From Candidatus Poribacteria bacterium (GTDB lineage Bacteria; Poribacteria; WGA-4E; WGA-3G): 64,000 bases of DNA. Below, one piece after another: positions 1 through 64,000 of the stretch; within the stretch, counting starts at the first letter, position 1, and the number at the start of each line of letters is the position of its first letter. The stretch lies in the NCBI GenBank assembly GCA_028820635.1, contig JAPPIG010000108.1, forward strand, positions 113,733-177,732. The letters are read 5' to 3'. Position numbers and translations under genes: made by a program. Below the pieces are notes generated by a model. It was not told the DNA's origin. It saw only the letters and a program-made list of their open reading frames with translations, and made no database searches.

Positions 1-838
1 TTGCACCTGCCGTTACAACGAACTTGTCGCGTGCTTTGTCGTAATCACCGAGTAGATATTGTCCACCGCTCATGTGACTGAAAAATAGGAGCATGTGTCG
101 ATCACCGATGGGCCAGAAATAGGGGCATGCGCCGTCATCACCGACTAATGTGTATTGATCATTTTCAACAAAGGGATGTAGGTAGACCCAGTTTGCCAAG
201 TCTGCTGAACGGAGCAGGAAGTTGGCGCGAACCGGTTTACCACCGGGACCGTGCGGTAGCGTTCCACCCGATAGTGAATAATACATGTCATCTTTCTTCC
301 AGATACACGGATCGAAAACACGGTAGATAGGTGTTGTGCCATCTGCATGTCTTGAGGGAATCACTGCTTTGCCAGACACCTTTTCCCAATTCAGAAGGAG
401 CGGGTCGCTTGACACTGCTACCATGTTACCGACAACCGTCCCGTGATACATCGCAATCACGCGGTCTTCTTCCACGAAGGTTGAACCGGAGAAACAGCAG
501 CGTTCAGGGTTCGGATAAATCGCGTAGGGCAAATCGCGCCAATGGATGAGGTCATCACTAACGGCGTGTCCCCAATGCTGACGTGTATCTTCTGGTGGAT
601 ATGCCTGATAGAAAAGATGCCACCGTCCTTGCCAGAAGCAGAGACCATTTGGATCATTGAGCATCGCTTCTGGGTTGATGTAATGGTAGATGGGACGGTG
701 TGGGTCGCCTTCATAAGTTTTGCGATAATCGTTTAACCGCTGCATCAACGGATTAGTTTTTAACTGTTCTTCCTGTTCTTCCAACGTTTCCGCGAAGGTA
801 TAATGCGGTACTTTAGAGGTAAAATCTTCGTTTGCCAT
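1..838 (-). CDS. Glycoside hydrolase, GH32-like five-bladed beta-propeller family (clan GH-J), N-terminal about 279 aa. The 3' end runs off the window start.
   Basis: I translated the minus strand manually from the ATG at 838..836, which is preceded by a GGAGG-type Shine-Dalgarno site (plus strand 841-850 cttctcctct). The frame stays open to position 1. The protein contains YINPEAMLNDPNGLCFWQGRWHLFYQ, the WMNDPNG-type signature of GH32. The RDP-like and EC-like motifs are divergent (FDP and ACP). The gene is missing from the ORF track because it has no stop inside the window. Confidence 0.5.
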   Translation of the reverse strand, partial: MANEDFTSKVPHYTFAETLEEQEEQLKTNPLMQRLNDYRKTYEGDPHRPIYHYINPEAMLNDPNGLCFWQGRWHLFYQAYPPEDTRQHWGHAVSDDLIHWRDLPYAIYPNPERCCFSGSTFVEEDRVIAMYHGTVVGNMVAVSSDPLLLNWEKVSGKAVIPSRHADGTTPIYRVFDPCIWKKDDMYYSLSGGTLPHGPGGKPVRANFLLRSADLANWVYLHPFVENDQYTLVGDDGACPYFWPIGDRHMLLFFSHMSGGQYLLGDYDKARDKFVVTAGA

Positions 839-1287
839 AGCTTCTCCTCTGCGTAATGTCTGTGAGATATATAGTGCTTAACATAACATGGTATGCGTTG
901 CTTGTCCAGAAAATTGTTGCTTATACGGAAGGATTCAGGTTAAACAGAGAGGGTGTTTTCGGTGAGAAAAGTAGAGGAATTGGTTTTCTGATATGAGAAG
1001 ATGGGGTTTGGTTGTGAAGGAATGATTAAATCAAAATTTGGAATTGGCTTTCAAGATATGGTCTCTGCTGAATAAAATTTAACGATTTCTTCTCACAGTA
1101 TGTCAATTGGGACTTATTGGATAAGTTTATTCTTCGAATTCCAGCGAATAAAGAGTTGAGCAGATATGAACTATTTTTTCGTTTTCTATAGTTATAGTGA
1201 CATTTAGAATTATTGATACATTTTTGTTTTTGTTAGAATGTGTTTCCCATAGCATATTCACCAGATTTACGAAGCGCATTTTAGATT

Positions 1288-2080
1288 TTGTTAAAACTGG
1301 CGGGAAAATCTGAAACTTTCCGCCTGTTTACCGTTGCACGCTCAACTATTGATAGGTGGTTAGCAGCTGAGAACCCGTTTGCAATTAGAAAAACGGTACC
1401 TAAAAATATGAGAGTGATTGATGAGAAGGCACTCAGAAAACATGTTGCTGATTTCCCCGACTTGACCCAAAAAGAGCGTGCTGCCCATTTCAAAGTTTCA
1501 GAGTTTTGCATCGGTTATGGATTACGTAAACTCGGTATCACGCGAAAAAAGACACTCGGATATAAGCAACGCTGTGATGAAAAACGAGCAACCTATCGGC
1601 AAGAACTCACAGTGAAAGAAGCAGAAGACAAGTCTACTGTTTATTTGGATGAATGTGGTTTTTGTGCCGAAAGTTTCAGAACTTATGCGTATGCCCAAAA
1701 GGGGAACCGACCTTTGGCTTAATATCAAGCCAGAGAAACCGGAAAACCACAATGGTAGCTGCGCGTATAGATGATACTTTTACAGCATTCTCCTTGTTTG
1801 AGGGAAGCTGCAATGCAGAACGCTTCAACGCCTGGCTTAGAGATGAACTTTGTCCAAAACTCTCTTCAAAACATTTAGTCATAATGGACAACGCACGGAT
1901 ACATAAGACAGAACTTACGCGTCAACTCATAGAAACTTGTGGGCGGAGTTATTGTTTCTGCCTCCTTATTCACCTAACTATAATCCAATCGAACACTACT
2001 TTGCAAACATCAAACGCCTCCGTGATTATAAGGCTGATATACCACTAAATGAAGTTATAAAAATGTATCAAAATTTCTAA
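1288..2080 (+). mobile_element. IS630-family transposase, disrupted across at least two frames (ORFs 1288..1722 and 1653..2048); probable degraded IS copy.
   Basis: ORF1 carries an HTH N-terminus and YLDECGF, the first Asp of the DDE triad. ORF2 carries IMDNARIHK, the second Asp. The expected LPPYSPDYNPIEHYFANIKRL block is present only out of frame, downstream of 1950. Terminal inverted repeats were not confidently located. Confidence 0.7.
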
Positions 2081-2128
2081 AGTTTACTATAAATCTGGTA
2101 TTACTACAGTTTTTTATTACGATTTGTG

Positions 2129-2920
2129 CTATTCTGGTTCGGGGGTGGTTAGATCACCGCTCAAAATTGAGGGACACCAGAATTTCTCAATATACTGAAC
2201 GACTAACTGCGTTCCTTCTTCATGGCTCACATAGGGAGGCTTGAAAGGATTATACATTGCATCAGTTAAATCGCGAACTAATACAACGTTAAACCCCCAT
2301 CGTACCATCTGCTTAATAGCAAAGGAACGACCCAGCACACACATATTGGTATGCACACCCATAATAATAATGTTCTGAATTCCTTTGTGAGCGAGCAGGT
2401 TGTACACCTCTTGCCCGTTATCACTGATGGCATCAGCGTCATCAATTTCAATTGCTGGATGTTGACGGTACCATGCGCCATACATGTTTGTTTCACCTGT
2501 GTCTGAACCGCCATCGGATGCATCTACAGGCTGAGGTGGATCTGGCATTTCACGTTCCTGTGGAGGTTCTGCCTTCGGAATTTCAAGTATAGAAGTGCGT
2601 GCAGGATGGTCCTTATAAAAATCCATTGTATCAGAAGGCGCGTGGATTATCTGAACACCGCGTTGCCTTGCACGTTGTAGCACAATGTTCATTCTCGGTG
2701 CCATAATGTTGACGCGTTCGGTTGCCCCCCATGACCAGTGTTTATTCCACATATCAACGACAATGATAGCGGTTTCGTTTGGCTGCCAGTTGGTTTCCTC
2801 TTCAATAATTCGCCATCCATTTCTACCAGCAGTGCGCGCTTCCTGCCTTCGGATTGAAAGCGAAAGCGTTTCTTCGGAAGGTGTTGCAGAAAAAGCAGAA
2901 CGTGCTATATTAAATATCAT
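2129..2920 (-). CDS. Isochorismatase-family (cysteine hydrolase) protein
   Basis: The IIVVDMWNKHW block resembles the isochorismatase N-terminal Asp region, and GVHTNMCVLG matches the catalytic Cys motif. Length is 263 aa, and it is an intact ORF. Confidence 0.7.
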   Translation of the reverse strand: MIFNIARSAFSATPSEETLSLSIRRQEARTAGRNGWRIIEEETNWQPNETAIIVVDMWNKHWSWGATERVNIMAPRMNIVLQRARQRGVQIIHAPSDTMDFYKDHPARTSILEIPKAEPPQEREMPDPPQPVDASDGGSDTGETNMYGAWYRQHPAIEIDDADAISDNGQEVYNLLAHKGIQNIIIMGVHTNMCVLGRSFAIKQMVRWGFNVVLVRDLTDAMYNPFKPPYVSHEEGTQLVVQYIEKFWCPSILSGDLTTPEPE

Positions 2921-2947
2921 AATTAATACCTCCTATTGTTTAGTGGT

Positions 2948-3370
2948 TTACTCGCTAAGTTTTAGACATGTTTCCATCACAGAACCGTAGGGTCCTAACT
3001 TATATAGAGGTTGCTCTTGCGGTTGTTTTTTCCAATGGTAAGGGTGCTTATGTGCGTTCCACCAACACACCGCACTCTCAAGCGCATCTGTCAGTTCCTC
3101 TTGCGTCTCAAACCTTCGTCCTTTCAGTGCCAAAGACTTCAACTGTTTCCACCAAGGTTCTATCAAGTTCAACCAACACGCATATTTCGGGATAAACTGC
3201 ACCCAAATCTCCGGCCACGCCAATAACGCCGTCTTCACATCACGACTATGGTGAGTAGAAAGATTGTCTTCAATCAGAAGCCACTTCTCTGATGGAAACT
3301 TCTCTATGACTTTCTCAATAATATTTTTTCTCTGGTTTGGCCGCTTTCTATTAACTTGATGAGGACTGCC
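2948..3370 (-). pseudogene. C-terminal fragment of a second, different IS630/Tc1-mariner transposase
   Basis: The 96-aa ORF 2948..3238 ends with the typical IS630 C-terminus ([17 protein letters not shown]...). Extending the frame upstream gives ...[10 protein letters not shown], the DDE-region motif. The N-terminal half and HTH are missing. The sequence is not identical to the 1288 element. Confidence 0.6.
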
Positions 3371-3382
3371 CGGAATACCTCT

Positions 3383-3980
3383 TCAAACCAATCTTGTGAG
3401 TACTATTGCGATGAGAGTTAAAACAGGCAGTGCAGCTAATCCACCTGCCATTCCAAGCGGTCCAAGAACAGCCAATGATGATGTCATAGCAGCTGCACCA
3501 TACCAAGGTGAAGCTGCCATTAACATAATCAATACAAGACCGGAAACGCCCAATGCTGCAATTATTTCTATCACCTTGTCAATAGCAAGATTAACCCTGA
3601 CCTTAGAGACATTTCGCGCTTTTTACCCTGTTTGTTTCCAAGATTCCATATTTATATCAGAAAACATACCATGCATGGTGTTTCTCAAATCCGACCACCA
3701 CTCACCTATAGAACCGAAGACATCACGCATATCTGGCATCTGCTCTTTGATTATCTTTGTTATAGCCTCTTTCAGATTTTGGATTGTCTCCCAATTTCTC
3801 TTTTCCTACCGTGATGATAGTACGAACAGTCCTTTTTAACTCCCTAATAACTTGTTTCGGGTCCGGCATCCGATCTTTGTCAATGGAAGGAAACGTCTTT
3901 ATCAACTCCCGAAATGCGTTTTTTAGTTCTTGTCCTAATTCACCGCAGTGCGAACCAAGTTTTTCAAAACCTGCCGCCAC
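3383..3980 (-). pseudogene. Fragmented gene of unknown function (85-aa and 63-aa pieces in different frames); possibly a small membrane/stress protein disrupted by frameshifts
   Basis: ORFs 3723..3980 and 3383..3574 are adjacent on the same strand but in different frames. The distal piece is a glycine-zipper-like TM segment. No intact ORF spans the region, which lies next to IS630 remnants. Confidence 0.25.
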
Positions 3981-4085
3981 CTCATAGTATTTCTCCTTTG
4001 AATTAAAAATGGTTAAGGAGTTTACCTAAAATTATTCCATTGTAACTCTTATCGTCCCGGTACAGAAAAGAATAAGAATTGCTAT

Positions 4086-4877
4086 CTATTTAGTTGTAAG
4101 TGGTGTTTTGAGATGTCCCCAAACGGTAGCAAGTTTACCTACGGGATCAACGGCAAGATTTATCGGTTCGTCGCCTTCATAGACGAGTAAATCGTCTACG
4201 TAACCGGGGGCAGCAATAGAATACACATGGAAAACAACCCATTTGGCGACAGGATTTACGGCAGCATTCCGAAAAGGCAGCCCTTTCTTGCCTCTTGCTT
4301 TCAGTGCCTCGTTTCTGTCGTTACCTGCATAAAATTCAAATTCACTTTTGCTGACATCTGCGATGAGGCGAACGTATTTCCATTCATCCGTATCAAAGTC
4401 GTCAATAAGTTGCCATGCAGCACCATCGAAAAGGCGAGCAGTTTTGGCATCCCAATTGAGGTAAACTCCACCATTGTTTTGGGCAATATTATCAGCGGTT
4501 ACAACTTTGAAATTGAATGATCTGCCACCGCCTCCTATATATACCCAAAATTCAACTGATATGATGGGATTGTCAGTTTCTATAGCAATTCCAGTCCTAT
4601 CATCATTGGCACCCCCTAAAATAGCGAGAGCTTTCTTATCAGTTTTGGCTTTATCATTTGTCACCTCAAAACCATCCCCTCTCACTTCCCAATCTTTTGG
4701 TGGTTTTCCAAGCGTTTCTTTTTCAAATCCGGTTTGCACAAATACTTTTTGTGCTATAGCGGTTTGTCCTAAAGTGAGACTCAAGGTAAGCACGATAGCA
4801 AACATGAATCCCATCAAAAGCTTAGCAGTTCCTATTTCTACTGAATTGAGTCTAATGCGGAATCGGTTTCGATCCAT
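4086..4877 (-). CDS. Secreted protein of unknown function, paralog 1 of a tandem pair. Signal peptide present; a jelly-roll/LamG-like fold is suspected but unverified.
   Basis: 263 aa with an N-terminal hydrophobic signal (…TAIAQK). It is strongly similar along its whole length to the product of 5121..5906. Shared blocks include AQKV(F/L)VQTGFE, DWEVRG, ILGGANDDR, ISVEFWVYI, NIAQN-GGVYLNW and VVFHVYS. Confidence 0.65.
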   Translation of the reverse strand: MDRNRFRIRLNSVEIGTAKLLMGFMFAIVLTLSLTLGQTAIAQKVFVQTGFEKETLGKPPKDWEVRGDGFEVTNDKAKTDKKALAILGGANDDRTGIAIETDNPIISVEFWVYIGGGGRSFNFKVVTADNIAQNNGGVYLNWDAKTARLFDGAAWQLIDDFDTDEWKYVRLIADVSKSEFEFYAGNDRNEALKARGKKGLPFRNAAVNPVAKWVVFHVYSIAAPGYVDDLLVYEGDEPINLAVDPVGKLATVWGHLKTPLTTK

Positions 4878-4953
4878 TATTTTCTCCTTGATAACGTGTA
4901 CATGTAACTGCTATAGTAGTCTATCCAGTCTAAAATTGTAGGTATTAGCAATA

Positions 4954-5058
4954 GTCGGGAATCCAAATCAACGGTATGAATGCCATTTAGGCATTCCCCG
5001 GAGTTCCCTGCTACAAAGAGCAAACGGTCTTGGTAGGAGCGATCTCCGAATCGCGACC
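4954..5058. repeat. Interspersed inverted-repeat element (family IR-1: GTCGGGAATCGGAGTTCCCTCCTAC … GTAGGAGCGATCTCCGAATCGCGAC). This copy carries a nested hairpin insert.
   Basis: Related copies occur at 7321..7390 and 12063..12118. This copy has an internal aaatcaacggtatgaatgccatttaggcattcc insert that resembles the 36314 palindrome and part of the 32.3 kb REP cluster. Confidence 0.6.
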
Positions 5059-5120
5059 TATACCTATAAATTTTTCGTAGACAAAGCAATAGGTTACTAT
5101 CCGCAAAGGAAATCACTCTA

Positions 5121-5906
5121 TCAAAACGAGGAGTGTTTCTTGACATGCCCCCAGAATGTTGCCAGTTTTCCTTTTGGATCCACAGGCGTGAGGTTTGCTG
5201 GTTCTCTACCTTCGTAGATAAGTAAGTCATCTACGAAGCCTTGTGCGACTGTAGAGTAAACGTGAAAAACGACCCACTGCGCGACGGGATTTGTCGCAGC
5301 TTTCCGAAATGCGAGGTCCGTTTTGGGTTCAGCTGTCAGTGCGCCATCCCTGTCATTTCCCACGTAATAGTCAAATACACTATTCTCAACATTGGCAACA
5401 ATTCGGACGTATTTCCAAGTTTCAAACGGGAAGTCATCCACTGGGACCCAAGCGGAACCATTGTAAAGACGGGTCGCATTTTCATTCCAATTCAGATAGA
5501 CTCCACCATCGTTTTGTGCAATGTTGTCATCAGAAACAACTTTGAGATTGAAGGAACGACCAGCTCCCTTAATATATACCCAAAATTCAACAGAGATGAC
5601 AGGATTTTCAGTTTCTATGGCAACTCCAACTCTATCGTCATTCGCGCCACCTAAGATGCCAAGCGATTTATCACCGGTTTTGACAGTGTCGTCTGTTACT
5701 TGCATCTGATTACCTCGGACCTCCCAATCTGTTGGTGGTTCACCTAAAGTGAATTCCTCAAATCCGGTTTGCACTAAAACCTTTTGTGCAATTGCGGTTT
5801 GGACTGAAAAGAAGGTAAAGGTAAGTGCCACAACTAATATAAACGGTTGAATAAGATGTGTAATTCTCATTGATTGTGACTTGATGTCGTATAGGTTTTG
5901 GTTCAT
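5121..5906 (-). CDS. Secreted protein of unknown function, paralog 2 of the tandem pair
   Basis: 261 aa with signal peptide, roughly 55-60% identical to the 4086..4877 product. Confidence 0.65.
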   Translation of the reverse strand: MNQNLYDIKSQSMRITHLIQPFILVVALTFTFFSVQTAIAQKVLVQTGFEEFTLGEPPTDWEVRGNQMQVTDDTVKTGDKSLGILGGANDDRVGVAIETENPVISVEFWVYIKGAGRSFNLKVVSDDNIAQNDGGVYLNWNENATRLYNGSAWVPVDDFPFETWKYVRIVANVENSVFDYYVGNDRDGALTAEPKTDLAFRKAATNPVAQWVVFHVYSTVAQGFVDDLLIYEGREPANLTPVDPKGKLATFWGHVKKHSSF

Positions 5907-6120
5907 TATATTCTCCTTTATTGCGAGTTATGAAGGTTACTACCTTCTAATGTTTGATTGGATAAATTGAGCCGTAAAATTTTAAGTAAATTTTATAATT
6001 TACAATATACTTCTGAACAGGCAAGGTTAGGAACCTCGCCTACCGAGAAACGAAAGTGTCAAATTATTTGATGATCCACCATAATAATTGAAATCTAAAA
6101 TACAGTTGTATTGTTGATTA

Positions 6121-6903
6121 TTATGGCATCCAGATATTCCATTCACCTTTTTTCTGCCATGCGCGGCAATCATAGCACAGACACATATAACGGATAGCGA
6201 AGCGCGGGGAAGAATCAACATTTAATGTGTTGGCATGTGGTAACAGATGATGGAACAGAAGCACATCACCTTGTTTCGCAACAACTTCCATCGGTTCGCC
6301 TAAATCTATCTGTGGTAACAGTTGCAGCATAGACCGAACATGGCTTGAAGAATGCGGATTCTTTTTGCGGAACTCCCGAATCCTTTGTGGTCCTTCGGGC
6401 CATATCATCGTCGCTCCTTGATGGGAATTGGCATCGGTGAGATAGGTTAAACTTGATGCTCGAAAAGTGCCTGGGTCTAAACTTAAATCCCTTGAGTACC
6501 CATCAAGGTGAGGTGAAGGCGTATTCCACTCAGCAGAAATAGGAAATTGATTCATTGCCCAGATACTATCTGGATGTTGGCTTTTACAGTGTGGAATTGT
6601 CGGATATCTTTCGGCAAGTTGATTAAGGACGGTAAGATAATCTGGCGTGCAACACGCCAACACATCTGGATGCGTTAATCCGAAAAGTTCAATGCGCTTC
6701 TCATTCCACATCTTCTGTATGTAAAAGCCGGTGAGAAATGGGCGTTGGAAGTGTTCCCATGTGTCAGGATCGTCCGAGTCCATACCCATTGAATGCCACA
6801 TTGCTTGTTCCGCTTGGACGATAGTGTCTTTTGGGATCAAACCGGAAAGCAACAGATATCCTTCTTCTTCAAATTGATTTAGCTGCGCTGTTGAAAGCAT
6901 CAA
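6121..6903 (-). CDS. Phytanoyl-CoA dioxygenase (PhyH)-family Fe(II)/2OG oxygenase-like protein
   Basis: The N-terminus (LSTAQLNQFEEEGYLLL) is typical of the PhyH family. Length is 260 aa. Confidence 0.6.
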   Translation of the reverse strand: MMLSTAQLNQFEEEGYLLLSGLIPKDTIVQAEQAMWHSMGMDSDDPDTWEHFQRPFLTGFYIQKMWNEKRIELFGLTHPDVLACCTPDYLTVLNQLAERYPTIPHCKSQHPDSIWAMNQFPISAEWNTPSPHLDGYSRDLSLDPGTFRASSLTYLTDANSHQGATMIWPEGPQRIREFRKKNPHSSSHVRSMLQLLPQIDLGEPMEVVAKQGDVLLFHHLLPHANTLNVDSSPRFAIRYMCLCYDCRAWQKKGEWNIWMP

Positions 6904-6955
6904 ATGTCCCTTATTGTTTCAATACCAACAAAACATGAATGTAATAGTTAGAAGA

Positions 6956-7252
6956 CTAATGCGTTTTCACATATATCCACATCAAAAATATTCCCCAGAA
7001 AACAGCCAAGATCAAAAATGAGATGTTTGCAATAACCTTCGGTGGGTCGATATCAGACTTCTTCGCATTCACGAACATTTGTGAAAAGGCACTCCAGAAT
7101 ACTACGATTGCCCCCAATCCTAAAAGCCACAAAGAATGACTTTCTGCCATACTCGCAATTTGCAGAATCACTCCCACGCAAATTAGTATTGAACCTGCCA
7201 ACATTACTATGTCTACGATTTTTTTATTATCGCTCAGGAGGTTGAATTTCAT
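6956..7252 (-). CDS. Small membrane protein (98 aa, 3 predicted TM segments)
   Basis: Hydrophobic ORF with an ATG start. No recognisable family. Confidence 0.4.
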   Translation of the reverse strand: MKFNLLSDNKKIVDIVMLAGSILICVGVILQIASMAESHSLWLLGLGAIVVFWSAFSQMFVNAKKSDIDPPKVIANISFLILAVFWGIFLMWIYVKTH

Positions 7253-7320
7253 AGTAAACTCCCAATTTTGCTAATCTACCAGAACCATTCAATTCTCCAA
7301 TAATCGCATAGACTACATCT

Positions 7321-7390
7321 GTTTCTTCTTGTAGAAGCGATCTTCAAATCACGACAAAACACAATGATAGTCGGGAATCGGAGTTCCCTC
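7321..7390. repeat. IR-1 family interspersed element copy
   Basis: Contains gtagaagcgatcttcaaatcacgac … gtcgggaatcggagttccctcctac. Confidence 0.55.
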
Positions 7391-7415
7391 CTACAATACA
7401 ATTAAAAGGCTCTGG

Positions 7416-8243
7416 CTAATCTACTGAAAGTATTGACACATCAGAAGTGGGTTTAGGGAATTTCATGTCTAACCCCTCAAGCGTTTTAACAATGCGTTCT
7501 GTGATAACAAGATTCCGATACCATTTTTTATTTGCAGGTATAATATGCCACGGTGCCCAATCGGTACTACATTTTTGAAGGACTGCTTCATAAGCCTGCA
7601 TGTAATCATCCCAATAGGCGCGTTCGCGAATGTCTGCTTCGGTGATTTTCCAATGCTTTGATGGATCGCTGATTCGAGATTCAAGACGTTCTTTTTGTTC
7701 GTCTTTAGAAATGTGTAGGAAAAATTTCAGGACAACCGTACCGTTTTCAACAAGCATTTTTTCAAAATCGTTAATTTGCTGGTAACGTTGTTTCCAAACC
7801 GATTTCGGCACAAGATCATGTACGCGAACAACAAGTACATCCTCATAATGCGAACGGTTGAAAATCCCGATTTTTCCTTTCTGCGGAACGGCTCTGTGCG
7901 CGCGCCATAAAAAATCGCGAGAAATCTCATCTGCTGAAGGAACTTTAAAGCTAACGACATCACAACCCTGCACATTGATACCAGCCATCACCTTTCGGAT
8001 AGTGCCATCCTTGCCGCATGTATCCATGCCTTGCAGGATAATCAGAAGTGCATGTTGATTCTCTGCGTAAAGCAACTCCTGAAGTTTGAGCATCTGTTTA
8101 TTGAGTTTCTTTAAAGGCTTTTTCGTTTCACCTTTTTTTCGGTAAGCCCCTGTATATTCTGGGGTGTGTTCAAGGTCACAACCCTTTCCAACCCCGTTCA
8201 GACTAATGTTATCTCCGGGCTTAACAATAAAAGGTCGTTCCAT
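7416..8243 (-). CDS. ppk2: Polyphosphate kinase 2 (PPK2, single-domain class)
   Basis: Walker A motif GMDTCGKDG, plus the PPK2 blocks FNRSHYEDVLVVRVH and WYRNLVI. Length is 275 aa. Confidence 0.85.
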   Translation of the reverse strand: MERPFIVKPGDNISLNGVGKGCDLEHTPEYTGAYRKKGETKKPLKKLNKQMLKLQELLYAENQHALLIILQGMDTCGKDGTIRKVMAGINVQGCDVVSFKVPSADEISRDFLWRAHRAVPQKGKIGIFNRSHYEDVLVVRVHDLVPKSVWKQRYQQINDFEKMLVENGTVVLKFFLHISKDEQKERLESRISDPSKHWKITEADIRERAYWDDYMQAYEAVLQKCSTDWAPWHIIPANKKWYRNLVITERIVKTLEGLDMKFPKPTSDVSILSVD

Positions 8244-8348
8244 AGTCCTCCTCCATTATATCAATAACTCTGTCTGCCAAAATTATGTAGGGACAACCGG
8301 ATTCTCTCCGCATTGTCCCTACATAATGGTTTACGTGTCAGAATTTAC

Positions 8349-11300
8349 CTACTTCGCTAAAGACTCGTAGTAATTATCAACAAGTCTACGATATTCAGGT
8401 GGAACATCCTCTTTCGCAACCTGTGCCAACTGTTTCATCTCTTGAAGCATATTGAGTCGTTCCTCTATAGCAGATTCCAGTTTCTGCAGGTCACGGATAA
8501 CGAGTTCATATTTCGGGAAGGGACGATTCCGATTTCCCGGAGGGGTCTGCATAGCATCAAGCATACCAAGCCACAACTCTTTAATCTCCTGATAGGATTC
8601 AGCACCGCCGCGAGCCAAGTCATTTTCATTTTCGCCTTGCCCTTGTTGTCCCTCTTGTCCAGGCTGTTGTCCTTCTTGCCCTTCCTGTCCGGGTTGTTGG
8701 CCTTGCTGGGCATTCTGCATAGCTTGCTGTGCTTGCTGCATCCGTTCCAGAAGCTGCTGCTGCTGTTCAGTGAGTTGCTGCTGCCGTTGTTGCTGTTCCT
8801 CTGTCTGCTCCTGTCCCTCCATCCCTTGAAGTTCACGATCCATATCTTGCATCTGTTCTTCAAAGTTTTGAAGTTGATCCAGGGCAGCTTCAAGTTGTTC
8901 CTCTTCAGTTTGCGCCATATTGGCTCTCGCCTGTTGAAGATCGGCTTGTGCTTCCTCTAATGTTTCAATCACCTCTTGCTGATTTAGGTCTGCGGACTGT
9001 AAGCTGCGCCATTGCAATGCGCGCTGTGCTGTTGCCATATCTTCCGCAGTCTGTTCTTCGTTGAGTCTTCTTGAAGCATCGCCAACATTTTGGGCAGCCT
9101 CAGGATTATCTTGATTGAGTTGCTGCTGAAGGTCACCCAAATCATTTTGAAGTGACTCTAAATCCTGTTGTAGCTGACGCTGCTGATTTGCGAGTTCAGA
9201 GGCTTGACGATAATCTTCAGGACGCATACCAGATTGCTGAGACTTATTCCTCAGTTCTTGTGTCTGCTGTTGCACACCAGATTGCTCCGCAGTCAACTGT
9301 TGGAGTTGTTGAGATGCTCTCTCTAACGCGTTGTCAGTGAATTCAGCGTCGGCTCTTTCAAGTTGATCGATGGCTTGTTCAAGCTTTTCTTCCGCTTTTC
9401 CACCCTTAGCGGCACTCATTTGGGGTTGTTGTTGTTGCATCCCTTGCGAAGCCTGTTGCATCTGTTCGCTTGCCTGTTGCATGGCTTGTCCCGCTTGACC
9501 TAAACGTTGTTCTTGTGTGCCTTGCGCATTACCTTGCATCTGGCTGAGTTGTTCTGACATCTGCTGTGCTTGCTGTGACAATTGTCCTTGCTGCTGACTG
9601 TTCTGTTGCATGTCACTTGGAGACGGTTGATTTTCTTTGCTCATTTGCTGGCTTTGTTCATTCAAATTCTGCTGTTGTGCCAACATTTCGCGTGCTTGTT
9701 CTAACATCTGCTGCGTCTGTTCCTGCAGCTCGCGCTCAAGTTCTTCTTGATCTTGTTCAAGCTCGCTTTGCAACTCCTCCATTTCCAATTCAAAATTTTC
9801 AGCAAGAGACGGATCCTCACTTTGCCTCGCTTGATTAAGTATTTTGGGTATTTCAAGATTAACTTTGATGAGCAGTTCAAGAGCTGCCTGTTCTGGTGGG
9901 ATGGCTACCAGTGGTTGAATAGCATCGAGATTACCTTTTGCTTCGCCCATCTTATCAATCGCCTCTTCAAGGTTCATCATAATTTCTGGGTCAACCTGCA
10001 TTTCCTGCATATCAAAGCTAAGCTCATCTGCCACACGTTGCGTTTTATCTTTCACTTCACCTTGCTTCTCACCGGTTTTCTTAACAGCAGAGTTATATTC
10101 TTCTGTAAGCGTTGAAGGTTGTGCGTTGGTGTGCTTCCATGTTTCTCGAATAACCTGCTTCTGAGAAGCGATTAACGTAAGGAATGGATTCGGTGTACCT
10201 ATTTCACATTCTCCCCCTTCTTCAAGTCTGCGATTGAAAGGGTTCACTTCTATGAAATAAATCTCGCTGCTTGCTTTACCGGGTCCTGTAAGGGTGTTAT
10301 TGTCAGTGGCATGTGCATAGTAAGAGATGACTTCACCCGGTTCAACATCAAATTCTTCCAAATAGAAGGTATAGGCACCAGTTTTAAGGTGTTTGCTATA
10401 TTGCCCATCAGTTTTTTCCGCAACAGGTTCACTGGTAGATTCCAAGGCAAGTTCCTTCAATTCGCCAGAACCGATGCGATACATTAAGTTAAACTGTTCA
10501 ATCCCGTAGTCATCTGTAGCCCCAGCAACGATTTTGACCTCTTCCAGTTTTGTTGCACTCACATCGCGACCGGGTTCTTTGATAACCACTACAGGGGCAT
10601 TATCTGGCATTGCTTTGATAGTATACTCAATCGGCACCTCATTATTGAACCCATCAATACAGAAAAGTTCAACAGTATATTGTCCATCTTCAGCAACTTC
10701 TAAGGTTTTCGTGAGTATATTACCGTCAGCAATGACCATTTCTGAGGATTTTAAAGCAACCGCTTCATTCGCACCCTCTTCTTCAACTACGGTTTCAGAT
10801 TCTGAATTTTGGTGCGTAAACGTTGCATTCTGGATAGCCTTATTCGCAGTGAGTCTGACTTCTGCGGTTGTGCCGACAACTGCTTGAATGTCTCCACTTC
10901 CTTGCTGCACAACCGGTTTGAGATTTGTATACTCAGGATAAGTATAAGAGACGGAAATTTCTTCCAATCGCGGCATTTCAAAAACTTCTACTGTGTAGCG
11001 TTCAGATGTCGTTTCATTTGCCACAACATAGTATTCCATATCCGCGTTAACATTGAAAATCTCATAAGCAAATCCGCGTTTATCCTCCGGATTCTGCACC
11101 ATATTAATTTCTTGCTTGCTACCCTCGTTTTCTGCAGTAGGCGGCGTATTCTTGTCATAATAAGCTAAGACAACCTTTTCTGCATCCTTGCCAGTGACGG
11201 TAACCTCAATAGGTAAACTTTTCCCACTTAGAATACGAGCATCACCAGGTGTAACATTCACCTTAGTCGTCAAAATGGGATCAGTTTTTTCCCACGGCGC

Positions 11301-11849
11301 AAATATCCGCATTAGGCTGGTATGTGTTTCGGTAGGAAATAGAAGCGTAAGCAACCCACACGCTGCAATAACTAAAGTTGCTATACCGACAAATTTTCGC
11401 GTCCGACTATGATCAATCGTTGCTTTGAAATCAATACCTTTTATCCGTTGCGTCGTATCTTCAAGTAATCGCTGAAGCATGTGTGCTTCAACTGGGTCAT
11501 CTGATTCACGGTCACCGAATTGCACGGCACTCACAAGTCTATCCTCAAGATTAGGATGGCTTTCTTCAACATTGAGCGCAACATCTCGGAGGGTTAGTGA
11601 GGATCTCATCGGTTGAATAAGATATTTGATAAGTAGATATAGCGTCGCACCGATGATACCCACAAGCAGGGCAATACGAACAGCACTTGGCATCGGCATC
11701 AACCAATCAACGATTGATTCTCCAACCAGAATCGCTAAGAAACCTATCAGTACAATAGCAGCCCCTGTCCAGAAGAGGCTACGTTTCCACACACGCCGTG
11801 CATCTAAAATCCTTGTTTGTAATTCTGCATAATTTTCTCTGGTACTCAT
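8349..11849 (-). CDS. Large (1166 aa) membrane-anchored protein with a roughly 500-aa Q/E-rich coiled-coil, low-complexity C-terminal region. Possibly DUF4175-like; that family guess is unverified.
   Basis: Two N-terminal TM helices at about residues 25-75, and a third near 155-175. The central region is beta-rich and Ig-like. The C-terminal half is dominated by Q, E, L and A with heptad-like periodicity. It ends in a conserved-looking tail, PPEYRRLVDNYYESLAK. A single uninterrupted ORF immediately upstream of ppk2. Confidence 0.8.
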   Translation of the reverse strand: MSTRENYAELQTRILDARRVWKRSLFWTGAAIVLIGFLAILVGESIVDWLMPMPSAVRIALLVGIIGATLYLLIKYLIQPMRSSLTLRDVALNVEESHPNLEDRLVSAVQFGDRESDDPVEAHMLQRLLEDTTQRIKGIDFKATIDHSRTRKFVGIATLVIAACGLLTLLFPTETHTSLMRIFAPWEKTDPILTTKVNVTPGDARILSGKSLPIEVTVTGKDAEKVVLAYYDKNTPPTAENEGSKQEINMVQNPEDKRGFAYEIFNVNADMEYYVVANETTSERYTVEVFEMPRLEEISVSYTYPEYTNLKPVVQQGSGDIQAVVGTTAEVRLTANKAIQNATFTHQNSESETVVEEEGANEAVALKSSEMVIADGNILTKTLEVAEDGQYTVELFCIDGFNNEVPIEYTIKAMPDNAPVVVIKEPGRDVSATKLEEVKIVAGATDDYGIEQFNLMYRIGSGELKELALESTSEPVAEKTDGQYSKHLKTGAYTFYLEEFDVEPGEVISYYAHATDNNTLTGPGKASSEIYFIEVNPFNRRLEEGGECEIGTPNPFLTLIASQKQVIRETWKHTNAQPSTLTEEYNSAVKKTGEKQGEVKDKTQRVADELSFDMQEMQVDPEIMMNLEEAIDKMGEAKGNLDAIQPLVAIPPEQAALELLIKVNLEIPKILNQARQSEDPSLAENFELEMEELQSELEQDQEELERELQEQTQQMLEQAREMLAQQQNLNEQSQQMSKENQPSPSDMQQNSQQQGQLSQQAQQMSEQLSQMQGNAQGTQEQRLGQAGQAMQQASEQMQQASQGMQQQQPQMSAAKGGKAEEKLEQAIDQLERADAEFTDNALERASQQLQQLTAEQSGVQQQTQELRNKSQQSGMRPEDYRQASELANQQRQLQQDLESLQNDLGDLQQQLNQDNPEAAQNVGDASRRLNEEQTAEDMATAQRALQWRSLQSADLNQQEVIETLEEAQADLQQARANMAQTEEEQLEAALDQLQNFEEQMQDMDRELQGMEGQEQTEEQQQRQQQLTEQQQQLLERMQQAQQAMQNAQQGQQPGQEGQEGQQPGQEGQQGQGENENDLARGGAESYQEIKELWLGMLDAMQTPPGNRNRPFPKYELVIRDLQKLESAIEERLNMLQEMKQLAQVAKEDVPPEYRRLVDNYYESLAK

Positions 11850-12062
11850 TAATTTTCTCCTTCACCCATCTGCCGAAAAGGCAGGCTGGGTCAACTTCCA
11901 GATGTCCACCTATATTTGACGACAGTTCTTGGTGTAAGTTTTTAAAGGACTATGTTAATCTCGCAAAATTGTTTTTAACTGAAAACTATTCCCGTGATAT
12001 TGAATACATTTAGAGCGTATCTCATAAATAGGATTTGTTGGTTCGTTATCAGTTGATTCTCT

Positions 12063-12118
12063 TTGTAGGAGGGAACTCCGATTCCCGACAAGTCGCGATT
12101 CAGAGATCGCTCCTACAG
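12063..12118. repeat. IR-1 family interspersed element copy (opposite orientation)
   Basis: Contains ttgtaggagggaactccgattcccgac aa gtcgcgattcagagatcgctcctacagg. Confidence 0.55.
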
Positions 12119-12457
12119 GATTTTGAAATCGGGGTTACAAACCCCTCCAACTATTTATGAGATAGGTTGTAGTAAAAGTTAGATTAAAAACAGAATATCA
12201 GTGCCAATTTAAATAAAAAGATGATTAGTGCTGTAAAATACGCCTTAACTTGACATATCCCTATGAATTAGACACAATTGTCCCGAAAAAGTTTGAAAAA
12301 ATGCAGTCCTGATGCACATTTCACGAAAAATCTATGTTTTTAAATAATATAACAGAATTCTATATAGAATAGCAAGGAATTTTTGATTAAAAAACCAAGC
12401 AGGCAAATTTTGCAGTTTTATCCTGATTTCTATGGCTTTGATGTCGATCTACGCAAA

Positions 12458-13657
12458 CTACTCTCGACTCTGATAACAAGCTTTGCCTTTACCCCGAATA
12501 ATACCGGATTGATGCCAAGTTTCGACTGTGCGACAAATAATATCGTTTTCACCGAGGTGATGTTGTAGTTGGGACTTTGTAAACCAATCGTAGTTATCAT
12601 TTGCCAGGGCATCGGTATCCAGTTCTTTGTCAGAAAAACCGTAGATGCGGCAGACACCATTTGTATCTTCAATATCCTCAATATAGGACATCCATGGCAC
12701 CTCTAACCCAAGCTGCGTTTGGGTGAGTTCTTGTAGCGATCCGATTCGTGAACCGACATCCCAACCGACCAATTTCTCTTCTTCCCATCCTTCGCCGCCT
12801 GGCAGTTCCCAAGTGTCGGTTTCAGCATCGCGATGTAGCAAAAATCTGGCTTCCTGACCTGCAGAACACTCAATGAGCAGACGTGTTGTCGTAATCGGTT
12901 TGTCAAAACAGATGGGAATGAGATGCTTGCCATCGTCGCTCAATGCGTCCAACGCGGCGGGACTGTAAGGATAATATCCTGCTGCGGGTGGTGCGTTTAC
13001 AGCACAGTATTTGTTGAAGATACCGCACCGATCTTCAGTCGTAGTGCCTGCAGGTGCTTTGTGCCATACATGTTCATTGACTATGAGTAAGTCACCTGCC
13101 TTGAGTTCAGGATCAATAAACGGAGGCAATTCTTCAGGATCAGGTTTTGTGATATCTAAAATATGTGCGTTAGGGTCAATAACTTGTGTCAATTTATGTG
13201 ATTTTGGAGATACAAGAAATGGACCGTATTCTGAATCAAAATCTGTGAGCGAAATGATGGCAAATACCCAGTTCATTGATGAACCGACAGGTCGCCACCG
13301 TTTATAGTCGCAATGTGCACCGGCACCCTTATCTCCCGGTGTTCGTAGATATGCAACATAAGCGGTGAGATACGCTGATTGACCAAACACTGATTCCACT
13401 GCTCCAATAATCGTGGGATGTTCTGCAATCGCGGCGAGTCCTGGATTAGCGAGTCGATTACCGCTAACTATATATTTTGCTGGCTGAGGATATATCAATG
13501 AGGACGGATAGGCTTCACGTTGTACCTGTTGGACGACAGTACGCCGAAGATCATCTGCTTCCTTTGTAGATAAGGCATTACGAATAATCAGATATCCATC
13601 TTCATGGTAGTCTGCGATCTGTTGTTCAGTAAGAGATGGAGTTGCATTTGTAGCCAT
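12458..13657 (-). CDS. PhyH-family dioxygenase-like protein with a C-terminal extension (399 aa)
   Basis: The N-terminus (LTEQQIADYHEDGYLIIRNAL) is PhyH-like. The size is longer than typical, so the true start or the C-terminal domain is uncertain. Confidence 0.6.
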   Translation of the reverse strand: MATNATPSLTEQQIADYHEDGYLIIRNALSTKEADDLRRTVVQQVQREAYPSSLIYPQPAKYIVSGNRLANPGLAAIAEHPTIIGAVESVFGQSAYLTAYVAYLRTPGDKGAGAHCDYKRWRPVGSSMNWVFAIISLTDFDSEYGPFLVSPKSHKLTQVIDPNAHILDITKPDPEELPPFIDPELKAGDLLIVNEHVWHKAPAGTTTEDRCGIFNKYCAVNAPPAAGYYPYSPAALDALSDDGKHLIPICFDKPITTTRLLIECSAGQEARFLLHRDAETDTWELPGGEGWEEEKLVGWDVGSRIGSLQELTQTQLGLEVPWMSYIEDIEDTNGVCRIYGFSDKELDTDALANDNYDWFTKSQLQHHLGENDIICRTVETWHQSGIIRGKGKACYQSRE

Positions 13658-13775
13658 AACAGAAACTCCTGGAAAGTTAGTAGCACTATCTATTGTACTT
13701 TCATTGTGGACGGCACGCGGAGCGTGCCTACTACTTTTAAGTTGATATTTGCTCTATTTTATGTATACGCCTCAA

Positions 13776-15827
13776 TTATTTTACCTTAATAACAACAAGT
13801 GTCACATCATCCGCCTGCGGTTCTCCGTCTGCCCACGAAGTGCTTTCTCTAAAGATATGTTTGATAATTGTCTTTGGAGATTTATCCGCAATTTCTGCAA
13901 ATAACTCTTTTGTCTTTGGATAGTCTAACATCTCGTTTTCAGGATTCAACATTTCCGGTAAACCATCACTCATAAGCAGGAGCGTATCGCCAGATTTAAG
14001 TTCAAACGTTGCTTCTTGTCGCTCAGATCCAATAACGCCGCCTAAAGGCATTCCTTCAAGAAGTATCTCCTCTACCATGTTTTCGTCTGAACGATAGATA
14101 AGCGTTGGCGGCATTCCGGCGGATGCAAGCGTTAGTGTATTGTCATTGAACGTAGCAAGGGTCATCGCCATATATAGCCGTTTTAGGTTCATGCTCTTAA
14201 TACCTTGCGAAATCCGTTCAAGCGTTTCCAAGTTACCTGCTTCTGGTGTAGATGTTTTGAAAAGACTTTTGACAGCGGAAACAACAAGTCCTGCGTTCAT
14301 ACCGTGTCCTGTAGCATCTCCAATTGCGATGGTGAGTTGACCGTCGTCAGTGAGATTGAAATCATAATAGTCGCCACCAACCTCTGTTGCTGGACGCATC
14401 TCAAAATCCACATCAAGATTCGGAAGTTCAGGTGGACCTTGTGGCAGCATTGACATCTGGAGTTCACGCGCTTCTTCCAACTCCTCTGTTTTACGGGTGT
14501 TTTCAACTTCCAAAAGTTGTCGCTCAAGTTCCTCTGTTTCAAGTTTTCGTCTGGTTCGGGAGAAGTTGCGAGCAAGATAAATCGACATTGAAAATAGTGG
14601 TGCAAGAAATAAAATGATTATTCCCAATTCCCAGTTAATTTTGAATCCTGTTCGCGCCGCAATAAAACCGAATATGAATGGCAGGATTATAGGGGCGAGT
14701 GAGCCAAGCCCAAATATCCACGCGCCATCTTTTTTCTTAAAGATTGCAACAATAATGATTCTGACAATCTCTAAGAACGCCAAAATCGTAAATAGAAATA
14801 AGAGAAGACCCCCTAATCCTCCGCTGATATTAGACACATAGGAACCCGTAATATTAAACGTGTATTTATCAATATCAATTAGATTTACACAAAGGGTAAC
14901 AACCCATCCTGTAAGAAAGAACCAAGAGAGTTTGGGCAACTTTGGATAAAAGAGGGTATAGAGGAATAACTTTCCCGACACAAATATTAGGACATATACG
15001 CAGATAAGTAGCCGAATTAAAAACAGAATTTGTGTGTTGCTTGTCGTCCACAGCGTAAATTGGAACGTGAGAAAAATAAATGCTCCGATGCTCCCTGTTG
15101 ATATCGCGAAATAGAGGTTTTCCTTTGCGCGGGGATAAAAGAAAAACAGCAATAGATGCTGCAGCATGAGGAAAACAGTAATCGCTGTCCATACCATCTG
15201 TAAAGTGGTGCCGTGGCGAATAATGTCAACGCGCGATTTAATGCTTTGCTCCAGTGGGGCAACTACAAACCAAAACCCAAACGGAGATGAGAAGTTGGAA
15301 TACCGAACTGCAATCACATGGTCGGTTTGACCTGAAAACGAGATGACCTGCGGGTTACGCTCCCAATAAGGTTCCTCTTCCTCTTTCCGCGTTCCCACTT
15401 TACCAAAGGCATAAATCAACTCTCCGTCAAGATAGATTTCAGAAGCCCCTGCCTGATACATCACCTGGAGCGCCAGCGGCACATTCCAGAGCTGCCTATC
15501 AGGAACGGACACGTGTAGTCTGAACCAACCGATGCCCTCCCACTCGCTTTCGAATCCTCCATTTTGAAGCACGAGTGTATTAAGTGTGCCGCCGGATTCC
15601 CACTCGGTATCATCAAAAGTTGGATTTGCCCATTCTGGATTATCGCCCGGATGATACTTCCAAGGATAAAGTCCAGTTCCAGAATCTACTACGACTCCAG
15701 AATTCAGTAAGTCTGATGTCAGCACAAGTTTGTCAGGAACAGTTTCACTGTCTTGTGCTGGCACTTCGGAGATGGATACACTTATCATTAAAATGAGATA
15801 GGATATTAGAATTATCTTATGTTTCAT
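13776..15827 (-). CDS. 7TM-DISM receptor (7TMR-DISMED2 extracellular domain plus 7 TM helices) with a PP2C/SpoIIE-type Ser/Thr phosphatase output domain
   Basis: After the signal peptide come a roughly 200-aa extracellular domain, 7 TM helices, a coiled-coil linker, and a C-terminal PP2C domain with GDATGHG and the DG metal-binding motifs. Length is 683 aa. Confidence 0.8.
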   Translation of the reverse strand: MKHKIILISYLILMISVSISEVPAQDSETVPDKLVLTSDLLNSGVVVDSGTGLYPWKYHPGDNPEWANPTFDDTEWESGGTLNTLVLQNGGFESEWEGIGWFRLHVSVPDRQLWNVPLALQVMYQAGASEIYLDGELIYAFGKVGTRKEEEEPYWERNPQVISFSGQTDHVIAVRYSNFSSPFGFWFVVAPLEQSIKSRVDIIRHGTTLQMVWTAITVFLMLQHLLLFFFYPRAKENLYFAISTGSIGAFIFLTFQFTLWTTSNTQILFLIRLLICVYVLIFVSGKLFLYTLFYPKLPKLSWFFLTGWVVTLCVNLIDIDKYTFNITGSYVSNISGGLGGLLLFLFTILAFLEIVRIIIVAIFKKKDGAWIFGLGSLAPIILPFIFGFIAARTGFKINWELGIIILFLAPLFSMSIYLARNFSRTRRKLETEELERQLLEVENTRKTEELEEARELQMSMLPQGPPELPNLDVDFEMRPATEVGGDYYDFNLTDDGQLTIAIGDATGHGMNAGLVVSAVKSLFKTSTPEAGNLETLERISQGIKSMNLKRLYMAMTLATFNDNTLTLASAGMPPTLIYRSDENMVEEILLEGMPLGGVIGSERQEATFELKSGDTLLLMSDGLPEMLNPENEMLDYPKTKELFAEIADKSPKTIIKHIFRESTSWADGEPQADDVTLVVIKVK

Positions 15828-15956
15828 AAGGGATACTTCCGTAAACTATAAAAATATAACAAATTTCTTATGAAAATAGCAAGGATATTTTAGGGTAGGA
15901 GATGAAGTGATAATTTGATTGTTTTCTGACGAGGCATGTGATATTATCTGTCTATT

Positions 15957-16511
15957 ATGGAAAGAACACCAGACATTATTCCGATTTACACCATAGGCTA
16001 CGGAAGCCGTTCCATAGCGGAATTTATTGAAGTGCTACAGCAATATGAAATTGCGTATCTCATAGATGTCCGCTCAATTCCGCATTCGGGTTATAAACCA
16101 GAATTTTCTAAAAACCCGCTTGCTAATGAAATGGAAAAGCACGGTATTCGCTATGTGTATATGGGAGACCTGCTCGGTGGGAAGCCTGATGATGAATCGT
16201 GCTACGTGAACGGGATAGTTGATTACGAAAAAGTTAAGGAGACAGAATTCTATCAGCGCGGTATTGAACGTCTTCGGACTGCCTTCTCTCAACAGCAGCG
16301 CGTTGCGCTTATGTGCAGCGAGGGAAAACCTGAACATTGCCACCGAACTAAACTGATTAGTACTACCCTTACTAATCAGGATTTACCTGTCGTTCATATT
16401 GATGAAAACAGTGAGCATAAGACGCAGGAAGAGATTATTGAGCGTATTACGGGTGGGCAGATGAATCTGTTTGGGGAGGAGATGTTTCACTCGCGGAAGA
16501 AACATACTTGA
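15957..16511 (+). CDS. DUF488-family protein
   Basis: The N-terminus (IYTIGYGSRSIAEFIEVLQQYEIAYLIDVRSIPHSGYKPEFSK) matches the DUF488 pattern. Length is 184 aa. Confidence 0.65.
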   Translation: MERTPDIIPIYTIGYGSRSIAEFIEVLQQYEIAYLIDVRSIPHSGYKPEFSKNPLANEMEKHGIRYVYMGDLLGGKPDDESCYVNGIVDYEKVKETEFYQRGIERLRTAFSQQQRVALMCSEGKPEHCHRTKLISTTLTNQDLPVVHIDENSEHKTQEEIIERITGGQMNLFGEEMFHSRKKHT

Positions 16512-16537
16512 GTGACAGATAGAAGATCATTTGCAAA

Positions 16538-17281
16538 CTAATCATTATGTTCTGTGTTTGTGTTCATAAACTCAGAAAATAATTGTTTAGCGTATGCTTC
16601 ACCATTGTGTTTGAGAATTGGTTTTCGAAATAGAAACACAATCAAATTAAGAAAAAACAAAAATCCTAAGATAAGAATAAGGACTTTATTGTCTTCAACA
16701 GAGTGCCATCCTATGAAGATACCAATGATACAAACAGGCATTGCAACCAATGTGCCACCAATCAAATTCCTAAACAACCCAAACCAGACATTATGTTTCA
16801 AAACTAAGTATCCATTCTTAACATCCAATCTTACAAAGCCTGCTGCTTCGTGAAGACGTTTTTTGGCATCACTTGGATCTGCTATTTCTTCCTCTTTATT
16901 CAAAAGATCAAACCCAAACCGTTCTGAGACAAACTTTCGGTACTTTTCTTTATAACTGTCTGATAATGAGTTGTCAGCAAATGTCATTAAATACGTAGTC
17001 GGAAATCCATTTGCCTTATCACCAGTAAAATACTGTCTTTGAAAAAACTTAGATATCTCACGTATGATTAAACTATAAATATACAGCAAGACAAATGAAA
17101 GAGTTAATCCCTCTATTCCAATTATCTTAATACTTAGTATGAAGGACACTAACCCCTCAAGTTGTACGTTACCTGAAAGAAAGTACCAAAGCACAAAAAA
17201 CGGTAATGCAGTAAAAAGTGCTGGAAAGAATCGTGCAAAGATTACATAGGTATTACAGTGTTTTTTTATAAATTCTTGCAT
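16538..17281 (-). CDS. Membrane protein of unknown function (4 predicted TM segments: two N-terminal, two C-terminal)
   Basis: 247 aa. It ends 22 bp downstream of the MBL gene on the same strand, so the two are probably co-transcribed. Confidence 0.55.
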   Translation of the reverse strand: MQEFIKKHCNTYVIFARFFPALFTALPFFVLWYFLSGNVQLEGLVSFILSIKIIGIEGLTLSFVLLYIYSLIIREISKFFQRQYFTGDKANGFPTTYLMTFADNSLSDSYKEKYRKFVSERFGFDLLNKEEEIADPSDAKKRLHEAAGFVRLDVKNGYLVLKHNVWFGLFRNLIGGTLVAMPVCIIGIFIGWHSVEDNKVLILILGFLFFLNLIVFLFRKPILKHNGEAYAKQLFSEFMNTNTEHND

Positions 17282-17303
17282 TTGTTCAGATCAGATTTAC
17301 GGT

Positions 17304-18311
17304 TTAATCCTTCAAATCCCAACCAGTGATTTCTTTAAGAAACCAAGCATCATATTCGTCTGAATAAGACGTATCTGAATTATTTTCTTTTGTGTATGCT
17401 CTTGCAAAACTTTCGTTGGTAACATATAGGGATAAATTATTCCCACTACAGTCAACCACCATACAGTTCGCTTGGTTATTAGTGATTTTCTCAAGTTTTC
17501 GGTTGTTCCACGCGGCATATGCTAAATTATCTGAAGGTGCAATCCCAAAAAATGTCATCTTAGGATTTACTGTATCAAGAAATTGGAAGTTCATGTCAGA
17601 GTGTCTACCATGATGAGGAGCTATGAGCAAATCTACATCCTTTACGTAATCTTCCCAGTTTTCCAAAATGTGCTCCCAAGTTTTGTCATGAGAATCACCA
17701 CTCAGAAGTATCCTACCACCTTGCCCAGAGTACAGAATAACGTAGGATGCATCGTTGTAATCATCCTTGTCTTTTGCTTGTTCGATTAAACCTGAAGTTG
17801 GAGATAGAATATAGAGGGCATCTCCAGGAATTTGTCCATTAGTATCTTGTGCCCAATACTTTCCTTTATCACCTGAGTATAATACCAGTCGTTTGGGATC
17901 AGTTTGTGAATTGCTGTCGCGAATATTCTTATAGAAATTCCAGTCTTCTTCATTGTACTTCGAGTCTTCTTCAAAATCCAATTCCTTCTCGTTATCTGTA
18001 TCCCAAAAGTTAATCGGATTAAAGTGCTCAAAAAAATCTTTGATACCATCCATGTGATCCATGTCTGGATGCGTTAGTATAAAACGGAAGACACGACTAC
18101 TAGTAAACTTGTTTAGATATTCAATAGGATTTACTGGATGTTTATTCTGTTGAAAGTTACCTAAGACTCTTGATTTTTCTGTAAAAGTCTGTGTTATCTT
18201 TTCGGCATTACATACATCAATTACCGATACGTGTCCTGAACCATGTTCAATTATTGAACAATCTCCATTTTTTACGTTTAAGAAGTGAAAAGTGTGTGTA
18301 GGCATAGGCAC
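17304..18311 (-). CDS. MBL-fold metallo-hydrolase, ComEC-C-terminal-like
   Basis: The motif THPDMDHMDG is a H-x-D-x-D-H variant of the MBL HxHxDH signature, as seen in the ComEC nuclease domain. A later APHHGRHSD motif is also ComEC-like. Length is 335 aa. Confidence 0.6.
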   Translation of the reverse strand: MPMPTHTFHFLNVKNGDCSIIEHGSGHVSVIDVCNAEKITQTFTEKSRVLGNFQQNKHPVNPIEYLNKFTSSRVFRFILTHPDMDHMDGIKDFFEHFNPINFWDTDNEKELDFEEDSKYNEEDWNFYKNIRDSNSQTDPKRLVLYSGDKGKYWAQDTNGQIPGDALYILSPTSGLIEQAKDKDDYNDASYVILYSGQGGRILLSGDSHDKTWEHILENWEDYVKDVDLLIAPHHGRHSDMNFQFLDTVNPKMTFFGIAPSDNLAYAAWNNRKLEKITNNQANCMVVDCSGNNLSLYVTNESFARAYTKENNSDTSYSDEYDAWFLKEITGWDLKD

Positions 18312-18356
18312 CTCTTTTTAAGTTGTTTAATTTGTTACGGTGAAATCTATTTTAAA

Positions 18357-18505
18357 TAAGACTTACACAAAACATCCGCCATGAATTGACCAAAGCGAAG
18401 GTATATAATACCTTTCATAATTCATGACACAGTATTATGTCGAAAAGGGTGCATAAAATGAAAAAATAGAGAAATATTATCTTCAATGTATATTGTGTAA
18501 GTCTT
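18357..18505. repeat. MITE-like unit bounded by 14-16 bp terminal inverted repeats (aataagacttacacaa … ttgtgtaagtcttaat)
   Basis: A perfect 14-bp inverted repeat sits about 120 bp apart in the MBL-hsdS intergenic region. An internal ggtatataatacc palindrome is also present. Confidence 0.4.
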
Positions 18506-18551
18506 AATAAATTATAACACAATCCAACAAACACTTCAAAATAATCGGCAC

Positions 18552-19926
18552 TTATGCCTCCGTCAACAGAATCTGCTCAACCCTCTCCTTCGCCTGCTCC
18601 ACAATAAAATCCGCTTCTTGCTTAAGTTCTGCAACGCGTGCTAAACGGTTATCAACTTCTGCTACAATCCTATTTTGAACGTCAAGCGGCGGTAAAGGAA
18701 TCTCAAGTGACTGAAATTCTTTTGAATTGATATTAGGTTGTGCAGCGGTCCTTTGAATTAACTGTAGCCATAATTTGTAAACTTTTGTGAAACTATAATA
18801 CAACACAAATGAAGGATTTACTTTTTCGGGATCAAACTTGAATCGAATCATGTAGCCTGCAAAAATAGCCTTACCTAATTCGCTTTTATAGATAAACGCG
18901 CGTCCCACCGATCCACTTCTTGCAAAGAGAACATCATCATCTTCAAGTAGGTATTTAGATTGTATTGTTTCTGCAGTTTTCCAATCATCAAGAAGATTCC
19001 CGTAATCATCTATATCAGTAATCCGAATGTACCGAATGTCTGTTTCAGGGTTTCCATCAATTGCACGCTCGTTTGCGCCATACTGCGGTTTCTTAATCAG
19101 AAGTTTCCCCAATGGAGTCAGAGAATATAGAGTTTTAAGGTTTCTAATGTAGGAAATATTTCTCATGTATAAAGGGTCAACACGCCCTTCAATTTCTCCT
19201 GCATAAACAACAAAGTACTTCTTTTCTTCAACCTCTGGCATCTTAATTCCCAATTCTGTCAGCACATAACAATCAATTGAAGCCAAAGATCCTCTGCTTC
19301 TTGTTCTTTTTGCTTTTTCTGTGCATAAGCAGAACGCATAAAATTGCTGATATGGTTTTGGATGCTGGGCCGAGGGATTGGAATAAGAATCCGCATCAAT
19401 TGATCTGTTGTTATAGCGGGGTAATTTCCGCCACTACTTCGCTGAAGCATTTGATTTAAACAAAATTGACTTCGGAGAACAGAATAAAGATACGTACGAT
19501 TTAGTGTACGGTCTTTGATTTCTCTGAGGACCGCAAATCCTGTTGAAGCAATGCAGCCATCTAAATCATTATCAATCAGCGCAATAGAACCGTGATGAGG
19601 CCTCGTTAGACTGATAATAATGTCATCTTTGTGAACTATATGTTGGGCGCGACTCGGAGCCTCCTTAGTCAAAGTATCAGAATAAGATGCTTCTCCTGTC
19701 TCTCGACTTACGCTACTGATTTCAATGTATCTAAACTTATCTTCTTGGTGTTCCTCTGGATCCCATCTTTGGTGACACAGTTTAGCGATATTTCCTAATA
19801 TTTCATGATTGCTTCGGTGTAAGGCAGAAACTAACTTTTCAAAACGTGGGTGATAGAAGTGTGGATCAAGTCTGTCGCTTATCTCGCCCCGATAGGTGAG
19901 AAAAATCTGATTTTCTCTATCAGGGC
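18552..19926 (-). pseudogene. hsdS: Type I restriction-modification specificity subunit HsdS, frameshifted or split. ORFs 19259..19672 and 18552..19286 lie in different frames, and about 250 bp of the upstream TRD1 are not in frame.
   Basis: ORF1 ends in the central conserved region (IPIPRPSIQ…LWLQL). ORF2 carries TRD2 plus the C-terminal conserved helix (LPPLDVQNRIVAEVDNRL). The two overlap by 27 nt with a 1-nt frame offset, and ORF2 can only start at TTG. The N-terminal part of TRD1 is absent from ORF1. Confidence 0.6.
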
Positions 19927-22194
19927 TTACCCGAAAAAATCTGGGTTCTCAGTAAATTTTCGGTATTCCTTACAGATGGCGTTAAGGTCGTTAATCGGGT
20001 CTTTACGTCCTGTTGCGTCATAACCGATACGTTCAGCGATTGCCATAAAGATTGGATGATTGGCATTTTTCCGAACCCATTCTCGGATGTCCTCTGTGTT
20101 CTTATCAGTCCATTCCTCTTTAACAGCGTCAATCTTTTCCTTGTATGCTGCTTTTATTTTACTTTCCCACTCTGGATCGGCGGCATTTCTGAATGCTGCG
20201 CGGTATTCTTTCTCTAACGTGTTCAGATCGCTTGTTTGTGCCTTAAGTTCTGCACGTGCGGTTTGCGGGTCGAACAATTCAAATTCTGTGGTAGGCGTAG
20301 ACTCAATTTCTGGGAAGAAAAAAGCACTGAGGTCTTGGACCTTTTTGGTTGGTACTTTCTCAAGTTTCTGATTTAAGGCATCAATATTGTCCAAAATTGA
20401 GATGAATTGCTGTCTATAGTTTTCTGTTACGTCAACCTGTGCTGGAGAACCTTTTGCAATAATAGTTTGTCGTTCATTTTCAAGTTCCTCAATCTTGGGT
20501 GTATAGATTGTTTTATTTTTACTCTCGATTTGATCAATTGCATCTTGATAGCGTTCAAATTCCTGTTCCGAAAACTTTTGGAGGAATAGGATAGACGTTT
20601 TCACACCCGCACCATAATGTGAGAAAGCAATTTGTGGGAGCGAAACAACAGCGAGGATTTTAAAGTGGCGTTCAATGTAATCACGAACATATTGCAGTGA
20701 GGAGTTGGTCAAAATTCCATCTGGTAGGATAATCGCGAGTTTGCCTGTTTTCCACTTGAGAAAATCAAAACAACGTTCAAGAAACAGAATTTCTGTTTTT
20801 TGAGATGTGCCATTTTTACCAAGTTCATAATCTCTAAGATACGGAAGTTCTGACTGTTTGATAACTGCACCGAAAGGTGGATTAGTAAGGATTATATCAA
20901 ACTGATCCTTTTCAAATTCGCTATGCTGGTTGTAGAGGATATCAAAACCGACAAGCGCGTCATTACTGATAACGTTGCTATGCCCATCGTCATGGATAAT
21001 CATATTCATCTTAGCAACGCGGGCAATTGAGTCGTTAACTTCTATTCCGAAGAGACGTTTTTCAGCAAAGTCGTGCCAGTAGAGAAAATGATCACGACTT
21101 TCAGTTTCTTCATCGTAGAACTCGGATGCCTGTTTTCGGATGTAATCCATGGCGTGCAACAGAAAACCACCTGAACCGCAAGCGGGATCGAGGATTCGTT
21201 CTTCATGATCAGGTTTAACCATATCCACCATAAACTCAACCACATTGCGTGGTGTGAAAAACTGCCCGATTTCGCCTTTAAAAAAGTTTCCTAAAAACCG
21301 CTCAAATGCAACGCCTTTCACATCCAAATCGGTTTGGCTGAGACTAATTCCTTGCAAATGATTGACAACAGAAAACAAGAGATTATCATCGATTTCAATA
21401 TTCTCTGTAAATACCTCAGGGTCTAATGTTTTTGCCTCTTGATAGAGGCTGCTAATTCGGTTCGCAACGGATTCCGGTTTTTCATGTGTTTTAATTTGAA
21501 AATCGTAGGGTTTACCTTTTCGTCTCGACTTTTTCTCATCTCTAATTTTTATAAAAAGAATTTTGGCGAGTTCATCAAACGCTTGTGTAGGTGCAAATTT
21601 CCCACCTTGCCAAAGCGTATCGTGGCATTTCTCAAGGACACGGATGAGTTCGCCTCTTTCAATGACAGACAGTTCTGATTGTGGGACACCCTTTAGATAT
21701 CGCCACTCTTGAACTTTGCCATATCTGACTGGTGGATCGGCAATGATGTTTTGTGAACGTTCGCCCGGTTCATGGTTTTTGACATCAAAAGGTCTACGCG
21801 TATTTCCCGCAACGACAACGGCAAAATATCCACCCAAAGAGTTGCAGTTGCCAAAAACCTGTTCAATTGCCTGATTGAATTCTGCGTCAGAAATACCATC
21901 TTTTTTGCATTCAACCACAATAAAAGGGTCTTTCTTATCATCGTCTCGGAAAACGACAATATCGGCAAGATCAGAAGGGGTTCGACGTGGAACAGTTACC
22001 TCTAAATCAATTCGGTTTGGAGGGTATTGATAATGCTCAATTAACTCAACGTAAAATTTTGCGCGGACCTTTTCTTCAGGGTCAGTAAATCTATAATTTT
22101 TGTCGGGGGCTACGTAATGGATTCTTTTTCCATCATTAAGGAATTTGATGTATCCTTTTTGTTCTCCGATTTGGAGAAAGTCAGTTTGGTTCAT
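19927..22194 (-). CDS. hsdM: Type I R-M system DNA methyltransferase subunit HsdM (N6-adenine MTase), 755 aa with N- and C-terminal extensions
   Basis: Has the NPPFG catalytic motif (IILTNPPFGAV) and an AdoMet motif (LDPACGSGGFL). It is followed directly by hsdS. Confidence 0.85.
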   Translation of the reverse strand: MNQTDFLQIGEQKGYIKFLNDGKRIHYVAPDKNYRFTDPEEKVRAKFYVELIEHYQYPPNRIDLEVTVPRRTPSDLADIVVFRDDDKKDPFIVVECKKDGISDAEFNQAIEQVFGNCNSLGGYFAVVVAGNTRRPFDVKNHEPGERSQNIIADPPVRYGKVQEWRYLKGVPQSELSVIERGELIRVLEKCHDTLWQGGKFAPTQAFDELAKILFIKIRDEKKSRRKGKPYDFQIKTHEKPESVANRISSLYQEAKTLDPEVFTENIEIDDNLLFSVVNHLQGISLSQTDLDVKGVAFERFLGNFFKGEIGQFFTPRNVVEFMVDMVKPDHEERILDPACGSGGFLLHAMDYIRKQASEFYDEETESRDHFLYWHDFAEKRLFGIEVNDSIARVAKMNMIIHDDGHSNVISNDALVGFDILYNQHSEFEKDQFDIILTNPPFGAVIKQSELPYLRDYELGKNGTSQKTEILFLERCFDFLKWKTGKLAIILPDGILTNSSLQYVRDYIERHFKILAVVSLPQIAFSHYGAGVKTSILFLQKFSEQEFERYQDAIDQIESKNKTIYTPKIEELENERQTIIAKGSPAQVDVTENYRQQFISILDNIDALNQKLEKVPTKKVQDLSAFFFPEIESTPTTEFELFDPQTARAELKAQTSDLNTLEKEYRAAFRNAADPEWESKIKAAYKEKIDAVKEEWTDKNTEDIREWVRKNANHPIFMAIAERIGYDATGRKDPINDLNAICKEYRKFTENPDFFG

Positions 22195-22297
22195 TTCACT
22201 TGTACCTATCTATTGCTTAACAAAATTATCACGATTATAGAGGTTCTGAAAATGTTTGTCAAGTCCGAAATTACCGAGTTGTTATCAACTCGCTGCC

Positions 22298-23965
22298 TCA
22301 CGAAACTAAAGAACCTGAAGGCATCTCCTGCATCACAGGAATAACATAACTCCGAATCGTTAAACCCTCTATCGTTTCCGTTTCTACCTGCGGCTCTGGA
22401 TTCTCGCGATGATCAAAGACAATGTAATATCCCTCCGTTACGCCCTCAGTATTGAGATATACTGAAAGTTGCTTTTTGCCTGCCTGATAACGATTATCAC
22501 CTCTCCAAATTTTTGTTTCTACGATATATTTTCGCTGATTGTGAGTGATAATGATGTCCATTCTACCTCTGCCGGTCTGCACCTCAATATGCATAAAACC
22601 GCCAATGAGTTTAACAAATTGATCGAGATATGCAAGCAAAAGATGTCTGCCAACAGATTCTTGTGGCGTATCGGGGACTTGTAAAATCCTGAACCCTACA
22701 CGTGCGATAAAATCACGGAAGTTATCAAGTAATGACTCCATATCAATATGTCCGGCGGGTGTGAGATAATCAAGAAAACCTTCGCTATTACCTTCGGATA
22801 AGTAATCTTCTTCCAATCCATTCACAACTGCCTTGAATGCTTGTAAAATGCAATACAGATAAATTGGATTAATTATTTCACACATACCGTCATTACTTCT
22901 GGCAATGACACCATAAGTGGCAAGTTCACTGATAACGTCACTACGTAGATTAAAATCAACACCGTCCTCCCGTGCCATAATTCGCATCAGAACACTTTCA
23001 AAGCGTGGGTCTCTGCGGATATTGGTTGTTAGATGTGTAAGGTTAACGTTATCTTCCTCAAGGAGTTGTGCATGTGCTTTTGAGAAGTGTGCAAGCGTAA
23101 TCGGTTCAGTTTTCGGGATATCCAGTTCTTCGGTGAGAATCTGTGCAAATCGGTTGACAAGCACGGGTTGCCCAGCGGTTTGTTTATGAATGGATGTTAT
23201 AACTTCTGATGCGAAGGGTTGCCCGACTTCATCTGTATATTGCCCAAGCAGTTCCTGAACTTGTTCAAGCGTAAAGTTGGGTAGGTGGAACTCATCTTGG
23301 ATATTGAATGGAGAAATTGAGCGGTCATAGTTGAGCTGCGCAATACTCTTAACCCCGACGATACCGACACTATGTGGACATCGCGGCTTGCCCGCAATAT
23401 AGATATGACGAAGTGTATGCAGAAAATCGCTTACTGCGACTTGAGGAATGCCATCAAATTCGTCAATGACAAGAACAAACTGCTGCCCAGCATACTCAGA
23501 GTCTAAAAAACTCGAGAGCCGTTTAAAAAACGATAACATTGAAAGGTGGTTTGTTAATGTCGTGTTCTCCAAAAATTGATGTAAATTCGCAGAAGGGACA
23601 ATACCACGTTTTTGAAAGACTGCTTCTATTTCTTCACGAATCTGTTCGGACAAATGTGCATAAAATGCCGACAAGTCAAGGTTTTTATAGATGTCAAAAT
23701 TTAGTTGAATAGGGAGGCAGTTAAATTTTGGATCAGATTTGACTTGCGTAGCAGAAGCGTTTGGCATAGTGCCGACAGTGAGAGTTTCTAATGCAGCTTG
23801 GAAGAAGGTCGTTTTGCCTGTTTGACGTGGTGCGAAAAGGACAACATATTTGCCTTGTTCGACACGTTTAATGTAGTCGACAATTTCTTCGGTTCGCGAA
23901 ACGACATAATGCTCTTGAGGGTTTACGGGACCTTGTGTGCCAAAACGTCTCATTTTTTTCTCCAT
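22298..23965 (-). CDS. AAA-ATPase-like protein with a C-terminal PD-(D/E)xK nuclease-like domain
   Basis: Walker A motif (APRQTGKTTF) and Walker B motif (FVLVIDEFD). A C-terminal D…E-x-K arrangement (MDIIITH … YIVETK) suggests a PD-(D/E)xK domain. Length is 555 aa. Confidence 0.65.
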   Translation of the reverse strand: MEKKMRRFGTQGPVNPQEHYVVSRTEEIVDYIKRVEQGKYVVLFAPRQTGKTTFFQAALETLTVGTMPNASATQVKSDPKFNCLPIQLNFDIYKNLDLSAFYAHLSEQIREEIEAVFQKRGIVPSANLHQFLENTTLTNHLSMLSFFKRLSSFLDSEYAGQQFVLVIDEFDGIPQVAVSDFLHTLRHIYIAGKPRCPHSVGIVGVKSIAQLNYDRSISPFNIQDEFHLPNFTLEQVQELLGQYTDEVGQPFASEVITSIHKQTAGQPVLVNRFAQILTEELDIPKTEPITLAHFSKAHAQLLEEDNVNLTHLTTNIRRDPRFESVLMRIMAREDGVDFNLRSDVISELATYGVIARSNDGMCEIINPIYLYCILQAFKAVVNGLEEDYLSEGNSEGFLDYLTPAGHIDMESLLDNFRDFIARVGFRILQVPDTPQESVGRHLLLAYLDQFVKLIGGFMHIEVQTGRGRMDIIITHNQRKYIVETKIWRGDNRYQAGKKQLSVYLNTEGVTEGYYIVFDHRENPEPQVETETIEGLTIRSYVIPVMQEMPSGSLVS

Positions 23966-24051
23966 TCCACAAACAACGCATTAATGAATTATTTTATCAG
24001 TTTTGCTTGATGAAATCAAGGGTCGTGTTTTGGCACGGTTTCAAACCGCGT

Positions 24052-24975
24052 CTACAAAGGAATATGGATATTCCCCAAGATATATCCAACAACGTTCGGT
24101 GTTGATTCCCGATCCAGCCATTCAATTCGCTTATCCTTACGAAACCATGTCAGCTGCCGTTTTGCAAATCGTCGTGTGTTCTGCTTTAATTGCTCAATCG
24201 CTTTCAGATATGTACATTTGCCATCAAGATAAGCAATCAACTCTTTATAGCCGAAACTTTGAAGTGCAAAAGTATCACGGGAATATCCCGCCGCTAACAA
24301 CGATTCAACCTCTGCGATCAATCCATTTGCAAGCATTATATCTACGCGTTGTTCAATACGGTGGTAAAGTTGTGCACGTTGCATCGTCAACCCAAAGGCG
24401 ATAAATGGATACCGTGGATTTTCAGGATTCCACTGCTGCTGGTGTTCGGACATGGGAATGCCTGTTAATTCATAGACTTCAAGGGCGCGTATAACGCGAG
24501 TTAAGTTGTTGGGGTGGATACGTTCAGCAGACTCTGAATCACAAGCGCGGAGACGATTGTGAAGGACATCCGCACCTTGCTGTGCTGCCTCTTGTTCCAG
24601 TTTTTTTCTGAGCGAAACATCTGCCCCCGGTCCTTCAAACAAGCCATCAACAATGGAGCGAAAGTAGAGACCCGCACCGCCAACAAGTAAAACTTGTTTA
24701 CCTCTATTTTGTATATCTTTGATCGCTATGTCAGCAAGGGATTGATAGTCGGCAACGGAGAAGGGTTGGGAAATATCTACGCAATCTATGAGATGATGAC
24801 GTGCTGCTTGCTGTTCTTCGGGGGTAGGCTTAGCAGTGCCAATGTCCATCTGCCGATAGATTTGGCGGGAATCAACGGAGACAATTTCAGCATCAAGGTG
24901 TTGTGCAAGTTGAATCGCTACCTCCGTTTTACCGACTGCTGTAGGCCCGAGCAGGCAGAGGAGTTTAGATTTCAT
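24052..24975 (-). CDS. miaA: tRNA dimethylallyltransferase MiaA
   Basis: P-loop LLGPTAVGKTE, plus conserved IVSVDSRQIYR and DIGTAKP blocks. Length is 307 aa. Confidence 0.9.
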   Translation of the reverse strand: MKSKLLCLLGPTAVGKTEVAIQLAQHLDAEIVSVDSRQIYRQMDIGTAKPTPEEQQAARHHLIDCVDISQPFSVADYQSLADIAIKDIQNRGKQVLLVGGAGLYFRSIVDGLFEGPGADVSLRKKLEQEAAQQGADVLHNRLRACDSESAERIHPNNLTRVIRALEVYELTGIPMSEHQQQWNPENPRYPFIAFGLTMQRAQLYHRIEQRVDIMLANGLIAEVESLLAAGYSRDTFALQSFGYKELIAYLDGKCTYLKAIEQLKQNTRRFAKRQLTWFRKDKRIEWLDRESTPNVVGYILGNIHIPL

Positions 24976-24985
24976 CTATCAAATT

Positions 24986-25537
24986 CTATTGCGAAGAAAT
25001 GGAATCAGTCAACTTTGGGAACCACCGTGAAAAGAAATCGATCGCCTCAGCATCCTGGCGATGGGGGGCAAGCTGATATCTACCTATGCAGGATTCTGAA
25101 TAAGATATGGCATAGATACCAATAACATTTACGCCAATCGCGACAACACCAACGGCATTACAACCGATTGCGATCACTCCAACTGCGTTTGTACCGATAG
25201 CAACAATCCCTAAAGCGTTGACACCGAATGCAAACCCGCCGACCACATTAATCCCCATAGCGATTATGCCAACGGAAAAAATGCCTAATGTGAAAATGCC
25301 GAGGGTACGAATGCCTAATGTAATAACACTATAATGAATGTTCTTTCCTTCAAGTGTAGCCCCCATATCCATAAACCAAGAAATGAGTAGTTGTGAAAAC
25401 TCCCAGTTAGTTATAGATATGCAAACAGTAATGAAAGTAATGAATGTTATTATTATTGCATAAACGATACTCAATCTAATCAAATATGGTTTCAACAAAT
25501 TTTTAAAGTTTGTTATATCTTGCGGGGTATCTTTCAT
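24986..25537 (-). CDS. Membrane protein with tandem 8-residue repeats (consensus roughly AIGxNAxG, about 8-9 copies)
   Basis: 183 aa with an N-terminal TM segment. The C-terminal half reads GINVVGGFAFGVNALGIVAIGTNAVGVIAIGCNAVGVVAIGVNVIGIYAI. The underlying DNA shows a 24-bp periodicity. Confidence 0.5.
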   Translation of the reverse strand: MKDTPQDITNFKNLLKPYLIRLSIVYAIIITFITFITVCISITNWEFSQLLISWFMDMGATLEGKNIHYSVITLGIRTLGIFTLGIFSVGIIAMGINVVGGFAFGVNALGIVAIGTNAVGVIAIGCNAVGVVAIGVNVIGIYAISYSESCIGRYQLAPHRQDAEAIDFFSRWFPKLTDSISSQ

Positions 25538-25550
25538 CTAAGTTGTTTCC

Positions 25551-26648
25551 TTATTTTAGCTGGGTGTTGCCAGAATTAACAATCCATCCACCACCAAGAA
25601 CATATTCACCGTCATAAAAGACGGTAGCTTGACCTGGGGTAATTGCACGACGAGGTTCATCAAACTTAACAACTGCTTCTGTATCACTAAAGGGAGTAAT
25701 TGTCGCTGGACCACCTTCATCGCGAGAACGGATTTTGACGTGCGCGCGTATCGGTTCCGTCAACTTTTCAATAGCAATAAGATTGATACGTTCAACATGC
25801 ATAGTATCTTCAAGGAGATCGTCCGGTTCGCCGACAACGACAGTATTATCTTTCGCGTTGATCTGCGTTACATAGAGTGGTTTGCCAACTGCGATGCCAA
25901 GACCGCGCCGTTGCCCGACGGTGTAAAATGGTACGCCTTGATGCTTGCCGAGAACTTTGCCTTCCTTGTCAATAATATCACCGCTTTCAATCTTTTCAGG
26001 AATTCTGTCTTGAAGAAAACGTCTATAATTGGTATCTGCCACGAAGCAAAGTTCTTGGCTTTCAATCTTTTCGGCAGTTCGCAACTGATACTTTCGGGCA
26101 AGGTCGCGCACCTCAGTTTTCGTGTATTCACCGAGGGGCATCAGGGCACATCGCAATTGTTCCTGTGTTAACGCAGCGAGGAAATAGGATTGATCTTTGC
26201 TGACATCAAGTGCTTTTCTTAACAGATAACGTCCTGTTTCAGGATGCTGCTCAATTCGGGCATAGTGTCCAGTTGCAATTGCTTCACATTCCAATGTTTT
26301 TGCGAGGTCAAGCAGCTTTCCAAATTTGAGTTCTCGATTACATACCATGCATGGACTGGGTGTGCGACCAACCAGATATTCTTCCACAAAGTAGTCAATA
26401 ATCTGTTCTTGGAAAATATCCTCATAGTTCACACCGTAGAAAGGGATGCTAAGTTGTGTAGCAACACGCCTTGCATCCTCTATGCCTTCAAGTGAGCAGC
26501 AGTTGGGACGTTCCGGTTCAACCTCTATTGTATCGGGTGCACCAAGACGCATCGTGATGCCAGTGACATCATAACCTGCATCAACCATCATGGCAGCGGT
26601 AACGGAACTATCTACACCACCGCTCATTGCGACGAGAATCTTTTTCAT
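25551..26648 (-). CDS. mnmA: tRNA-specific 2-thiouridylase MnmA
   Basis: PP-loop motif MSGGVDSSV, and a conserved Cys in the CMVCN block. Length is 365 aa. Confidence 0.9.
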   Translation of the reverse strand: MKKILVAMSGGVDSSVTAAMMVDAGYDVTGITMRLGAPDTIEVEPERPNCCSLEGIEDARRVATQLSIPFYGVNYEDIFQEQIIDYFVEEYLVGRTPSPCMVCNRELKFGKLLDLAKTLECEAIATGHYARIEQHPETGRYLLRKALDVSKDQSYFLAALTQEQLRCALMPLGEYTKTEVRDLARKYQLRTAEKIESQELCFVADTNYRRFLQDRIPEKIESGDIIDKEGKVLGKHQGVPFYTVGQRRGLGIAVGKPLYVTQINAKDNTVVVGEPDDLLEDTMHVERINLIAIEKLTEPIRAHVKIRSRDEGGPATITPFSDTEAVVKFDEPRRAITPGQATVFYDGEYVLGGGWIVNSGNTQLK

Positions 26649-26967
26649 GGGACTACCCAGTTAGGTTAGAAATTTGGTGTAAAATACAGTACGCTTAAGC
26701 CAGCGGTGTATCTATCGATTTGCTTATAATTATACCACATAATAGCGGATTTGTCAGGAAAAATTCTTGGACTATTAGAAAGGAATCGGACCATTATAGG
26801 GTTAATCCGGCACAGCAAGCGGTTAGCGGAAAGGAAAAAGAGAGTCGTTTTCAGAATATCATTAGTTAGGCAATACCTTCCAATAAAAAGCCAGCCGAGA
26901 TGGCTGGCTTTGCTCTTTAGACTCTTTAGTGTGCTGGTACTGAAGAAGTAGCTGAAAGTCATTTTCT

Positions 26968-27621
26968 TTAGCGATTGCTCTTTAATTTACCCCATGTCGT
27001 CGTGAGTTTGTCCGTTGCCTCCACAGCAGCCCCTTCGACACCACGCGTTAGGAACACCCAGTACATCGGAGCCAAGTTTGCAGGTGCATCGTTATTACCA
27101 CCGAGAGATATGTCACCTGCGGAAAACTCCTTGTTCAGAAGGACGAAAATATCTGTATCCTCCTCATTGGTTTGGACCAAATAATCAGGCTGCTCTTTCC
27201 ATCCATTACCGTCTGAGGCCCATTTTGGCGGATTTCCCCATCTTTTGTCAGTAGCCAGCCAAACGACTATAGGGACTTTAACTCTAAATGTGATGAAATC
27301 AGCACCTTTAGAACGTTCATCCTCCATTGCTGTCATGATAAACGTTGCGCCTTCGAACTCTTCTGACATATCCTTAACAAAATAATCCCTGTCAATGAGA
27401 TAGACACTACCTAATTCAAGGCCCTCCTCGCCCACAACGTACTTGCCGACAACACTTCTCGATTTGAGATCAATGACTTCTATATCCTCGACAATTATAT
27501 CTTGTGCCAGAACTTCAGGAAAATAAAAAGATGCCAAGATAAAACAAGGCAAAATTAAACACGCAAATCTTTTGATATACATCATACACTTCCCCTTTTT
27601 TCTGTTCATATAGTAAAACAT
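26968..27621 (-). CDS. Secreted protein of unknown function (217 aa, signal peptide)
   Basis: N-terminal hydrophobic segment followed by AQD. No recognisable family. It lies inside a segment bounded by the mnmA 5'-end duplication. Confidence 0.5.
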   Translation of the reverse strand: MFYYMNRKKGKCMMYIKRFACLILPCFILASFYFPEVLAQDIIVEDIEVIDLKSRSVVGKYVVGEEGLELGSVYLIDRDYFVKDMSEEFEGATFIMTAMEDERSKGADFITFRVKVPIVVWLATDKRWGNPPKWASDGNGWKEQPDYLVQTNEEDTDIFVLLNKEFSAGDISLGGNNDAPANLAPMYWVFLTRGVEGAAVEATDKLTTTWGKLKSNR

Positions 27622-27653
27622 ATAATTACTTGAACACTATTGGTGGCGCGCTT

Positions 27654-27708
27654 ACAAAGCGTGCCTACCTGTGAATGTCCAAGGCGCAATGAATTGCGCG
27701 ACTACAAA
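27654..27708. repeat. Adjacent REP-A hairpin (ggcgcgcttacaaagcgtgcc) and REP-B hairpin (gcgcaatgaattgcgcgactacaa)
   Basis: REP-B copies are also at 36172..36198 and 41413..41438. REP-A copies are also at 13706..13730 and three times in 32271..32398. Confidence 0.6.
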
Positions 27709-27775
27709 CGCCGCTAACCTAAATAAAATGTAAAGATATATTTAGATTTCACTATATACCGCTGCAAGCAATGCC

Positions 27776-27830
27776 AGAACTATCTACGCCACCGCTCATT
27801 GCGACGAGAACTTTCTTCATGGGATTACCC
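27776..27830. repeat. Roughly 55-bp duplicated copy of the mnmA 5' end (start codon plus first about 15 codons), forming an imperfect direct repeat with 26604..26659
   Basis: Alignment of ggaactatctacaccaccgctcattgcgacgagaatctttttcatgggactaccc against agaactatctacgccaccgctcattgcgacgagaactttcttcatgggattaccc gives about 50 of 55 identities. The second copy encodes only MKKVLVAMSGGVDSSGIACSGI and then a stop. Confidence 0.75.
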
Positions 27831-27861
27831 GGGAGTTATGACACACGGTCTGTGCCTACTA

Positions 27862-29025
27862 TTATGAGACTTGCCAATGCTCATTACCAGCGTAACGGGC
27901 ATCATACACATCTTGATTGAATTCTAAACCGAGTCCGGGGGTATCAGGTACTGTGAACGTACCATCGTTGAATCCGTAGCCAGAAACATCAATCACATCA
28001 CTGGTGAGGGTTGCGACTTCTCCATAGAGAAAATGCGGGATCGTCTTTGCGAATTGGAGGCTGAGGAAAAAACCGAGCAGAGAACCCCAGTTATGCGGTG
28101 CACATTTGACGTTGCCCGCAGCAGCCATATCGGCAAGCCGCCGCCAACCCGTAACGCCAAGACCTTTCATATCATGTTGGATAACATCAATTACACCTGC
28201 TTCAAAGAACGGATCGTAGAATTCAAGCGGAGCACGGGTGCGGGTCTCGCCATCAGCGATTAAAGTCTTCAATCCCTTTTCTTGGATATAAGCCTTCAGA
28301 TTGCGGTATAACTCAACATCCTCTTCAAACATCTCCTCAATCCAGAACACATCACAGTTGCTTGTCTCATTCAGAAAGGTAATAACTTCATCATAAGTAT
28401 ACGCGTTGTTCGCATCAACAAGGATATTAAAATCTTCCCCAGCAGTGCTACGTGCAAGTTGGACAACTTCTATATCACGCTGTAATCCTGCTTTGCGTTC
28501 CATAAGATGATTCCCGCGTCCCATTTTCATTTTGCACGCTGTAAATCCATCAGCCAAACTCTTTTTGACATCATCCTCAATCCGCTTAAGCCCTTCAGCT
28601 TCCGTTTCGTAAAGGAGATCGTTAAAATATATGGTGCTATCGTAAGCGGGTAATCCATTGCCGTAGGATTCAGTTCCCATGAGTTGATAAGCGGGTTTTT
28701 CAAGGATTTTTCCTATAGTATCCCACAGAGCATTTTCAAATCCGCGGTATGCTTCAACGACTCCATTTTCAGGATTCAACAGTTCAAAAGGATTCTTGTT
28801 TAGAGCAGATTTTGCTTCTTCAGCAGAAGAACCCCAACTGGTAGGTCCCCATCCAAGTGTGCCATCGTTGGTGTAGATACGGGTAATTCCTTCACGCCAC
28901 TTCCCATTTGGGTCTGGCTGTTTTATCTCTTTGGCACCAGAGTTGCAACCGATGGCGGGTTGGTCAATCTCAACTGTAACCTGCTCAATTTTGGTAATTT
29001 TGATGTCCGATGGATAGTTCGGCAT
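27862..29025 (-). CDS. Enolase-superfamily enzyme (mandelate racemase / muconate lactonizing enzyme / acid-sugar dehydratase family)
   Basis: 387 aa. Contains the MR-family KMKMG(R)G region and D/E/D metal-ligand-like blocks (ILVDANNAY, WIEE, LIADGE). Confidence 0.65.
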   Translation of the reverse strand: MPNYPSDIKITKIEQVTVEIDQPAIGCNSGAKEIKQPDPNGKWREGITRIYTNDGTLGWGPTSWGSSAEEAKSALNKNPFELLNPENGVVEAYRGFENALWDTIGKILEKPAYQLMGTESYGNGLPAYDSTIYFNDLLYETEAEGLKRIEDDVKKSLADGFTACKMKMGRGNHLMERKAGLQRDIEVVQLARSTAGEDFNILVDANNAYTYDEVITFLNETSNCDVFWIEEMFEEDVELYRNLKAYIQEKGLKTLIADGETRTRAPLEFYDPFFEAGVIDVIQHDMKGLGVTGWRRLADMAAAGNVKCAPHNWGSLLGFFLSLQFAKTIPHFLYGEVATLTSDVIDVSGYGFNDGTFTVPDTPGLGLEFNQDVYDARYAGNEHWQVS

Positions 29026-29131
29026 GGGTTTTCTCCTTGTTAGCGATGAAAACTCAACTATCAGAGAAGAGAGCGATGATTGTAGTAATTCCTACAAAAG
29101 TTATGATAATCCACGATTATACATTTTCTAC

Positions 29132-30352
29132 TTATTCTTCAGTCTCATCCTTTTCAAGCTCAAGAAGTAGTTCGTTGAGCACACCATTTACCGTGGGGTT
29201 AGTTTCTTTATTTCTATAATAATCGTCGAGTTTATGCGGTAAATTATCATAGGGGTCTGCTGTTTGAATTTGCTTGATCAGTGCTGGTTTTTTAAGCAAT
29301 TGGACAATAAAAACTCTATCTTCGTGATTAGAGATAGAAATCTCGATGTCTATCAACAACTTGATTAAACGTGATGCCAATCCGTCTGCAAGACCAATTT
29401 CAGCATAGTGACTTAGGGTTTCTACAACAGTCCTTTTCGTGTTAATACTGGAATCGTTGGTTAGCATACTAAACAAGTTATCTACTGCGTTTTTATCAGT
29501 ATGTTTTTCTAATGCTTGGACAATAGCTAACCGAACTGTATCATCAGCGTCCTTAAGTGCCTTGATCATTTTGTCAGTAGACGGTTGATTGAGCAATATC
29601 ATTGATCTCGCGGCGGCTTGGCGTGCTAAAACATTATTATCGGTCAAAGCTGCCTCAATGTCTTTTTGGTATGCTTTATTGCCGAGTCGATATAGGGCGG
29701 AAAGAATCTCTATCTTCAACCCAGTATCCAATACTGTGTTTTTAAGAGATTCTAACCTTTCCTGGGCCGAAGGATCTCCGATATCTGCGATAATACGTAT
29801 CAATCTATCCCTGACTGGAATAGAGGTATCTGCGTTATCTACTGCGGTGAAGAGTTCATCAATGCCTTTGCTGCCGATCTGTGTCAGGATATAGTCGAAA
29901 TCTTTATGGGCATCGGAATACTTTTTTTCAATAAAACTCTTCAAAATGAGTGGTATGACAGGGATACCTTTATCAATTAGGATTTGTCTGACATCATTTT
30001 GAAAGAGATGTCTCTCATTAAGGATTTGAAAGATTTCTTCCGTCTCAGATGTGTTCAGTTCAGCAAGACGCCGTGCCCGTTCATTCCGATATTCGGTTTC
30101 CAAATTGTTGCTCTTTAGCCACGTGGCATCCGCAGAAAGTGCGTAACTATACGCAATTAGCAGGAGTGCCCGAGGTTCATCCTTATTTTTTTCTTCTATT
30201 TCGGCAAGTTTGAGATGGCTAACTGCTTCTATTGCGAGACCAGCTAATAATTTTTGTCTGCCCGGTTTAAGTTCAGGAATGATTTTTTCCTGCTTACAGC
30301 CAAACGACACAACCCATGTTAAAACGAGGCATATCGTTAAAAGTTTTTTCAT
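29132..30352 (-). CDS. HEAT/PBS-lyase-type repeat lipoprotein, paralog 1
   Basis: Lipobox (VSFGC). Repeated about 30-aa helical units with D/N-x-x-V-R-x-x-A-x-x-A-L signatures. Length is 406 aa. Confidence 0.65.
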   Translation of the reverse strand: MKKLLTICLVLTWVVSFGCKQEKIIPELKPGRQKLLAGLAIEAVSHLKLAEIEEKNKDEPRALLLIAYSYALSADATWLKSNNLETEYRNERARRLAELNTSETEEIFQILNERHLFQNDVRQILIDKGIPVIPLILKSFIEKKYSDAHKDFDYILTQIGSKGIDELFTAVDNADTSIPVRDRLIRIIADIGDPSAQERLESLKNTVLDTGLKIEILSALYRLGNKAYQKDIEAALTDNNVLARQAAARSMILLNQPSTDKMIKALKDADDTVRLAIVQALEKHTDKNAVDNLFSMLTNDSSINTKRTVVETLSHYAEIGLADGLASRLIKLLIDIEISISNHEDRVFIVQLLKKPALIKQIQTADPYDNLPHKLDDYYRNKETNPTVNGVLNELLLELEKDETEE

Positions 30353-30646
30353 GTTAACTTCGTTTTCCTCCTAACATCAACGTAAATGTCAAATCTGTGT
30401 ATAGTATAAATTCAGATAGATTAACTTTCGTCGAGAATCCGAGAGATTAGTATACAGAAGTATGATAAAACAGATACATTTTTGTGTCAAGAAAATTTTA
30501 ATATAGCGTTGCTTAAATAAAAACGTAGTATTTACAACGACATCAAAGGAGTTGCCTTTATCCAACAAAATTTGAACCTCTCCCATAATTATGAGAGAGG
30601 TCGCATAATTTAAATCCGTATACAGAATTCACATCTACAGAGAAAA

Positions 30647-31852
30647 CTATTTTCTAATATCGTTGAGTAGTTCATTGAGTTCAACTTTTACAAATGCACT
30701 CTCTTCTTCATTTTGGATATAATTGTAAAGTTTAGTTTCAAGTTCATCATCAAATAACGTTGCTGCCTTTAGCTGCTTCACCATCCGTTTTTTGAGAAAT
30801 TGCACTAACATCAAGCGGTCATCTGAATTGTTCACCTCTTTATTGATAAGTAAATACGTCATGCGACTTGCTAACCCTCTTGTAAGACCGCCGCCTGCTT
30901 CAATATAGGTAGCAAGCGTATTTAAGACAGCTTGCTTCGCTTTTGAGCTATGCTCACTTTTGATTATATTTACAAATGGTTCTACAGCATTTTTGGTTTT
31001 GTGTACAGATAAAGCCTTTGCAATGTCAGTAACTACCTGGGAATCATCGTCTTTAAGTGCCGTGATAAGCATGCTTGTGTTGACATTTTTAAGGTTAGCC
31101 ATTGCTTTTGCTGCAGCACGTCGCACCTCTACTTCATTTGCTGTTAGTCCTGCAAGAATTTCAGTTTTATATTTTCTATCACCGAGTTGATAAAGGGTCG
31201 TATAAACTGCCATTTTGAGCGCATCGCTCATGCCGGTTGTATCAATAGATTTTAATCTTTCAGCCGCTTTCTCATCCCCAATTTCGCCGAGCACCTGAAT
31301 TAGTTTCATTTTTATAGCAGGATTCACCTCTGCATCGGCTATGCTATCTAAGATAGGCTCAATCGTCTTAGTTCCCATTTGCTCAAGTGCCGAAATAAGA
31401 TTCTTCTGTATATCTGGATATAAACCTTGGGCAAGATTATCAATTATTAAAATAGCAGCGTCTGTTCCTTTCTGAACCAATGCTTGAAACCCAGCTTGTT
31501 GGATTTCCGAACGTTTGTTGAGAATTTCGATCATTTTGTTGATCTCTGCTTCATTCAAGGCTGCTATTCTTTGAGTTTTCTGTTTTTTATATTCTGATTC
31601 AAAATCCTGTCCCTTTGTCGCATCTGATGCAAGCGCGTGTGAGTATGCTATTACGAGCAGTGCACGCGGCTCTGTTTTATCTTCCTCTTTTTTCTCTGCC
31701 TCTATGAGAAGATTAATAGCTTCAACAGCGTTTCCACTTTCAATAAGTTTATCTCGCCCAACCGACAGATAACTGGGACCTTTCTGTTTCGTATCACAAC
31801 CAAAGCAAATAAATAAGATTAAAATCAGTGGAATAATTGCAAGATTTTTCAT
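30647..31852 (-). CDS. HEAT/PBS-lyase-type repeat lipoprotein, paralog 2
   Basis: Lipobox (CFGC). Same architecture as the neighbouring gene, with shared blocks such as EPRALL(L/V)IAYS(Y/H)AL(S/A)(A/D)AT and VR..AA.(S/A)M. Length is 401 aa. Confidence 0.65.
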   Translation of the reverse strand: MKNLAIIPLILILFICFGCDTKQKGPSYLSVGRDKLIESGNAVEAINLLIEAEKKEEDKTEPRALLVIAYSHALASDATKGQDFESEYKKQKTQRIAALNEAEINKMIEILNKRSEIQQAGFQALVQKGTDAAILIIDNLAQGLYPDIQKNLISALEQMGTKTIEPILDSIADAEVNPAIKMKLIQVLGEIGDEKAAERLKSIDTTGMSDALKMAVYTTLYQLGDRKYKTEILAGLTANEVEVRRAAAKAMANLKNVNTSMLITALKDDDSQVVTDIAKALSVHKTKNAVEPFVNIIKSEHSSKAKQAVLNTLATYIEAGGGLTRGLASRMTYLLINKEVNNSDDRLMLVQFLKKRMVKQLKAATLFDDELETKLYNYIQNEEESAFVKVELNELLNDIRK

Positions 31853-32270
31853 AAAACCTTCTGTGTGCCTCCCATAACAAATTCAAGCCAAATTTCAGAT
31901 AACCAGTTTGAATGTCAAATTAACCGATATATAGATAATCCAAGGTGCTCAAACTTTTGCCTAATGAACACTCAGTACCAAACGATTCACGATAATCACA
32001 AACTTTACAAGTAGTTCATGTTATAAAAAATACCACAAAAAACCAGAAATGTCAAATCAAATACAGGGTTATTCAGTTTCTATATTTTTTTACAAGTGTT
32101 TATTTTTATGAAAAGCAGATATAGTGTGTTTTTTTTACCCCATATCTGCTATACATAAATATTAACAACTGTGATAGAAACTGCCCGAAAAACATAAAAC
32201 TAAATAACCCTGGAGAGTTTCTTGTTGGAAGGCTTTGTAAGCCCGATTTATTACCCAAAGTAGGCGCGTT

Positions 32271-32398
32271 TTTTAAACGCGCCGAACTCAGACATTAGAT
32301 GCTATAAATGGCGCGTTTACAAAACGCGCCTATCATGTGGGGCAAGACTTAGAAAACGCCAAATCAACGCTGAATGCGCGTTTGCAAAACGCGCTTAC
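32271..32398. repeat. Cluster of three REP-A hairpins (GGCGCGTTT-ACAAA-ACGCGCC-TAYC type) in a 640-bp AT-rich intergenic region
   Basis: The three units are ggcgcgttttttaaacgcgcc, ggcgcgtttacaaaacgcgcctatc and tgcgcgtttgcaaaacgcgcttacc. Confidence 0.65.
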
Positions 32399-32495
32399 CA
32401 CAAGAAGGTTTGAGTTAATTTGAAATGACATGTCTTTCAAGATATGGTATCATGAAGAAGTAAATTTAAAATATACAAAAGGAGCGGTCCCGTAA

Positions 32496-33320
32496 ATGGC
32501 GGATCAATCTTCTAAAAGTTGGGCAGAATCGTATATCAATGACGGATATTTATTAGTTCCAGACCTCGTTACACCGCAAGAATGTGAAGAAATCAAATTA
32601 GAAATGCTAAAAATCTTTCGTGGCGATTATGAATGTAAAGCGATTCCGTCAATGCCCGAAAATGCGACAGAAACTGAGATATTGGATCGGATTATGTGTG
32701 TCGGTGAACCACATACATTTAGTCCGCTCGTCCATCGTTATGTTGAACATCCAAAAATCTGTGCGGTGCTCCAAGAGATAGTCGGTGCGCATATCCCGTT
32801 TTGGGATGGCGGTATAAAGTGTATGCAGTCCATGATGTTGGGTAAGGTGCCAGGACATACGGGTAATCCGTGGCATCAAGATGAACACCCGATACCGACG
32901 CGCGACCGATCACTTGTCGGTGCTTGGATTGCCTTGGATGATGCCACTATTGATAATGGATGTCTGTGGGTATTGCCCAACAGCCATCGTTCCGGCGTAA
33001 TTTATGATCGGCACCCGCATAATAAACGCGACGAGTTTGACAGTTGCCACGAGGCGATGGGTTTTGATGATTCTGATGAAATCCCAATTGAGATGACTGC
33101 CGGAAGCGTTCTCTTTTTCAACGGTTACCTTTTACATCGCTCTAAGAAAAACCGGAGCGATAGTTATCGTCGTGTTTTGGTAAGCCATTATTGTTCAACA
33201 GCGTCGTGGATTGGATGGAAGGGACAACGTAATTATCGCGGTGTGATCGTTGTTTCAGGTAATGATCCTTATTCTGACGAAGGTTATGTTACGCCAAATG
33301 CTTGGGCGCGTTGGGAATAA
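32496..33320 (+). CDS. Phytanoyl-CoA dioxygenase (PhyH)-family Fe(II)/2OG oxygenase
   Basis: The N-terminus (SYINDGYLLVPDLV) and an H-x-D … H pattern (WHQDEH … H near LHRSKKN) fit the family. Length is 274 aa. Confidence 0.75.
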   Translation: MADQSSKSWAESYINDGYLLVPDLVTPQECEEIKLEMLKIFRGDYECKAIPSMPENATETEILDRIMCVGEPHTFSPLVHRYVEHPKICAVLQEIVGAHIPFWDGGIKCMQSMMLGKVPGHTGNPWHQDEHPIPTRDRSLVGAWIALDDATIDNGCLWVLPNSHRSGVIYDRHPHNKRDEFDSCHEAMGFDDSDEIPIEMTAGSVLFFNGYLLHRSKKNRSDSYRRVLVSHYCSTASWIGWKGQRNYRGVIVVSGNDPYSDEGYVTPNAWARWE

Positions 33321-34147
33321 CAACCACAAATATTATGAACGAACAATTATCAGTAGAAACCCCAGAACAGATTGACATCAACTATCAGAAAGCAGGTATA
33401 GGATCGCGTTTCTATGCGGCACTGCTTGACACTTTATTACTTGTACTGATAATACTTGTCGGCACTTACGTCAATATCAAATTTGTCACTGAACTTGGAG
33501 ATATACTTGGTAACTGGCTGAGAGCAGTTGGTGGTATTATTGTTTTTGCCTTGTTCTGGGGGTACTATATGGTATTTGAGATTACGACGAACGGTCAATC
33601 CCCTGGGAAACTTGCACTCGGATTACGCGTCATCAAAGAAGGCGGTTACCCGATTAGTTTCGCTGATTCAGCTATCCGTAATTTAGTGCGGGTCGTCGAT
33701 TTTCTGCCGTTCTGCTATGGTGCAGGGTTGTTCGTTATGCTGATAAATAAGAATTGGCAAAGGTTAGGCGACTTAGCTGCAGGCACGCTTGTCGTTAAAA
33801 CATCGCGAAAAAGTCGCGAATATACTGGTATTAATTCAAAGGTTTCTACCCCTGCGGTCAACATCTCACGAGAAGAATCACTCTATACTGACTGGATAAA
33901 ACCGGAATTGGTAACAGAGTCGGAGTTAGGCATGATACGTGAATATCTTTTACGTCGTTCCACACTTTCTACTATCCGTCTTACGGACCTCGCCCGAACC
34001 ATTGGTTACCCTATTGCCGAAAAGATGGGAAGGGGCGGTGATATTCGCTACGATAAATTTTTAGAAGAAGTCTACACGCTGAAGACATCAGAGTCTCCTA
34101 AACCTGTTCAGGAAAAGAGTGATAGCCCATCTGAATCTACAGAGTAG
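33302..34147 (+). CDS. RDD-family membrane protein
   Basis: Shows the RFYAALLDTLLL and VVDFLPF-YG blocks and 3 TM segments. The true start is probably a few codons inside the ORF. Confidence 0.65.
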   Translation: MGALGITTTNIMNEQLSVETPEQIDINYQKAGIGSRFYAALLDTLLLVLIILVGTYVNIKFVTELGDILGNWLRAVGGIIVFALFWGYYMVFEITTNGQSPGKLALGLRVIKEGGYPISFADSAIRNLVRVVDFLPFCYGAGLFVMLINKNWQRLGDLAAGTLVVKTSRKSREYTGINSKVSTPAVNISREESLYTDWIKPELVTESELGMIREYLLRRSTLSTIRLTDLARTIGYPIAEKMGRGGDIRYDKFLEEVYTLKTSESPKPVQEKSDSPSESTE

Positions 34148-34155
34148 AACAGATT

Positions 34156-35115
34156 ATGGAAATTGAATCACCGACAACAATTGAAAACACCTCTCCTATA
34201 CCGCGTTCGATGGGTTTCGGTGAACTTCTTGATGCAACGTTTAGTTTCTACCGTACACATTTCCTGCGATTTCTTGGTATAACATCAATCTATCTTCTCG
34301 CAATGCTCATCGGATTTTCAATCTGCCTTTTGGACGATTCGGTAGGGCGAAATGAAAGGATAGCAATCTGGATCACAATGACAGGTGTTCTTTTTGGTGT
34401 TTCAATTTTCGTTGCAAGCAGCCTCATGTTCGCAACTTCCCAAGCCTATCTTGATGGTGTTATTAGAATAGGTGCAGTGTTAAAACTGGGTATACGGCAA
34501 TTTATTACATGTTTTGTCGGTGCGTTTCTTTTTGGATTGATCGCTATTATCACCACAACTCTCGTAGGACTTTTCTTTAGTGGACCTCTCAGTTTTTTAA
34601 TGCAGATTCCTTTCAATTTCTTCTTAACTTTTGTTTTGTCACTACTATCTTCTGTGATTGTGATTTTTGTAGCAGTCTATTTCATAAGCCATTGGTGTTT
34701 CTTCGCTGCTGCAGTTTTAGTAGAAGGAAAATCTATATGGGACGGTATACGGCGTAGAGGTGAATTAATCAGGCGTAGGTCTTTGCAAATCGCCAGCATA
34801 ATGACAGCAATTTTTCTGCTATATTTAGCTGTCAATTTTATATTCCGATTTGGCTTCGGTTTTCTGTTTATTTTAACGGAACACACCAACTTTGAAGAGT
34901 TAAGAAACGTGCTTCAGCCGGTATGGCTCATGCAGCTCCCTGTTTTTCAAAATGAACTTCGGCTTTCGCACCAACTCATGCATCTAATCTATTTAGGTAT
35001 TGATACCATAACGATGCCGATCTGGGTTATCGGCGCGACACTCCTCTATTTTGATCAACGTATTCGGAGGGAAGGATTTGATATTGAAATGATGGCAGCG
35101 CGCCAAGGTGGGTAG
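34156..35115 (+). CDS. Polytopic membrane protein of unknown function (about 6-7 TM segments)
   Basis: 319-aa hydrophobic ORF starting 9 bp after the RDD gene. Confidence 0.55.
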   Translation: MEIESPTTIENTSPIPRSMGFGELLDATFSFYRTHFLRFLGITSIYLLAMLIGFSICLLDDSVGRNERIAIWITMTGVLFGVSIFVASSLMFATSQAYLDGVIRIGAVLKLGIRQFITCFVGAFLFGLIAIITTTLVGLFFSGPLSFLMQIPFNFFLTFVLSLLSSVIVIFVAVYFISHWCFFAAAVLVEGKSIWDGIRRRGELIRRRSLQIASIMTAIFLLYLAVNFIFRFGFGFLFILTEHTNFEELRNVLQPVWLMQLPVFQNELRLSHQLMHLIYLGIDTITMPIWVIGATLLYFDQRIRREGFDIEMMAARQGG

Positions 35116-35244
35116 AAAATGATAGGTTTTAGTAAAATCTAAATTTACTTTTACAGTTCTTTATAGGTTTGATGCGTTTATAGTAAAATCCAAAATATGT
35201 TCACATTACAATGAATGCTGTCATTGTGAACGTCAGTTATTTCA

Positions 35245-36087
35245 TCAATTAGAGTCTTCCGTTTTCAGATATTTTAACGGACTTTCGACAATATAATCCC
35301 CTGAGTCCTCAAGGAACTGCTGAACCAGAAAGACGTGTCCGCCACCAATAATTAACAATATCCGGTCCTCTTCAGATTCGGTGATACGCGTCAGATTGAC
35401 AAAAATTTTGAGATTACGGGCATACCAACGATGCACAAGCCAGTTCGCCCCGGGGTATTGATCGCTTAATCCAATCCGTGCACCGCGTAGGTATAACTGG
35501 TGGTCGGCGCGCCTGCCTTCAGGTTCGTTGCCGCGTATGTACATATCAATGAGTGATTCGTATTTCACGGGTACAATCCAGACTCTGCCATCTTCTTCCT
35601 CATGGAATTCCACGTCGCCATCAGGATAATAGTCCTCTATGCTTGACAACAAGTGCTCTTGATTGTGTTCCTTTGCGAATTTATCAGCATCGGTCAAATC
35701 CGAGTCAAAATCTTCTGGAAAAAATGGGTTATGCTTTGGCCAATAATCAACACCGTACAACTTCTGATGTTCCATCTGCTTAGCTAATCTAAACCCAATT
35801 TGGTCACCTTCTCCACGTTTGAGTTCGTAGGTGCCTTCCAGATAACCTTGGTAGTTCGCATTAATTTCAGACATAAACCTTTCATCTGCCTCAAGGGCAA
35901 TCTTAGTCGGACGAAACGGTTTAAGTAGTGTCACAAGTTGTTCTATTTCGCTTTGGCGTTTAGGCGCGAGCACATCGTCCATTTTGAAATTGTATGCATC
36001 CGCGCCAGGGTTCGCTAAGTGTCCACTTCCGAGAATCATGATTGTTGGTTTCATAGGGGTATTTTCTCCTTTTGATATTTCAAACAT
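35245..36087 (-). CDS. Hypothetical protein (280 aa); TraB/GumN-like fold is possible but unverified
   Basis: Intact ORF with conserved-looking ILGSGHLANPG and LIIGGGH blocks. Confidence 0.5.
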   Translation of the reverse strand: MFEISKGENTPMKPTIMILGSGHLANPGADAYNFKMDDVLAPKRQSEIEQLVTLLKPFRPTKIALEADERFMSEINANYQGYLEGTYELKRGEGDQIGFRLAKQMEHQKLYGVDYWPKHNPFFPEDFDSDLTDADKFAKEHNQEHLLSSIEDYYPDGDVEFHEEEDGRVWIVPVKYESLIDMYIRGNEPEGRRADHQLYLRGARIGLSDQYPGANWLVHRWYARNLKIFVNLTRITESEEDRILLIIGGGHVFLVQQFLEDSGDYIVESPLKYLKTEDSN

Positions 36088-36313
36088 TATAGCACGCTTG
36101 AAAAACCGATGCTATTGTAAAACTAATACCAATTCTATAAATTATTTTCTCTTTTGAAAAGAAATGTAAGAGGCGCAATGAATTGCGCGACTACAAAGGG
36201 TCTATTTCTTTAAGAGTAGTTATTTTTTAGGAATGGTATAACAGTAGGAAGCCATTCAGTTTTATGTTTATGAGTATAGAGGCTGCTATGTGCCCTGTTT
36301 AGAAACAACGATG

Positions 36314-36362
36314 CACTAAATCAACACCGAATGCGCGTATGGCATTCGGTGTTGATTTAGTG
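36314..36362. terminator. Perfect 21-bp stem / 7-nt loop hairpin (cactaaatcaacaccgaatgc-gcgtatg-gcattcggtgttgatttagtg). Candidate transcriptional terminator or REP downstream of the ECF cluster.
   Basis: The stem-loop was read directly from the sequence. It lies 86 bp past the stop of the lipoprotein gene at 36448 on the minus strand. It is related to the insert inside the IR-1 copy at 4964-5000. Confidence 0.4.
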
Positions 36363-36447
36363 CGATTACCTACATTTGAATTTTGTATTCAACTCACGTT
36401 ACACTTTAGACAAGTATCTTGAGCAAGACAACAGCTTAATTATAGGG

Positions 36448-36978
36448 TTACGACCCATTAGGTTTAGAACTGGAGACAGACTTTGATGTGCCATCGTATC
36501 GGCTAAATCTGCTTCGTACGTTTATTGTTGTGCCTACTTTAACAGGCAGAACTTCGTTATGATTTCCTCTATAGAAATTTCCGTCTCCGTTAAAGCGGAT
36601 AATTAGACGAATTGAATCGGAACTGTCTTCACTTGTGGAACCAACGTGAGTACAAATTAGACCGAGATCGATGGTAGGTTCTTCCACTTCTAACGGAAAT
36701 GTCTTGTTGAAGTTCTGGGTAACAGTATATTCCTCGCTGTAATTGTGAACGATGACTATAGCCCCCAAATTGTCTTTATGTTGACTGTAGTCAGTGGAAA
36801 TATCGAGGTCAAATGATGCGCCTTCGGGGACATGTTTAATCATAACGGTTACGCTTTCAGGTATATCAGTATGAGGGAACCTCATCTCGCGATCCCTTTC
36901 GCTGCAGCTGATAAGAAAAGGCAACGTAAACAGAGAAACAAAAACGGCAAGTTTTAAAGACTGATTCAATTTTTTCAT
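36448..36978 (-). CDS. Lipoprotein of unknown function (176 aa)
   Basis: Signal peptide with lipobox LISC. Confidence 0.55.
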   Translation of the reverse strand: MKKLNQSLKLAVFVSLFTLPFLISCSERDREMRFPHTDIPESVTVMIKHVPEGASFDLDISTDYSQHKDNLGAIVIVHNYSEEYTVTQNFNKTFPLEVEEPTIDLGLICTHVGSTSEDSSDSIRLIIRFNGDGNFYRGNHNEVLPVKVGTTINVRSRFSRYDGTSKSVSSSKPNGS

Positions 36979-37005
36979 TGGACTCTCCTTTCAATTTCAG
37001 TAAGT

Positions 37006-39513
37006 TTAAAACGTGCGGGACCATTTAAAATTGGCTTGATATCCTCGGTCCCTCTCAAGAGCTCTTGCGAAGTTCAACCTGAAGATACCGAATTGGAAAC
37101 CGATGCCAAGGTTAGCCTTTGGATAAATATTCTTTATATCTTCCAAATTATCCCATGCTTGTCCTATATCTACAAAAGGCACAACGAAAATCTTACTTGT
37201 TAAACTATGAACATACTCCAAATTGAAGAGAAACCCATGGTCGCCCGCAAATTCGTAGAGCGAGTATCCGCGTAAAGTTCCGGTGCCACCCAGCACAAAT
37301 TGGCGTTGATAAGGCAACCAATACTGAGTAGCAGCTAACCCGACTTTTAAACGGGTATCAAGCCAGTTTTCTCCAATGGGATGGTAGTTGCGGAGGTGTA
37401 TCACAAAACGCGCGAAATCATAATCTGAACCGATTTCAGAAGCAGAAAACTCACCAAGAAATGTGTTATACCACTCGTTATTGTTTCCTCGGTTTCCCAA
37501 GTCGTATCTAACTTTGGTGTTTTCCCGAGTATCAAAATCGTATTTTATAGAGATACTATGCATTCTGCCATCGTATATTAGAGAATTCGCTCTTGCAAGT
37601 GTGCTTACATCTAAATGATAATTTGAGGTGCCGATTCTTAAGTCAGAATGGCCGTGATTGAAAATGGTTTCATGTTCTTCCAATAGAAGCGATAGTCCCA
37701 GCGTATGCTTCAATGTCGGATTCTGCCATTGCAGTGCCATCACGCCTCCTTGTCTGGTATAGTAGTCATTGAAGTCTGCACCAGTGAATGCTCTCAAGAA
37801 TTGTTCGCTGCCGCTCAATAAGAGGTCTCTGTCCCTGACAGATGTTAGTCTATGAATTTGGGCACTATATGTCAGATTTGATTTCTCACCGAATATGACA
37901 CCGCCACCAAGCCGATAATTGAGAGTTTCTGTTTGAGTAGCAAAACTCATACTACCGAATACAAAAGGCATCGGTCCTAAGTGGGAACGTATTGGGACTG
38001 AGTCACCGTTTACATTTCGTCGAATCGTTTCGCCGGATCTTTCAAAAAAGAGTGGGTCGTAATACCATCTTTTGCCAAGTTCAAATCCGCCACCGAGTCT
38101 TAGTCCATCAACAGGATTTAAACCGCTGGTATTCAAGAGGCGAAAGAAATTCTTGTCAGTGAGAGAAACTTGGTTGCCTTGGGTAAAAACGCCTGCGGGA
38201 TTGTATCTGTCTTTTTCAAATGCGTCTAACATGCCTTGCATAAGTGACGATTTTGATGGTGGTAGAACCTGCATCCAATTGCCGTCGTTACTGTATAGTT
38301 TTTCAACACCAACATTTGACCACCAAGAATGCTCACCTGTGCGTTGTTGTTTTCTGTCAAAGTTAATACCCATCAGAATTGGCTCAGTGGTATCGGGATA
38401 ATCCAGTATCTGCCAAGGAATTTCCATCTCCACAACCCATCCGTCATCAACAATTTTTGATGCGACTTTCCACTGATCTGCCCATTCGGGATTCTTTGGA
38501 CGCGCTGTAGCAAAATGCACATATTTTTTTCCAAGTGGATTTGCCATAAACAAGGTACGATGTTCGGGTTTGCGTGTGTGAAATGGGTCAATGCTGAAGC
38601 AGACTGAATCTTCGTTTACGAAACGAACATGGTCTTTGGTTTGAAGTGCTACGATTTTTTGGGGTTGGGAATCGTAAAGATGCCACGCAACGTAGATTGA
38701 TTTGTCGGTATAAACCAGTTTGACTGTGGTCTGATCTTTGACCGGTTTTTCGGTGCTCACATGCGTAAATTTGTCTGCTTCAGGTGCTATTTTCCAGCTG
38801 TTATCATCAAGTTTTCCGTCAATTTTTGGCGGTTTTTCGATTTTAACCGCAAGCATTTCTTTTTCAACGGTGCCTCTATCTGGGTTTGGTTCTACCTTTA
38901 CCTTCAATTTGTCACCGAGATCAATATCTGTAGTTCCAAAATTGCTCAAATTTCCAAGCAAATCGCTAATCCGTTCTGTAGCGATTTTGCCGACAATGTT
39001 AACAAAGGTAACTTCCTTACGCTTTTCAGGCTTATCGGTAACCGCAATGGCAAAGATTCCGTAAGCTACATCTTCATCATATAGCAGACTTACTTCAACC
39101 ATTTCGTTCGCTTCCTTGATTTTGACGAAAACTTCCCACTCCTCTTTTCTAAGCTTATCCTGATAGTATTCAACAAACTTCGACCCGTCAGTGGTTATAG
39201 AACTATCATAAGTGCGGACATAGATACCATCAAGCATCTGGACCATCTCTTTCACCTCTGGTGACAAACTCATGGATTTGGTGACCAGATTGATAAGTTT
39301 GTCTGTCAAGTTGACTTCAACCTTTGCTTCGGGACTTCTCGGGTGGTCAAAGAGGATACGTCCTTTCTTCTTTGTTTTTTCAGACTGTTCTTTTTCCGCT
39401 AATACCTGATGGATCGGTAAAATCCAGAATGCTAAACAGAACGTTGTGAAGAACAGTGTAAGGTGTCTTTGCAGTTTCATTGTGTTATTCTCCTTTTTTA
39501 TATAATGCTTCAA
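37006..39513 (-). CDS. Outer-membrane beta-barrel protein (835 aa). It has an N-terminal DUF4252-like domain fused to a CBM9-like region and a DUF5916-type barrel.
   Basis: Signal peptide present. Residues about 80-200 align with the adjacent stand-alone 180-aa protein (VEMIEGVFIRSY…VSLLFADNPDVLHGIFIVL…TFVNIFGKI versus VQMLDGIYVRTY…VSLLYDEDVAYGIFAIAV…TFVNIVGKI). A DGKLDDNSWKIAPEADKF block is CBM9-like. The C-terminal half has alternating-hydrophobic beta-strands ending in …FKWSRTF, an aromatic terminus typical of OM barrels. Confidence 0.7.
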   Translation of the reverse strand: MKHYIKKENNTMKLQRHLTLFFTTFCLAFWILPIHQVLAEKEQSEKTKKKGRILFDHPRSPEAKVEVNLTDKLINLVTKSMSLSPEVKEMVQMLDGIYVRTYDSSITTDGSKFVEYYQDKLRKEEWEVFVKIKEANEMVEVSLLYDEDVAYGIFAIAVTDKPEKRKEVTFVNIVGKIATERISDLLGNLSNFGTTDIDLGDKLKVKVEPNPDRGTVEKEMLAVKIEKPPKIDGKLDDNSWKIAPEADKFTHVSTEKPVKDQTTVKLVYTDKSIYVAWHLYDSQPQKIVALQTKDHVRFVNEDSVCFSIDPFHTRKPEHRTLFMANPLGKKYVHFATARPKNPEWADQWKVASKIVDDGWVVEMEIPWQILDYPDTTEPILMGINFDRKQQRTGEHSWWSNVGVEKLYSNDGNWMQVLPPSKSSLMQGMLDAFEKDRYNPAGVFTQGNQVSLTDKNFFRLLNTSGLNPVDGLRLGGGFELGKRWYYDPLFFERSGETIRRNVNGDSVPIRSHLGPMPFVFGSMSFATQTETLNYRLGGGVIFGEKSNLTYSAQIHRLTSVRDRDLLLSGSEQFLRAFTGADFNDYYTRQGGVMALQWQNPTLKHTLGLSLLLEEHETIFNHGHSDLRIGTSNYHLDVSTLARANSLIYDGRMHSISIKYDFDTRENTKVRYDLGNRGNNNEWYNTFLGEFSASEIGSDYDFARFVIHLRNYHPIGENWLDTRLKVGLAATQYWLPYQRQFVLGGTGTLRGYSLYEFAGDHGFLFNLEYVHSLTSKIFVVPFVDIGQAWDNLEDIKNIYPKANLGIGFQFGIFRLNFARALERDRGYQANFKWSRTF

Positions 39514-39562
39514 TTAACAGGAAACTTTGCTTGTGCGTGAAATGTGTTTGCATCTTGGTTTT

Positions 39563-40105
39563 TTATTTTTCCCTACGGAATTTTATGTCAAACTTAAAGT
39601 CTTCCCAAAACTCTGGTTTCGATTCCTTAAGTTTTCCAAAGAGGATTCCGAGTTTCTGAAAATCTATCTTCCCAAAAATGTTCACAAAAGTAGTGTTATT
39701 CTCGTCAATCAAGACGATAAAGATTCCATGTAATACATCGGGGTTATCGGCAAAGAGCAGGCTGACGTGAAGTTGGTCCTTAACCTTGATAAACTTCTCC
39801 CACTTTTCCGTTTTGAGAATGTTCTGGTAATGGCGTGTAATTTCAATTAAGTTCCCGGCTTCTTTACTATAACTGCGGATGAAAACACCCTCTATCATCT
39901 CCACGTACTCCGCATGTTCCGGTAAATTTATCGTAGAATTGAAAAAGCGGTTGAAAAATGTCTTATCTAAGTTGATTTCTAAATTAAGTACTGAAGGGTT
40001 CGGTAAGTTCATCTCTATTTTGCCACGAATTGCGTCGGTTTCTGCTATGCCATTGCTAAAAAAGCAGAAAGCGAGTAGAAGGGTTATCAGGCTAAATCGT
40101 CTCAT
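39563..40105 (-). CDS. DUF4252-like secreted protein
   Basis: 180 aa with a signal peptide. It overlaps the anti-sigma gene by 4 nt (ATGA) and is homologous to the N-terminal domain of 37006..39513. Confidence 0.6.
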   Translation of the reverse strand: MRRFSLITLLLAFCFFSNGIAETDAIRGKIEMNLPNPSVLNLEINLDKTFFNRFFNSTINLPEHAEYVEMIEGVFIRSYSKEAGNLIEITRHYQNILKTEKWEKFIKVKDQLHVSLLFADNPDVLHGIFIVLIDENNTTFVNIFGKIDFQKLGILFGKLKESKPEFWEDFKFDIKFRREK

Positions 40106-40779
40106 TGTGTACTTCCTCCTGGAATTGATGAATTAGGTTTTATAGAAAAATTTGTATGTTTGGTTTTAGGTGGAATTGTCTCTGAATCCGGTTGATCACC
40201 AGTTAGGCGGTTTAGTATACCTAAGCTTTTATCGATTGCTGAAGATATTTTTGATGTTGATTTGAAAACACTGCGTGATGCTTCGTCAATCTTAAGAGAT
40301 GTAAAACTATCGTTTACTGCAAGACCTGTTTTATGGACTGCGTACTCCATCTTACGCATTGCGTAGTTGAAGTCGCTTTTTGCTTGTTCTATTTCAACAT
40401 GCCTTTGATGTTGATGGATACCAAATAATACTATTCCGACAAGACAGGTAAGGGCACTTACACGAAGAATTAGTTGGCGCGAGTTTTCCCAAGCGAATAC
40501 ATTGAAAAAACGATCCATCCAATTATCGTTGTGAGGATGCGTCTGAATATAAGCCGTAACCTCACTTAATATGTCGGGTGGGGACGTTGGTTTTGGCAGA
40601 TCGTCCAACACCACATCAATTGTTTGTGCCAAATTGAATTCGTGCTGACATGTGTTACATGTAGCGAGGTGAGATGTGATAGCAGATTCAATGGCGGTAT
40701 CCAATTCCCCCGCAATGTATTCTTCAATTTGCGCTTGGCAGTCTGTGCAAGTTATTTCGTGTGATAGATTTTGAGGCAT
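40102..40779 (-). CDS. Anti-sigma factor, zinc-finger (zf-HC2-like) single-pass membrane protein
   Basis: Has CTDCQ … HLATCNTCQ zinc-binding motifs and one TM segment (LTCLVGIVLFGI). It lies immediately downstream of the ECF sigma gene. Confidence 0.7.
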   Translation of the reverse strand: MPQNLSHEITCTDCQAQIEEYIAGELDTAIESAITSHLATCNTCQHEFNLAQTIDVVLDDLPKPTSPPDILSEVTAYIQTHPHNDNWMDRFFNVFAWENSRQLILRVSALTCLVGIVLFGIHQHQRHVEIEQAKSDFNYAMRKMEYAVHKTGLAVNDSFTSLKIDEASRSVFKSTSKISSAIDKSLGILNRLTGDQPDSETIPPKTKHTNFSIKPNSSIPGGSTQ

Positions 40780-40782
40780 CGG

Positions 40783-41358
40783 TTATGTCTCCAGTAGGCG
40801 GTTCAATATTTCCCGCAATTTCTTACGAGCACGAAATACGGTTGATTTGATGGTGTTTTCAGATTGTTTTAAGACCTGTGCAATTTCTTTATAACTCATC
40901 TCTTCTAATTCCCGCATAATTACGATTGATCGCATGGATGGCGGTAATTCGTCAATCGCTTGATGCACTAACTGCTTATGTTCTTGCTTAATGGCAGTCT
41001 CCTCTGGGGTTGGATTTGACTGATATGAATGTGTATGCAGTAGCATTTCAAGCGTTTCACCATCTTCTTCGGATAAATGCACCCGAAATTTTCGGCGTTT
41101 TAGTTGATTAAAACAGAGATTCTGTACACATTTCAGCAACCATGAGCGAACGGTTTCCTGCTTTAATTTCCTGTGATGTTGCCATGCCTTGATAAAGGTT
41201 TCTTGTGTCATATCTTTTGCGTCTTCACTGTTTTTGAGTAGATAGAAGGCATGCCGATAAACCTGATCTTGATGTTTGCGGACCAGTTCAAGGAATTCAT
41301 CTTCTGTCATGTGGCAACTCCGCGCGCTCGGGTTAACGCTACTACAAACAAGTTGCAA
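40783..41358 (-). CDS. ECF-family RNA polymerase sigma-70 factor
   Basis: Region 2 (…YRHAFYLLKNSEDAKDMTQETFIKAW) and region 4 (MSYKEIAQVL…SENTIKSTVFRARKKL) are present. The true start is probably the MTEDEF internal Met. Confidence 0.85.
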   Translation of the reverse strand: MQLVCSSVNPSARSCHMTEDEFLELVRKHQDQVYRHAFYLLKNSEDAKDMTQETFIKAWQHHRKLKQETVRSWLLKCVQNLCFNQLKRRKFRVHLSEEDGETLEMLLHTHSYQSNPTPEETAIKQEHKQLVHQAIDELPPSMRSIVIMRELEEMSYKEIAQVLKQSENTIKSTVFRARKKLREILNRLLET

Positions 41359-41538
41359 AAAAGTTGCATCTTTTTTTGTATTTCTTGAATAATTTGTAAA
41401 AATAATGTAAGAAGCGCAATGAATTGCGCGACTACAACGCTACAAGAAAAAACCTTAATGACAATTTTGAAGGTCTAAACCTACATAAACCGACATTAAG
41501 GTTATTGTGAAATATCTTTTACGATTTGAGTTGATTAG

Positions 41539-43008
41539 TTATAGCACAGCATTTTGCGCGGGATTGAGCAGTAGCGATGGCAAAATACCGATGAGCAAAA
41601 CGCCAATTGCAGCAAGGGCTAATCCGATGACTAAGGTTGAGGGGTATGGATTGAATTCCAACTCTTCTTCAGGTTCACGCATATACATTGTTACGACAAC
41701 GCGTAGATAATAGAAAGCTGAAATCGCAGTATTGACAGCACCAACGATGACAAGTGAGACAAGCCAAGTGTTAACTACATCTGGTTGAACAGCGGCTTGA
41801 ACAGCAGATTTGAAGATATAAAATTTTCCGACAAACCCTGCAGTTGGCGGAAAACCCGCAAGGGATAGAAGCATTAGCGTCATAAATATGCCGAGCAGAG
41901 GCTTACGGAAACCGAGTCCTGCGTAATCGGAAATCGTTAAACTTTCTCCATCAGCGGTTCTCGCTAAGATAACCGCACCGAAAGCACCGATATTCATAAC
42001 GCAGTAAACAAGGAGATAGAGCATTGCGCTTGATGTACCATCATCGTTTGCTGCAGCTAAACCTATTAACACATAACCTGCATGTGCAATACTTGAATAG
42101 GCGAGCATCCGTTTGATGTTTGTTTGCGCTATAGCAATAACATTACCAACTGTCATCGTCAACATCGCCAACAACACGATTACACCTGTCCATTCAGACT
42201 GTATATCTGGCAACGCTTCCATAAAAATCCTAATAAATGCTGCAAATCCAGCTGCTTTTGGTCCCGCAGAGATGAAGGCAGCGATTGTGGTAGGTGCGCC
42301 TTCGTAAACATCTGGTGCCCATTGGTGGAACGGAACGATAGCAACCTTAAACCCAAACCCAACGATAAGTAGGAATGTCCCTGCTAAGAGAAGTGGGGAT
42401 TGACTCTCAGTGGTGAGTTTCTCTGCAATCCCTGGAATACTTGTTGTTCCAGCAGCACCGTAAATTAAAGCGATTCCATAGAGGAAAAAGGCACTTGCAA
42501 ACGCACCAAGCAATAGATATTTCATTCCTGCTTCACTTGAAGCAGGGCTTTCACGGAAATAGCCTGCTAACACATACAACGACAACGACATTAGTTCTAA
42601 GCCGAGGAAAATGATAATCAACTCATTGCCAGCAGCCATTAACATCATGCCGAGCGTTGCAAGCAGGATAAGCAGATAGTACGGTCCCTGTTTTTTATCG
42701 CCTTTCCCTAAATAACTAATTGAGATGAGGGCAACCAAAATTGTTGAAACGAGGAAGATAATGTTGAAAAAGAGGGAGTAACTATCTATCCTGAACATGT
42801 CGTTGAACTGGGTTTGATCTGTCCCGGCTTGCAGCAGATTAATAGATGCCCATAAGGCAATCACTGCACCAACAATTGTCATCCATCCCAATGTCTTTTT
42901 TGAAATAGAGTCAATCATGTCAAAGACAAGGACAATAAGCAACGTTGAAACAATGACAAGTTGCGGCATTAACAATGACCAATTAATCTCAGGTATCTCA
43001 ACTGGCAT
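41539..43008 (-). CDS. nuoN: NADH-quinone oxidoreductase subunit N
   Basis: 489-aa polytopic membrane protein of the NuoN/ND2 family. It is the last gene of the nuo cluster. Confidence 0.85.
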   Translation of the reverse strand: MPVEIPEINWSLLMPQLVIVSTLLIVLVFDMIDSISKKTLGWMTIVGAVIALWASINLLQAGTDQTQFNDMFRIDSYSLFFNIIFLVSTILVALISISYLGKGDKKQGPYYLLILLATLGMMLMAAGNELIIIFLGLELMSLSLYVLAGYFRESPASSEAGMKYLLLGAFASAFFLYGIALIYGAAGTTSIPGIAEKLTTESQSPLLLAGTFLLIVGFGFKVAIVPFHQWAPDVYEGAPTTIAAFISAGPKAAGFAAFIRIFMEALPDIQSEWTGVIVLLAMLTMTVGNVIAIAQTNIKRMLAYSSIAHAGYVLIGLAAANDDGTSSAMLYLLVYCVMNIGAFGAVILARTADGESLTISDYAGLGFRKPLLGIFMTLMLLSLAGFPPTAGFVGKFYIFKSAVQAAVQPDVVNTWLVSLVIVGAVNTAISAFYYLRVVVTMYMREPEEELEFNPYPSTLVIGLALAAIGVLLIGILPSLLLNPAQNAVL

Positions 43009-43077
43009 TCAAAACCTCCGTTTTTAAACTCCGAAATAACAATAAATCATGAGCGTCAAACTTCATATATTTTTCTT

Positions 43078-44562
43078 CTAACGTAGGAACACGAATGTAA
43101 CGACCACAAAAAGCGGGAATAAAATAGCAACGGACCATAACATGTATCCAAAGAAACTCGGCATGCGGATACCGCTCTGTTCGGCAATTGATTTAACCAT
43201 AAAATTCGGTGCATTTCCGATATATGTATTTGCACCCATGAAAACTGCCCCGACAGATATTGCAGTTAGCAATCTGACAAACTCAAGGTGATGGGGCTCA
43301 GTCAATTGTCCTGACAAAATTTGTGGAACAACCGCCTCAGTAAGCTCTAATTTTCCAAGTGCGGTGTTGAAAAATGTTAAATAGGTTGGCGCATTATCTA
43401 AGAAACTGGACAAGATCCCAGTTATCCAGAAGTAGTGAGAGGGTTGCTGAATTGCCCCGATTAACCCGCTCAGTGCGCCTTTTGTACCGACACCGAGAAT
43501 TGTCAATGCCGGAATAATCGTCATAAAGATGCCAGCAAATACTTTTGCGACTTCTTCGATTGGTTCCCATGAGAACTCGTTTGATTGGCGTAATTCACCG
43601 CTAAAGGGCGTAAACTTGAGGGATAATAAACCCATCACGACAATCAACACGTCGCGTGCGATATTCTGCCAATATACATGAACACCGAGTACGTTGATAT
43701 CTCCCCACTTGAAAGAGCCACTCATTAAGACTGCCGCAACGATACCAAAGAGGAAAACGAGATTAAAAAGACCTTCAACACGAATCGGTTCGTTGACTCC
43801 ATCATCTGGGACGACACCACCTTCTCGTTTGAACATGAATGTGTCTATTATGAAAAAGAGAACGATTAAAATGACACTAATAAATACCATGTGTGGAAAG
43901 AGTGCGGTTGTTGTCCAGAAGAAAGGCACGCCGTGTAGAAATCCAAGAAAAAGTGGTGGATCGCCAAGAGGGGTTAAGGAACCACCGATATTGCTTACTA
44001 AAAAGATGAAGAAGACAATTAAATGCACCTTACTCTTTCGGTACGCATTTGCTTTAATCAACGGACGGATAAGGAGCATTGATGCGCCTGTTGTTCCTAT
44101 CCATGAGGCAATTACAGTGCCGATTAGCAATAACAGCGTGTTAACCATCGGTGTGCCGCGCAATGTTCCTCTGACGAGTATCCCGCCTGCAACCGTGAAC
44201 AAACCCCATAACAGTATGATGAACGGAATGTAGTCTATTAAGTAGATGTATAAAATATCGTGAAAAGCGTCACCTCTGAAAACGACAAGATATGGGATTG
44301 CGAATAATAACGCCCATGCCAATGACATTTTTCCACCATGGTGGACAAGAAAATGGGAATCTAACAGGAGTGGGAAAAGTGCGATTGAGAGGAGAATTCC
44401 TACAAAGGGAATAATGCTCCAGATAGGTAGTATGGAACCATCTACGCGAAAGTGTCCACCCTCGCCATGTGTCTCATCAGCAGCGAAGGTTTCCATTGAA
44501 ACTACTAAAGTAAGCCCCACGATGATGCATAATATAAGAAAAGAGGCAAGTTTTGACTTCAC
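43078..44562 (-). CDS. Ion-transporter-superfamily permease (ArsB/NhaD/CitMHS-like), embedded between nuoM and nuoN
   Basis: 494 aa with about 12 TM segments. The SLTPLGDPPLFLGF block resembles the ArsB/NhaD family. Its stop codon abuts the nuoM start at 44562. Confidence 0.5.
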   Translation of the reverse strand: MKSKLASFLILCIIVGLTLVVSMETFAADETHGEGGHFRVDGSILPIWSIIPFVGILLSIALFPLLLDSHFLVHHGGKMSLAWALLFAIPYLVVFRGDAFHDILYIYLIDYIPFIILLWGLFTVAGGILVRGTLRGTPMVNTLLLLIGTVIASWIGTTGASMLLIRPLIKANAYRKSKVHLIVFFIFLVSNIGGSLTPLGDPPLFLGFLHGVPFFWTTTALFPHMVFISVILIVLFFIIDTFMFKREGGVVPDDGVNEPIRVEGLFNLVFLFGIVAAVLMSGSFKWGDINVLGVHVYWQNIARDVLIVVMGLLSLKFTPFSGELRQSNEFSWEPIEEVAKVFAGIFMTIIPALTILGVGTKGALSGLIGAIQQPSHYFWITGILSSFLDNAPTYLTFFNTALGKLELTEAVVPQILSGQLTEPHHLEFVRLLTAISVGAVFMGANTYIGNAPNFMVKSIAEQSGIRMPSFFGYMLWSVAILFPLFVVVTFVFLR

Positions 44563-46160
44563 TATTTCGTCTGTGCCTCCTCTTCAATCAGTTGTAGGGT
44601 TGCGGTTTCGACTTTCAGAATAACAGGGTCTTGAGTTTCACCATCAATAATTACTTGTCCAACCTCTGGCGTATTGTCAGATTCATTTACTTTTACTTTT
44701 TCAGTAACCACACCCACTGATGCTTTCATCGGTTTCAGGAATGTATTCGGATGTACACCAATCCATACAATGAAAAGCAGTATCGGCAGTAAGACAACTA
44801 TTTCACGCGGTTTCAGGTCAGGCAAAGATGCGTTTGTGTTGTCTGGTGTACCAAACATGACCCGCTGGAACATCCATAGCATATAAACTGCTGCCAAGAT
44901 TACGCCTGTTGTTGCGAAGACCACGTACCATTTGGAGAATGCCCCGCCAACAAAACTGCCAAGCAATATCATAAATTCACCTACGAATCCGTTGAGTCCC
45001 GGCAGTCCGATGGATGACAGTGTTACAATCAAAAAGATGGTAGCGAAGATAGGCATTTTCTTTGCCAGTCCACCGAAGTCAACGATCATTCGGCTGTGCC
45101 GCCGTTCATAAATCATGCCGACCAAAAGGAACAGTGCGCCAGTGCTTAATCCGTGATTGATCATTTGCAAAACGCTTCCCTGAATACCTAAATGACTTTT
45201 TGAAAAAAGACCTAATACTACGAAACCGAGGTGACTGACACTGGAATATGCGACAAGTTTTTTCAGGTCCGGTTGTACCATTGCTACTAATGCCCCGTAA
45301 ATTATACCGATAATTGCAAGTGGCACTATCCAAGGTGTAGCGTCAGCTGCAGCTTGTGGGAAAAGCGGTAGGCAGAAGCGGACTATCCCGTACGTCCCCA
45401 TTTTAAGCAGCACCCCTGCCAGGATCACACTTCCGACTGTAGGTGCTTCAACGTGTGCATCTGGTAGCCATGTATGGAATGGGAAAAGAGGCACTTTAAT
45501 CGCAAAAGCAATGAAAAATGCAAGGAATAATAGATAGGAATGATCAAATGTGCCTTCTGTTGCTAATAGTGTTACGAGATCAAAGCTGTTACCGTTTTGG
45601 AAGTATAGTGCTAAAATGCCGACTAACATGAGCGCACTGCCTGCCATTGTGTAAAGTACGAACTTGATAGTGGCATAGATTCTACGTTCACCACCCCATA
45701 TTCCGATAAGGAAATACATCGGGATTAACATTGCCTCCCAGAACACAAAGAACAAGAATAGGTCTAAGGCACAGAAAACACCCAGCATTCCAGTTTCCAG
45801 CGCGAGGAGCGACATCATAAAACCGCTCAATCCTTTCTCAACCGAATTCCAAGCGGCGAGAATACATATTGGCGTTAGGAAAGTTGTAAGTAGCACTAAC
45901 CACAACGAAATACCGTCAATGCCGATGTGGTAACTTATACCTAAACCGGCAATCCACGGCAGTTTCTGGTAGAGTTGTGAGTCAGTTTGGAAACCATCAA
46001 TTCCTGCCTCAAATCCGGTGTAAAGCCCTATTGAGACAACGAATGTCAACAAACTGATGACGAGCGCGATGCCTTTAATAGCAGATGCGCCCATATTTCT
46101 GAGCAATGCTATCGCTATCACACCAAGCAGTGGTAAAAAAATAACTATTGAAAGTAGCAA
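44562..46160 (-). CDS. nuoM: NADH-quinone oxidoreductase subunit M
   Basis: 532-aa NuoM/ND4 family antiporter-like subunit (…WLPDAHVEAPT…). Confidence 0.9.
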   Translation of the reverse strand: MLLSIVIFLPLLGVIAIALLRNMGASAIKGIALVISLLTFVVSIGLYTGFEAGIDGFQTDSQLYQKLPWIAGLGISYHIGIDGISLWLVLLTTFLTPICILAAWNSVEKGLSGFMMSLLALETGMLGVFCALDLFLFFVFWEAMLIPMYFLIGIWGGERRIYATIKFVLYTMAGSALMLVGILALYFQNGNSFDLVTLLATEGTFDHSYLLFLAFFIAFAIKVPLFPFHTWLPDAHVEAPTVGSVILAGVLLKMGTYGIVRFCLPLFPQAAADATPWIVPLAIIGIIYGALVAMVQPDLKKLVAYSSVSHLGFVVLGLFSKSHLGIQGSVLQMINHGLSTGALFLLVGMIYERRHSRMIVDFGGLAKKMPIFATIFLIVTLSSIGLPGLNGFVGEFMILLGSFVGGAFSKWYVVFATTGVILAAVYMLWMFQRVMFGTPDNTNASLPDLKPREIVVLLPILLFIVWIGVHPNTFLKPMKASVGVVTEKVKVNESDNTPEVGQVIIDGETQDPVILKVETATLQLIEEEAQTK

Positions 46161-46191
46161 AAAAATCTCCTTTAGAATAACTTAACTTTCA

Positions 46192-46617
46192 TCAACCGGA
46201 ACCAATAATCATCAATAATACCGAGTCCATCCCAGATGACTCGGATGATTCTCTGCGGCGTGCCAATTCGCGACGACGCCTTGAATAAGTGCCACGAGGC
46301 ATTTTGCTCTGCCACCAAAACTTTAGTTTACGATTGAATTTCGATATTTCCTCAGACGACCTACTGCAGTTGTCCAGAACCCATGCCCCTAAACTAATAT
46401 CGTTGTCAATCCGGACAGATGCCTCCTGAAATGAATCCGCTGAAATGCCAAGGAAGGATAATATTCCAGTATCTTGTTCAGAATCAGCACCGTATTTATA
46501 ACTTCCAATTTCTCCTGCATGGGCAGCTCGTGCCTTATCTGTCAGTCTTGCAACACCGCAGATGCCAGCAACTTCTTTGTTTAGCAAATCCCGTGGTCGA
46601 AAAGTATTCTGTTTCAT
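46192..46617 (-). CDS. Small soluble protein, paralog 1 of a tandem pair between nuoL and nuoM. Possibly DUF5069-like; unverified.
   Basis: 141 aa. About 75% identical to the 46754..47200 product; shared text includes FRPRDLLN-E(V/I)AGICGVARLTDKARA-H-GEIGSYKYGADSEQDT-ILSFLGISA. Confidence 0.55.
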   Translation of the reverse strand: MKQNTFRPRDLLNKEVAGICGVARLTDKARAAHAGEIGSYKYGADSEQDTGILSFLGISADSFQEASVRIDNDISLGAWVLDNCSRSSEEISKFNRKLKFWWQSKMPRGTYSRRRRELARRRESSESSGMDSVLLMIIGSG

Positions 46618-46753
46618 CTTTTCCTCTGTTCGTATTTTGTAAAAAGAAATTTTATGGAAACTATTCTACATCACGAAACAATCAATTAGCAAAAATCCCT
46701 TCTAATAGGGTATACTCACTTTGTAGTAACAAAACTGCAAATCTCTATCTTTT

Positions 46754-47200
46754 CTATCTTTTGAAGATTTTCGATAGTAACCACCACTGAGGTGAAACCC
46801 AAAAAGGAATAGATGGTTCTTCAGCATTTAATTCGCGGCGGCGTTTTGAAAATCCATTTTGAGGCATTTTACGCTGCCACTGATGTTTCAACTTCCGATT
46901 GAACTTAGATACTTCCTCAGATGATTTATCACAGTTGTTCAGAATCCATGCACCCAGTTTGAGATCGTTGTTGAGTCTGACTGCTGCATCTTTGAAAACT
47001 TCCGCTGAAATACCGAGGAACGATAGAATCTCTGTATCTTGTTCAGAATCAGCACCGTATTTATAACTTCCAATTTCTCCTACATGGTCAGCCCGCGCTT
47101 TATCTGTCAGTCTTGCAACACCGCAGATGCCAGCAATTTCTTGATTTAGCAAATCCCGTGGTCGAAAATTACTCTGTTTCATTTCTTCCTCCGTTAGCAT
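46754..47200 (-). CDS. Small soluble protein, paralog 2 of the tandem pair
   Basis: 148 aa. See paralog 1. Confidence 0.55.
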   Translation of the reverse strand: MLTEEEMKQSNFRPRDLLNQEIAGICGVARLTDKARADHVGEIGSYKYGADSEQDTEILSFLGISAEVFKDAAVRLNNDLKLGAWILNNCDKSSEEVSKFNRKLKHQWQRKMPQNGFSKRRRELNAEEPSIPFWVSPQWWLLSKIFKR

Positions 47201-47246
47201 TTCCTAAAAAAGATCGTGGGAACTGGTCTACATTATAAGACAATTT

Positions 47247-49154
47247 TTAAGCAAAAAACAGATAGTACGCGAGGAATAACACGATTCCTAGGACCATTGA
47301 CACAATATATACTTGGACAAGACCTGTTTGTAATCTTCGCAAAGTTCCGCCAATCACTCGGATAAGTGCAGCCACGCCATTAACAATTCCGTCAATAATC
47401 CCTGTATCAAACAATTTCCATAACAGAAAATGGGAAGCGTTTTTGATTGGCTGGACGATAAAAGTATTGTATAGCTCATCAATATAGAATTTGTTGGCAA
47501 CGAGTTTCTGTAATGCGTTGGTAGGTTCTGCAGAAGGCACACGATTCTTATAGCGTGTCCACGCAAATGTGATGCCTGCTATCCCAATGACTGATGAAAT
47601 TACCATGAACGGTATCGGACTACCCAATGCTTCGCCATGCCCGCCTTTAAAACCTGCTACTTTTTCAGTAAAGTGATGAAACCAACTATTGTGTCCGCCC
47701 ACCCCTAACAGCAATCCGATTAGGGCAGAGGGAATAGCAAGAATAGCCAACGGAATCCACATCACCGCAGGTGATTCATGCAGATGTGAAGCAACCTCAG
47801 GTTCAACGCGAGATTTCCCATAAAAAGTCACAAAGATTAGACGGAACATGTAGAACGCTGTCAGGAATGCAGTAATCAATCCAATGATGTAGATCGCTTT
47901 TCCGCTTCCCCATGTAACTCCCCACGCGCTATGTAAAATTTCATCCTTACTCCAGAAACCACTTAAGAACGGGGCACCTGCAATTGCCAACGCGCCAACC
48001 AAAAATGTAGCATGGGTTATCGGCAATTTGTTTCGCAATCCTCCCATTTTTCGTATATCTAATTCATTCGCCATTGCGTGCATCACGCTGCCAGCAGTCA
48101 AGAACATCAGCCCTTTAAAGAATGCATGTGTTACCAAATGGAAAATACCGGAAGCATACGCACCGACACCGACACCGACAAACATATACCCCAATTGGCT
48201 TACGGTGGAATAGGCGAGAATTCGTTTAATGTCATTCTGTTTGAGGGCTATTATTGCGGCGAACAAAGCGGTTAGGACACCGATCCAAGCGACAACTACT
48301 CCTGTTTCTGCGATGTTATACAGCACAGCGGAACGTGCAATCATATAGACACCCGCGGTAACCATTGTGGCGGCGTGTATTAATGCACTAACAGGGGTTG
48401 GACCTTCCATTGCATCTGGCAGCCAAACATAAAGAGGGAGCTGTGCGGATTTACCAACTGCTCCAACAAAGAGGAGCAAAGTCGCAAGCATAATTCCGTT
48501 TACACCAAAAACTATCTCATCACTTTTTGCTTCAGCTCCAGAAAATATCGTTGAGAAGTCAAGGGAGTTGAACACAGCAAACAACGTGAACATCCCTAAC
48601 AGAAAACCGAAATCACCGATTCTGTTGACAATAAACGCCTTTTTACCTGCATCCGTAGCGGATTGTTTCTCATACCAGAATCCTATTAGCAGATAGGAGC
48701 AGAGTCCAACACCTTCCCAACCAACAAACATCATCAGATAGTTGTTGCCGAGAACGAGGATAAGCATCGCGAAGACAAATAAATTTAGGTAGGCAAAATA
48801 GCGGGTATAGCCTGCATCTCCGTGCATATATCCGATGGAATATACGTGGATGAGAAATCCAACACCTGTAATTACCAACAACATCACAGTTGTCAAGGCA
48901 TCAACGTGGAAGCCGATGTTGAAAGTGAACGATTCACCTGCAATCCATGAATAAAGCACCTCATTGAACGGTTTCTCACTGCCCTGTACATTTACAAAAG
49001 CGATAATTGAACAGATTAAGGATACGAGTACGGCAAGTGCACCGATTGTCCCACTGAGTTTCTCGTTACCTTTTAACCATTTGCCAAACAATCCGTTAAT
49101 CAGAAACCCAACAAGTGGCGAAATTAATAAGATAATAATTAGACTATTTGACAT
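47247..49154 (-). CDS. nuoL: NADH-quinone oxidoreductase subunit L
   Basis: 635-aa NuoL/ND5 family protein (…WLPDAMEGPTPVSALIHAATMVTAG…). Confidence 0.9.
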   Translation of the reverse strand: MSNSLIIILLISPLVGFLINGLFGKWLKGNEKLSGTIGALAVLVSLICSIIAFVNVQGSEKPFNEVLYSWIAGESFTFNIGFHVDALTTVMLLVITGVGFLIHVYSIGYMHGDAGYTRYFAYLNLFVFAMLILVLGNNYLMMFVGWEGVGLCSYLLIGFWYEKQSATDAGKKAFIVNRIGDFGFLLGMFTLFAVFNSLDFSTIFSGAEAKSDEIVFGVNGIMLATLLLFVGAVGKSAQLPLYVWLPDAMEGPTPVSALIHAATMVTAGVYMIARSAVLYNIAETGVVVAWIGVLTALFAAIIALKQNDIKRILAYSTVSQLGYMFVGVGVGAYASGIFHLVTHAFFKGLMFLTAGSVMHAMANELDIRKMGGLRNKLPITHATFLVGALAIAGAPFLSGFWSKDEILHSAWGVTWGSGKAIYIIGLITAFLTAFYMFRLIFVTFYGKSRVEPEVASHLHESPAVMWIPLAILAIPSALIGLLLGVGGHNSWFHHFTEKVAGFKGGHGEALGSPIPFMVISSVIGIAGITFAWTRYKNRVPSAEPTNALQKLVANKFYIDELYNTFIVQPIKNASHFLLWKLFDTGIIDGIVNGVAALIRVIGGTLRRLQTGLVQVYIVSMVLGIVLFLAYYLFFA

Positions 49155-49157
49155 GTT

Positions 49158-49457
49158 TTATCCTTTCAGCGAATTAACTTCATCCACATTAATTGTTTCG
49201 CGATGCTTGAAAACACTTACAATAATTGCTAATCCGATTGCGACTTCCGCAGCAGCAACAGCCATCACAAAAAAGACGAACAACTGCCCCTCCACTTGAC
49301 CGAGGCTACGACTGATCGCTACAAAGGCGAGATTTGCTGCGTTTAGCATCAATTCAATACACATAAAGATGATAATCGCGTTTCTGCGGATGAGTACACC
49401 GATAACGCCTATTGTAAATAAGAGCGCGCTCAAGATGAGATAATACTCTAATGACAT
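49158..49457 (-). CDS. nuoK: NADH-quinone oxidoreductase subunit K
   Basis: 99-aa NuoK/ND4L family protein with 3 TM segments. Confidence 0.9.
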
Positions 49458-49458
49458 A

Positions 49459-49490
49459 TTAGTTGTCAGTTGTCAGTTGTCAGTTGTCAG
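49459..49490. repeat. Perfect tandem heptanucleotide repeat (AGTTGTC x4) immediately 5' of the nuoK start codon
   Basis: The sequence att-agttgtc-agttgtc-agttgtc-agttgtc-agagg abuts the nuoK ATG at 49457. Confidence 0.8.
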
Positions 49491-49618
49491 AGGATGGATT
49501 GTTAACCGTCCTCCTTCTGTCGTAACACACGAGTTCTGTAGGTGTTAGACAAGTTGAAAACTGATACCAATAACCGATGACTCCTTTGTTGTTGTAGGCA
49601 CTATCGCCTAAATCTGTT

Positions 49619-50167
49619 TTAGTTTTCAGTTTGGTTTTCGCGTTTTACCAAGACAATTACGCCAATCAATGCTGCCAACAAAATAAGCGAGGTAACCTCA
49701 AACGGTAAAAGGTATTTGCTGAACAAAAGTTCACCAATATCATAAGTTTCAATCGGATTATTAGTGAGAGCAGCTGCCTTTTCCTGTGCTGCTTCCGATC
49801 CAACCTCAGTATTATTGAGGGCATTCACCGCAATATAGATGCCTTGAGCAGCCAAGAGGATACCCAAAATTATCGCAACACCTTTCAGTTTCCCTGTGAG
49901 AGCACCTTTCGCAGAGAGTGTGCCAAGGTTCAGCAGCATAATTACAAAGAGGAACAATACCATGATTGCTCCAGCATACACAATAACCTGAACAGCAGCG
50001 ACGAAGTGTGCGCCCAAAATCACAAACAACCCTGCTTGTGCGAAAAACGTTACAATAAGCGAAAGCGCACTATATATCGGGTGCCGAAACGAGATAACAG
50101 CGATTGCACCAATTAGTGACACAGCACCAAAGATAAAAAATAGAATCATTTCTGGATTCATTTGCAC
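49619..50167 (-). CDS. nuoJ: NADH-quinone oxidoreductase subunit J
   Basis: 182-aa NuoJ/ND6 family protein. Confidence 0.85.
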   Translation of the reverse strand: MQMNPEMILFFIFGAVSLIGAIAVISFRHPIYSALSLIVTFFAQAGLFVILGAHFVAAVQVIVYAGAIMVLFLFVIMLLNLGTLSAKGALTGKLKGVAIILGILLAAQGIYIAVNALNNTEVGSEAAQEKAAALTNNPIETYDIGELLFSKYLLPFEVTSLILLAALIGVIVLVKRENQTEN

Positions 50168-50172
50168 GCCTC

Positions 50173-51411
50173 CTATTCTACTGCGTCCAAGCCGCGCAGT
50201 GGTGCTGCGGCGGGAGTGTTTTGCGCTGCAGATTTACTGTTATTGTCCATAGCAAGCATCCCTGCTACGATTGCTACGACAATAAACGCTGCAACTACAT
50301 TGCCAACACCTATCCAAAGACGATTACCTTTCGTTATTATATATAATGTGCCGGTAACAACGATTGACGATAAGGCAACAGGCAACAAGAATTTCCAACC
50401 GAAATTCATGAGTTGGTCATAGCGGAAACGCGGAAGTGTCCAGCGTACCCAGATGAAAACAAACAAGAAAATTCCTGTTTTAACAAAGAAGATAGCAAAC
50501 GAGATAAGTCCAGCAAGTACGGATCCCTCTCCACCTATGTTTTCCAATCCGAAAAAGTGCCAACCGCCTAAGAACAGTGTTACAACCACTGCCGAACCGA
50601 CAATCATGCTCATATATTCTGCCATAAAGAATATAGCGAATTTCATACTGCTGTATTCGGTGTGGTAACCTGCGACAAGTTCCTGCTCTGCTTCAGCAAG
50701 GTCAAATGGCAATCGGTTTGTTTCTGCGAACACTGCTGTTGTAAACGCAAGAAATGCTGGAAAGTGTATCAGGAAATTCCATTCCCACGGGTTTGCACCC
50801 TGTCCCTCTGCAATTTCCCGAAGTTTGAGCGATTCGGAGAGCATCAAAACACCGATAATTGCCAATCCGAGCGTCAATTCGTAACTTATCATCTGCGCGG
50901 ATGAACGCAAACCACCCAAAAGTGAGTATTTGTTGTTTGATGCCCACGCACCTATAACAACACCATACACACCGAGAGACGTTATTGCTAAGATATATAA
51001 AATGCCTATATTGAGGTCAGCGATCTGAAGCGGAATTTCATATCCTGCTATCGTCATAGAACTTCCGAATGGTACGACAGCTACTATAATCATTGCTGGG
51101 ACCAGAAGCATTGCTGGGGCAAGCACGTAAAGTGGCTTATCTACGTGATTTGGGATGAGGTCTTCCTTAAAGAGGAACTTAATCCCATCTGCAATAGGTT
51201 GAAGTAGTCCTTGTGGTCCGACGCGATTCGGTCCGAGTCGATCCTGCATCCATCCGCTCACACGGCGTTCAGACCAAATCATCGCCATCACACCAATAAT
51301 CAGCAGATGTGCAACGATGAGAATTTTGACGATTGAACTGATGATAAAAACGTGAAGAGGTAAACTTTCCATATTTCTCCTTCTTGATGACGCGCAGATT
51401 GAAATTAGCAA
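50173..51411 (-). CDS. nuoH: NADH-quinone oxidoreductase subunit H (with N- and C-terminal extensions)
   Basis: NuoH/ND1 blocks (MQDRLGPNRVGP, LAEAEQELVAGYHTEYS) are present. At 412 aa it is about 70 aa longer than typical. The true start may be the internal MESLP. Confidence 0.85.
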   Translation of the reverse strand: MLISICASSRRRNMESLPLHVFIISSIVKILIVAHLLIIGVMAMIWSERRVSGWMQDRLGPNRVGPQGLLQPIADGIKFLFKEDLIPNHVDKPLYVLAPAMLLVPAMIIVAVVPFGSSMTIAGYEIPLQIADLNIGILYILAITSLGVYGVVIGAWASNNKYSLLGGLRSSAQMISYELTLGLAIIGVLMLSESLKLREIAEGQGANPWEWNFLIHFPAFLAFTTAVFAETNRLPFDLAEAEQELVAGYHTEYSSMKFAIFFMAEYMSMIVGSAVVVTLFLGGWHFFGLENIGGEGSVLAGLISFAIFFVKTGIFLFVFIWVRWTLPRFRYDQLMNFGWKFLLPVALSSIVVTGTLYIITKGNRLWIGVGNVVAAFIVVAIVAGMLAMDNNSKSAAQNTPAAAPLRGLDAVE

Positions 51412-51412
51412 G

Positions 51413-53068
51413 TTAGTCTAACTTAATGCCTGCATCTCCTATGTTTTGATGTGTTGCGTCACCGTAACCCGCTACATTCTCTGCAATTGCTATGGCAATT
51501 TCACCCGCGAAATGGTAATCAATTTCTCCACCGAGTCGCTTCGCAAGCTGCTGCGTAATCTGCCAATCTACTTGTGCTTCACCTGGAGGGTCAATTGTCT
51601 TTCGAATCCGTTGCACCCATCCGGTAGAATTGGTAAACGTGCCATCTTTTTCTGCGAAAGTTGTTCCCGGTAGTACCACATCGGCTAATTCCGTAACCGC
51701 TGATGGTAAAACATCTTGCACGATGAGAAAATCAACCTTTTCTAATGCGTTTCTTTCGGTATCTTCAAGCGCGCGTTCTGGCACACCACTAACGATATAA
51801 ACGACTTTCGCACTTGCGACCTTTTCCCAAAGTGCATCGCCTTCTAAAACGACATTTCCGTTTGCAGAGCCGAGTATTGTTCGCGCACCTGCGGTGTTTG
51901 GATTCTTGTCCGCTTCTATGGTAAATTGTGGGAATTTGTGCTCTTCACCGGGTAGTTGCCCAAAGAGCCCCAATTGTGTTGTCTTTAGCACATCGTGTGC
52001 AAACTGCTGTAAAACATAGTTGTCTTCATTCGTGCCTTGTGCAGAACCGATAACAACAATATCTGCAGCATCAACTTCGGATAAATTTTCGGTAATTAAC
52101 GTCAACGCATCTGCCCACTGCGTTGTTACAAGTTCGCCATCAACCTTCTTAAGGGGTAGTTGGAGACGGTCATCGCTGTTGACATAGTGGTAACCGAGTC
52201 TGCCATCATCACACATCCAGTGTTGGTTAATATCTTCATGGAAGCGAGGTTTGATACGGTACACACCGTCTGCCTTATACTCAACCGTGACATTACATCC
52301 GACGCTACATCCTGAACAGATACTATTCGCCTTTTCCATAAACCACGGACGAGATTTGAACAAAAAATCTTTGCTAATCAACGCACCGACAGGACAAATA
52401 TCAACGACATTTCCAGCGAGTTTATTATCAAGAAGTTGTATGGGAGTTCCTTCATGGCTTCGGGGAATGTCAATCTCATCGTGGGAACCGCGATTTATCA
52501 ACCCAAGTTCACCACTGCCTGAAACCTCATCACAGAATCGGATACACCGCGTGCAAACGATACAACGTGTGGAATAGAGCAAAATATCCGGCCCCAGGTC
52601 TTTTTTCGGAGGCACGTTTTTGACTTCTATATAGCGGCTTTTATCGTGCCCATGCCGGTAGCTGAAGTCTTGCAGGTCGCATTCACCTGCTTGGTCACAG
52701 ACGGGGCAATCAAGAGGATGATGTACGAGCAAGAATTCCAAAATATCTTCTCTTGCCTTTATGACACGGGAACTGTCTGTTCGGACGATAGCGTCATATT
52801 TTTCTTCTAACTTTCTTTCTGGTGGTGCGGATCGGACTGTCAGTGTACAACCCGTAGCTAATTGTCGGGCTGGACCGATTGTACCTGGGGGAGCACCTGG
52901 TATGGGACCGTAAGGTTCAACGAGGCACATCCGGCAATTCGCTGGACGACTCAACCCTGCGTGGTAGCAGTAGTGAGGCACCTCAATGCCGTGTTCCCGT
53001 GCAGCCTCAACTATATTTGTTCCGTCTTCAACCTCTATTTCAAGGTCATTCAGTTTAATAAACGCCAT
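51413..53068 (-). CDS. nuoG: NADH-quinone oxidoreductase subunit G (short 551-aa form)
   Basis: Has the N-terminal 2Fe-2S and 4Fe-4S cysteine clusters (CYHAGLSRPANCRMCLVE, …CPVCDQAGEC…, CIVCTRCIRFC). It lacks the long C-terminal domain of the 900-aa forms. Confidence 0.85.
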   Translation of the reverse strand: MAFIKLNDLEIEVEDGTNIVEAAREHGIEVPHYCYHAGLSRPANCRMCLVEPYGPIPGAPPGTIGPARQLATGCTLTVRSAPPERKLEEKYDAIVRTDSSRVIKAREDILEFLLVHHPLDCPVCDQAGECDLQDFSYRHGHDKSRYIEVKNVPPKKDLGPDILLYSTRCIVCTRCIRFCDEVSGSGELGLINRGSHDEIDIPRSHEGTPIQLLDNKLAGNVVDICPVGALISKDFLFKSRPWFMEKANSICSGCSVGCNVTVEYKADGVYRIKPRFHEDINQHWMCDDGRLGYHYVNSDDRLQLPLKKVDGELVTTQWADALTLITENLSEVDAADIVVIGSAQGTNEDNYVLQQFAHDVLKTTQLGLFGQLPGEEHKFPQFTIEADKNPNTAGARTILGSANGNVVLEGDALWEKVASAKVVYIVSGVPERALEDTERNALEKVDFLIVQDVLPSAVTELADVVLPGTTFAEKDGTFTNSTGWVQRIRKTIDPPGEAQVDWQITQQLAKRLGGEIDYHFAGEIAIAIAENVAGYGDATHQNIGDAGIKLD

Positions 53069-53135
53069 AAATATTACTCCAATGACTTGGCATAGCCCTC
53101 AATATTCTGTCAGTTTCCAACTGGGATAATCAGTT

Positions 53136-54611
53136 CTACAGGTCAGCAAACTCCTTTGGAATAAACCGCTGTTGATACGCGTAATTTTCCTCTGGCGGCA
53201 CTGTCGCTTCAGCAACAGGTAGCGTAACCAATTTACCTTCTCGTATTGCGGCTTCAAATTCAGGTCTGAACTTGCGCATATAACTGACTGCCGGCCACGA
53301 AACAGCAATACCAAAGACGCAGATAGTATTCCATGTCATTGTATCCACATTCGCAATGTTGTTCGCAACGTTTTCCAGCAGATCAAGGTCTTCGTAGATT
53401 TCCTCTGTTTCACCAGTATCACCCCATCTGCCGCTTTCGGTGACACCGAACTTGGGTCGTGTGATAGTGGTTTGTCTGCCTTCTCCATCGGCAATCCGTT
53501 GGACAATATCACGGACCCACGGTGTGCCCCATCGACACGGTGTGCACTGCCCACACGATTCATGCGCGTAGAATTTCATGATATTGAGTAAGCAGTCAAC
53601 GATATTCCGGGTCTCATTCATTACAATGATGCCACCCGAACCTAACATTGATTTTGCAAGTGTGAGCGATGTAAAATCAAGTCGTGTATCTAACTCGTAA
53701 TGCGTCAAAATCGGTGCGGAACTTCCACCAGGGATCACCGCTTTGACCTCTTCACCACGCAAACCGCCTGCTACCTCAATAAGCTCTGTGCTTGTCAAAC
53801 CGAGTTCCAATTCATATACACCCGGTTCGTTGACATCGCCGCTGATACAGTAGAGTTTTGTGCCTGTATTTGGATCCGCTTTTGGTGGGTCAAATCGCGT
53901 ATCACCGTACGTCGGTCCCATCTGTGTGTACCATTCTACACCATTCCCTACGATAAAGGGTAGGTTGCACAAGGTCTCCACATTCTGCACGACGGTGGGT
54001 TTCATAAACACACCTTGAACAGCAGGGAAAGGCGGTTTGTTGCGAGGTTGCCCTCGTTTCCCCTCAAGGGATTCAATCAATCCTGTCTCTTCACCACAAA
54101 TATATGCACCAGCACCCGGATGTGAATAGATGTTAATATTTAGCCCCGTGTCTCGAACATTTTCACCAAGGTAACCCTGTTCGTAAGCCTCCTTAATGGC
54201 GGTATCTAACATCTTTTTTCCAAGTGTGAATTCACCGCGAATGTAAACATAAGTGGTCTCAATTCCCATTGCGTAGCAACAGATTAAGATACCTTCTATC
54301 AACAGATGTGGGTTTTTCTCTAAGACGTAGCGGTTGCTGAAGGTGCCGGGCTCGCTTTCGTCAGCGTTGCAACAAAGATAGCGCGGCTCAATATCCCTTG
54401 GGACAAAACTCCATTTTTCCCCAGTAGAAAAGCCGGCACCGCCTCTGCCTTTCAACCCCGCATCCCACACCATTTGCGCGATTTCTTCAGGTTGATATTC
54501 GGCAATCGCCTTTTCAAAACGGGTGTAACCCTCATATTGTCTAAAGACATCAAAGGTGTTTATATTCGGTACATCCAGATGCTCGTAGAGAATCCGTCTT
54601 TCTTGAACCAT
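53136..54611 (-). CDS. nuoF: NADH-quinone oxidoreductase subunit F
   Basis: 51-kDa subunit blocks (GRGGAGFSTGEKW, CGQCTPCR). Length is 491 aa. Confidence 0.9.
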   Translation of the reverse strand: MVQERRILYEHLDVPNINTFDVFRQYEGYTRFEKAIAEYQPEEIAQMVWDAGLKGRGGAGFSTGEKWSFVPRDIEPRYLCCNADESEPGTFSNRYVLEKNPHLLIEGILICCYAMGIETTYVYIRGEFTLGKKMLDTAIKEAYEQGYLGENVRDTGLNINIYSHPGAGAYICGEETGLIESLEGKRGQPRNKPPFPAVQGVFMKPTVVQNVETLCNLPFIVGNGVEWYTQMGPTYGDTRFDPPKADPNTGTKLYCISGDVNEPGVYELELGLTSTELIEVAGGLRGEEVKAVIPGGSSAPILTHYELDTRLDFTSLTLAKSMLGSGGIIVMNETRNIVDCLLNIMKFYAHESCGQCTPCRWGTPWVRDIVQRIADGEGRQTTITRPKFGVTESGRWGDTGETEEIYEDLDLLENVANNIANVDTMTWNTICVFGIAVSWPAVSYMRKFRPEFEAAIREGKLVTLPVAEATVPPEENYAYQQRFIPKEFADL

Positions 54612-54699
54612 ATTTTTCCTCTACATATTGTCTCTTATAATTTTGTAGGTTGGGTAGAACACAGTGAAACCCAACAAGTTCCGATTTATGACATTTCCT

Positions 54700-55224
54700 C
54701 TAATTGGGAAGTTGCTCTAATATTTCATCAACCTTTTCGGGTGTCAAATTTTTATATAAATCGTCATTCACCATGATAACGGGGGCGACATCACACGATG
54801 CAAGGCACTCAACTTTCATCAAGGTGAACTTGCCATCATCAGTAGTGCCTTTTGCGAGATTTGTTTCTGATGCCACGTCAGTACTCAGTTTTTCTTTCAG
54901 ATGATCCAAAACTACTTTACAGTCGCGCAATGCACACGGCAGCGTATGACAGACGCGAATAACATATTTCCCCACCGGTTCCTCAAAGAACATCGGATAG
55001 AAGGTTACCACGTCTTTTACCTTCATCACAGAAAGTTCCAACAGTTCCGCTACATACTTCATGACTGCAGGCGTAATATAACCTTCCTGCCGTTGTGCCA
55101 GGTGGAGCGTTGGCAGCATCGCTGCTTCTTTGACGGGATACCGACCAATCAGTTCGTCAAATTCTCGTTTGTTTTCTTCGTTAAACTGAAATGGTGTTTC
55201 GATTTGTATTATTTCATCTGACAT
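54700..55224 (-). CDS. nuoE: NADH-quinone oxidoreductase subunit E
   Basis: 24-kDa subunit thioredoxin-like 2Fe-2S protein (…VCHTLPCALRDC…ECLASCDVAPV…). Confidence 0.9.
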   Translation of the reverse strand: MSDEIIQIETPFQFNEENKREFDELIGRYPVKEAAMLPTLHLAQRQEGYITPAVMKYVAELLELSVMKVKDVVTFYPMFFEEPVGKYVIRVCHTLPCALRDCKVVLDHLKEKLSTDVASETNLAKGTTDDGKFTLMKVECLASCDVAPVIMVNDDLYKNLTPEKVDEILEQLPN

Positions 55225-55376
55225 CTATGTTTTCCTTTTCTTGGCTATCAGCCGTCAGCAACAGTGTTAGCATCTACTACGGATAACACCCTTCAATTGC
55301 CTCATAAATGTTTTCAAGCAATTCTTCAAAAGTGTTACTTTGTGTAGCACAAGCGGTGATTTTTAGTTCATGGTAT

Positions 55377-56177
55377 TTAACTGCGTGCTTTCAAACGTGC
55401 AATTTCTTCACGAAGTTGTGCGACTTCTGCTTCAGCGTTTTCTGCGCGTGTGGCTTCTTGCTCTGCGCGTGTTTCTGCATTTTCTCGTGCGATGGTTTCC
55501 TGTTCAGCGTGTGCCTCTGCAATTTCTGTGCGTTCTGCACGTGTCTGAAGCCATTCACCCGCAACAGGATCATAAATCGCTATCTCTCCATCGCGAATAT
55601 GGAAATCCAAATCCAAAACTGAGGCACGAAAACCTCCCCGTTCATCCGCAGAAATAGCGACATACTCACCATCCACTAACGTAAATCCCATCATCGGAGA
55701 TGGTAAATACAACCCCTCTGCATCATATAAGAAGTAATTCTGTATTCCCAATGAAGCATAAACATCCTTCTTCTCACCTAAGTCTTTATCGTAAGTGCTT
55801 TTACTGGAGAACTCCATCACGAAATCGGGTGCTTTTCCTTCCTCCCATGTTTTATACGTCAGACGCAGCTTTGGGTTTATACCAAAACAGACGAGCACAT
55901 CCGGAGATATAGACTTCCGGGGATCCCCTTCGCTGTAATACATCATTAGGTCGCCAGAGATATAGACTTCCGGATTTTGTGCGAAATGTGTCTCAAGTGC
56001 TTGCAGCGTCCATATTAGTAATCTTAAATGATAATCGCTTGCTGCCATCGGCTTTCCATCTTCAGAAGGGTAAAGGTCAACATCGTCAGTAGGGACATAA
56101 GGAATAAAGGTATCTTTTGAATACGGGCGTGCCATTATGTTTCTCCTTTGTTGTCCGATGCGTAAAAACGAAGACAA
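55377..56177 (-). CDS. Uma2-family (DUF820) restriction-endonuclease-fold protein, copy A. The true start is probably the internal MARPY Met at about 56135.
   Basis: Uma2 core (…DVLVCFGI…PDFVMEFSS…) with an A/E/R-rich coiled C-terminal tail. It is about 97% identical at the DNA level over roughly 600 bp to copy B. Confidence 0.7.
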   Translation of the reverse strand: MSSFLRIGQQRRNIMARPYSKDTFIPYVPTDDVDLYPSEDGKPMAASDYHLRLLIWTLQALETHFAQNPEVYISGDLMMYYSEGDPRKSISPDVLVCFGINPKLRLTYKTWEEGKAPDFVMEFSSKSTYDKDLGEKKDVYASLGIQNYFLYDAEGLYLPSPMMGFTLVDGEYVAISADERGGFRASVLDLDFHIRDGEIAIYDPVAGEWLQTRAERTEIAEAHAEQETIARENAETRAEQEATRAENAEAEVAQLREEIARLKARS

Positions 56178-56199
56178 TTAGTTTCATGTAATTTTAGTA

Positions 56200-56859
56200 T
56201 CACTTTTTCTTGAGAACCATTTTCTGATCAGAATAAGTCAGCGTTAACGTATCTCCTGTGACGTTCCATGTATATTCAATTCCGCTGTCGAATATAAAAT
56301 CTGAAGGATTCTGTTCAAATCCACTTTTCGATTCCGCTGCCAAATCCGCTTCTAACTGTTCTACGGTTTTACCTACTATTTGTGCTGCCCATACCTCTTT
56401 TGGTTCAAGCGTTACTTCAACATCCATTTTGATATCTTCTGTAGTGATTTTTAAGGTTTCCTCATCTGCAATATACATTCCTGCTATAGTTTGAGTGAGT
56501 TTCTGGGTCATTGACGAAGCAGGTGGTCCCGGGTATTTCTCTGATACCTCGAACGCTAAATTACCTGTCAAAGAACCATCATCTTCAAAAACCCAATTAT
56601 TTGAAATAAGTGTGGATTCTTGTTCAGCTTCTATATCGTCCGATTGTTCAGGTGCGACATTTTGGGAGAAAAATGTTTCAAACATTTCACCATTAATTGA
56701 GACAATTTCCCAAGAACTTCCAACAAAGTCGAAGTCCACAATAACATCTTCTTTTTTCTTTTCTTCATCTTCACTGCAACCGACCGCGAAAATGGAGAAC
56801 AAACTTATCAAGACTATAGCCGAGGTTGTAAAAAGTAGTTTCATGCTAATTTCAGCCAT
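56200..56859 (-). CDS. Lipoprotein of unknown function (219 aa), flanked by the two Uma2 genes
   Basis: Signal peptide plus lipobox (FAVGCSE), followed by an acidic, serine-rich mature region. Confidence 0.55.
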   Translation of the reverse strand: MAEISMKLLFTTSAIVLISLFSIFAVGCSEDEEKKKEDVIVDFDFVGSSWEIVSINGEMFETFFSQNVAPEQSDDIEAEQESTLISNNWVFEDDGSLTGNLAFEVSEKYPGPPASSMTQKLTQTIAGMYIADEETLKITTEDIKMDVEVTLEPKEVWAAQIVGKTVEQLEADLAAESKSGFEQNPSDFIFDSGIEYTWNVTGDTLTLTYSDQKMVLKKK

Positions 56860-56973
56860 GAGTTAGTATTTTCCCAAACTGAATCCTGTTTTTCTCAGGG
56901 TCTCTCATGTCAAAACACGCGAGACCATCTTCATTCTTCAAAGAATTATACCGCCAAGATGCATAATTGTCTG

Positions 56974-57864
56974 TTACTCCGTACGCAGGCGTTTAATTTC
57001 TGCTAAAGCCTTAGCGAGTTCTGCCTCAGCGTTTTGCCGTGCGTTAGTTTCTTGTTCGGCGTGTGCTTCAGCGTTTTCTGCGCGTGCTTCAGCGTTTTCT
57101 GCGCGTGCTTCAGCAATTTCTGTACGTTCTGCACGCGTCTGAAGCCATTCACCCACAATAGGATCATAAATCGCTATCTCTCCATCACGAATATGGAAAT
57201 CCAAATCCAAAACCGAAGCGCGAAAACCTCCTCGTTCATCCGCAGAAATAGCGACATACTCACCATCCACTAACGTGAACCCCATCATCGGAGATGGTAA
57301 ATACAAACCCTCTGCATCATATAAGAAGTAATTCTGTATTCTCAATGAAGCATAAACATCCTTCTTCTCGCCTAAGTCTTTATCATAAGTGCTTTTACTG
57401 GAGAACTCCATCACGAAATCGGGTGCTTTTCCTTCCTCCCATGTTTTATACGTCAGACGCAGCTTTGGGTTTATACCAAAACAGACGAGCACATCCGGAG
57501 ATATAGACTTCCGGGGATCCCCTTCGCTGTAATACATCATTAGGTCGCCAGAGATATAGACTTCCGGATTTTGTGCGAAATGTGTCTCAAGTGCTTGCAG
57601 CGTCCATATTAGTAATCTTAAATGATAATCGCTTGCTGCCATCGGCTTTCCATCTTCAGAAGGGTAAAGGTCTATATCGTCAGTAGGGGCATAAGGAATA
57701 GAGGTATCTTTTGCATAAGGGCGTGCCATTATGTTTCTCCTTAAAAAGTTTATACTACTTTCGTTCCTATTTCCCAACTTCATCCATAAGTTAGTATTTT
57801 CCCACAAACTGAATTCGGTTTTTCTCAGGGTCTCTGATATCAAAAATCCCATAACCACCATCAT
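56974..57864 (-). CDS. Uma2-family (DUF820) protein, copy B. The annotated long ORF probably starts at the internal MARPY Met, about 57730.
   Basis: Near-identical to copy A across the core. Its C-terminal tail is built from 21-bp DNA repeats (gcgtgcttcagcgttttctgc x about 3) that encode AENAEARAENAEARAENAEA. Confidence 0.7.
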   Translation of the reverse strand: MMVVMGFLISETLRKTEFSLWENTNLWMKLGNRNESSINFLRRNIMARPYAKDTSIPYAPTDDIDLYPSEDGKPMAASDYHLRLLIWTLQALETHFAQNPEVYISGDLMMYYSEGDPRKSISPDVLVCFGINPKLRLTYKTWEEGKAPDFVMEFSSKSTYDKDLGEKKDVYASLRIQNYFLYDAEGLYLPSPMMGFTLVDGEYVAISADERGGFRASVLDLDFHIRDGEIAIYDPIVGEWLQTRAERTEIAEARAENAEARAENAEAHAEQETNARQNAEAELAKALAEIKRLRTE

Positions 57865-58147
57865 TTTCCAAAGGTCTTAAACGTAACCCCTTTGACTTTA
57901 AATGTTGGTGCATTGCATTCACACTTTCAACCTGAAGCATTAACTTTTGCCTACCCTCATTTGGTTTACTTGCACTATGGAGACACAGTTTACACTCGCC
58001 TGTATCAAACCGGTAAAAACGATTTTCTGGAAATGGTTGATCTTCTTCTGGTGTTAATCCGATTACATCTCTATAAAATGCAATGACCTTTTTCATATCT
58101 TTTACAAAAAGCATGACTCCGCCAAGACTAACTTTGATTTCTGACAT
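57791..58147 (-). CDS. VOC-family (glyoxalase/bleomycin-resistance/dioxygenase fold) small protein
   Basis: 118 aa. VMLFVKDMKKVIAFYRDVIGL is a typical VOC beta-alpha-beta-beta-beta N-terminus. It may overlap the Uma2-B ORF only because that ORF is over-extended. Confidence 0.6.
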   Translation of the reverse strand: MSEIKVSLGGVMLFVKDMKKVIAFYRDVIGLTPEEDQPFPENRFYRFDTGECKLCLHSASKPNEGRQKLMLQVESVNAMHQHLKSKGLRLRPLENDGGYGIFDIRDPEKNRIQFVGKY

Positions 58148-58215
58148 ATCTGTACCTCTATCGTATCTATACCATTTAAGGGGCGATCCAATTTCTCTTC
58201 TATGTAAGGTTATTA

Positions 58216-59412
58216 TTACCTATCCAACTCTCCGGCAATTACATTTAAACTTCCCAACACAGCCACCGTATCCGATACCATGCCGCCTTCCAACATGTGC
58301 GGCAGTGCTTGGAAATGGAAGAAACTCGGTGGACGAATTCTAATACGATAGGCAGTCCCGCTTCCATCGCTCACAATATAAAACCCTAATTCTCCATTTG
58401 GCGATTCTGTGGCGCAATAATGGTCACCTTTGGGAGGCTGCACACCGTGTCCATCCATAACAATTTTGAAATGATGGATTAATCCTTCTATATGCCCATA
58501 AGCATCCGATTTGTCTGGCATCATGATTTTGTTGTCTTCTACACTAAATGGACCATCCGGCAGATTATCCAATGCTTGTCCAACGATACCGCAGCTTTGA
58601 ATCATCTCCTCCATTCGGACTAAATATCGGTCATACGCATCACCGTTGGTCCCAACTGGCACATCAAATTTTATTTCATTGTAAGAGGAATAAGGCTCCG
58701 CCTTGCGGATATCGTGTGCGATACCTGTTGCACGTAGACAGGGACCGGTTAACCCATAATTAATCGCATCTTCAGAGGAAATTGTGCCAACCCCTTTTGT
58801 TCTATCCATCCAAATTCGGTTGCGGGTTAACAACGTATGCGTTTCTTTCAACGCTTTTGGGAAATTGGTAATGAAATCACGGGTATCCGTTTCAAATCCA
58901 TCATAAAGATCGCGAAAAACACCACCGACACGGGTGTAACTTGTTGTCAACCGTGCGCCTGTGGTTTTCTCAAAAATACTGTAGAGTTTTTCGCGCTCGC
59001 GGAAACTGTAGAGAAATACTGAAAACGCCCCTAAATCCAATGCTGCAGTACCAAGCCATAGCAGATGGTCAGCCAGTCGAGAAAGTTCTGCCATCAAAAT
59101 TCGGATGTATTGACACCGCTTTGGCACTTCAATACCGAGCAATTGTTCCACTGCAAGCACATACCCAAAATTGTTAGACAATGGCGACAGATAATTCATC
59201 CGGTCAGTAACAACGATGTACTGATTGTAGTCTAAATGTTCACCCAGTTTCTCAAACCCAGTATGTAAGTATCCAGCGTGTGGTGTTGCCTTCAAAATGG
59301 TTTCACCATCAAGTTCCAATACGATACGAAGGGTGCCGTGTGTAGCAGGGTGTTGCGGTCCGAAGTTGAGAACCATCTTCTCGCCTGTTGTGCGTTCCAT
59401 CCCACCTTGCAT
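58216..59412 (-). CDS. nuoD: NADH-quinone oxidoreductase subunit D
   Basis: 49-kDa subunit (…FGPQHPATHGTLR…). Length is 398 aa. Confidence 0.9.
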   Translation of the reverse strand: MQGGMERTTGEKMVLNFGPQHPATHGTLRIVLELDGETILKATPHAGYLHTGFEKLGEHLDYNQYIVVTDRMNYLSPLSNNFGYVLAVEQLLGIEVPKRCQYIRILMAELSRLADHLLWLGTAALDLGAFSVFLYSFREREKLYSIFEKTTGARLTTSYTRVGGVFRDLYDGFETDTRDFITNFPKALKETHTLLTRNRIWMDRTKGVGTISSEDAINYGLTGPCLRATGIAHDIRKAEPYSSYNEIKFDVPVGTNGDAYDRYLVRMEEMIQSCGIVGQALDNLPDGPFSVEDNKIMMPDKSDAYGHIEGLIHHFKIVMDGHGVQPPKGDHYCATESPNGELGFYIVSDGSGTAYRIRIRPPSFFHFQALPHMLEGGMVSDTVAVLGSLNVIAGELDR

Positions 59413-59424
59413 AGATTGCTCCTT

Positions 59425-59547
59425 TTATAAAATTGACTTACGCTTTTCCGTTTTGAGTTGTTGATATTTATTTTGAACAAGTCCTAAAACTTTGCATACA
59501 ACACCTATCCAAACACAAGCGAAAAAAGTTAAAATAATTACACCCAT
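59425..59547 (-). CDS. Candidate small hydrophobic peptide (40 aa, MGVIILTFFACVWIGVVCKVLGLVQNKYQQLKTEKRKSIL) in the nuoC-nuoD spacer
   Basis: I translated this ORF manually. It has a GAGG motif 8 nt upstream of the ATG, is single-TM-like, and falls below the ORF-track length cutoff. Confidence 0.25.
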   Translation of the reverse strand: MGVIILTFFACVWIGVVCKVLGLVQNKYQQLKTEKRKSIL

Positions 59548-59591
59548 AATTCTAACCTCAATATTTTCAATACTATTCGTTGCATTTTAAA

Positions 59592-59729
59592 CTATTGTGG
59601 GGGTGAATTAAAGTGTTTATACAACCACCGCACAAGATCCGCGCAAAAGTAAACAAACGCCCAGAATACATAGACTGTCCCGATAACCAAGAATGACATT
59701 TTGACGGTATTCAAAATCTTTCTTTTCAT
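59592..59729 (-). CDS. Candidate small hydrophobic peptide (45 aa, MKRKILNTVKMSFLVIGTVYVFWAFVYFCADLVRWLYKHFNSPPQ) in the nuoC-nuoD spacer
   Basis: I translated this ORF manually. It has no clear Shine-Dalgarno site and is single-TM-like. Confidence 0.2.
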   Translation of the reverse strand: MKRKILNTVKMSFLVIGTVYVFWAFVYFCADLVRWLYKHFNSPPQ

Positions 59730-59843
59730 TTTTTCGAAATACCAGTTCTAAATGTATCAATGAACCATTCATTAGCGTTTGATTTTAATGTAGTTTCCGT
59801 CTATCCAACCTATAACAAAATGTCTTCTTTTTCAAACTCAAGG

Positions 59844-60422
59844 CTACACGTTCTGCTTTTCAAAATTGAAACTTTCGCGCTCACCACGCCCACGTAGCGG
59901 ATAATCCTTGCGAAGTGGATGTCCCTCAAAATCATCCGGCATTAAAATTCGACGCAGATCAGGGTGTCCTTCAAAGTCTATTCCGAACATATCGTGGGTT
60001 TCCCGCTCCAACCAGTTGGCACCCTTCCATAACTTCGTCACCGAGGGAACCTTCAAATCTTTTTCATGCACTGGCACTTTAACCCGAATACGAGGCGTTT
60101 CCCCTTCAAAGGTGTAAAGGTGATAGACAACCATGAATCGGGCATAGTCATACTGCATCAATTCCGATTCCAAATTGGAATTGTCAACTGCTGTTACGTC
60201 AATAAGAAACGTATATGCAAGTTCTGTCTTTAGATACTCTAACAGCGCGTAAATGTGTTCTTTGCCTACAACAACAGCAACACCGTTACTGGTTTCTGTA
60301 TCTGCTAAGAGGACATCTGCAAACTTTTCTTGTAGTTTTTCAAGTACAAGCGGTTGCGTTTCTTCCGTAATCTCTTTTTCTTCATTCATTATATGCGACC
60401 TCAGAACCTTTGGGGAGCTCAC
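59844..60422 (-). CDS. nuoC: NADH-quinone oxidoreductase subunit C
   Basis: 30-kDa subunit, 192 aa. It is not fused to nuoD. The true start is probably the internal MNEEK Met. Confidence 0.85.
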
Positions 60423-60930
60423 CTTTTTGGATTTGCCGTTGTACTTGCATCACAGCATCAATCAAATCTTCTGGTCGTGGTGGGCATCCGGGAATATAGA
60501 CATCAACAGGAAGGAATTGGTCAACGCCTTGTATTAAGGTATAAGTATCAAAGACACCGCCGCAGGATGCACATGCACCCATTGAGATAACCCACTTCGG
60601 TTCTGGCATCTGGTCATAAATACGTTTTAGTACCGGCATCATTTTAATTGAAATCCGTCCTGAAACGATGAGTAGGTCAGATTGGCGTGGAGAGAAACGA
60701 ATTGCCTCAGAACCGAATCGAGAGAGGTCGAATTTGGAAGCCAAGGTCGCCATCATCTCAATCGCACAGCAGGCGGTACCGAACGGCATCGGCCACAAGG
60801 AATTCTTTCGTCCCCAATTGACAACTTTGTCAATAGTTGTTGTGATGATATTACCATCAGTTTGTTCGGTGCTTGATCCACTTTGTATATGGGTTTTGGC
60901 TAATCCCATGTTAAGCCTCCTTTTTTCCAA
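60382..60930 (-). CDS. nuoB: NADH-quinone oxidoreductase subunit B
   Basis: 20-kDa subunit with conserved 4Fe-4S cluster-ligand blocks ([28 protein letters not shown]). Confidence 0.9.
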
Positions 60931-61265
60931 GCGTAGATGTAGCCGAGAAGGAGAATACCGATAAACACCAGCATCTCAACTAAAATAAATAAACCGTTAT
61001 CTGCAGACATTTTCTTAAAGACCACTGCCCACGGATAGAGAAAGACGACTTCAATATCAAAGATGATAAAGAGCATAGCGATGAGGTCGAACCGGATGGA
61101 GAACCTTTGTCTGGCATCACCGACCGGTTGCACACCAGATTCGTAGACAGATAGTTTAACACGTGTGGGTTTTTTAGGTCCAAGAAGATGGGTCAGGGCG
61201 AGATTAACACCTGCAAAGAGGACTGCAAAGAGTCCTAAAAATACTATTGGAAGATAATCTAACAT
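60900..61265 (-). CDS. nuoA: NADH-quinone oxidoreductase subunit A
   Basis: NuoA/ND3 family protein with 3 TM segments, 121 aa. It is the first gene of the cluster. Confidence 0.85.
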
Positions 61266-61559
61266 TTGCTCTAATCTATTTAAGCCTCCGGCAAACGACA
61301 GATATTAACGTCATCTATTATTACTTTTGTCGGATGGACTTCTGACGTTGCTAATAATTAACTTAGTTTGTGTTCAAATTTGCAAACGAATTTGTTAAAC
61401 GTGCTTATAATTTTACATATTTAGAGAAAAGTGTCAAGTTTTTTTTATAAATATTACGATTTTTTGAAATATAATAAAAAATGAGAAATAAGATTATTTA
61501 TGTAGGTTTGTAAGGTTTTTATAGAAGACATAACATTTGTCGCTATTCAGTGGTATGCT
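61266..61559 (-). promoter_or_regulatory. AT-rich leader or promoter region upstream of nuoA
   Basis: About 290 bp of roughly 75% A+T non-coding sequence precedes the first nuo gene. No specific -35/-10 assignment was attempted. Confidence 0.3.
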
Positions 61560-61946
61560 TCACCATTGCCGATAATAGGTTAAAATAATAACAGGGACAG
61601 CAAGCGTGTCATCAAGATATTGAAAACCACTGCAATCTGGTTCTGTAAAAACCTGTAATAATTCTAAAGAAAATTCCCAGGATTTACGTGTTAACTTCCA
61701 TCTGAATTGATTTTTGGTCTTATCTATCAAAACTGCTCCATCATCTTGTTCCGCAATCTGTGCCGAAAGTTTACACCCGTCTACCGGAGTTATAAATGGC
61801 AAAGTGTGAATATCAAGCGTTTCACCAGAACCCAATATGACATCTTGTATCGCTTTTTGTAATTGTTCTGCCTTCGTTGGAATGATTGGAGACATAATTA
61901 TCAATGGGCTGTAATGACCCACATCTGGTATATATTCAAGTTCCAT
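61560..61946 (-). CDS. Hypothetical protein (128 aa)
   Basis: Intact ORF with no recognisable motifs. Confidence 0.4.
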   Translation of the reverse strand: MELEYIPDVGHYSPLIIMSPIIPTKAEQLQKAIQDVILGSGETLDIHTLPFITPVDGCKLSAQIAEQDDGAVLIDKTKNQFRWKLTRKSWEFSLELLQVFTEPDCSGFQYLDDTLAVPVIILTYYRQW

Positions 61947-62034
61947 AATATCTCCTTTTCAATAATGTTTCTTGCAAAGTTATTAAGAATGGTAGTCCCA
62001 GAAAACCTTGTTGTAGTTAGGAGCAAGTCATATA

Positions 62035-62676
62035 TCAAGGTGATAATCTTTTAATTTCCCAGTTTCCAGTGTCTTTTAAGATATAACGAATCCTATCATG
62101 TAAACGGTTTGGACACCCTTGCCAAAATTCAAACATGTTTGGAATCAGTCTGTAGCCGCCCCAATGAGATGGTCGTGGAATATCTTTATCAGAATAAGTC
62201 AACTTCGCTTTCTCAAAGTTTTCCTCCAGATGTCCTCGCCCAGGAATAACGATGCTTTGCCGTTCTGTTTGGACAGCAAGTTGACTATCAATTGGACGAC
62301 TGGCGAAATATGCATCCGATTCAACCTTTGTCATCTTTTTTACAATGCCATTGCTTCTCACCTGTCGATCATGTTCCCGCCAATAGAAAACAAGTGCTGC
62401 ATGTGGGTTCTCTGCCAATTCTTTTCCTTTTTGACTGTCATAGTCCGTATAGAAACAGAACCCATTTGTGTCAAAACCTCTGAGGACTACCATACGGGCA
62501 GAAGGGATACCGTCTGGCGTTGCGGTTGCAAGTGTCATTGCATCTGGCAGATCAATGCCTGCTTCTGTGGCATCGGTAAACCATTTTTCAAATTGGTCAA
62601 AGGGGTTTTTAGCGATATTGTCTTCGGTCAATCCACCATGTGATTGATATTCTCTGCGGAGTTTATCAGCGTTCAT
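62035..62676 (-). CDS. pdxH: Pyridoxamine 5'-phosphate oxidase PdxH
   Basis: RMVVLRGFDTNGFCFYTDYDSQKGKELAENPHAALVFYW matches the PdxH FMN-binding core. Length is 213 aa. Confidence 0.85.
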   Translation of the reverse strand: MNADKLRREYQSHGGLTEDNIAKNPFDQFEKWFTDATEAGIDLPDAMTLATATPDGIPSARMVVLRGFDTNGFCFYTDYDSQKGKELAENPHAALVFYWREHDRQVRSNGIVKKMTKVESDAYFASRPIDSQLAVQTERQSIVIPGRGHLEENFEKAKLTYSDKDIPRPSHWGGYRLIPNMFEFWQGCPNRLHDRIRYILKDTGNWEIKRLSP

Positions 62677-62677
62677 A

Positions 62678-64000
62678 TTATTTTTTCCAATAATTCGGTG
62701 AAAAGAGAATAAGTACAGTATAGAGTTCTAAGCGGCCGAGTAACATGCAGAAAGTCAGGACAATTTTACCTGCAGTGTGGATATGTGCGTAATTATCAAT
62801 AGGACCTACATCACCGAGTCCGGGTCCGATGTTTCCCATCGTAGCAATTGTGCATCCTGCAGCAGTGATTAAATCCAAGCCCAAGGTCGTCATGATACAG
62901 GTGACGATAGCAAAAATACCAATAAAAAAGAAGAAAAAGCCGAGGACGTGTGTAAGCACTTCGGGGGGCACGACTCTGTCATTGACTCGAACGGGCAGAA
63001 CAGCATGTGGAAAAATTAGCCGCTTGATTTCAGCACCACTTTGTTTGATAAGGAGTAAAAAGCGAAGTTGTTTCATGCCTCCACCCGTTGATCCAGCACA
63101 TCCACCGTAGAACATCAGCGTGACTAAAATGAATTGGGATAGATAGGGCCACATTTCAAAATCAGCAGAGCCATAACCGGTTGTAGTGGTTATAGATAAA
63201 ACTTGGAATGCGGCGTAGCGGATTCCATCCCCCATGGAATCGTAAGGTATCTGTTTATCAACGTTTTCAAATCTCACTGTATTCCAAGAAACAAGAAGAA
63301 TGCTCGCAAGAATCACGACACAGTAGAATCGGAATTCGGTGTCTTTAAAATAACTTTTGACATCACCGCGGAGTGCCCGATAGTGCAAGGCAAAATTTGT
63401 GCCTGCAAGGAACATAAAGACCATTATGACCGTTTCGATATAGACGCTATTGTAGTGAGCAATGCTGGCGTTTTTGGTTGAAAATCCGCCAGTAGCCATT
63501 GTGCCAAAGGTATGGCAGAGCGCATCGAAAAGGGTCATGTCCCCGAGCCAAAGCAGCAGTGTCTCTAATACAGAGAGTAAGATGTAGACTCCCCAGAGCA
63601 ATTTGGCTGTTTGTGCGATACGTGGTGTGAGTCGGTCTGTTTGGGGGCCAGGTGCCTCTGCGCGAAACAGCTGCATTCCACCCACACCAAGCATCGGGAG
63701 AATCGCTACAGCAAGCACAACAATTCCCATGCCGCCAAGCCAATGGCTGAAACTTCGCCAAAACAGCATGGCATGTGAAAGATGTTCAATTTCTGTTAAA
63801 ACTGTGGCACCGGTTGTTGAGAAACCGGACATAGATTCAAAATAGCAGAATGTGAATTCTTCTAAAGGAGTACGACCTTCTGCTGAGAAAACATCAGCAA
63901 AAAGATAAGGAAAAGAACCAAAGAGCGCTACAAAAACCCATCCTAAAGCGACAATTGCGAACCCTTCACGTATACCGAGTTCTGGTTCTGAGGGTCTAAT
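62678..64000 (-). CDS. trkH: TrkH/KtrB-family potassium uptake membrane protein. The 5' end lies beyond the window edge.
   Basis: Repeated GxGxG pore-loop-like motifs (TTTGYG, SGFSTTGATV). The frame remains open upstream of the listed Met to position 64000. Confidence 0.75.
   Translation of the reverse strand: MRPSEPELGIREGFAIVALGWVFVALFGSFPYLFADVFSAEGRTPLEEFTFCYFESMSGFSTTGATVLTEIEHLSHAMLFWRSFSHWLGGMGIVVLAVAILPMLGVGGMQLFRAEAPGPQTDRLTPRIAQTAKLLWGVYILLSVLETLLLWLGDMTLFDALCHTFGTMATGGFSTKNASIAHYNSVYIETVIMVFMFLAGTNFALHYRALRGDVKSYFKDTEFRFYCVVILASILLVSWNTVRFENVDKQIPYDSMGDGIRYAAFQVLSITTTTGYGSADFEMWPYLSQFILVTLMFYGGCAGSTGGGMKQLRFLLLIKQSGAEIKRLIFPHAVLPVRVNDRVVPPEVLTHVLGFFFFFIGIFAIVTCIMTTLGLDLITAAGCTIATMGNIGPGLGDVGPIDNYAHIHTAGKIVLTFCMLLGRLELYTVLILFSPNYWKK

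Follow-up and report, generated by a model that had tools for sequence, protein, structure and literature searches.

A VOC gene and a variable islet with predicted Uma2 nuclease genes between nuoD and nuoE of Candidatus Poribacteria

The window, a 64,000-nucleotide stretch of a contig from a sponge-symbiont Candidatus Poribacteria, carries a nuo operon in which nuoD and nuoE are not adjacent. On the minus strand, which holds all the features described here, the order is nuoD, VOC, Uma2-B, a lipoprotein gene, Uma2-A and nuoE, all running in the same direction as nuoA-N, and each gene lies where a preliminary description of this DNA had placed it. The conserved left flank is nuoD (58216..59412; Pfam Complex1_49kDa, 9e-115), a putative recombination anchor, and the conserved right flank is nuoE (54700..55224; PF01257, 6e-51), upstream of which 75 loci agree over only ∼15 to 20 nt, the ribosome-binding site (RBS, AAGGAAAACATAGATG). 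One Poribacteria metagenome-assembled genome encodes a NuoD 100% identical to that of the window. Our comparison set consists of 80 Poribacteria species loci, all with NuoD at least 89% identical; they come from metagenome-assembled genomes, many of which are single-contig, apparently long-read chromosomes.

The gene next to nuoD (57791..58147) encodes a 118-residue protein of the VOC superfamily (glyoxalase fold). It matches PF00903 (1e-12; 48.9 bits, threshold 20.6), and its AF2 model (pLDDT 94.6) shows the paired beta-alpha-beta-beta-beta modules of that fold. The top matches of the model in the PDB are VOC proteins with a TM score of ∼0.75, all of them generic fold matches. Glyoxalase I and the other named VOC enzymes were rejected, as the best NCBIfam scores were 17 to 25 bits against cut-offs of 114 to 321. 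The canonical His/Glu/His/Glu metal ligands were likewise rejected: strand 1 (LFVKD) appears to offer no His and the last strand (IQF) has an invariant Gln where Glu is presumably usual, the ligand positions being taken from familiar motifs in the alignment rather than from superposed structures.

VOC lies between nuoD and nuoE in 78 of the 80 species loci. Of the remaining two, L010 is complete and has no VOC, and L039 sits on a contig that stops too soon for a decision. The smallest nuoD-nuoE gaps (391 to 540 nt) contain VOC alone, and in L078 its stop codon sits 12 nt ahead of the nuoE ATG. Since VOC ends so close to nuoE in the smallest loci, nuoD-VOC-nuoE would be the ancestral operon, and "fixed" here applies to the clade rather than to the whole phylum because all 80 loci share NuoD at 89% identity or more. 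The median dN/dS of VOC is 0.087, compared to 0.031 for NuoD and 0.047 for NuoE, a value that indicates strong purifying selection. The subfamily is almost wholly Poribacteria (73 clusters), with the invariant motifs CxLCLHSASKPNxGRQK and DPExN.IQ. The preliminary description had treated everything between nuoD and nuoE as a single cassette, a view that fails for VOC: its conservation is observed directly, and it is, as judged from these comparisons, an ancestral part of the nuo operon of Poribacteria that selection has maintained. Two allele classes occur among the loci, one of 118 aa, to which the window's intact gene belongs, and one of 113 aa, and their distribution is incongruent with that of the nuo flanks.

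Uma2-B (56974..57729, 251 aa; PF05685, 8.5e-15) and Uma2-A (55377..56135, 252 aa; PF05685, 9.2e-16) each combine a nuclease domain with a coiled-coil tail, of B type and A type, respectively. The two proteins score 55.1 and 58.2 bits against a Pfam gathering score of 27, and their close homologues carry the name Uma2 family endonuclease at NCBI and JGI. The earlier family assignments were thus right, through Pfam for VOC and Uma2 and through the lipobox for the lipoprotein, whereas the lengths of ∼270 aa given for the Uma2 proteins were too great: the longer open reading frames (56974-57864 and 55377-56177) begin in non-homologous upstream sequence, and the true start of Uma2-B comes after the RBS AAGGAGAAACATA. 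The Uma2-B tail, which ends in ...AELAKALAEIKRLRTE and contains a 21-nt tandem repeat of 3.2 copies (57055-57122), is common to the first-position copies of L003 and L005. The Uma2-A tail, ending in ...AQLREEIARLKARS, is common to the nuoE-proximal copies of L002, L003, L005, L006, L012, and L044.

Uma2-A weakly matches the solved Uma2-like structures 9y1l and 6okh, aligned over the PD...E.xS core, and the alignment to 9y1l covers ...PD..(25 aa)..APD..E..S.... Residues D79, E99, K101, E108, D118, and K122 of Uma2-A are invariant among 26 relatives, in keeping with a PD-(D/E)XK-type core whose acidic residues are conserved. The function of Uma2 proteins has been described as unknown or merely predicted (PMC3424549, PMC1274311). 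With a dN/dS of 0.22, Uma2 is best regarded as an intact, predicted nuclease of the PD-(D/E)XK type under purifying selection.

Between the two Uma2 genes lies the gene for a 219-residue putative lipoprotein (56200..56859), whose N-terminus reads MKLLFTTSAIVLISLFSIFAVGC, a predicted signal peptide followed by the lipobox Cys (...FAVGC). G27 is invariant and C28 is kept in at least 90% of 18 homologues. The homologues form 19 clusters only, and their source names, where given, are uninformative. We found no match for the family in Pfam, NCBIfam, or PADLOC, and its beta-rich AF2 model (pLDDT 77) had no match in the PDB at an E value below 1e-3. In all seven occurrences the lipoprotein gene is followed by Uma2 across a conserved spacer of 62 to 65 nt, and the two would form a two-gene module.

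Two pseudogene relics had been overlooked. The first (56863..56964), read directly from the sequence, is a VOC copy with an internal deletion and a frameshift, in which the N-terminal MHLGGIIL is fused to the C-terminal ...EDGLACFDMRDPEKNRIQF and 2 nt are missing close to the end. It matches the intact VOC gene through the direct repeats D3, D5, and D8 and by tblastn (57% identity over 28 aa), and its residues fit the 113-aa allele class, not the neighboring 118-aa allele. The second (∼55248..55371) is an internally deleted HicB-like antitoxin gene carrying stop codons, homologous to an intact open reading frame of L016 that matches HicB_lk_antitox (PF15919, 7e-9) and to incomplete copies that L007, L008, and L012 carry; all of these lie in the same position just upstream of nuoE. 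An intact HicB-like antitoxin in the window was rejected on account of the deletion and the stop codons, and a HicA partner is also missing. Across loci, relics of VOC (both allele classes), HicB, and the nuoE 5' end are found.

The Uma2 genes had been reported as a direct repeat around the lipoprotein gene, and we also find 97% identity over their first 600 nt (96.6% over 203 aa), beginning exactly at the RBS common to both copies, AAGGAGAAACATAATG. Identity drops to 75% in the last ∼150 nt, which encode the coiled-coil tails. The first 615 nt differ at 21 positions, none of which falls between nt 58 and 344. Counting from the two start codons, this identical tract of 287 nt lies at 57386..57672 in Uma2-B and at 55792-56078 in Uma2-A. 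The N-terminal nuclease domains cluster by genome (97% identity in L001, 98 to 99% in L003, 99% in L010, and 96% in L023) whereas tails and downstream flanks cluster by position across genomes, each tail being 85 to 89% identical to the same-position copy elsewhere and the downstream flank of L001_B being 96% identical to that of L003_B. These two patterns, together with the identical tract, argue for gene conversion between old paralogues, and differences clustered at the ends around a perfect middle are typical of conversion. The tract would then mark a recent conversion event, and the two genes are, as far as the alignments can tell, old neighbors, positional paralogues with different tails rather than a fresh duplication, so the 97% repeat cannot be read as a mark of recent duplication or transposition.

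A recent tandem duplication, in which one Uma2 gene was copied lately and the copies have yet to diverge, would also give nuclease domains 97% identical with a dS of only 0.11, and copies that are mutual nearest relatives within L001, L003, L010, and L023. It does not fit tails that resemble same-position copies elsewhere more than each other, the position-specific downstream flanks, or the perfect tract placed mid-gene, nor the presence of the two-copy layout with the lipoprotein gene in L002, L003, and L005, whose nuo flanks diverge by up to 14%. We consider it very unlikely; independent, repeated duplication could conceivably, however, lie behind the within-genome similarity of one genome or another. 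The nuo flanks of L002, L003, and L005 are 86 to 100% identical to the window, and since the layout recurs in these three other assemblies, it is not an assembly artefact and is neither very recent nor fixed. The preliminary description had held that relatives with the same architecture would speak against a recent insertion; such relatives exist in number for VOC, and for the Uma2-lipoprotein-Uma2 layout they are confined to these three.

The same repeat, bracketing a cargo gene and belonging to a multi-copy, patchily distributed family, had suggested a composite transposon or mobile cassette, with the Uma2 copies as terminal direct repeats mobilizing the lipoprotein gene and the whole unit transposed into the operon. 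Target-site duplications had been proposed as a check, and we found neither direct repeats at the borders of the block nor inverted repeats flanking it, and the Pfam table of the 17-kb locus lists neither a transposase nor an integrase within 8 kb. The Uma2 homology runs from RBS to stop codon, the differing tails are each positionally orthologous to copies in other genomes, and the sequence next to Uma2-B is the VOC relic, not a duplicated target. Uma2 itself is a predicted PD-(D/E)XK-type nuclease with no demonstrated transposase activity (PMC3424549). Transposition of the block is therefore barely credible, and the interval is better described, from its sequence, as a recombination hotspot than as a transposon.

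A composite transposon in the strict sense, with two transposase-bearing insertion sequence (IS) copies, inverted repeats, and a target-site duplication, was rejected because the flanking genes are Uma2 nucleases; an IS (DDE_Tnp_1_3) occurs in the relative L003 only, as a separate insertion. An integron cassette array or CALIN was rejected as well, with 0 attC-like pairs against 0.8 expected by chance and no integrase within 8 kb; the attC search used RYYYAAC...GTTRRRY pairs at 45- to 150-nt spacing on both strands, a simple pattern rather than a covariance model.

Around VOC the nuoD-nuoE gap ranges from 391 to 8,358 nt across loci, and the spacers hold zero to four Uma2 genes, lipoproteins, HicB-like, WYL-HNH, and ParB-like genes, and the IS. 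All recurrent or Pfam-supported cargo families lie on the operon strand. Counting Uma2 N-domains with at least 170 of 205 aa aligned, we found them in 18 of the 80 species loci, with up to four copies (L086). Most relatives are without the Uma2 and lipoprotein genes and some have VOC alone between nuoD and nuoE, which bears out the preliminary view of this part as an accessory, non-canonical insertion. Other junctions of the same operon are also permissive (C|D, D|E, E|F, and F|G). At the nuoE|nuoF junction of relatives we noted putative methyltransferase-like and Cys-rich, HNH-like open reading frames, and the nuoD-nuoE cargo includes a 442-aa open reading frame that, from its sequence, may be a DNA methyltransferase with an HNH-like tail.

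Between nuoB and the middle of nuoD, L002 matches the window at 99 to 100% of positions; the figure is 91% for the final 343 nt of nuoD and 74% for VOC. Of the nuoD mismatches, 3 fall in the first 854 nt and 32, every one synonymous, in those final 343 nt, placing the breakpoint at approximately window position 58558. That so close a relative has a breakpoint inside nuoD suggests that the islet turns over by recombination, with the conserved flanks as anchors. Some of the mosaicism, such as that between L001 and L002, may reflect chimeric assembly of strains living together; many loci on single-contig, apparently long-read chromosomes, however, are equally variable.

In three loci with flanks 80 to 82% identical to the window (L036, L044, and L081), VOC is 89 to 92% identical, an excess of ∼10 points over the flanks without a sharp recent tract, and these are the only distant loci carrying a full Uma2. 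Co-transfer of the VOC allele with Uma2 is thus suggested, and it raises the possibility of a homing-like selfish nuclease that would cut Uma2-less nuoD-VOC-nuoE alleles, with repair copying Uma2, the VOC allele, and cargo. The predicted nuclease gene Uma2 is intact, keeps its conserved acidic and lysine residues, and lies between highly conserved genes. It is present in some relatives and absent from others, and the degenerate copies of L002, L013, and L017, with a Uma2 tail relic in L016, resemble a cycle of gain, decay, and loss. In L004, L021, L086, and L087 the neighboring nuoD|VOC junction carries another Uma2 lineage, 45% identical to this one, and the window's own lineage was never found in the 8-kb flanks of the loci. 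Against homing, no Uma2 protein has a known cleavage activity or target (PMC3424549, PMC1274311), related Uma2 genes (52 to 65% identity) also occur at other, unrelated loci, which makes site specificity less than strict, and Uma2 accompanies both VOC allele classes. The VOC identity excess is modest and co-conversion of the flanks weak, a dN/dS of 0.22 fits any functional protein, and ordinary hotspot recombination accounts for the same data. We think homing unlikely.

The variable genes, Uma2 included, could also be anti-phage or anti-plasmid genes gathered in a hotspot within the nuo operon, a reading that overlaps with recombinational turnover and differs only by the function assigned. Uma2-A and Uma2-B match the PADLOC candidate-defense models PDC-S03 (5e-8 and 1.6e-7), and a cyanobacterial population study counts Uma2 genes among putative restriction genes (PMC9716671). 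WYL-HNH, ParB_N-domain, and HicB-like genes, the methyltransferase-like 442-aa frame, and the putative genes at nuoE|nuoF would fit as well. However, the PADLOC matches are weak (∼30 bits) and to untested candidates: PDC-S03 matches span E values of 5e-8 to 6e-3 and 14 to 31 bits in a library without a curated cut-off, and a literature search for this candidate system found no paper describing it. Much of the cargo (lipoproteins, small open reading frames, and WD40- or leucine-rich-repeat-like proteins) bears no defense signature, and no cognate methyltransferase adjoins Uma2 in the window. A defense role is possible but rather doubtful.

We consider it likely that the nuoD-nuoE interval has two layers, an ancestral VOC gene and a recombining islet, with gene conversion acting on Uma2 and with cargo that is read through and stands outside complex I. 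The spacers around VOC, chiefly that between VOC and nuoE, would gain, lose, and swap co-directional accessory genes, the islet of the window comprising Uma2-B, the VOC relic from the other allele class, the lipoprotein-Uma2-A module, and the remains of a HicB-like gene. Breakpoints and relics can be seen directly; turnover would proceed by homologous or one-end-homology recombination with related Poribacteria DNA, anchored in conserved nuoD, VOC, Uma2, and nuoE sequences, and not by transposition or site-specific integration. Intralocus gene conversion would hold the nuclease domains at ∼97% identity, and the same direct repeat could also switch the locus between one-copy and two-copy states.

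None of the spacers contains a terminator-like site. The gene upstream of nuoE stops 0 to 12 nt short of the nuoE start codon in relatives, and in L036 the Uma2 stop codon abuts the nuoE ATG. Because of these spacings, VOC is probably cotranscribed with nuoD and nuoE, and it is plausible that the cargo must be read through. The promoter scan used a sigma-70 model, which Poribacteria promoters may not fit, so an internal promoter or terminator may be present. Most likely, the cargo rides on read-through of a highly expressed operon, outside complex I. That the inserted proteins instead work with complex I as a co-opted accessory module is highly improbable, and conceivable for VOC alone, given its near-universal presence, fixed position, strong constraint, and tight nuoE spacing. 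DUF820 genes do lie inside or beside hoxEF, the nuoEF homologues, in several cyanobacteria (PMC4963859). Yet most relatives lack Uma2 and the lipoprotein, the copy number ranging from 0 to 4, Uma2 is a predicted nuclease, the fold matches of VOC are generic, the complete locus L010 does without VOC, and gene neighborhood alone does not prove physical association.

Several known systems resemble this locus in part. Like integron arrays, it holds short, co-directional, mostly uncharacterized open reading frames that vary between relatives, and integron cassettes encode VOC-fold proteins, with PDB 3ey7 and 3ghj among the fold matches of the window's VOC; unlike them, its spacers hold pseudogene relics rather than recombination sites, with no attC-like sites and no integrase. 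T4-like phages carry the free-standing homing endonuclease genes seg and mob. Like these, Uma2 is a free-standing predicted nuclease gene that has an RBS of its own, is polymorphic and flanked by conserved genes, and shows a hint of neighboring-allele co-transfer, but it has no known target or cleavage and has related copies at other loci, and it sits in a bacterial chromosome rather than in co-infecting phages, with weak evidence of biased transmission. Unidentified reading frames were reportedly found in the 1990s among the nqo/nuo genes of Paracoccus denitrificans and Rhodobacter capsulatus, also between nuo genes and in the same direction, which suggests that complex I operons tolerate inserted genes; these frames are said to be stable in their lineages and to be neither Uma2 nor VOC.

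Flexible genomic islets, or hotspots between core genes, turn over by homologous or homology-facilitated illegitimate recombination. The Poribacteria locus has their conserved flanks, variable content, breakpoints in flanking genes, relics at joints, and lack of a dedicated integrase. It differs in lying inside a respiratory operon whose orientation recurrent or Pfam-supported cargo keeps and in having several neighboring permissive nuo junctions (C|D, D|E, E|F, and F|G).

The closest precedent appears, by analogy of gene content, to be the hoxEFUYH operon of Synechocystis sp. PCC 6803, which holds the DUF820/Uma2 gene sll1222 and a toxin-antitoxin pair, reported to lie within a longer hox transcription unit and interpreted as stabilizing the operon through the toxin-antitoxin genes (PMC4963859). 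In both cases Uma2/DUF820 and toxin-antitoxin material (here the HicB-like relic) is co-directional within an NADH-linked redox operon and adjoins NuoE/NuoF homologues (HoxE/HoxF). The phylum and the enzyme differ, and the Poribacteria locus, unlike hox, combines zero to four Uma2 copies among related species with gene conversion, a conserved VOC gene, and lipoprotein cargo.

Pfam searches and an ORF map place nuoA (60900-61265), nuoB (60382-60930), nuoC (59844-60422), nuoD (58216-59412), nuoE (54700-55224), nuoF (53136-54611), nuoG (51413-53068) and nuoH (50173-51411) on the minus strand, with the block under study (55377-58147, also minus) between nuoD and nuoE. The preliminary description had read this block as a VOC/glyoxalase-fold gene, two Uma2 genes and a lipoprotein gene, and these calls were right. 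The VOC gene (57791-58147) matches PF00903 (1e-12), Uma2-B (56974-57729, the copy after VOC) and Uma2-A (55377-56135, the nuoE-proximal copy) both match PF05685 above threshold (8.5e-15 and 9.2e-16, respectively), and the ORF between them (56200-56859) carries a lipobox, all on the minus strand. The lengths of the Uma2-B and Uma2-A proteins had to be corrected to 251 and 252 aa, and two relics are added to the map: a VOC pseudogene with an internal deletion and a frameshift, located at 56863-56964 between Uma2-B and the lipoprotein gene, and an internally deleted HicB-like antitoxin pseudogene between Uma2-A and nuoE (~55248-55371), whose intact counterpart at the same position in a related locus, L016, matches HicB_lk_antitox at 7e-9. 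Searches of Pfam, NCBIfam and PADLOC gave no family for the lipoprotein ORF, PDB matches of its model were no better than TM 0.35, and an Rfam scan of the whole window gave zero family matches.

We compared the block with nuo or Uma2 loci in other assemblies (L001 to L087), among them 80 species loci (L003 to L082) obtained by scanning one genome per species; the titles read Poribacteria for 78 of these and "uncultured bacterium" for two, NuoD identity is 89-100%, and many lie on megabase-scale contigs or complete chromosomes. By tblastn, 78 of the 80 have VOC in the nuoD-nuoE interval, so that an arrangement shared with relatives, which the preliminary description would have taken as ancient and fixed, is found for the VOC part of the block. 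The two loci without a match are L010, which is complete yet lacks VOC, and L039, whose contig ends 95 nt past nuoD. The smallest nuoD-nuoE intervals (391-540 nt, for example L078, L028, L057 and L074) hold VOC alone. The VOC stop codon of L078 is followed after 12 nt by the nuoE start, L036 has a Uma2 stop codon directly against the nuoE ATG, and across the 75 loci compared only the ribosome-binding site is conserved upstream of nuoE. This leaves no room for a private nuoE promoter in those genomes, and we infer that the interval is co-transcribed through to nuoE. A promoter and terminator scan, whose matches were no commoner than in shuffled sequence, found no terminator-like site in any spacer and a sole strong promoter-like site upstream of nuoA (TTGACA-16-TAAAAT, 61437-61410, minus strand). 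The AT-rich stretch at 61250-61750 upstream of nuoA (GC ~0.30), which holds the best sigma-70-like match of the scan, is likely the operon promoter region.

The VOC gene is under strong constraint, with a median pairwise dN/dS of 0.087, next to 0.031 for NuoD and 0.047 for NuoE. Its subfamily is small (73 clusters among 5.8 billion proteins), the source names of the clusters, where given, are all Poribacteria except for one MAG labelled Gemmataceae, and the motif CxLCLHSASKPNxGRQK is invariant. The predicted structure is a standard VOC domain (pLDDT 94.6) with uncharacterised glyoxalase-family and antibiotic-binding proteins as its nearest solved neighbours; since these are generic superfamily matches only, a specific function is not assignable, and the protein fell below the threshold of every specific enzyme family tested. 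Judged by gene order and constraint, VOC is a fixed, lineage-wide member of the nuo operon and nuoD-VOC-nuoE the normal operon of Poribacteria.

The genes around VOC vary. The nuoD-nuoE interval measures 391-5447 nt among the species loci and 8358 nt in L086. Two contigs encode an unchanged NuoD protein: a 194 kb ENA metagenome scaffold (L001), whose block is identical to that of the window, and L002, whose block differs. When an alignment over 170 or more of the 205 N-domain residues is required, 18 of the 80 species loci have one or two copies of Uma2 of this lineage, and L086 has four; L002, L013, L016 and L017 contain degenerate copies or fragments of the tail, and the 8 kb on either side of the 80 loci searched held none. 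A second Uma2 lineage, 45% identical, lies at the nuoD/VOC junction in L004, L021, L086 and L087, and a metagenome scan with Uma2-A returned only 20 loci: one close relative, L087, whose copy again lies between nuoD and nuoE, and distant ones that are uninformative on gene context. The window-type lipoprotein is confined to six loci, with seven copies in total; downstream of every copy, across a conserved spacer of 62-65 nt, comes a Uma2 gene, and the pair therefore constitutes a module. Two further lipoprotein families, a 76-aa ORF, a WYL-HNH protein and a ParB_N-domain protein also recur. Every cargo family with a Pfam match or a recurring protein-like sequence lies on the operon strand; some minus-strand ORF clusters among the loci look like spurious antisense ORFs. 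Together, these genes form an islet of fast-turnover, strain- and species-variable cargo.

Two individual loci deserve description. The closest species-level relative (L003, JAPPCZ010000060.1) carries at 9710-10654, between VOC and Uma2-B, an insertion sequence (DDE_Tnp_1_3, 1e-66) that is co-directional with the operon and takes the place of most of the conserved VOC-Uma2 spacer. The extreme junction is that of L086 (703-10782; ENA ERZ25067264 ctg836690, a 6.6-Mb contig), where the 8.4-kb interval includes four Uma2 genes and two lipoprotein-Uma2 modules, along with a 339-aa ORF apparently fusing VOC and lipoprotein; a 5' fragment of nuoE is duplicated at 9543-9668.

Alignment of the two Uma2 regions in the window confirmed the ~600-bp, 97%-identical direct repeat reported earlier. 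Homology starts exactly at a common ribosome-binding site, AAGGAGAAACATAATG, which sets the real genes at 56974-57729 and 55377-56135; their first 600 nt are 97% identical and the last ~150 nt, which encode Ala/Glu/Arg-rich coiled-coil tails (with a 21-nt tandem repeat in that of Uma2-B), only 75%. In a DNA tree of the nuclease domain, copies from the same genome pair (97% identity in L001, 98-99% in L003, 99% in L010 and 96% in L023), unlike the tails and the 130 nt downstream, which group by position. First-position copies of L001, L003 and L005 have the tail ...AELAKALAEI.RLR in common, those of L001 and L003 with 96% identical downstream sequence, and the tail ...AQLREE.ARLKARS is found in the nuoE-proximal copies of L001, L002, L003 and L005 and in the single copies of L006, L012 and L044. 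The 21 differences within the first 615 nt of the window pair lie at both ends, with nt 58-344 identical. This combination argues for gene conversion and against recent duplication or transposition, and the two copies carry its signature, that of old paralogues and long-standing neighbours that would have been homogenised; the high identity of the repeat is accordingly put down to conversion, not to recent origin. In single-copy relatives the upstream spacer of copy B is joined to the tail of copy A, which suggests that recombination within the repeat also connects one-copy and two-copy states.

Recombination is also apparent at the VOC gene, which exists as two allele classes of 118 aa (the window gene) and 113 aa, distributed incongruently with the nuo flanks and both present among the closest relatives. 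L002 and the window are 99-100% identical from nuoB to mid-nuoD and only 74% in VOC. The change begins within nuoD, with 3 mismatches in the first 854 nt and 32 in the last 343 nt, all of them synonymous, so that the two NuoD proteins are identical, and L002 retains a 3' fragment of a window-type VOC behind its new allele. Among the ~55 distant loci, a close window-type VOC occurs only in L036, L044 and L081 (89-92% DNA identity versus 80-82% in the flanks), with L032 (86%) and L082 (80%) intermediate, and these three are exactly the distant loci with a full Uma2. Sliding-window identities of L006 against L044, L036 and L012 are usable in the central region only, being misaligned outside nuoD-nuoE. 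The VOC relic of the window belongs to the 113-aa class, which makes the present layout look like a merger of two haplotypes: a VOC(118)-Uma2 haplotype would have merged with a VOC(113)-lipoprotein-Uma2 haplotype, after which the redundant VOC decayed. Turnover probably proceeds by recombination anchored in the conserved genes. The loci are metagenome assemblies and some of the mosaicism could be chimeric; the same variability is seen on complete long contigs.

The block had been likened to a single cassette with the geometry of a composite transposon, an idea that does not fit a VOC gene fixed lineage-wide. A repeat search recovered only the Uma2 repeat, repeats of the VOC relic and short chance-level pairs, with no terminal inverted repeats flanking the block and, at its borders, none of the target-site duplications proposed as a check; the 17-kb locus encodes neither a transposase nor an integrase, and the block is not a composite transposon. 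The attC-like pattern count was 0, which speaks against an integron.

Uma2 is a predicted PD-(D/E)XK-type nuclease family of unknown function, expanded in cyanobacteria and Thermus (PMC3424549, PMC1274311, PMC9403480). Its core residues are invariant in 26 relatives of the window genes and dN/dS is 0.22, so these proteins are probably functional. They weakly match the PADLOC candidate-defence model PDC-S03 (5e-8), of which we found no mention in the literature, and a solved-structure search with Uma2-A gave weak matches only (9y1l, E 0.025; 6okh, E 0.47). We found no paper linking Poribacteria and Uma2. Elsewhere in Poribacteria, Uma2 relatives are co-directional members of gene clusters, some as tandem pairs beside toxin-antitoxin-like genes. 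L083 and L084 (6001-12104) have a tandem pair 60-65% identical to Uma2-A beside a nucleotidyltransferase/NTase_sub_bind pair and a third Uma2 gene 4 kb on, all co-directional in a cluster with radical-SAM/SPASM, PCP_red and CopD genes. The apparent co-transfer of the VOC allele with Uma2, the position between conserved genes and the presence polymorphism with its decayed copies would all suit a homing-type element. Under this reading Uma2/DUF820 proteins would be free-standing selfish nucleases living in operons on read-through transcription, which we consider improbable; the lineage found here may target the nuoD-VOC-nuoE seam, spreading among co-resident Poribacteria by break-induced recombination, and may drag along the adjacent VOC allele and the lipoprotein partner. 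However, Uma2 has no known cleavage activity and no strict site specificity, and ordinary recombination at a hotspot accounts for the same data. In a second, independent and likewise improbable reading, the conserved VOC protein may serve Poribacteria complex I as an accessory or protective factor specific to the lineage.

The nuoD/E junction (391-8358 nt across loci) is not the only one that varies. The nuoA/B and nuoB/C junctions overlap and are almost invariant, and nuoC/D spans 11-3986 nt, nuoE/F 3-2423 nt and nuoF/G 8-540 nt, with cargo that differs from that at nuoD/E and is almost all co-directional; the labels given to these ORFs are a reading of sequence appearance alone. At nuoC/D, 11 loci carry an ORF that combines a Cu/Zn-superoxide-dismutase-like motif with a lipobox, and leucine-rich-repeat-like and WD40-like ORFs recur as well (for example L007 1753-2361 and L040 6722-7423, the latter locus also with a minus-strand transposase-like ORF). 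The nuoE/nuoF spacer is enlarged, by up to 2.4 kb, in 14 of 74 loci. Eight loci have a DNA-methyltransferase-like ORF there, seven a Cys-rich one with an HNH-like motif, and a 750-aa WD40-like ORF is the third kind, all co-directional (for example L008 10692-11573, L005 13785-14357 and L035 12742-14994). In the window, the 431-nt nuoC-nuoD spacer (59413-59843) has two tiny hydrophobic ORFs of ~45-51 aa (MKRKILNTVKMSFLVIGTVYVFWAFVYF...) and 40 aa (MGVIILTFFACVWIGVVCKVLG...); it is 99% identical in L003, partial in L012, L017, L018, L026 and L032, and missing from the otherwise near-identical L002. The whole nuo operon thus seems porous to inserted genes. NuoE, NuoF and NuoG are quite often encoded outside the core operon and are regarded as having joined an ancestor of 11 subunits late (PMC3144371), which would make the nuoD/nuoE seam a natural weak point.

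Immediately after nuoH (50173-51411) comes nuoJ (49619-50167), with no nuoI between, and no ORF with a double CxxCxxCxxxCP ferredoxin motif was found on either strand of the 64-kb window; NuoI must presumably be encoded elsewhere or be highly divergent. Between nuoL and nuoM, at 46192-47200, lie co-directional tandem DUF5069 genes (141 and 148 aa; PF16798, ~1e-16 each). nuoM (44562-46160) and nuoN (41539-43008), the latter a third Proton_antipo_M gene, are separated by a gene for a membrane protein of 494 aa, CitMHS_2 "putative citrate transport" (43078-44562; PF16980, 1e-175), the overlap with nuoM at 44562 being given as the CitMHS_2 stop over the nuoM start region. Together with the phylum-restricted, strongly constrained VOC, the DUF5069 and CitMHS_2 genes and the missing nuoI offer a lead on a non-canonical complex I.

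For annotation, these results mean that the block is neither a transposon nor one recent insertion, nuoD-VOC-nuoE being normal and the remainder variable cargo. The locus is a compact natural experiment, in which 0-4 copies of an uncharacterised nuclease family sit between two very conserved genes and gene conversion, pseudogene relics and allele replacement are combined. To our knowledge, Uma2/DUF820 proteins, abundant as they are, have gone uncharacterised for 20 years, and the locus makes their mobility or homing-like behaviour testable; this and the conserved VOC protein are the leads worth pursuing. That several junctions of one essential operon tolerate co-directional inserts, including WD40 and leucine-rich-repeat-like ORFs, is also relevant to the ways in which sponge symbionts gain accessory genes and express them.

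Inserted ORFs in nuo clusters have a precedent in the URFs of Paracoccus and Rhodobacter. The closest published one is the hox operon of Synechocystis 6803, HoxE and HoxF being homologous to NuoE and NuoF: hoxEFUYH there includes, within its transcription unit, the DUF820 gene sll1222 together with a toxin-antitoxin pair, and in seven other strains DUF820 or toxin-antitoxin genes cluster with hoxEF (PMC4963859). If homing were true, DUF820 genes beside these nuoEF homologues would reflect a shared target preference. The locus described here is a well-documented flexible accessory islet inside a respiratory operon, with its close precedent in the hox operons of cyanobacteria.
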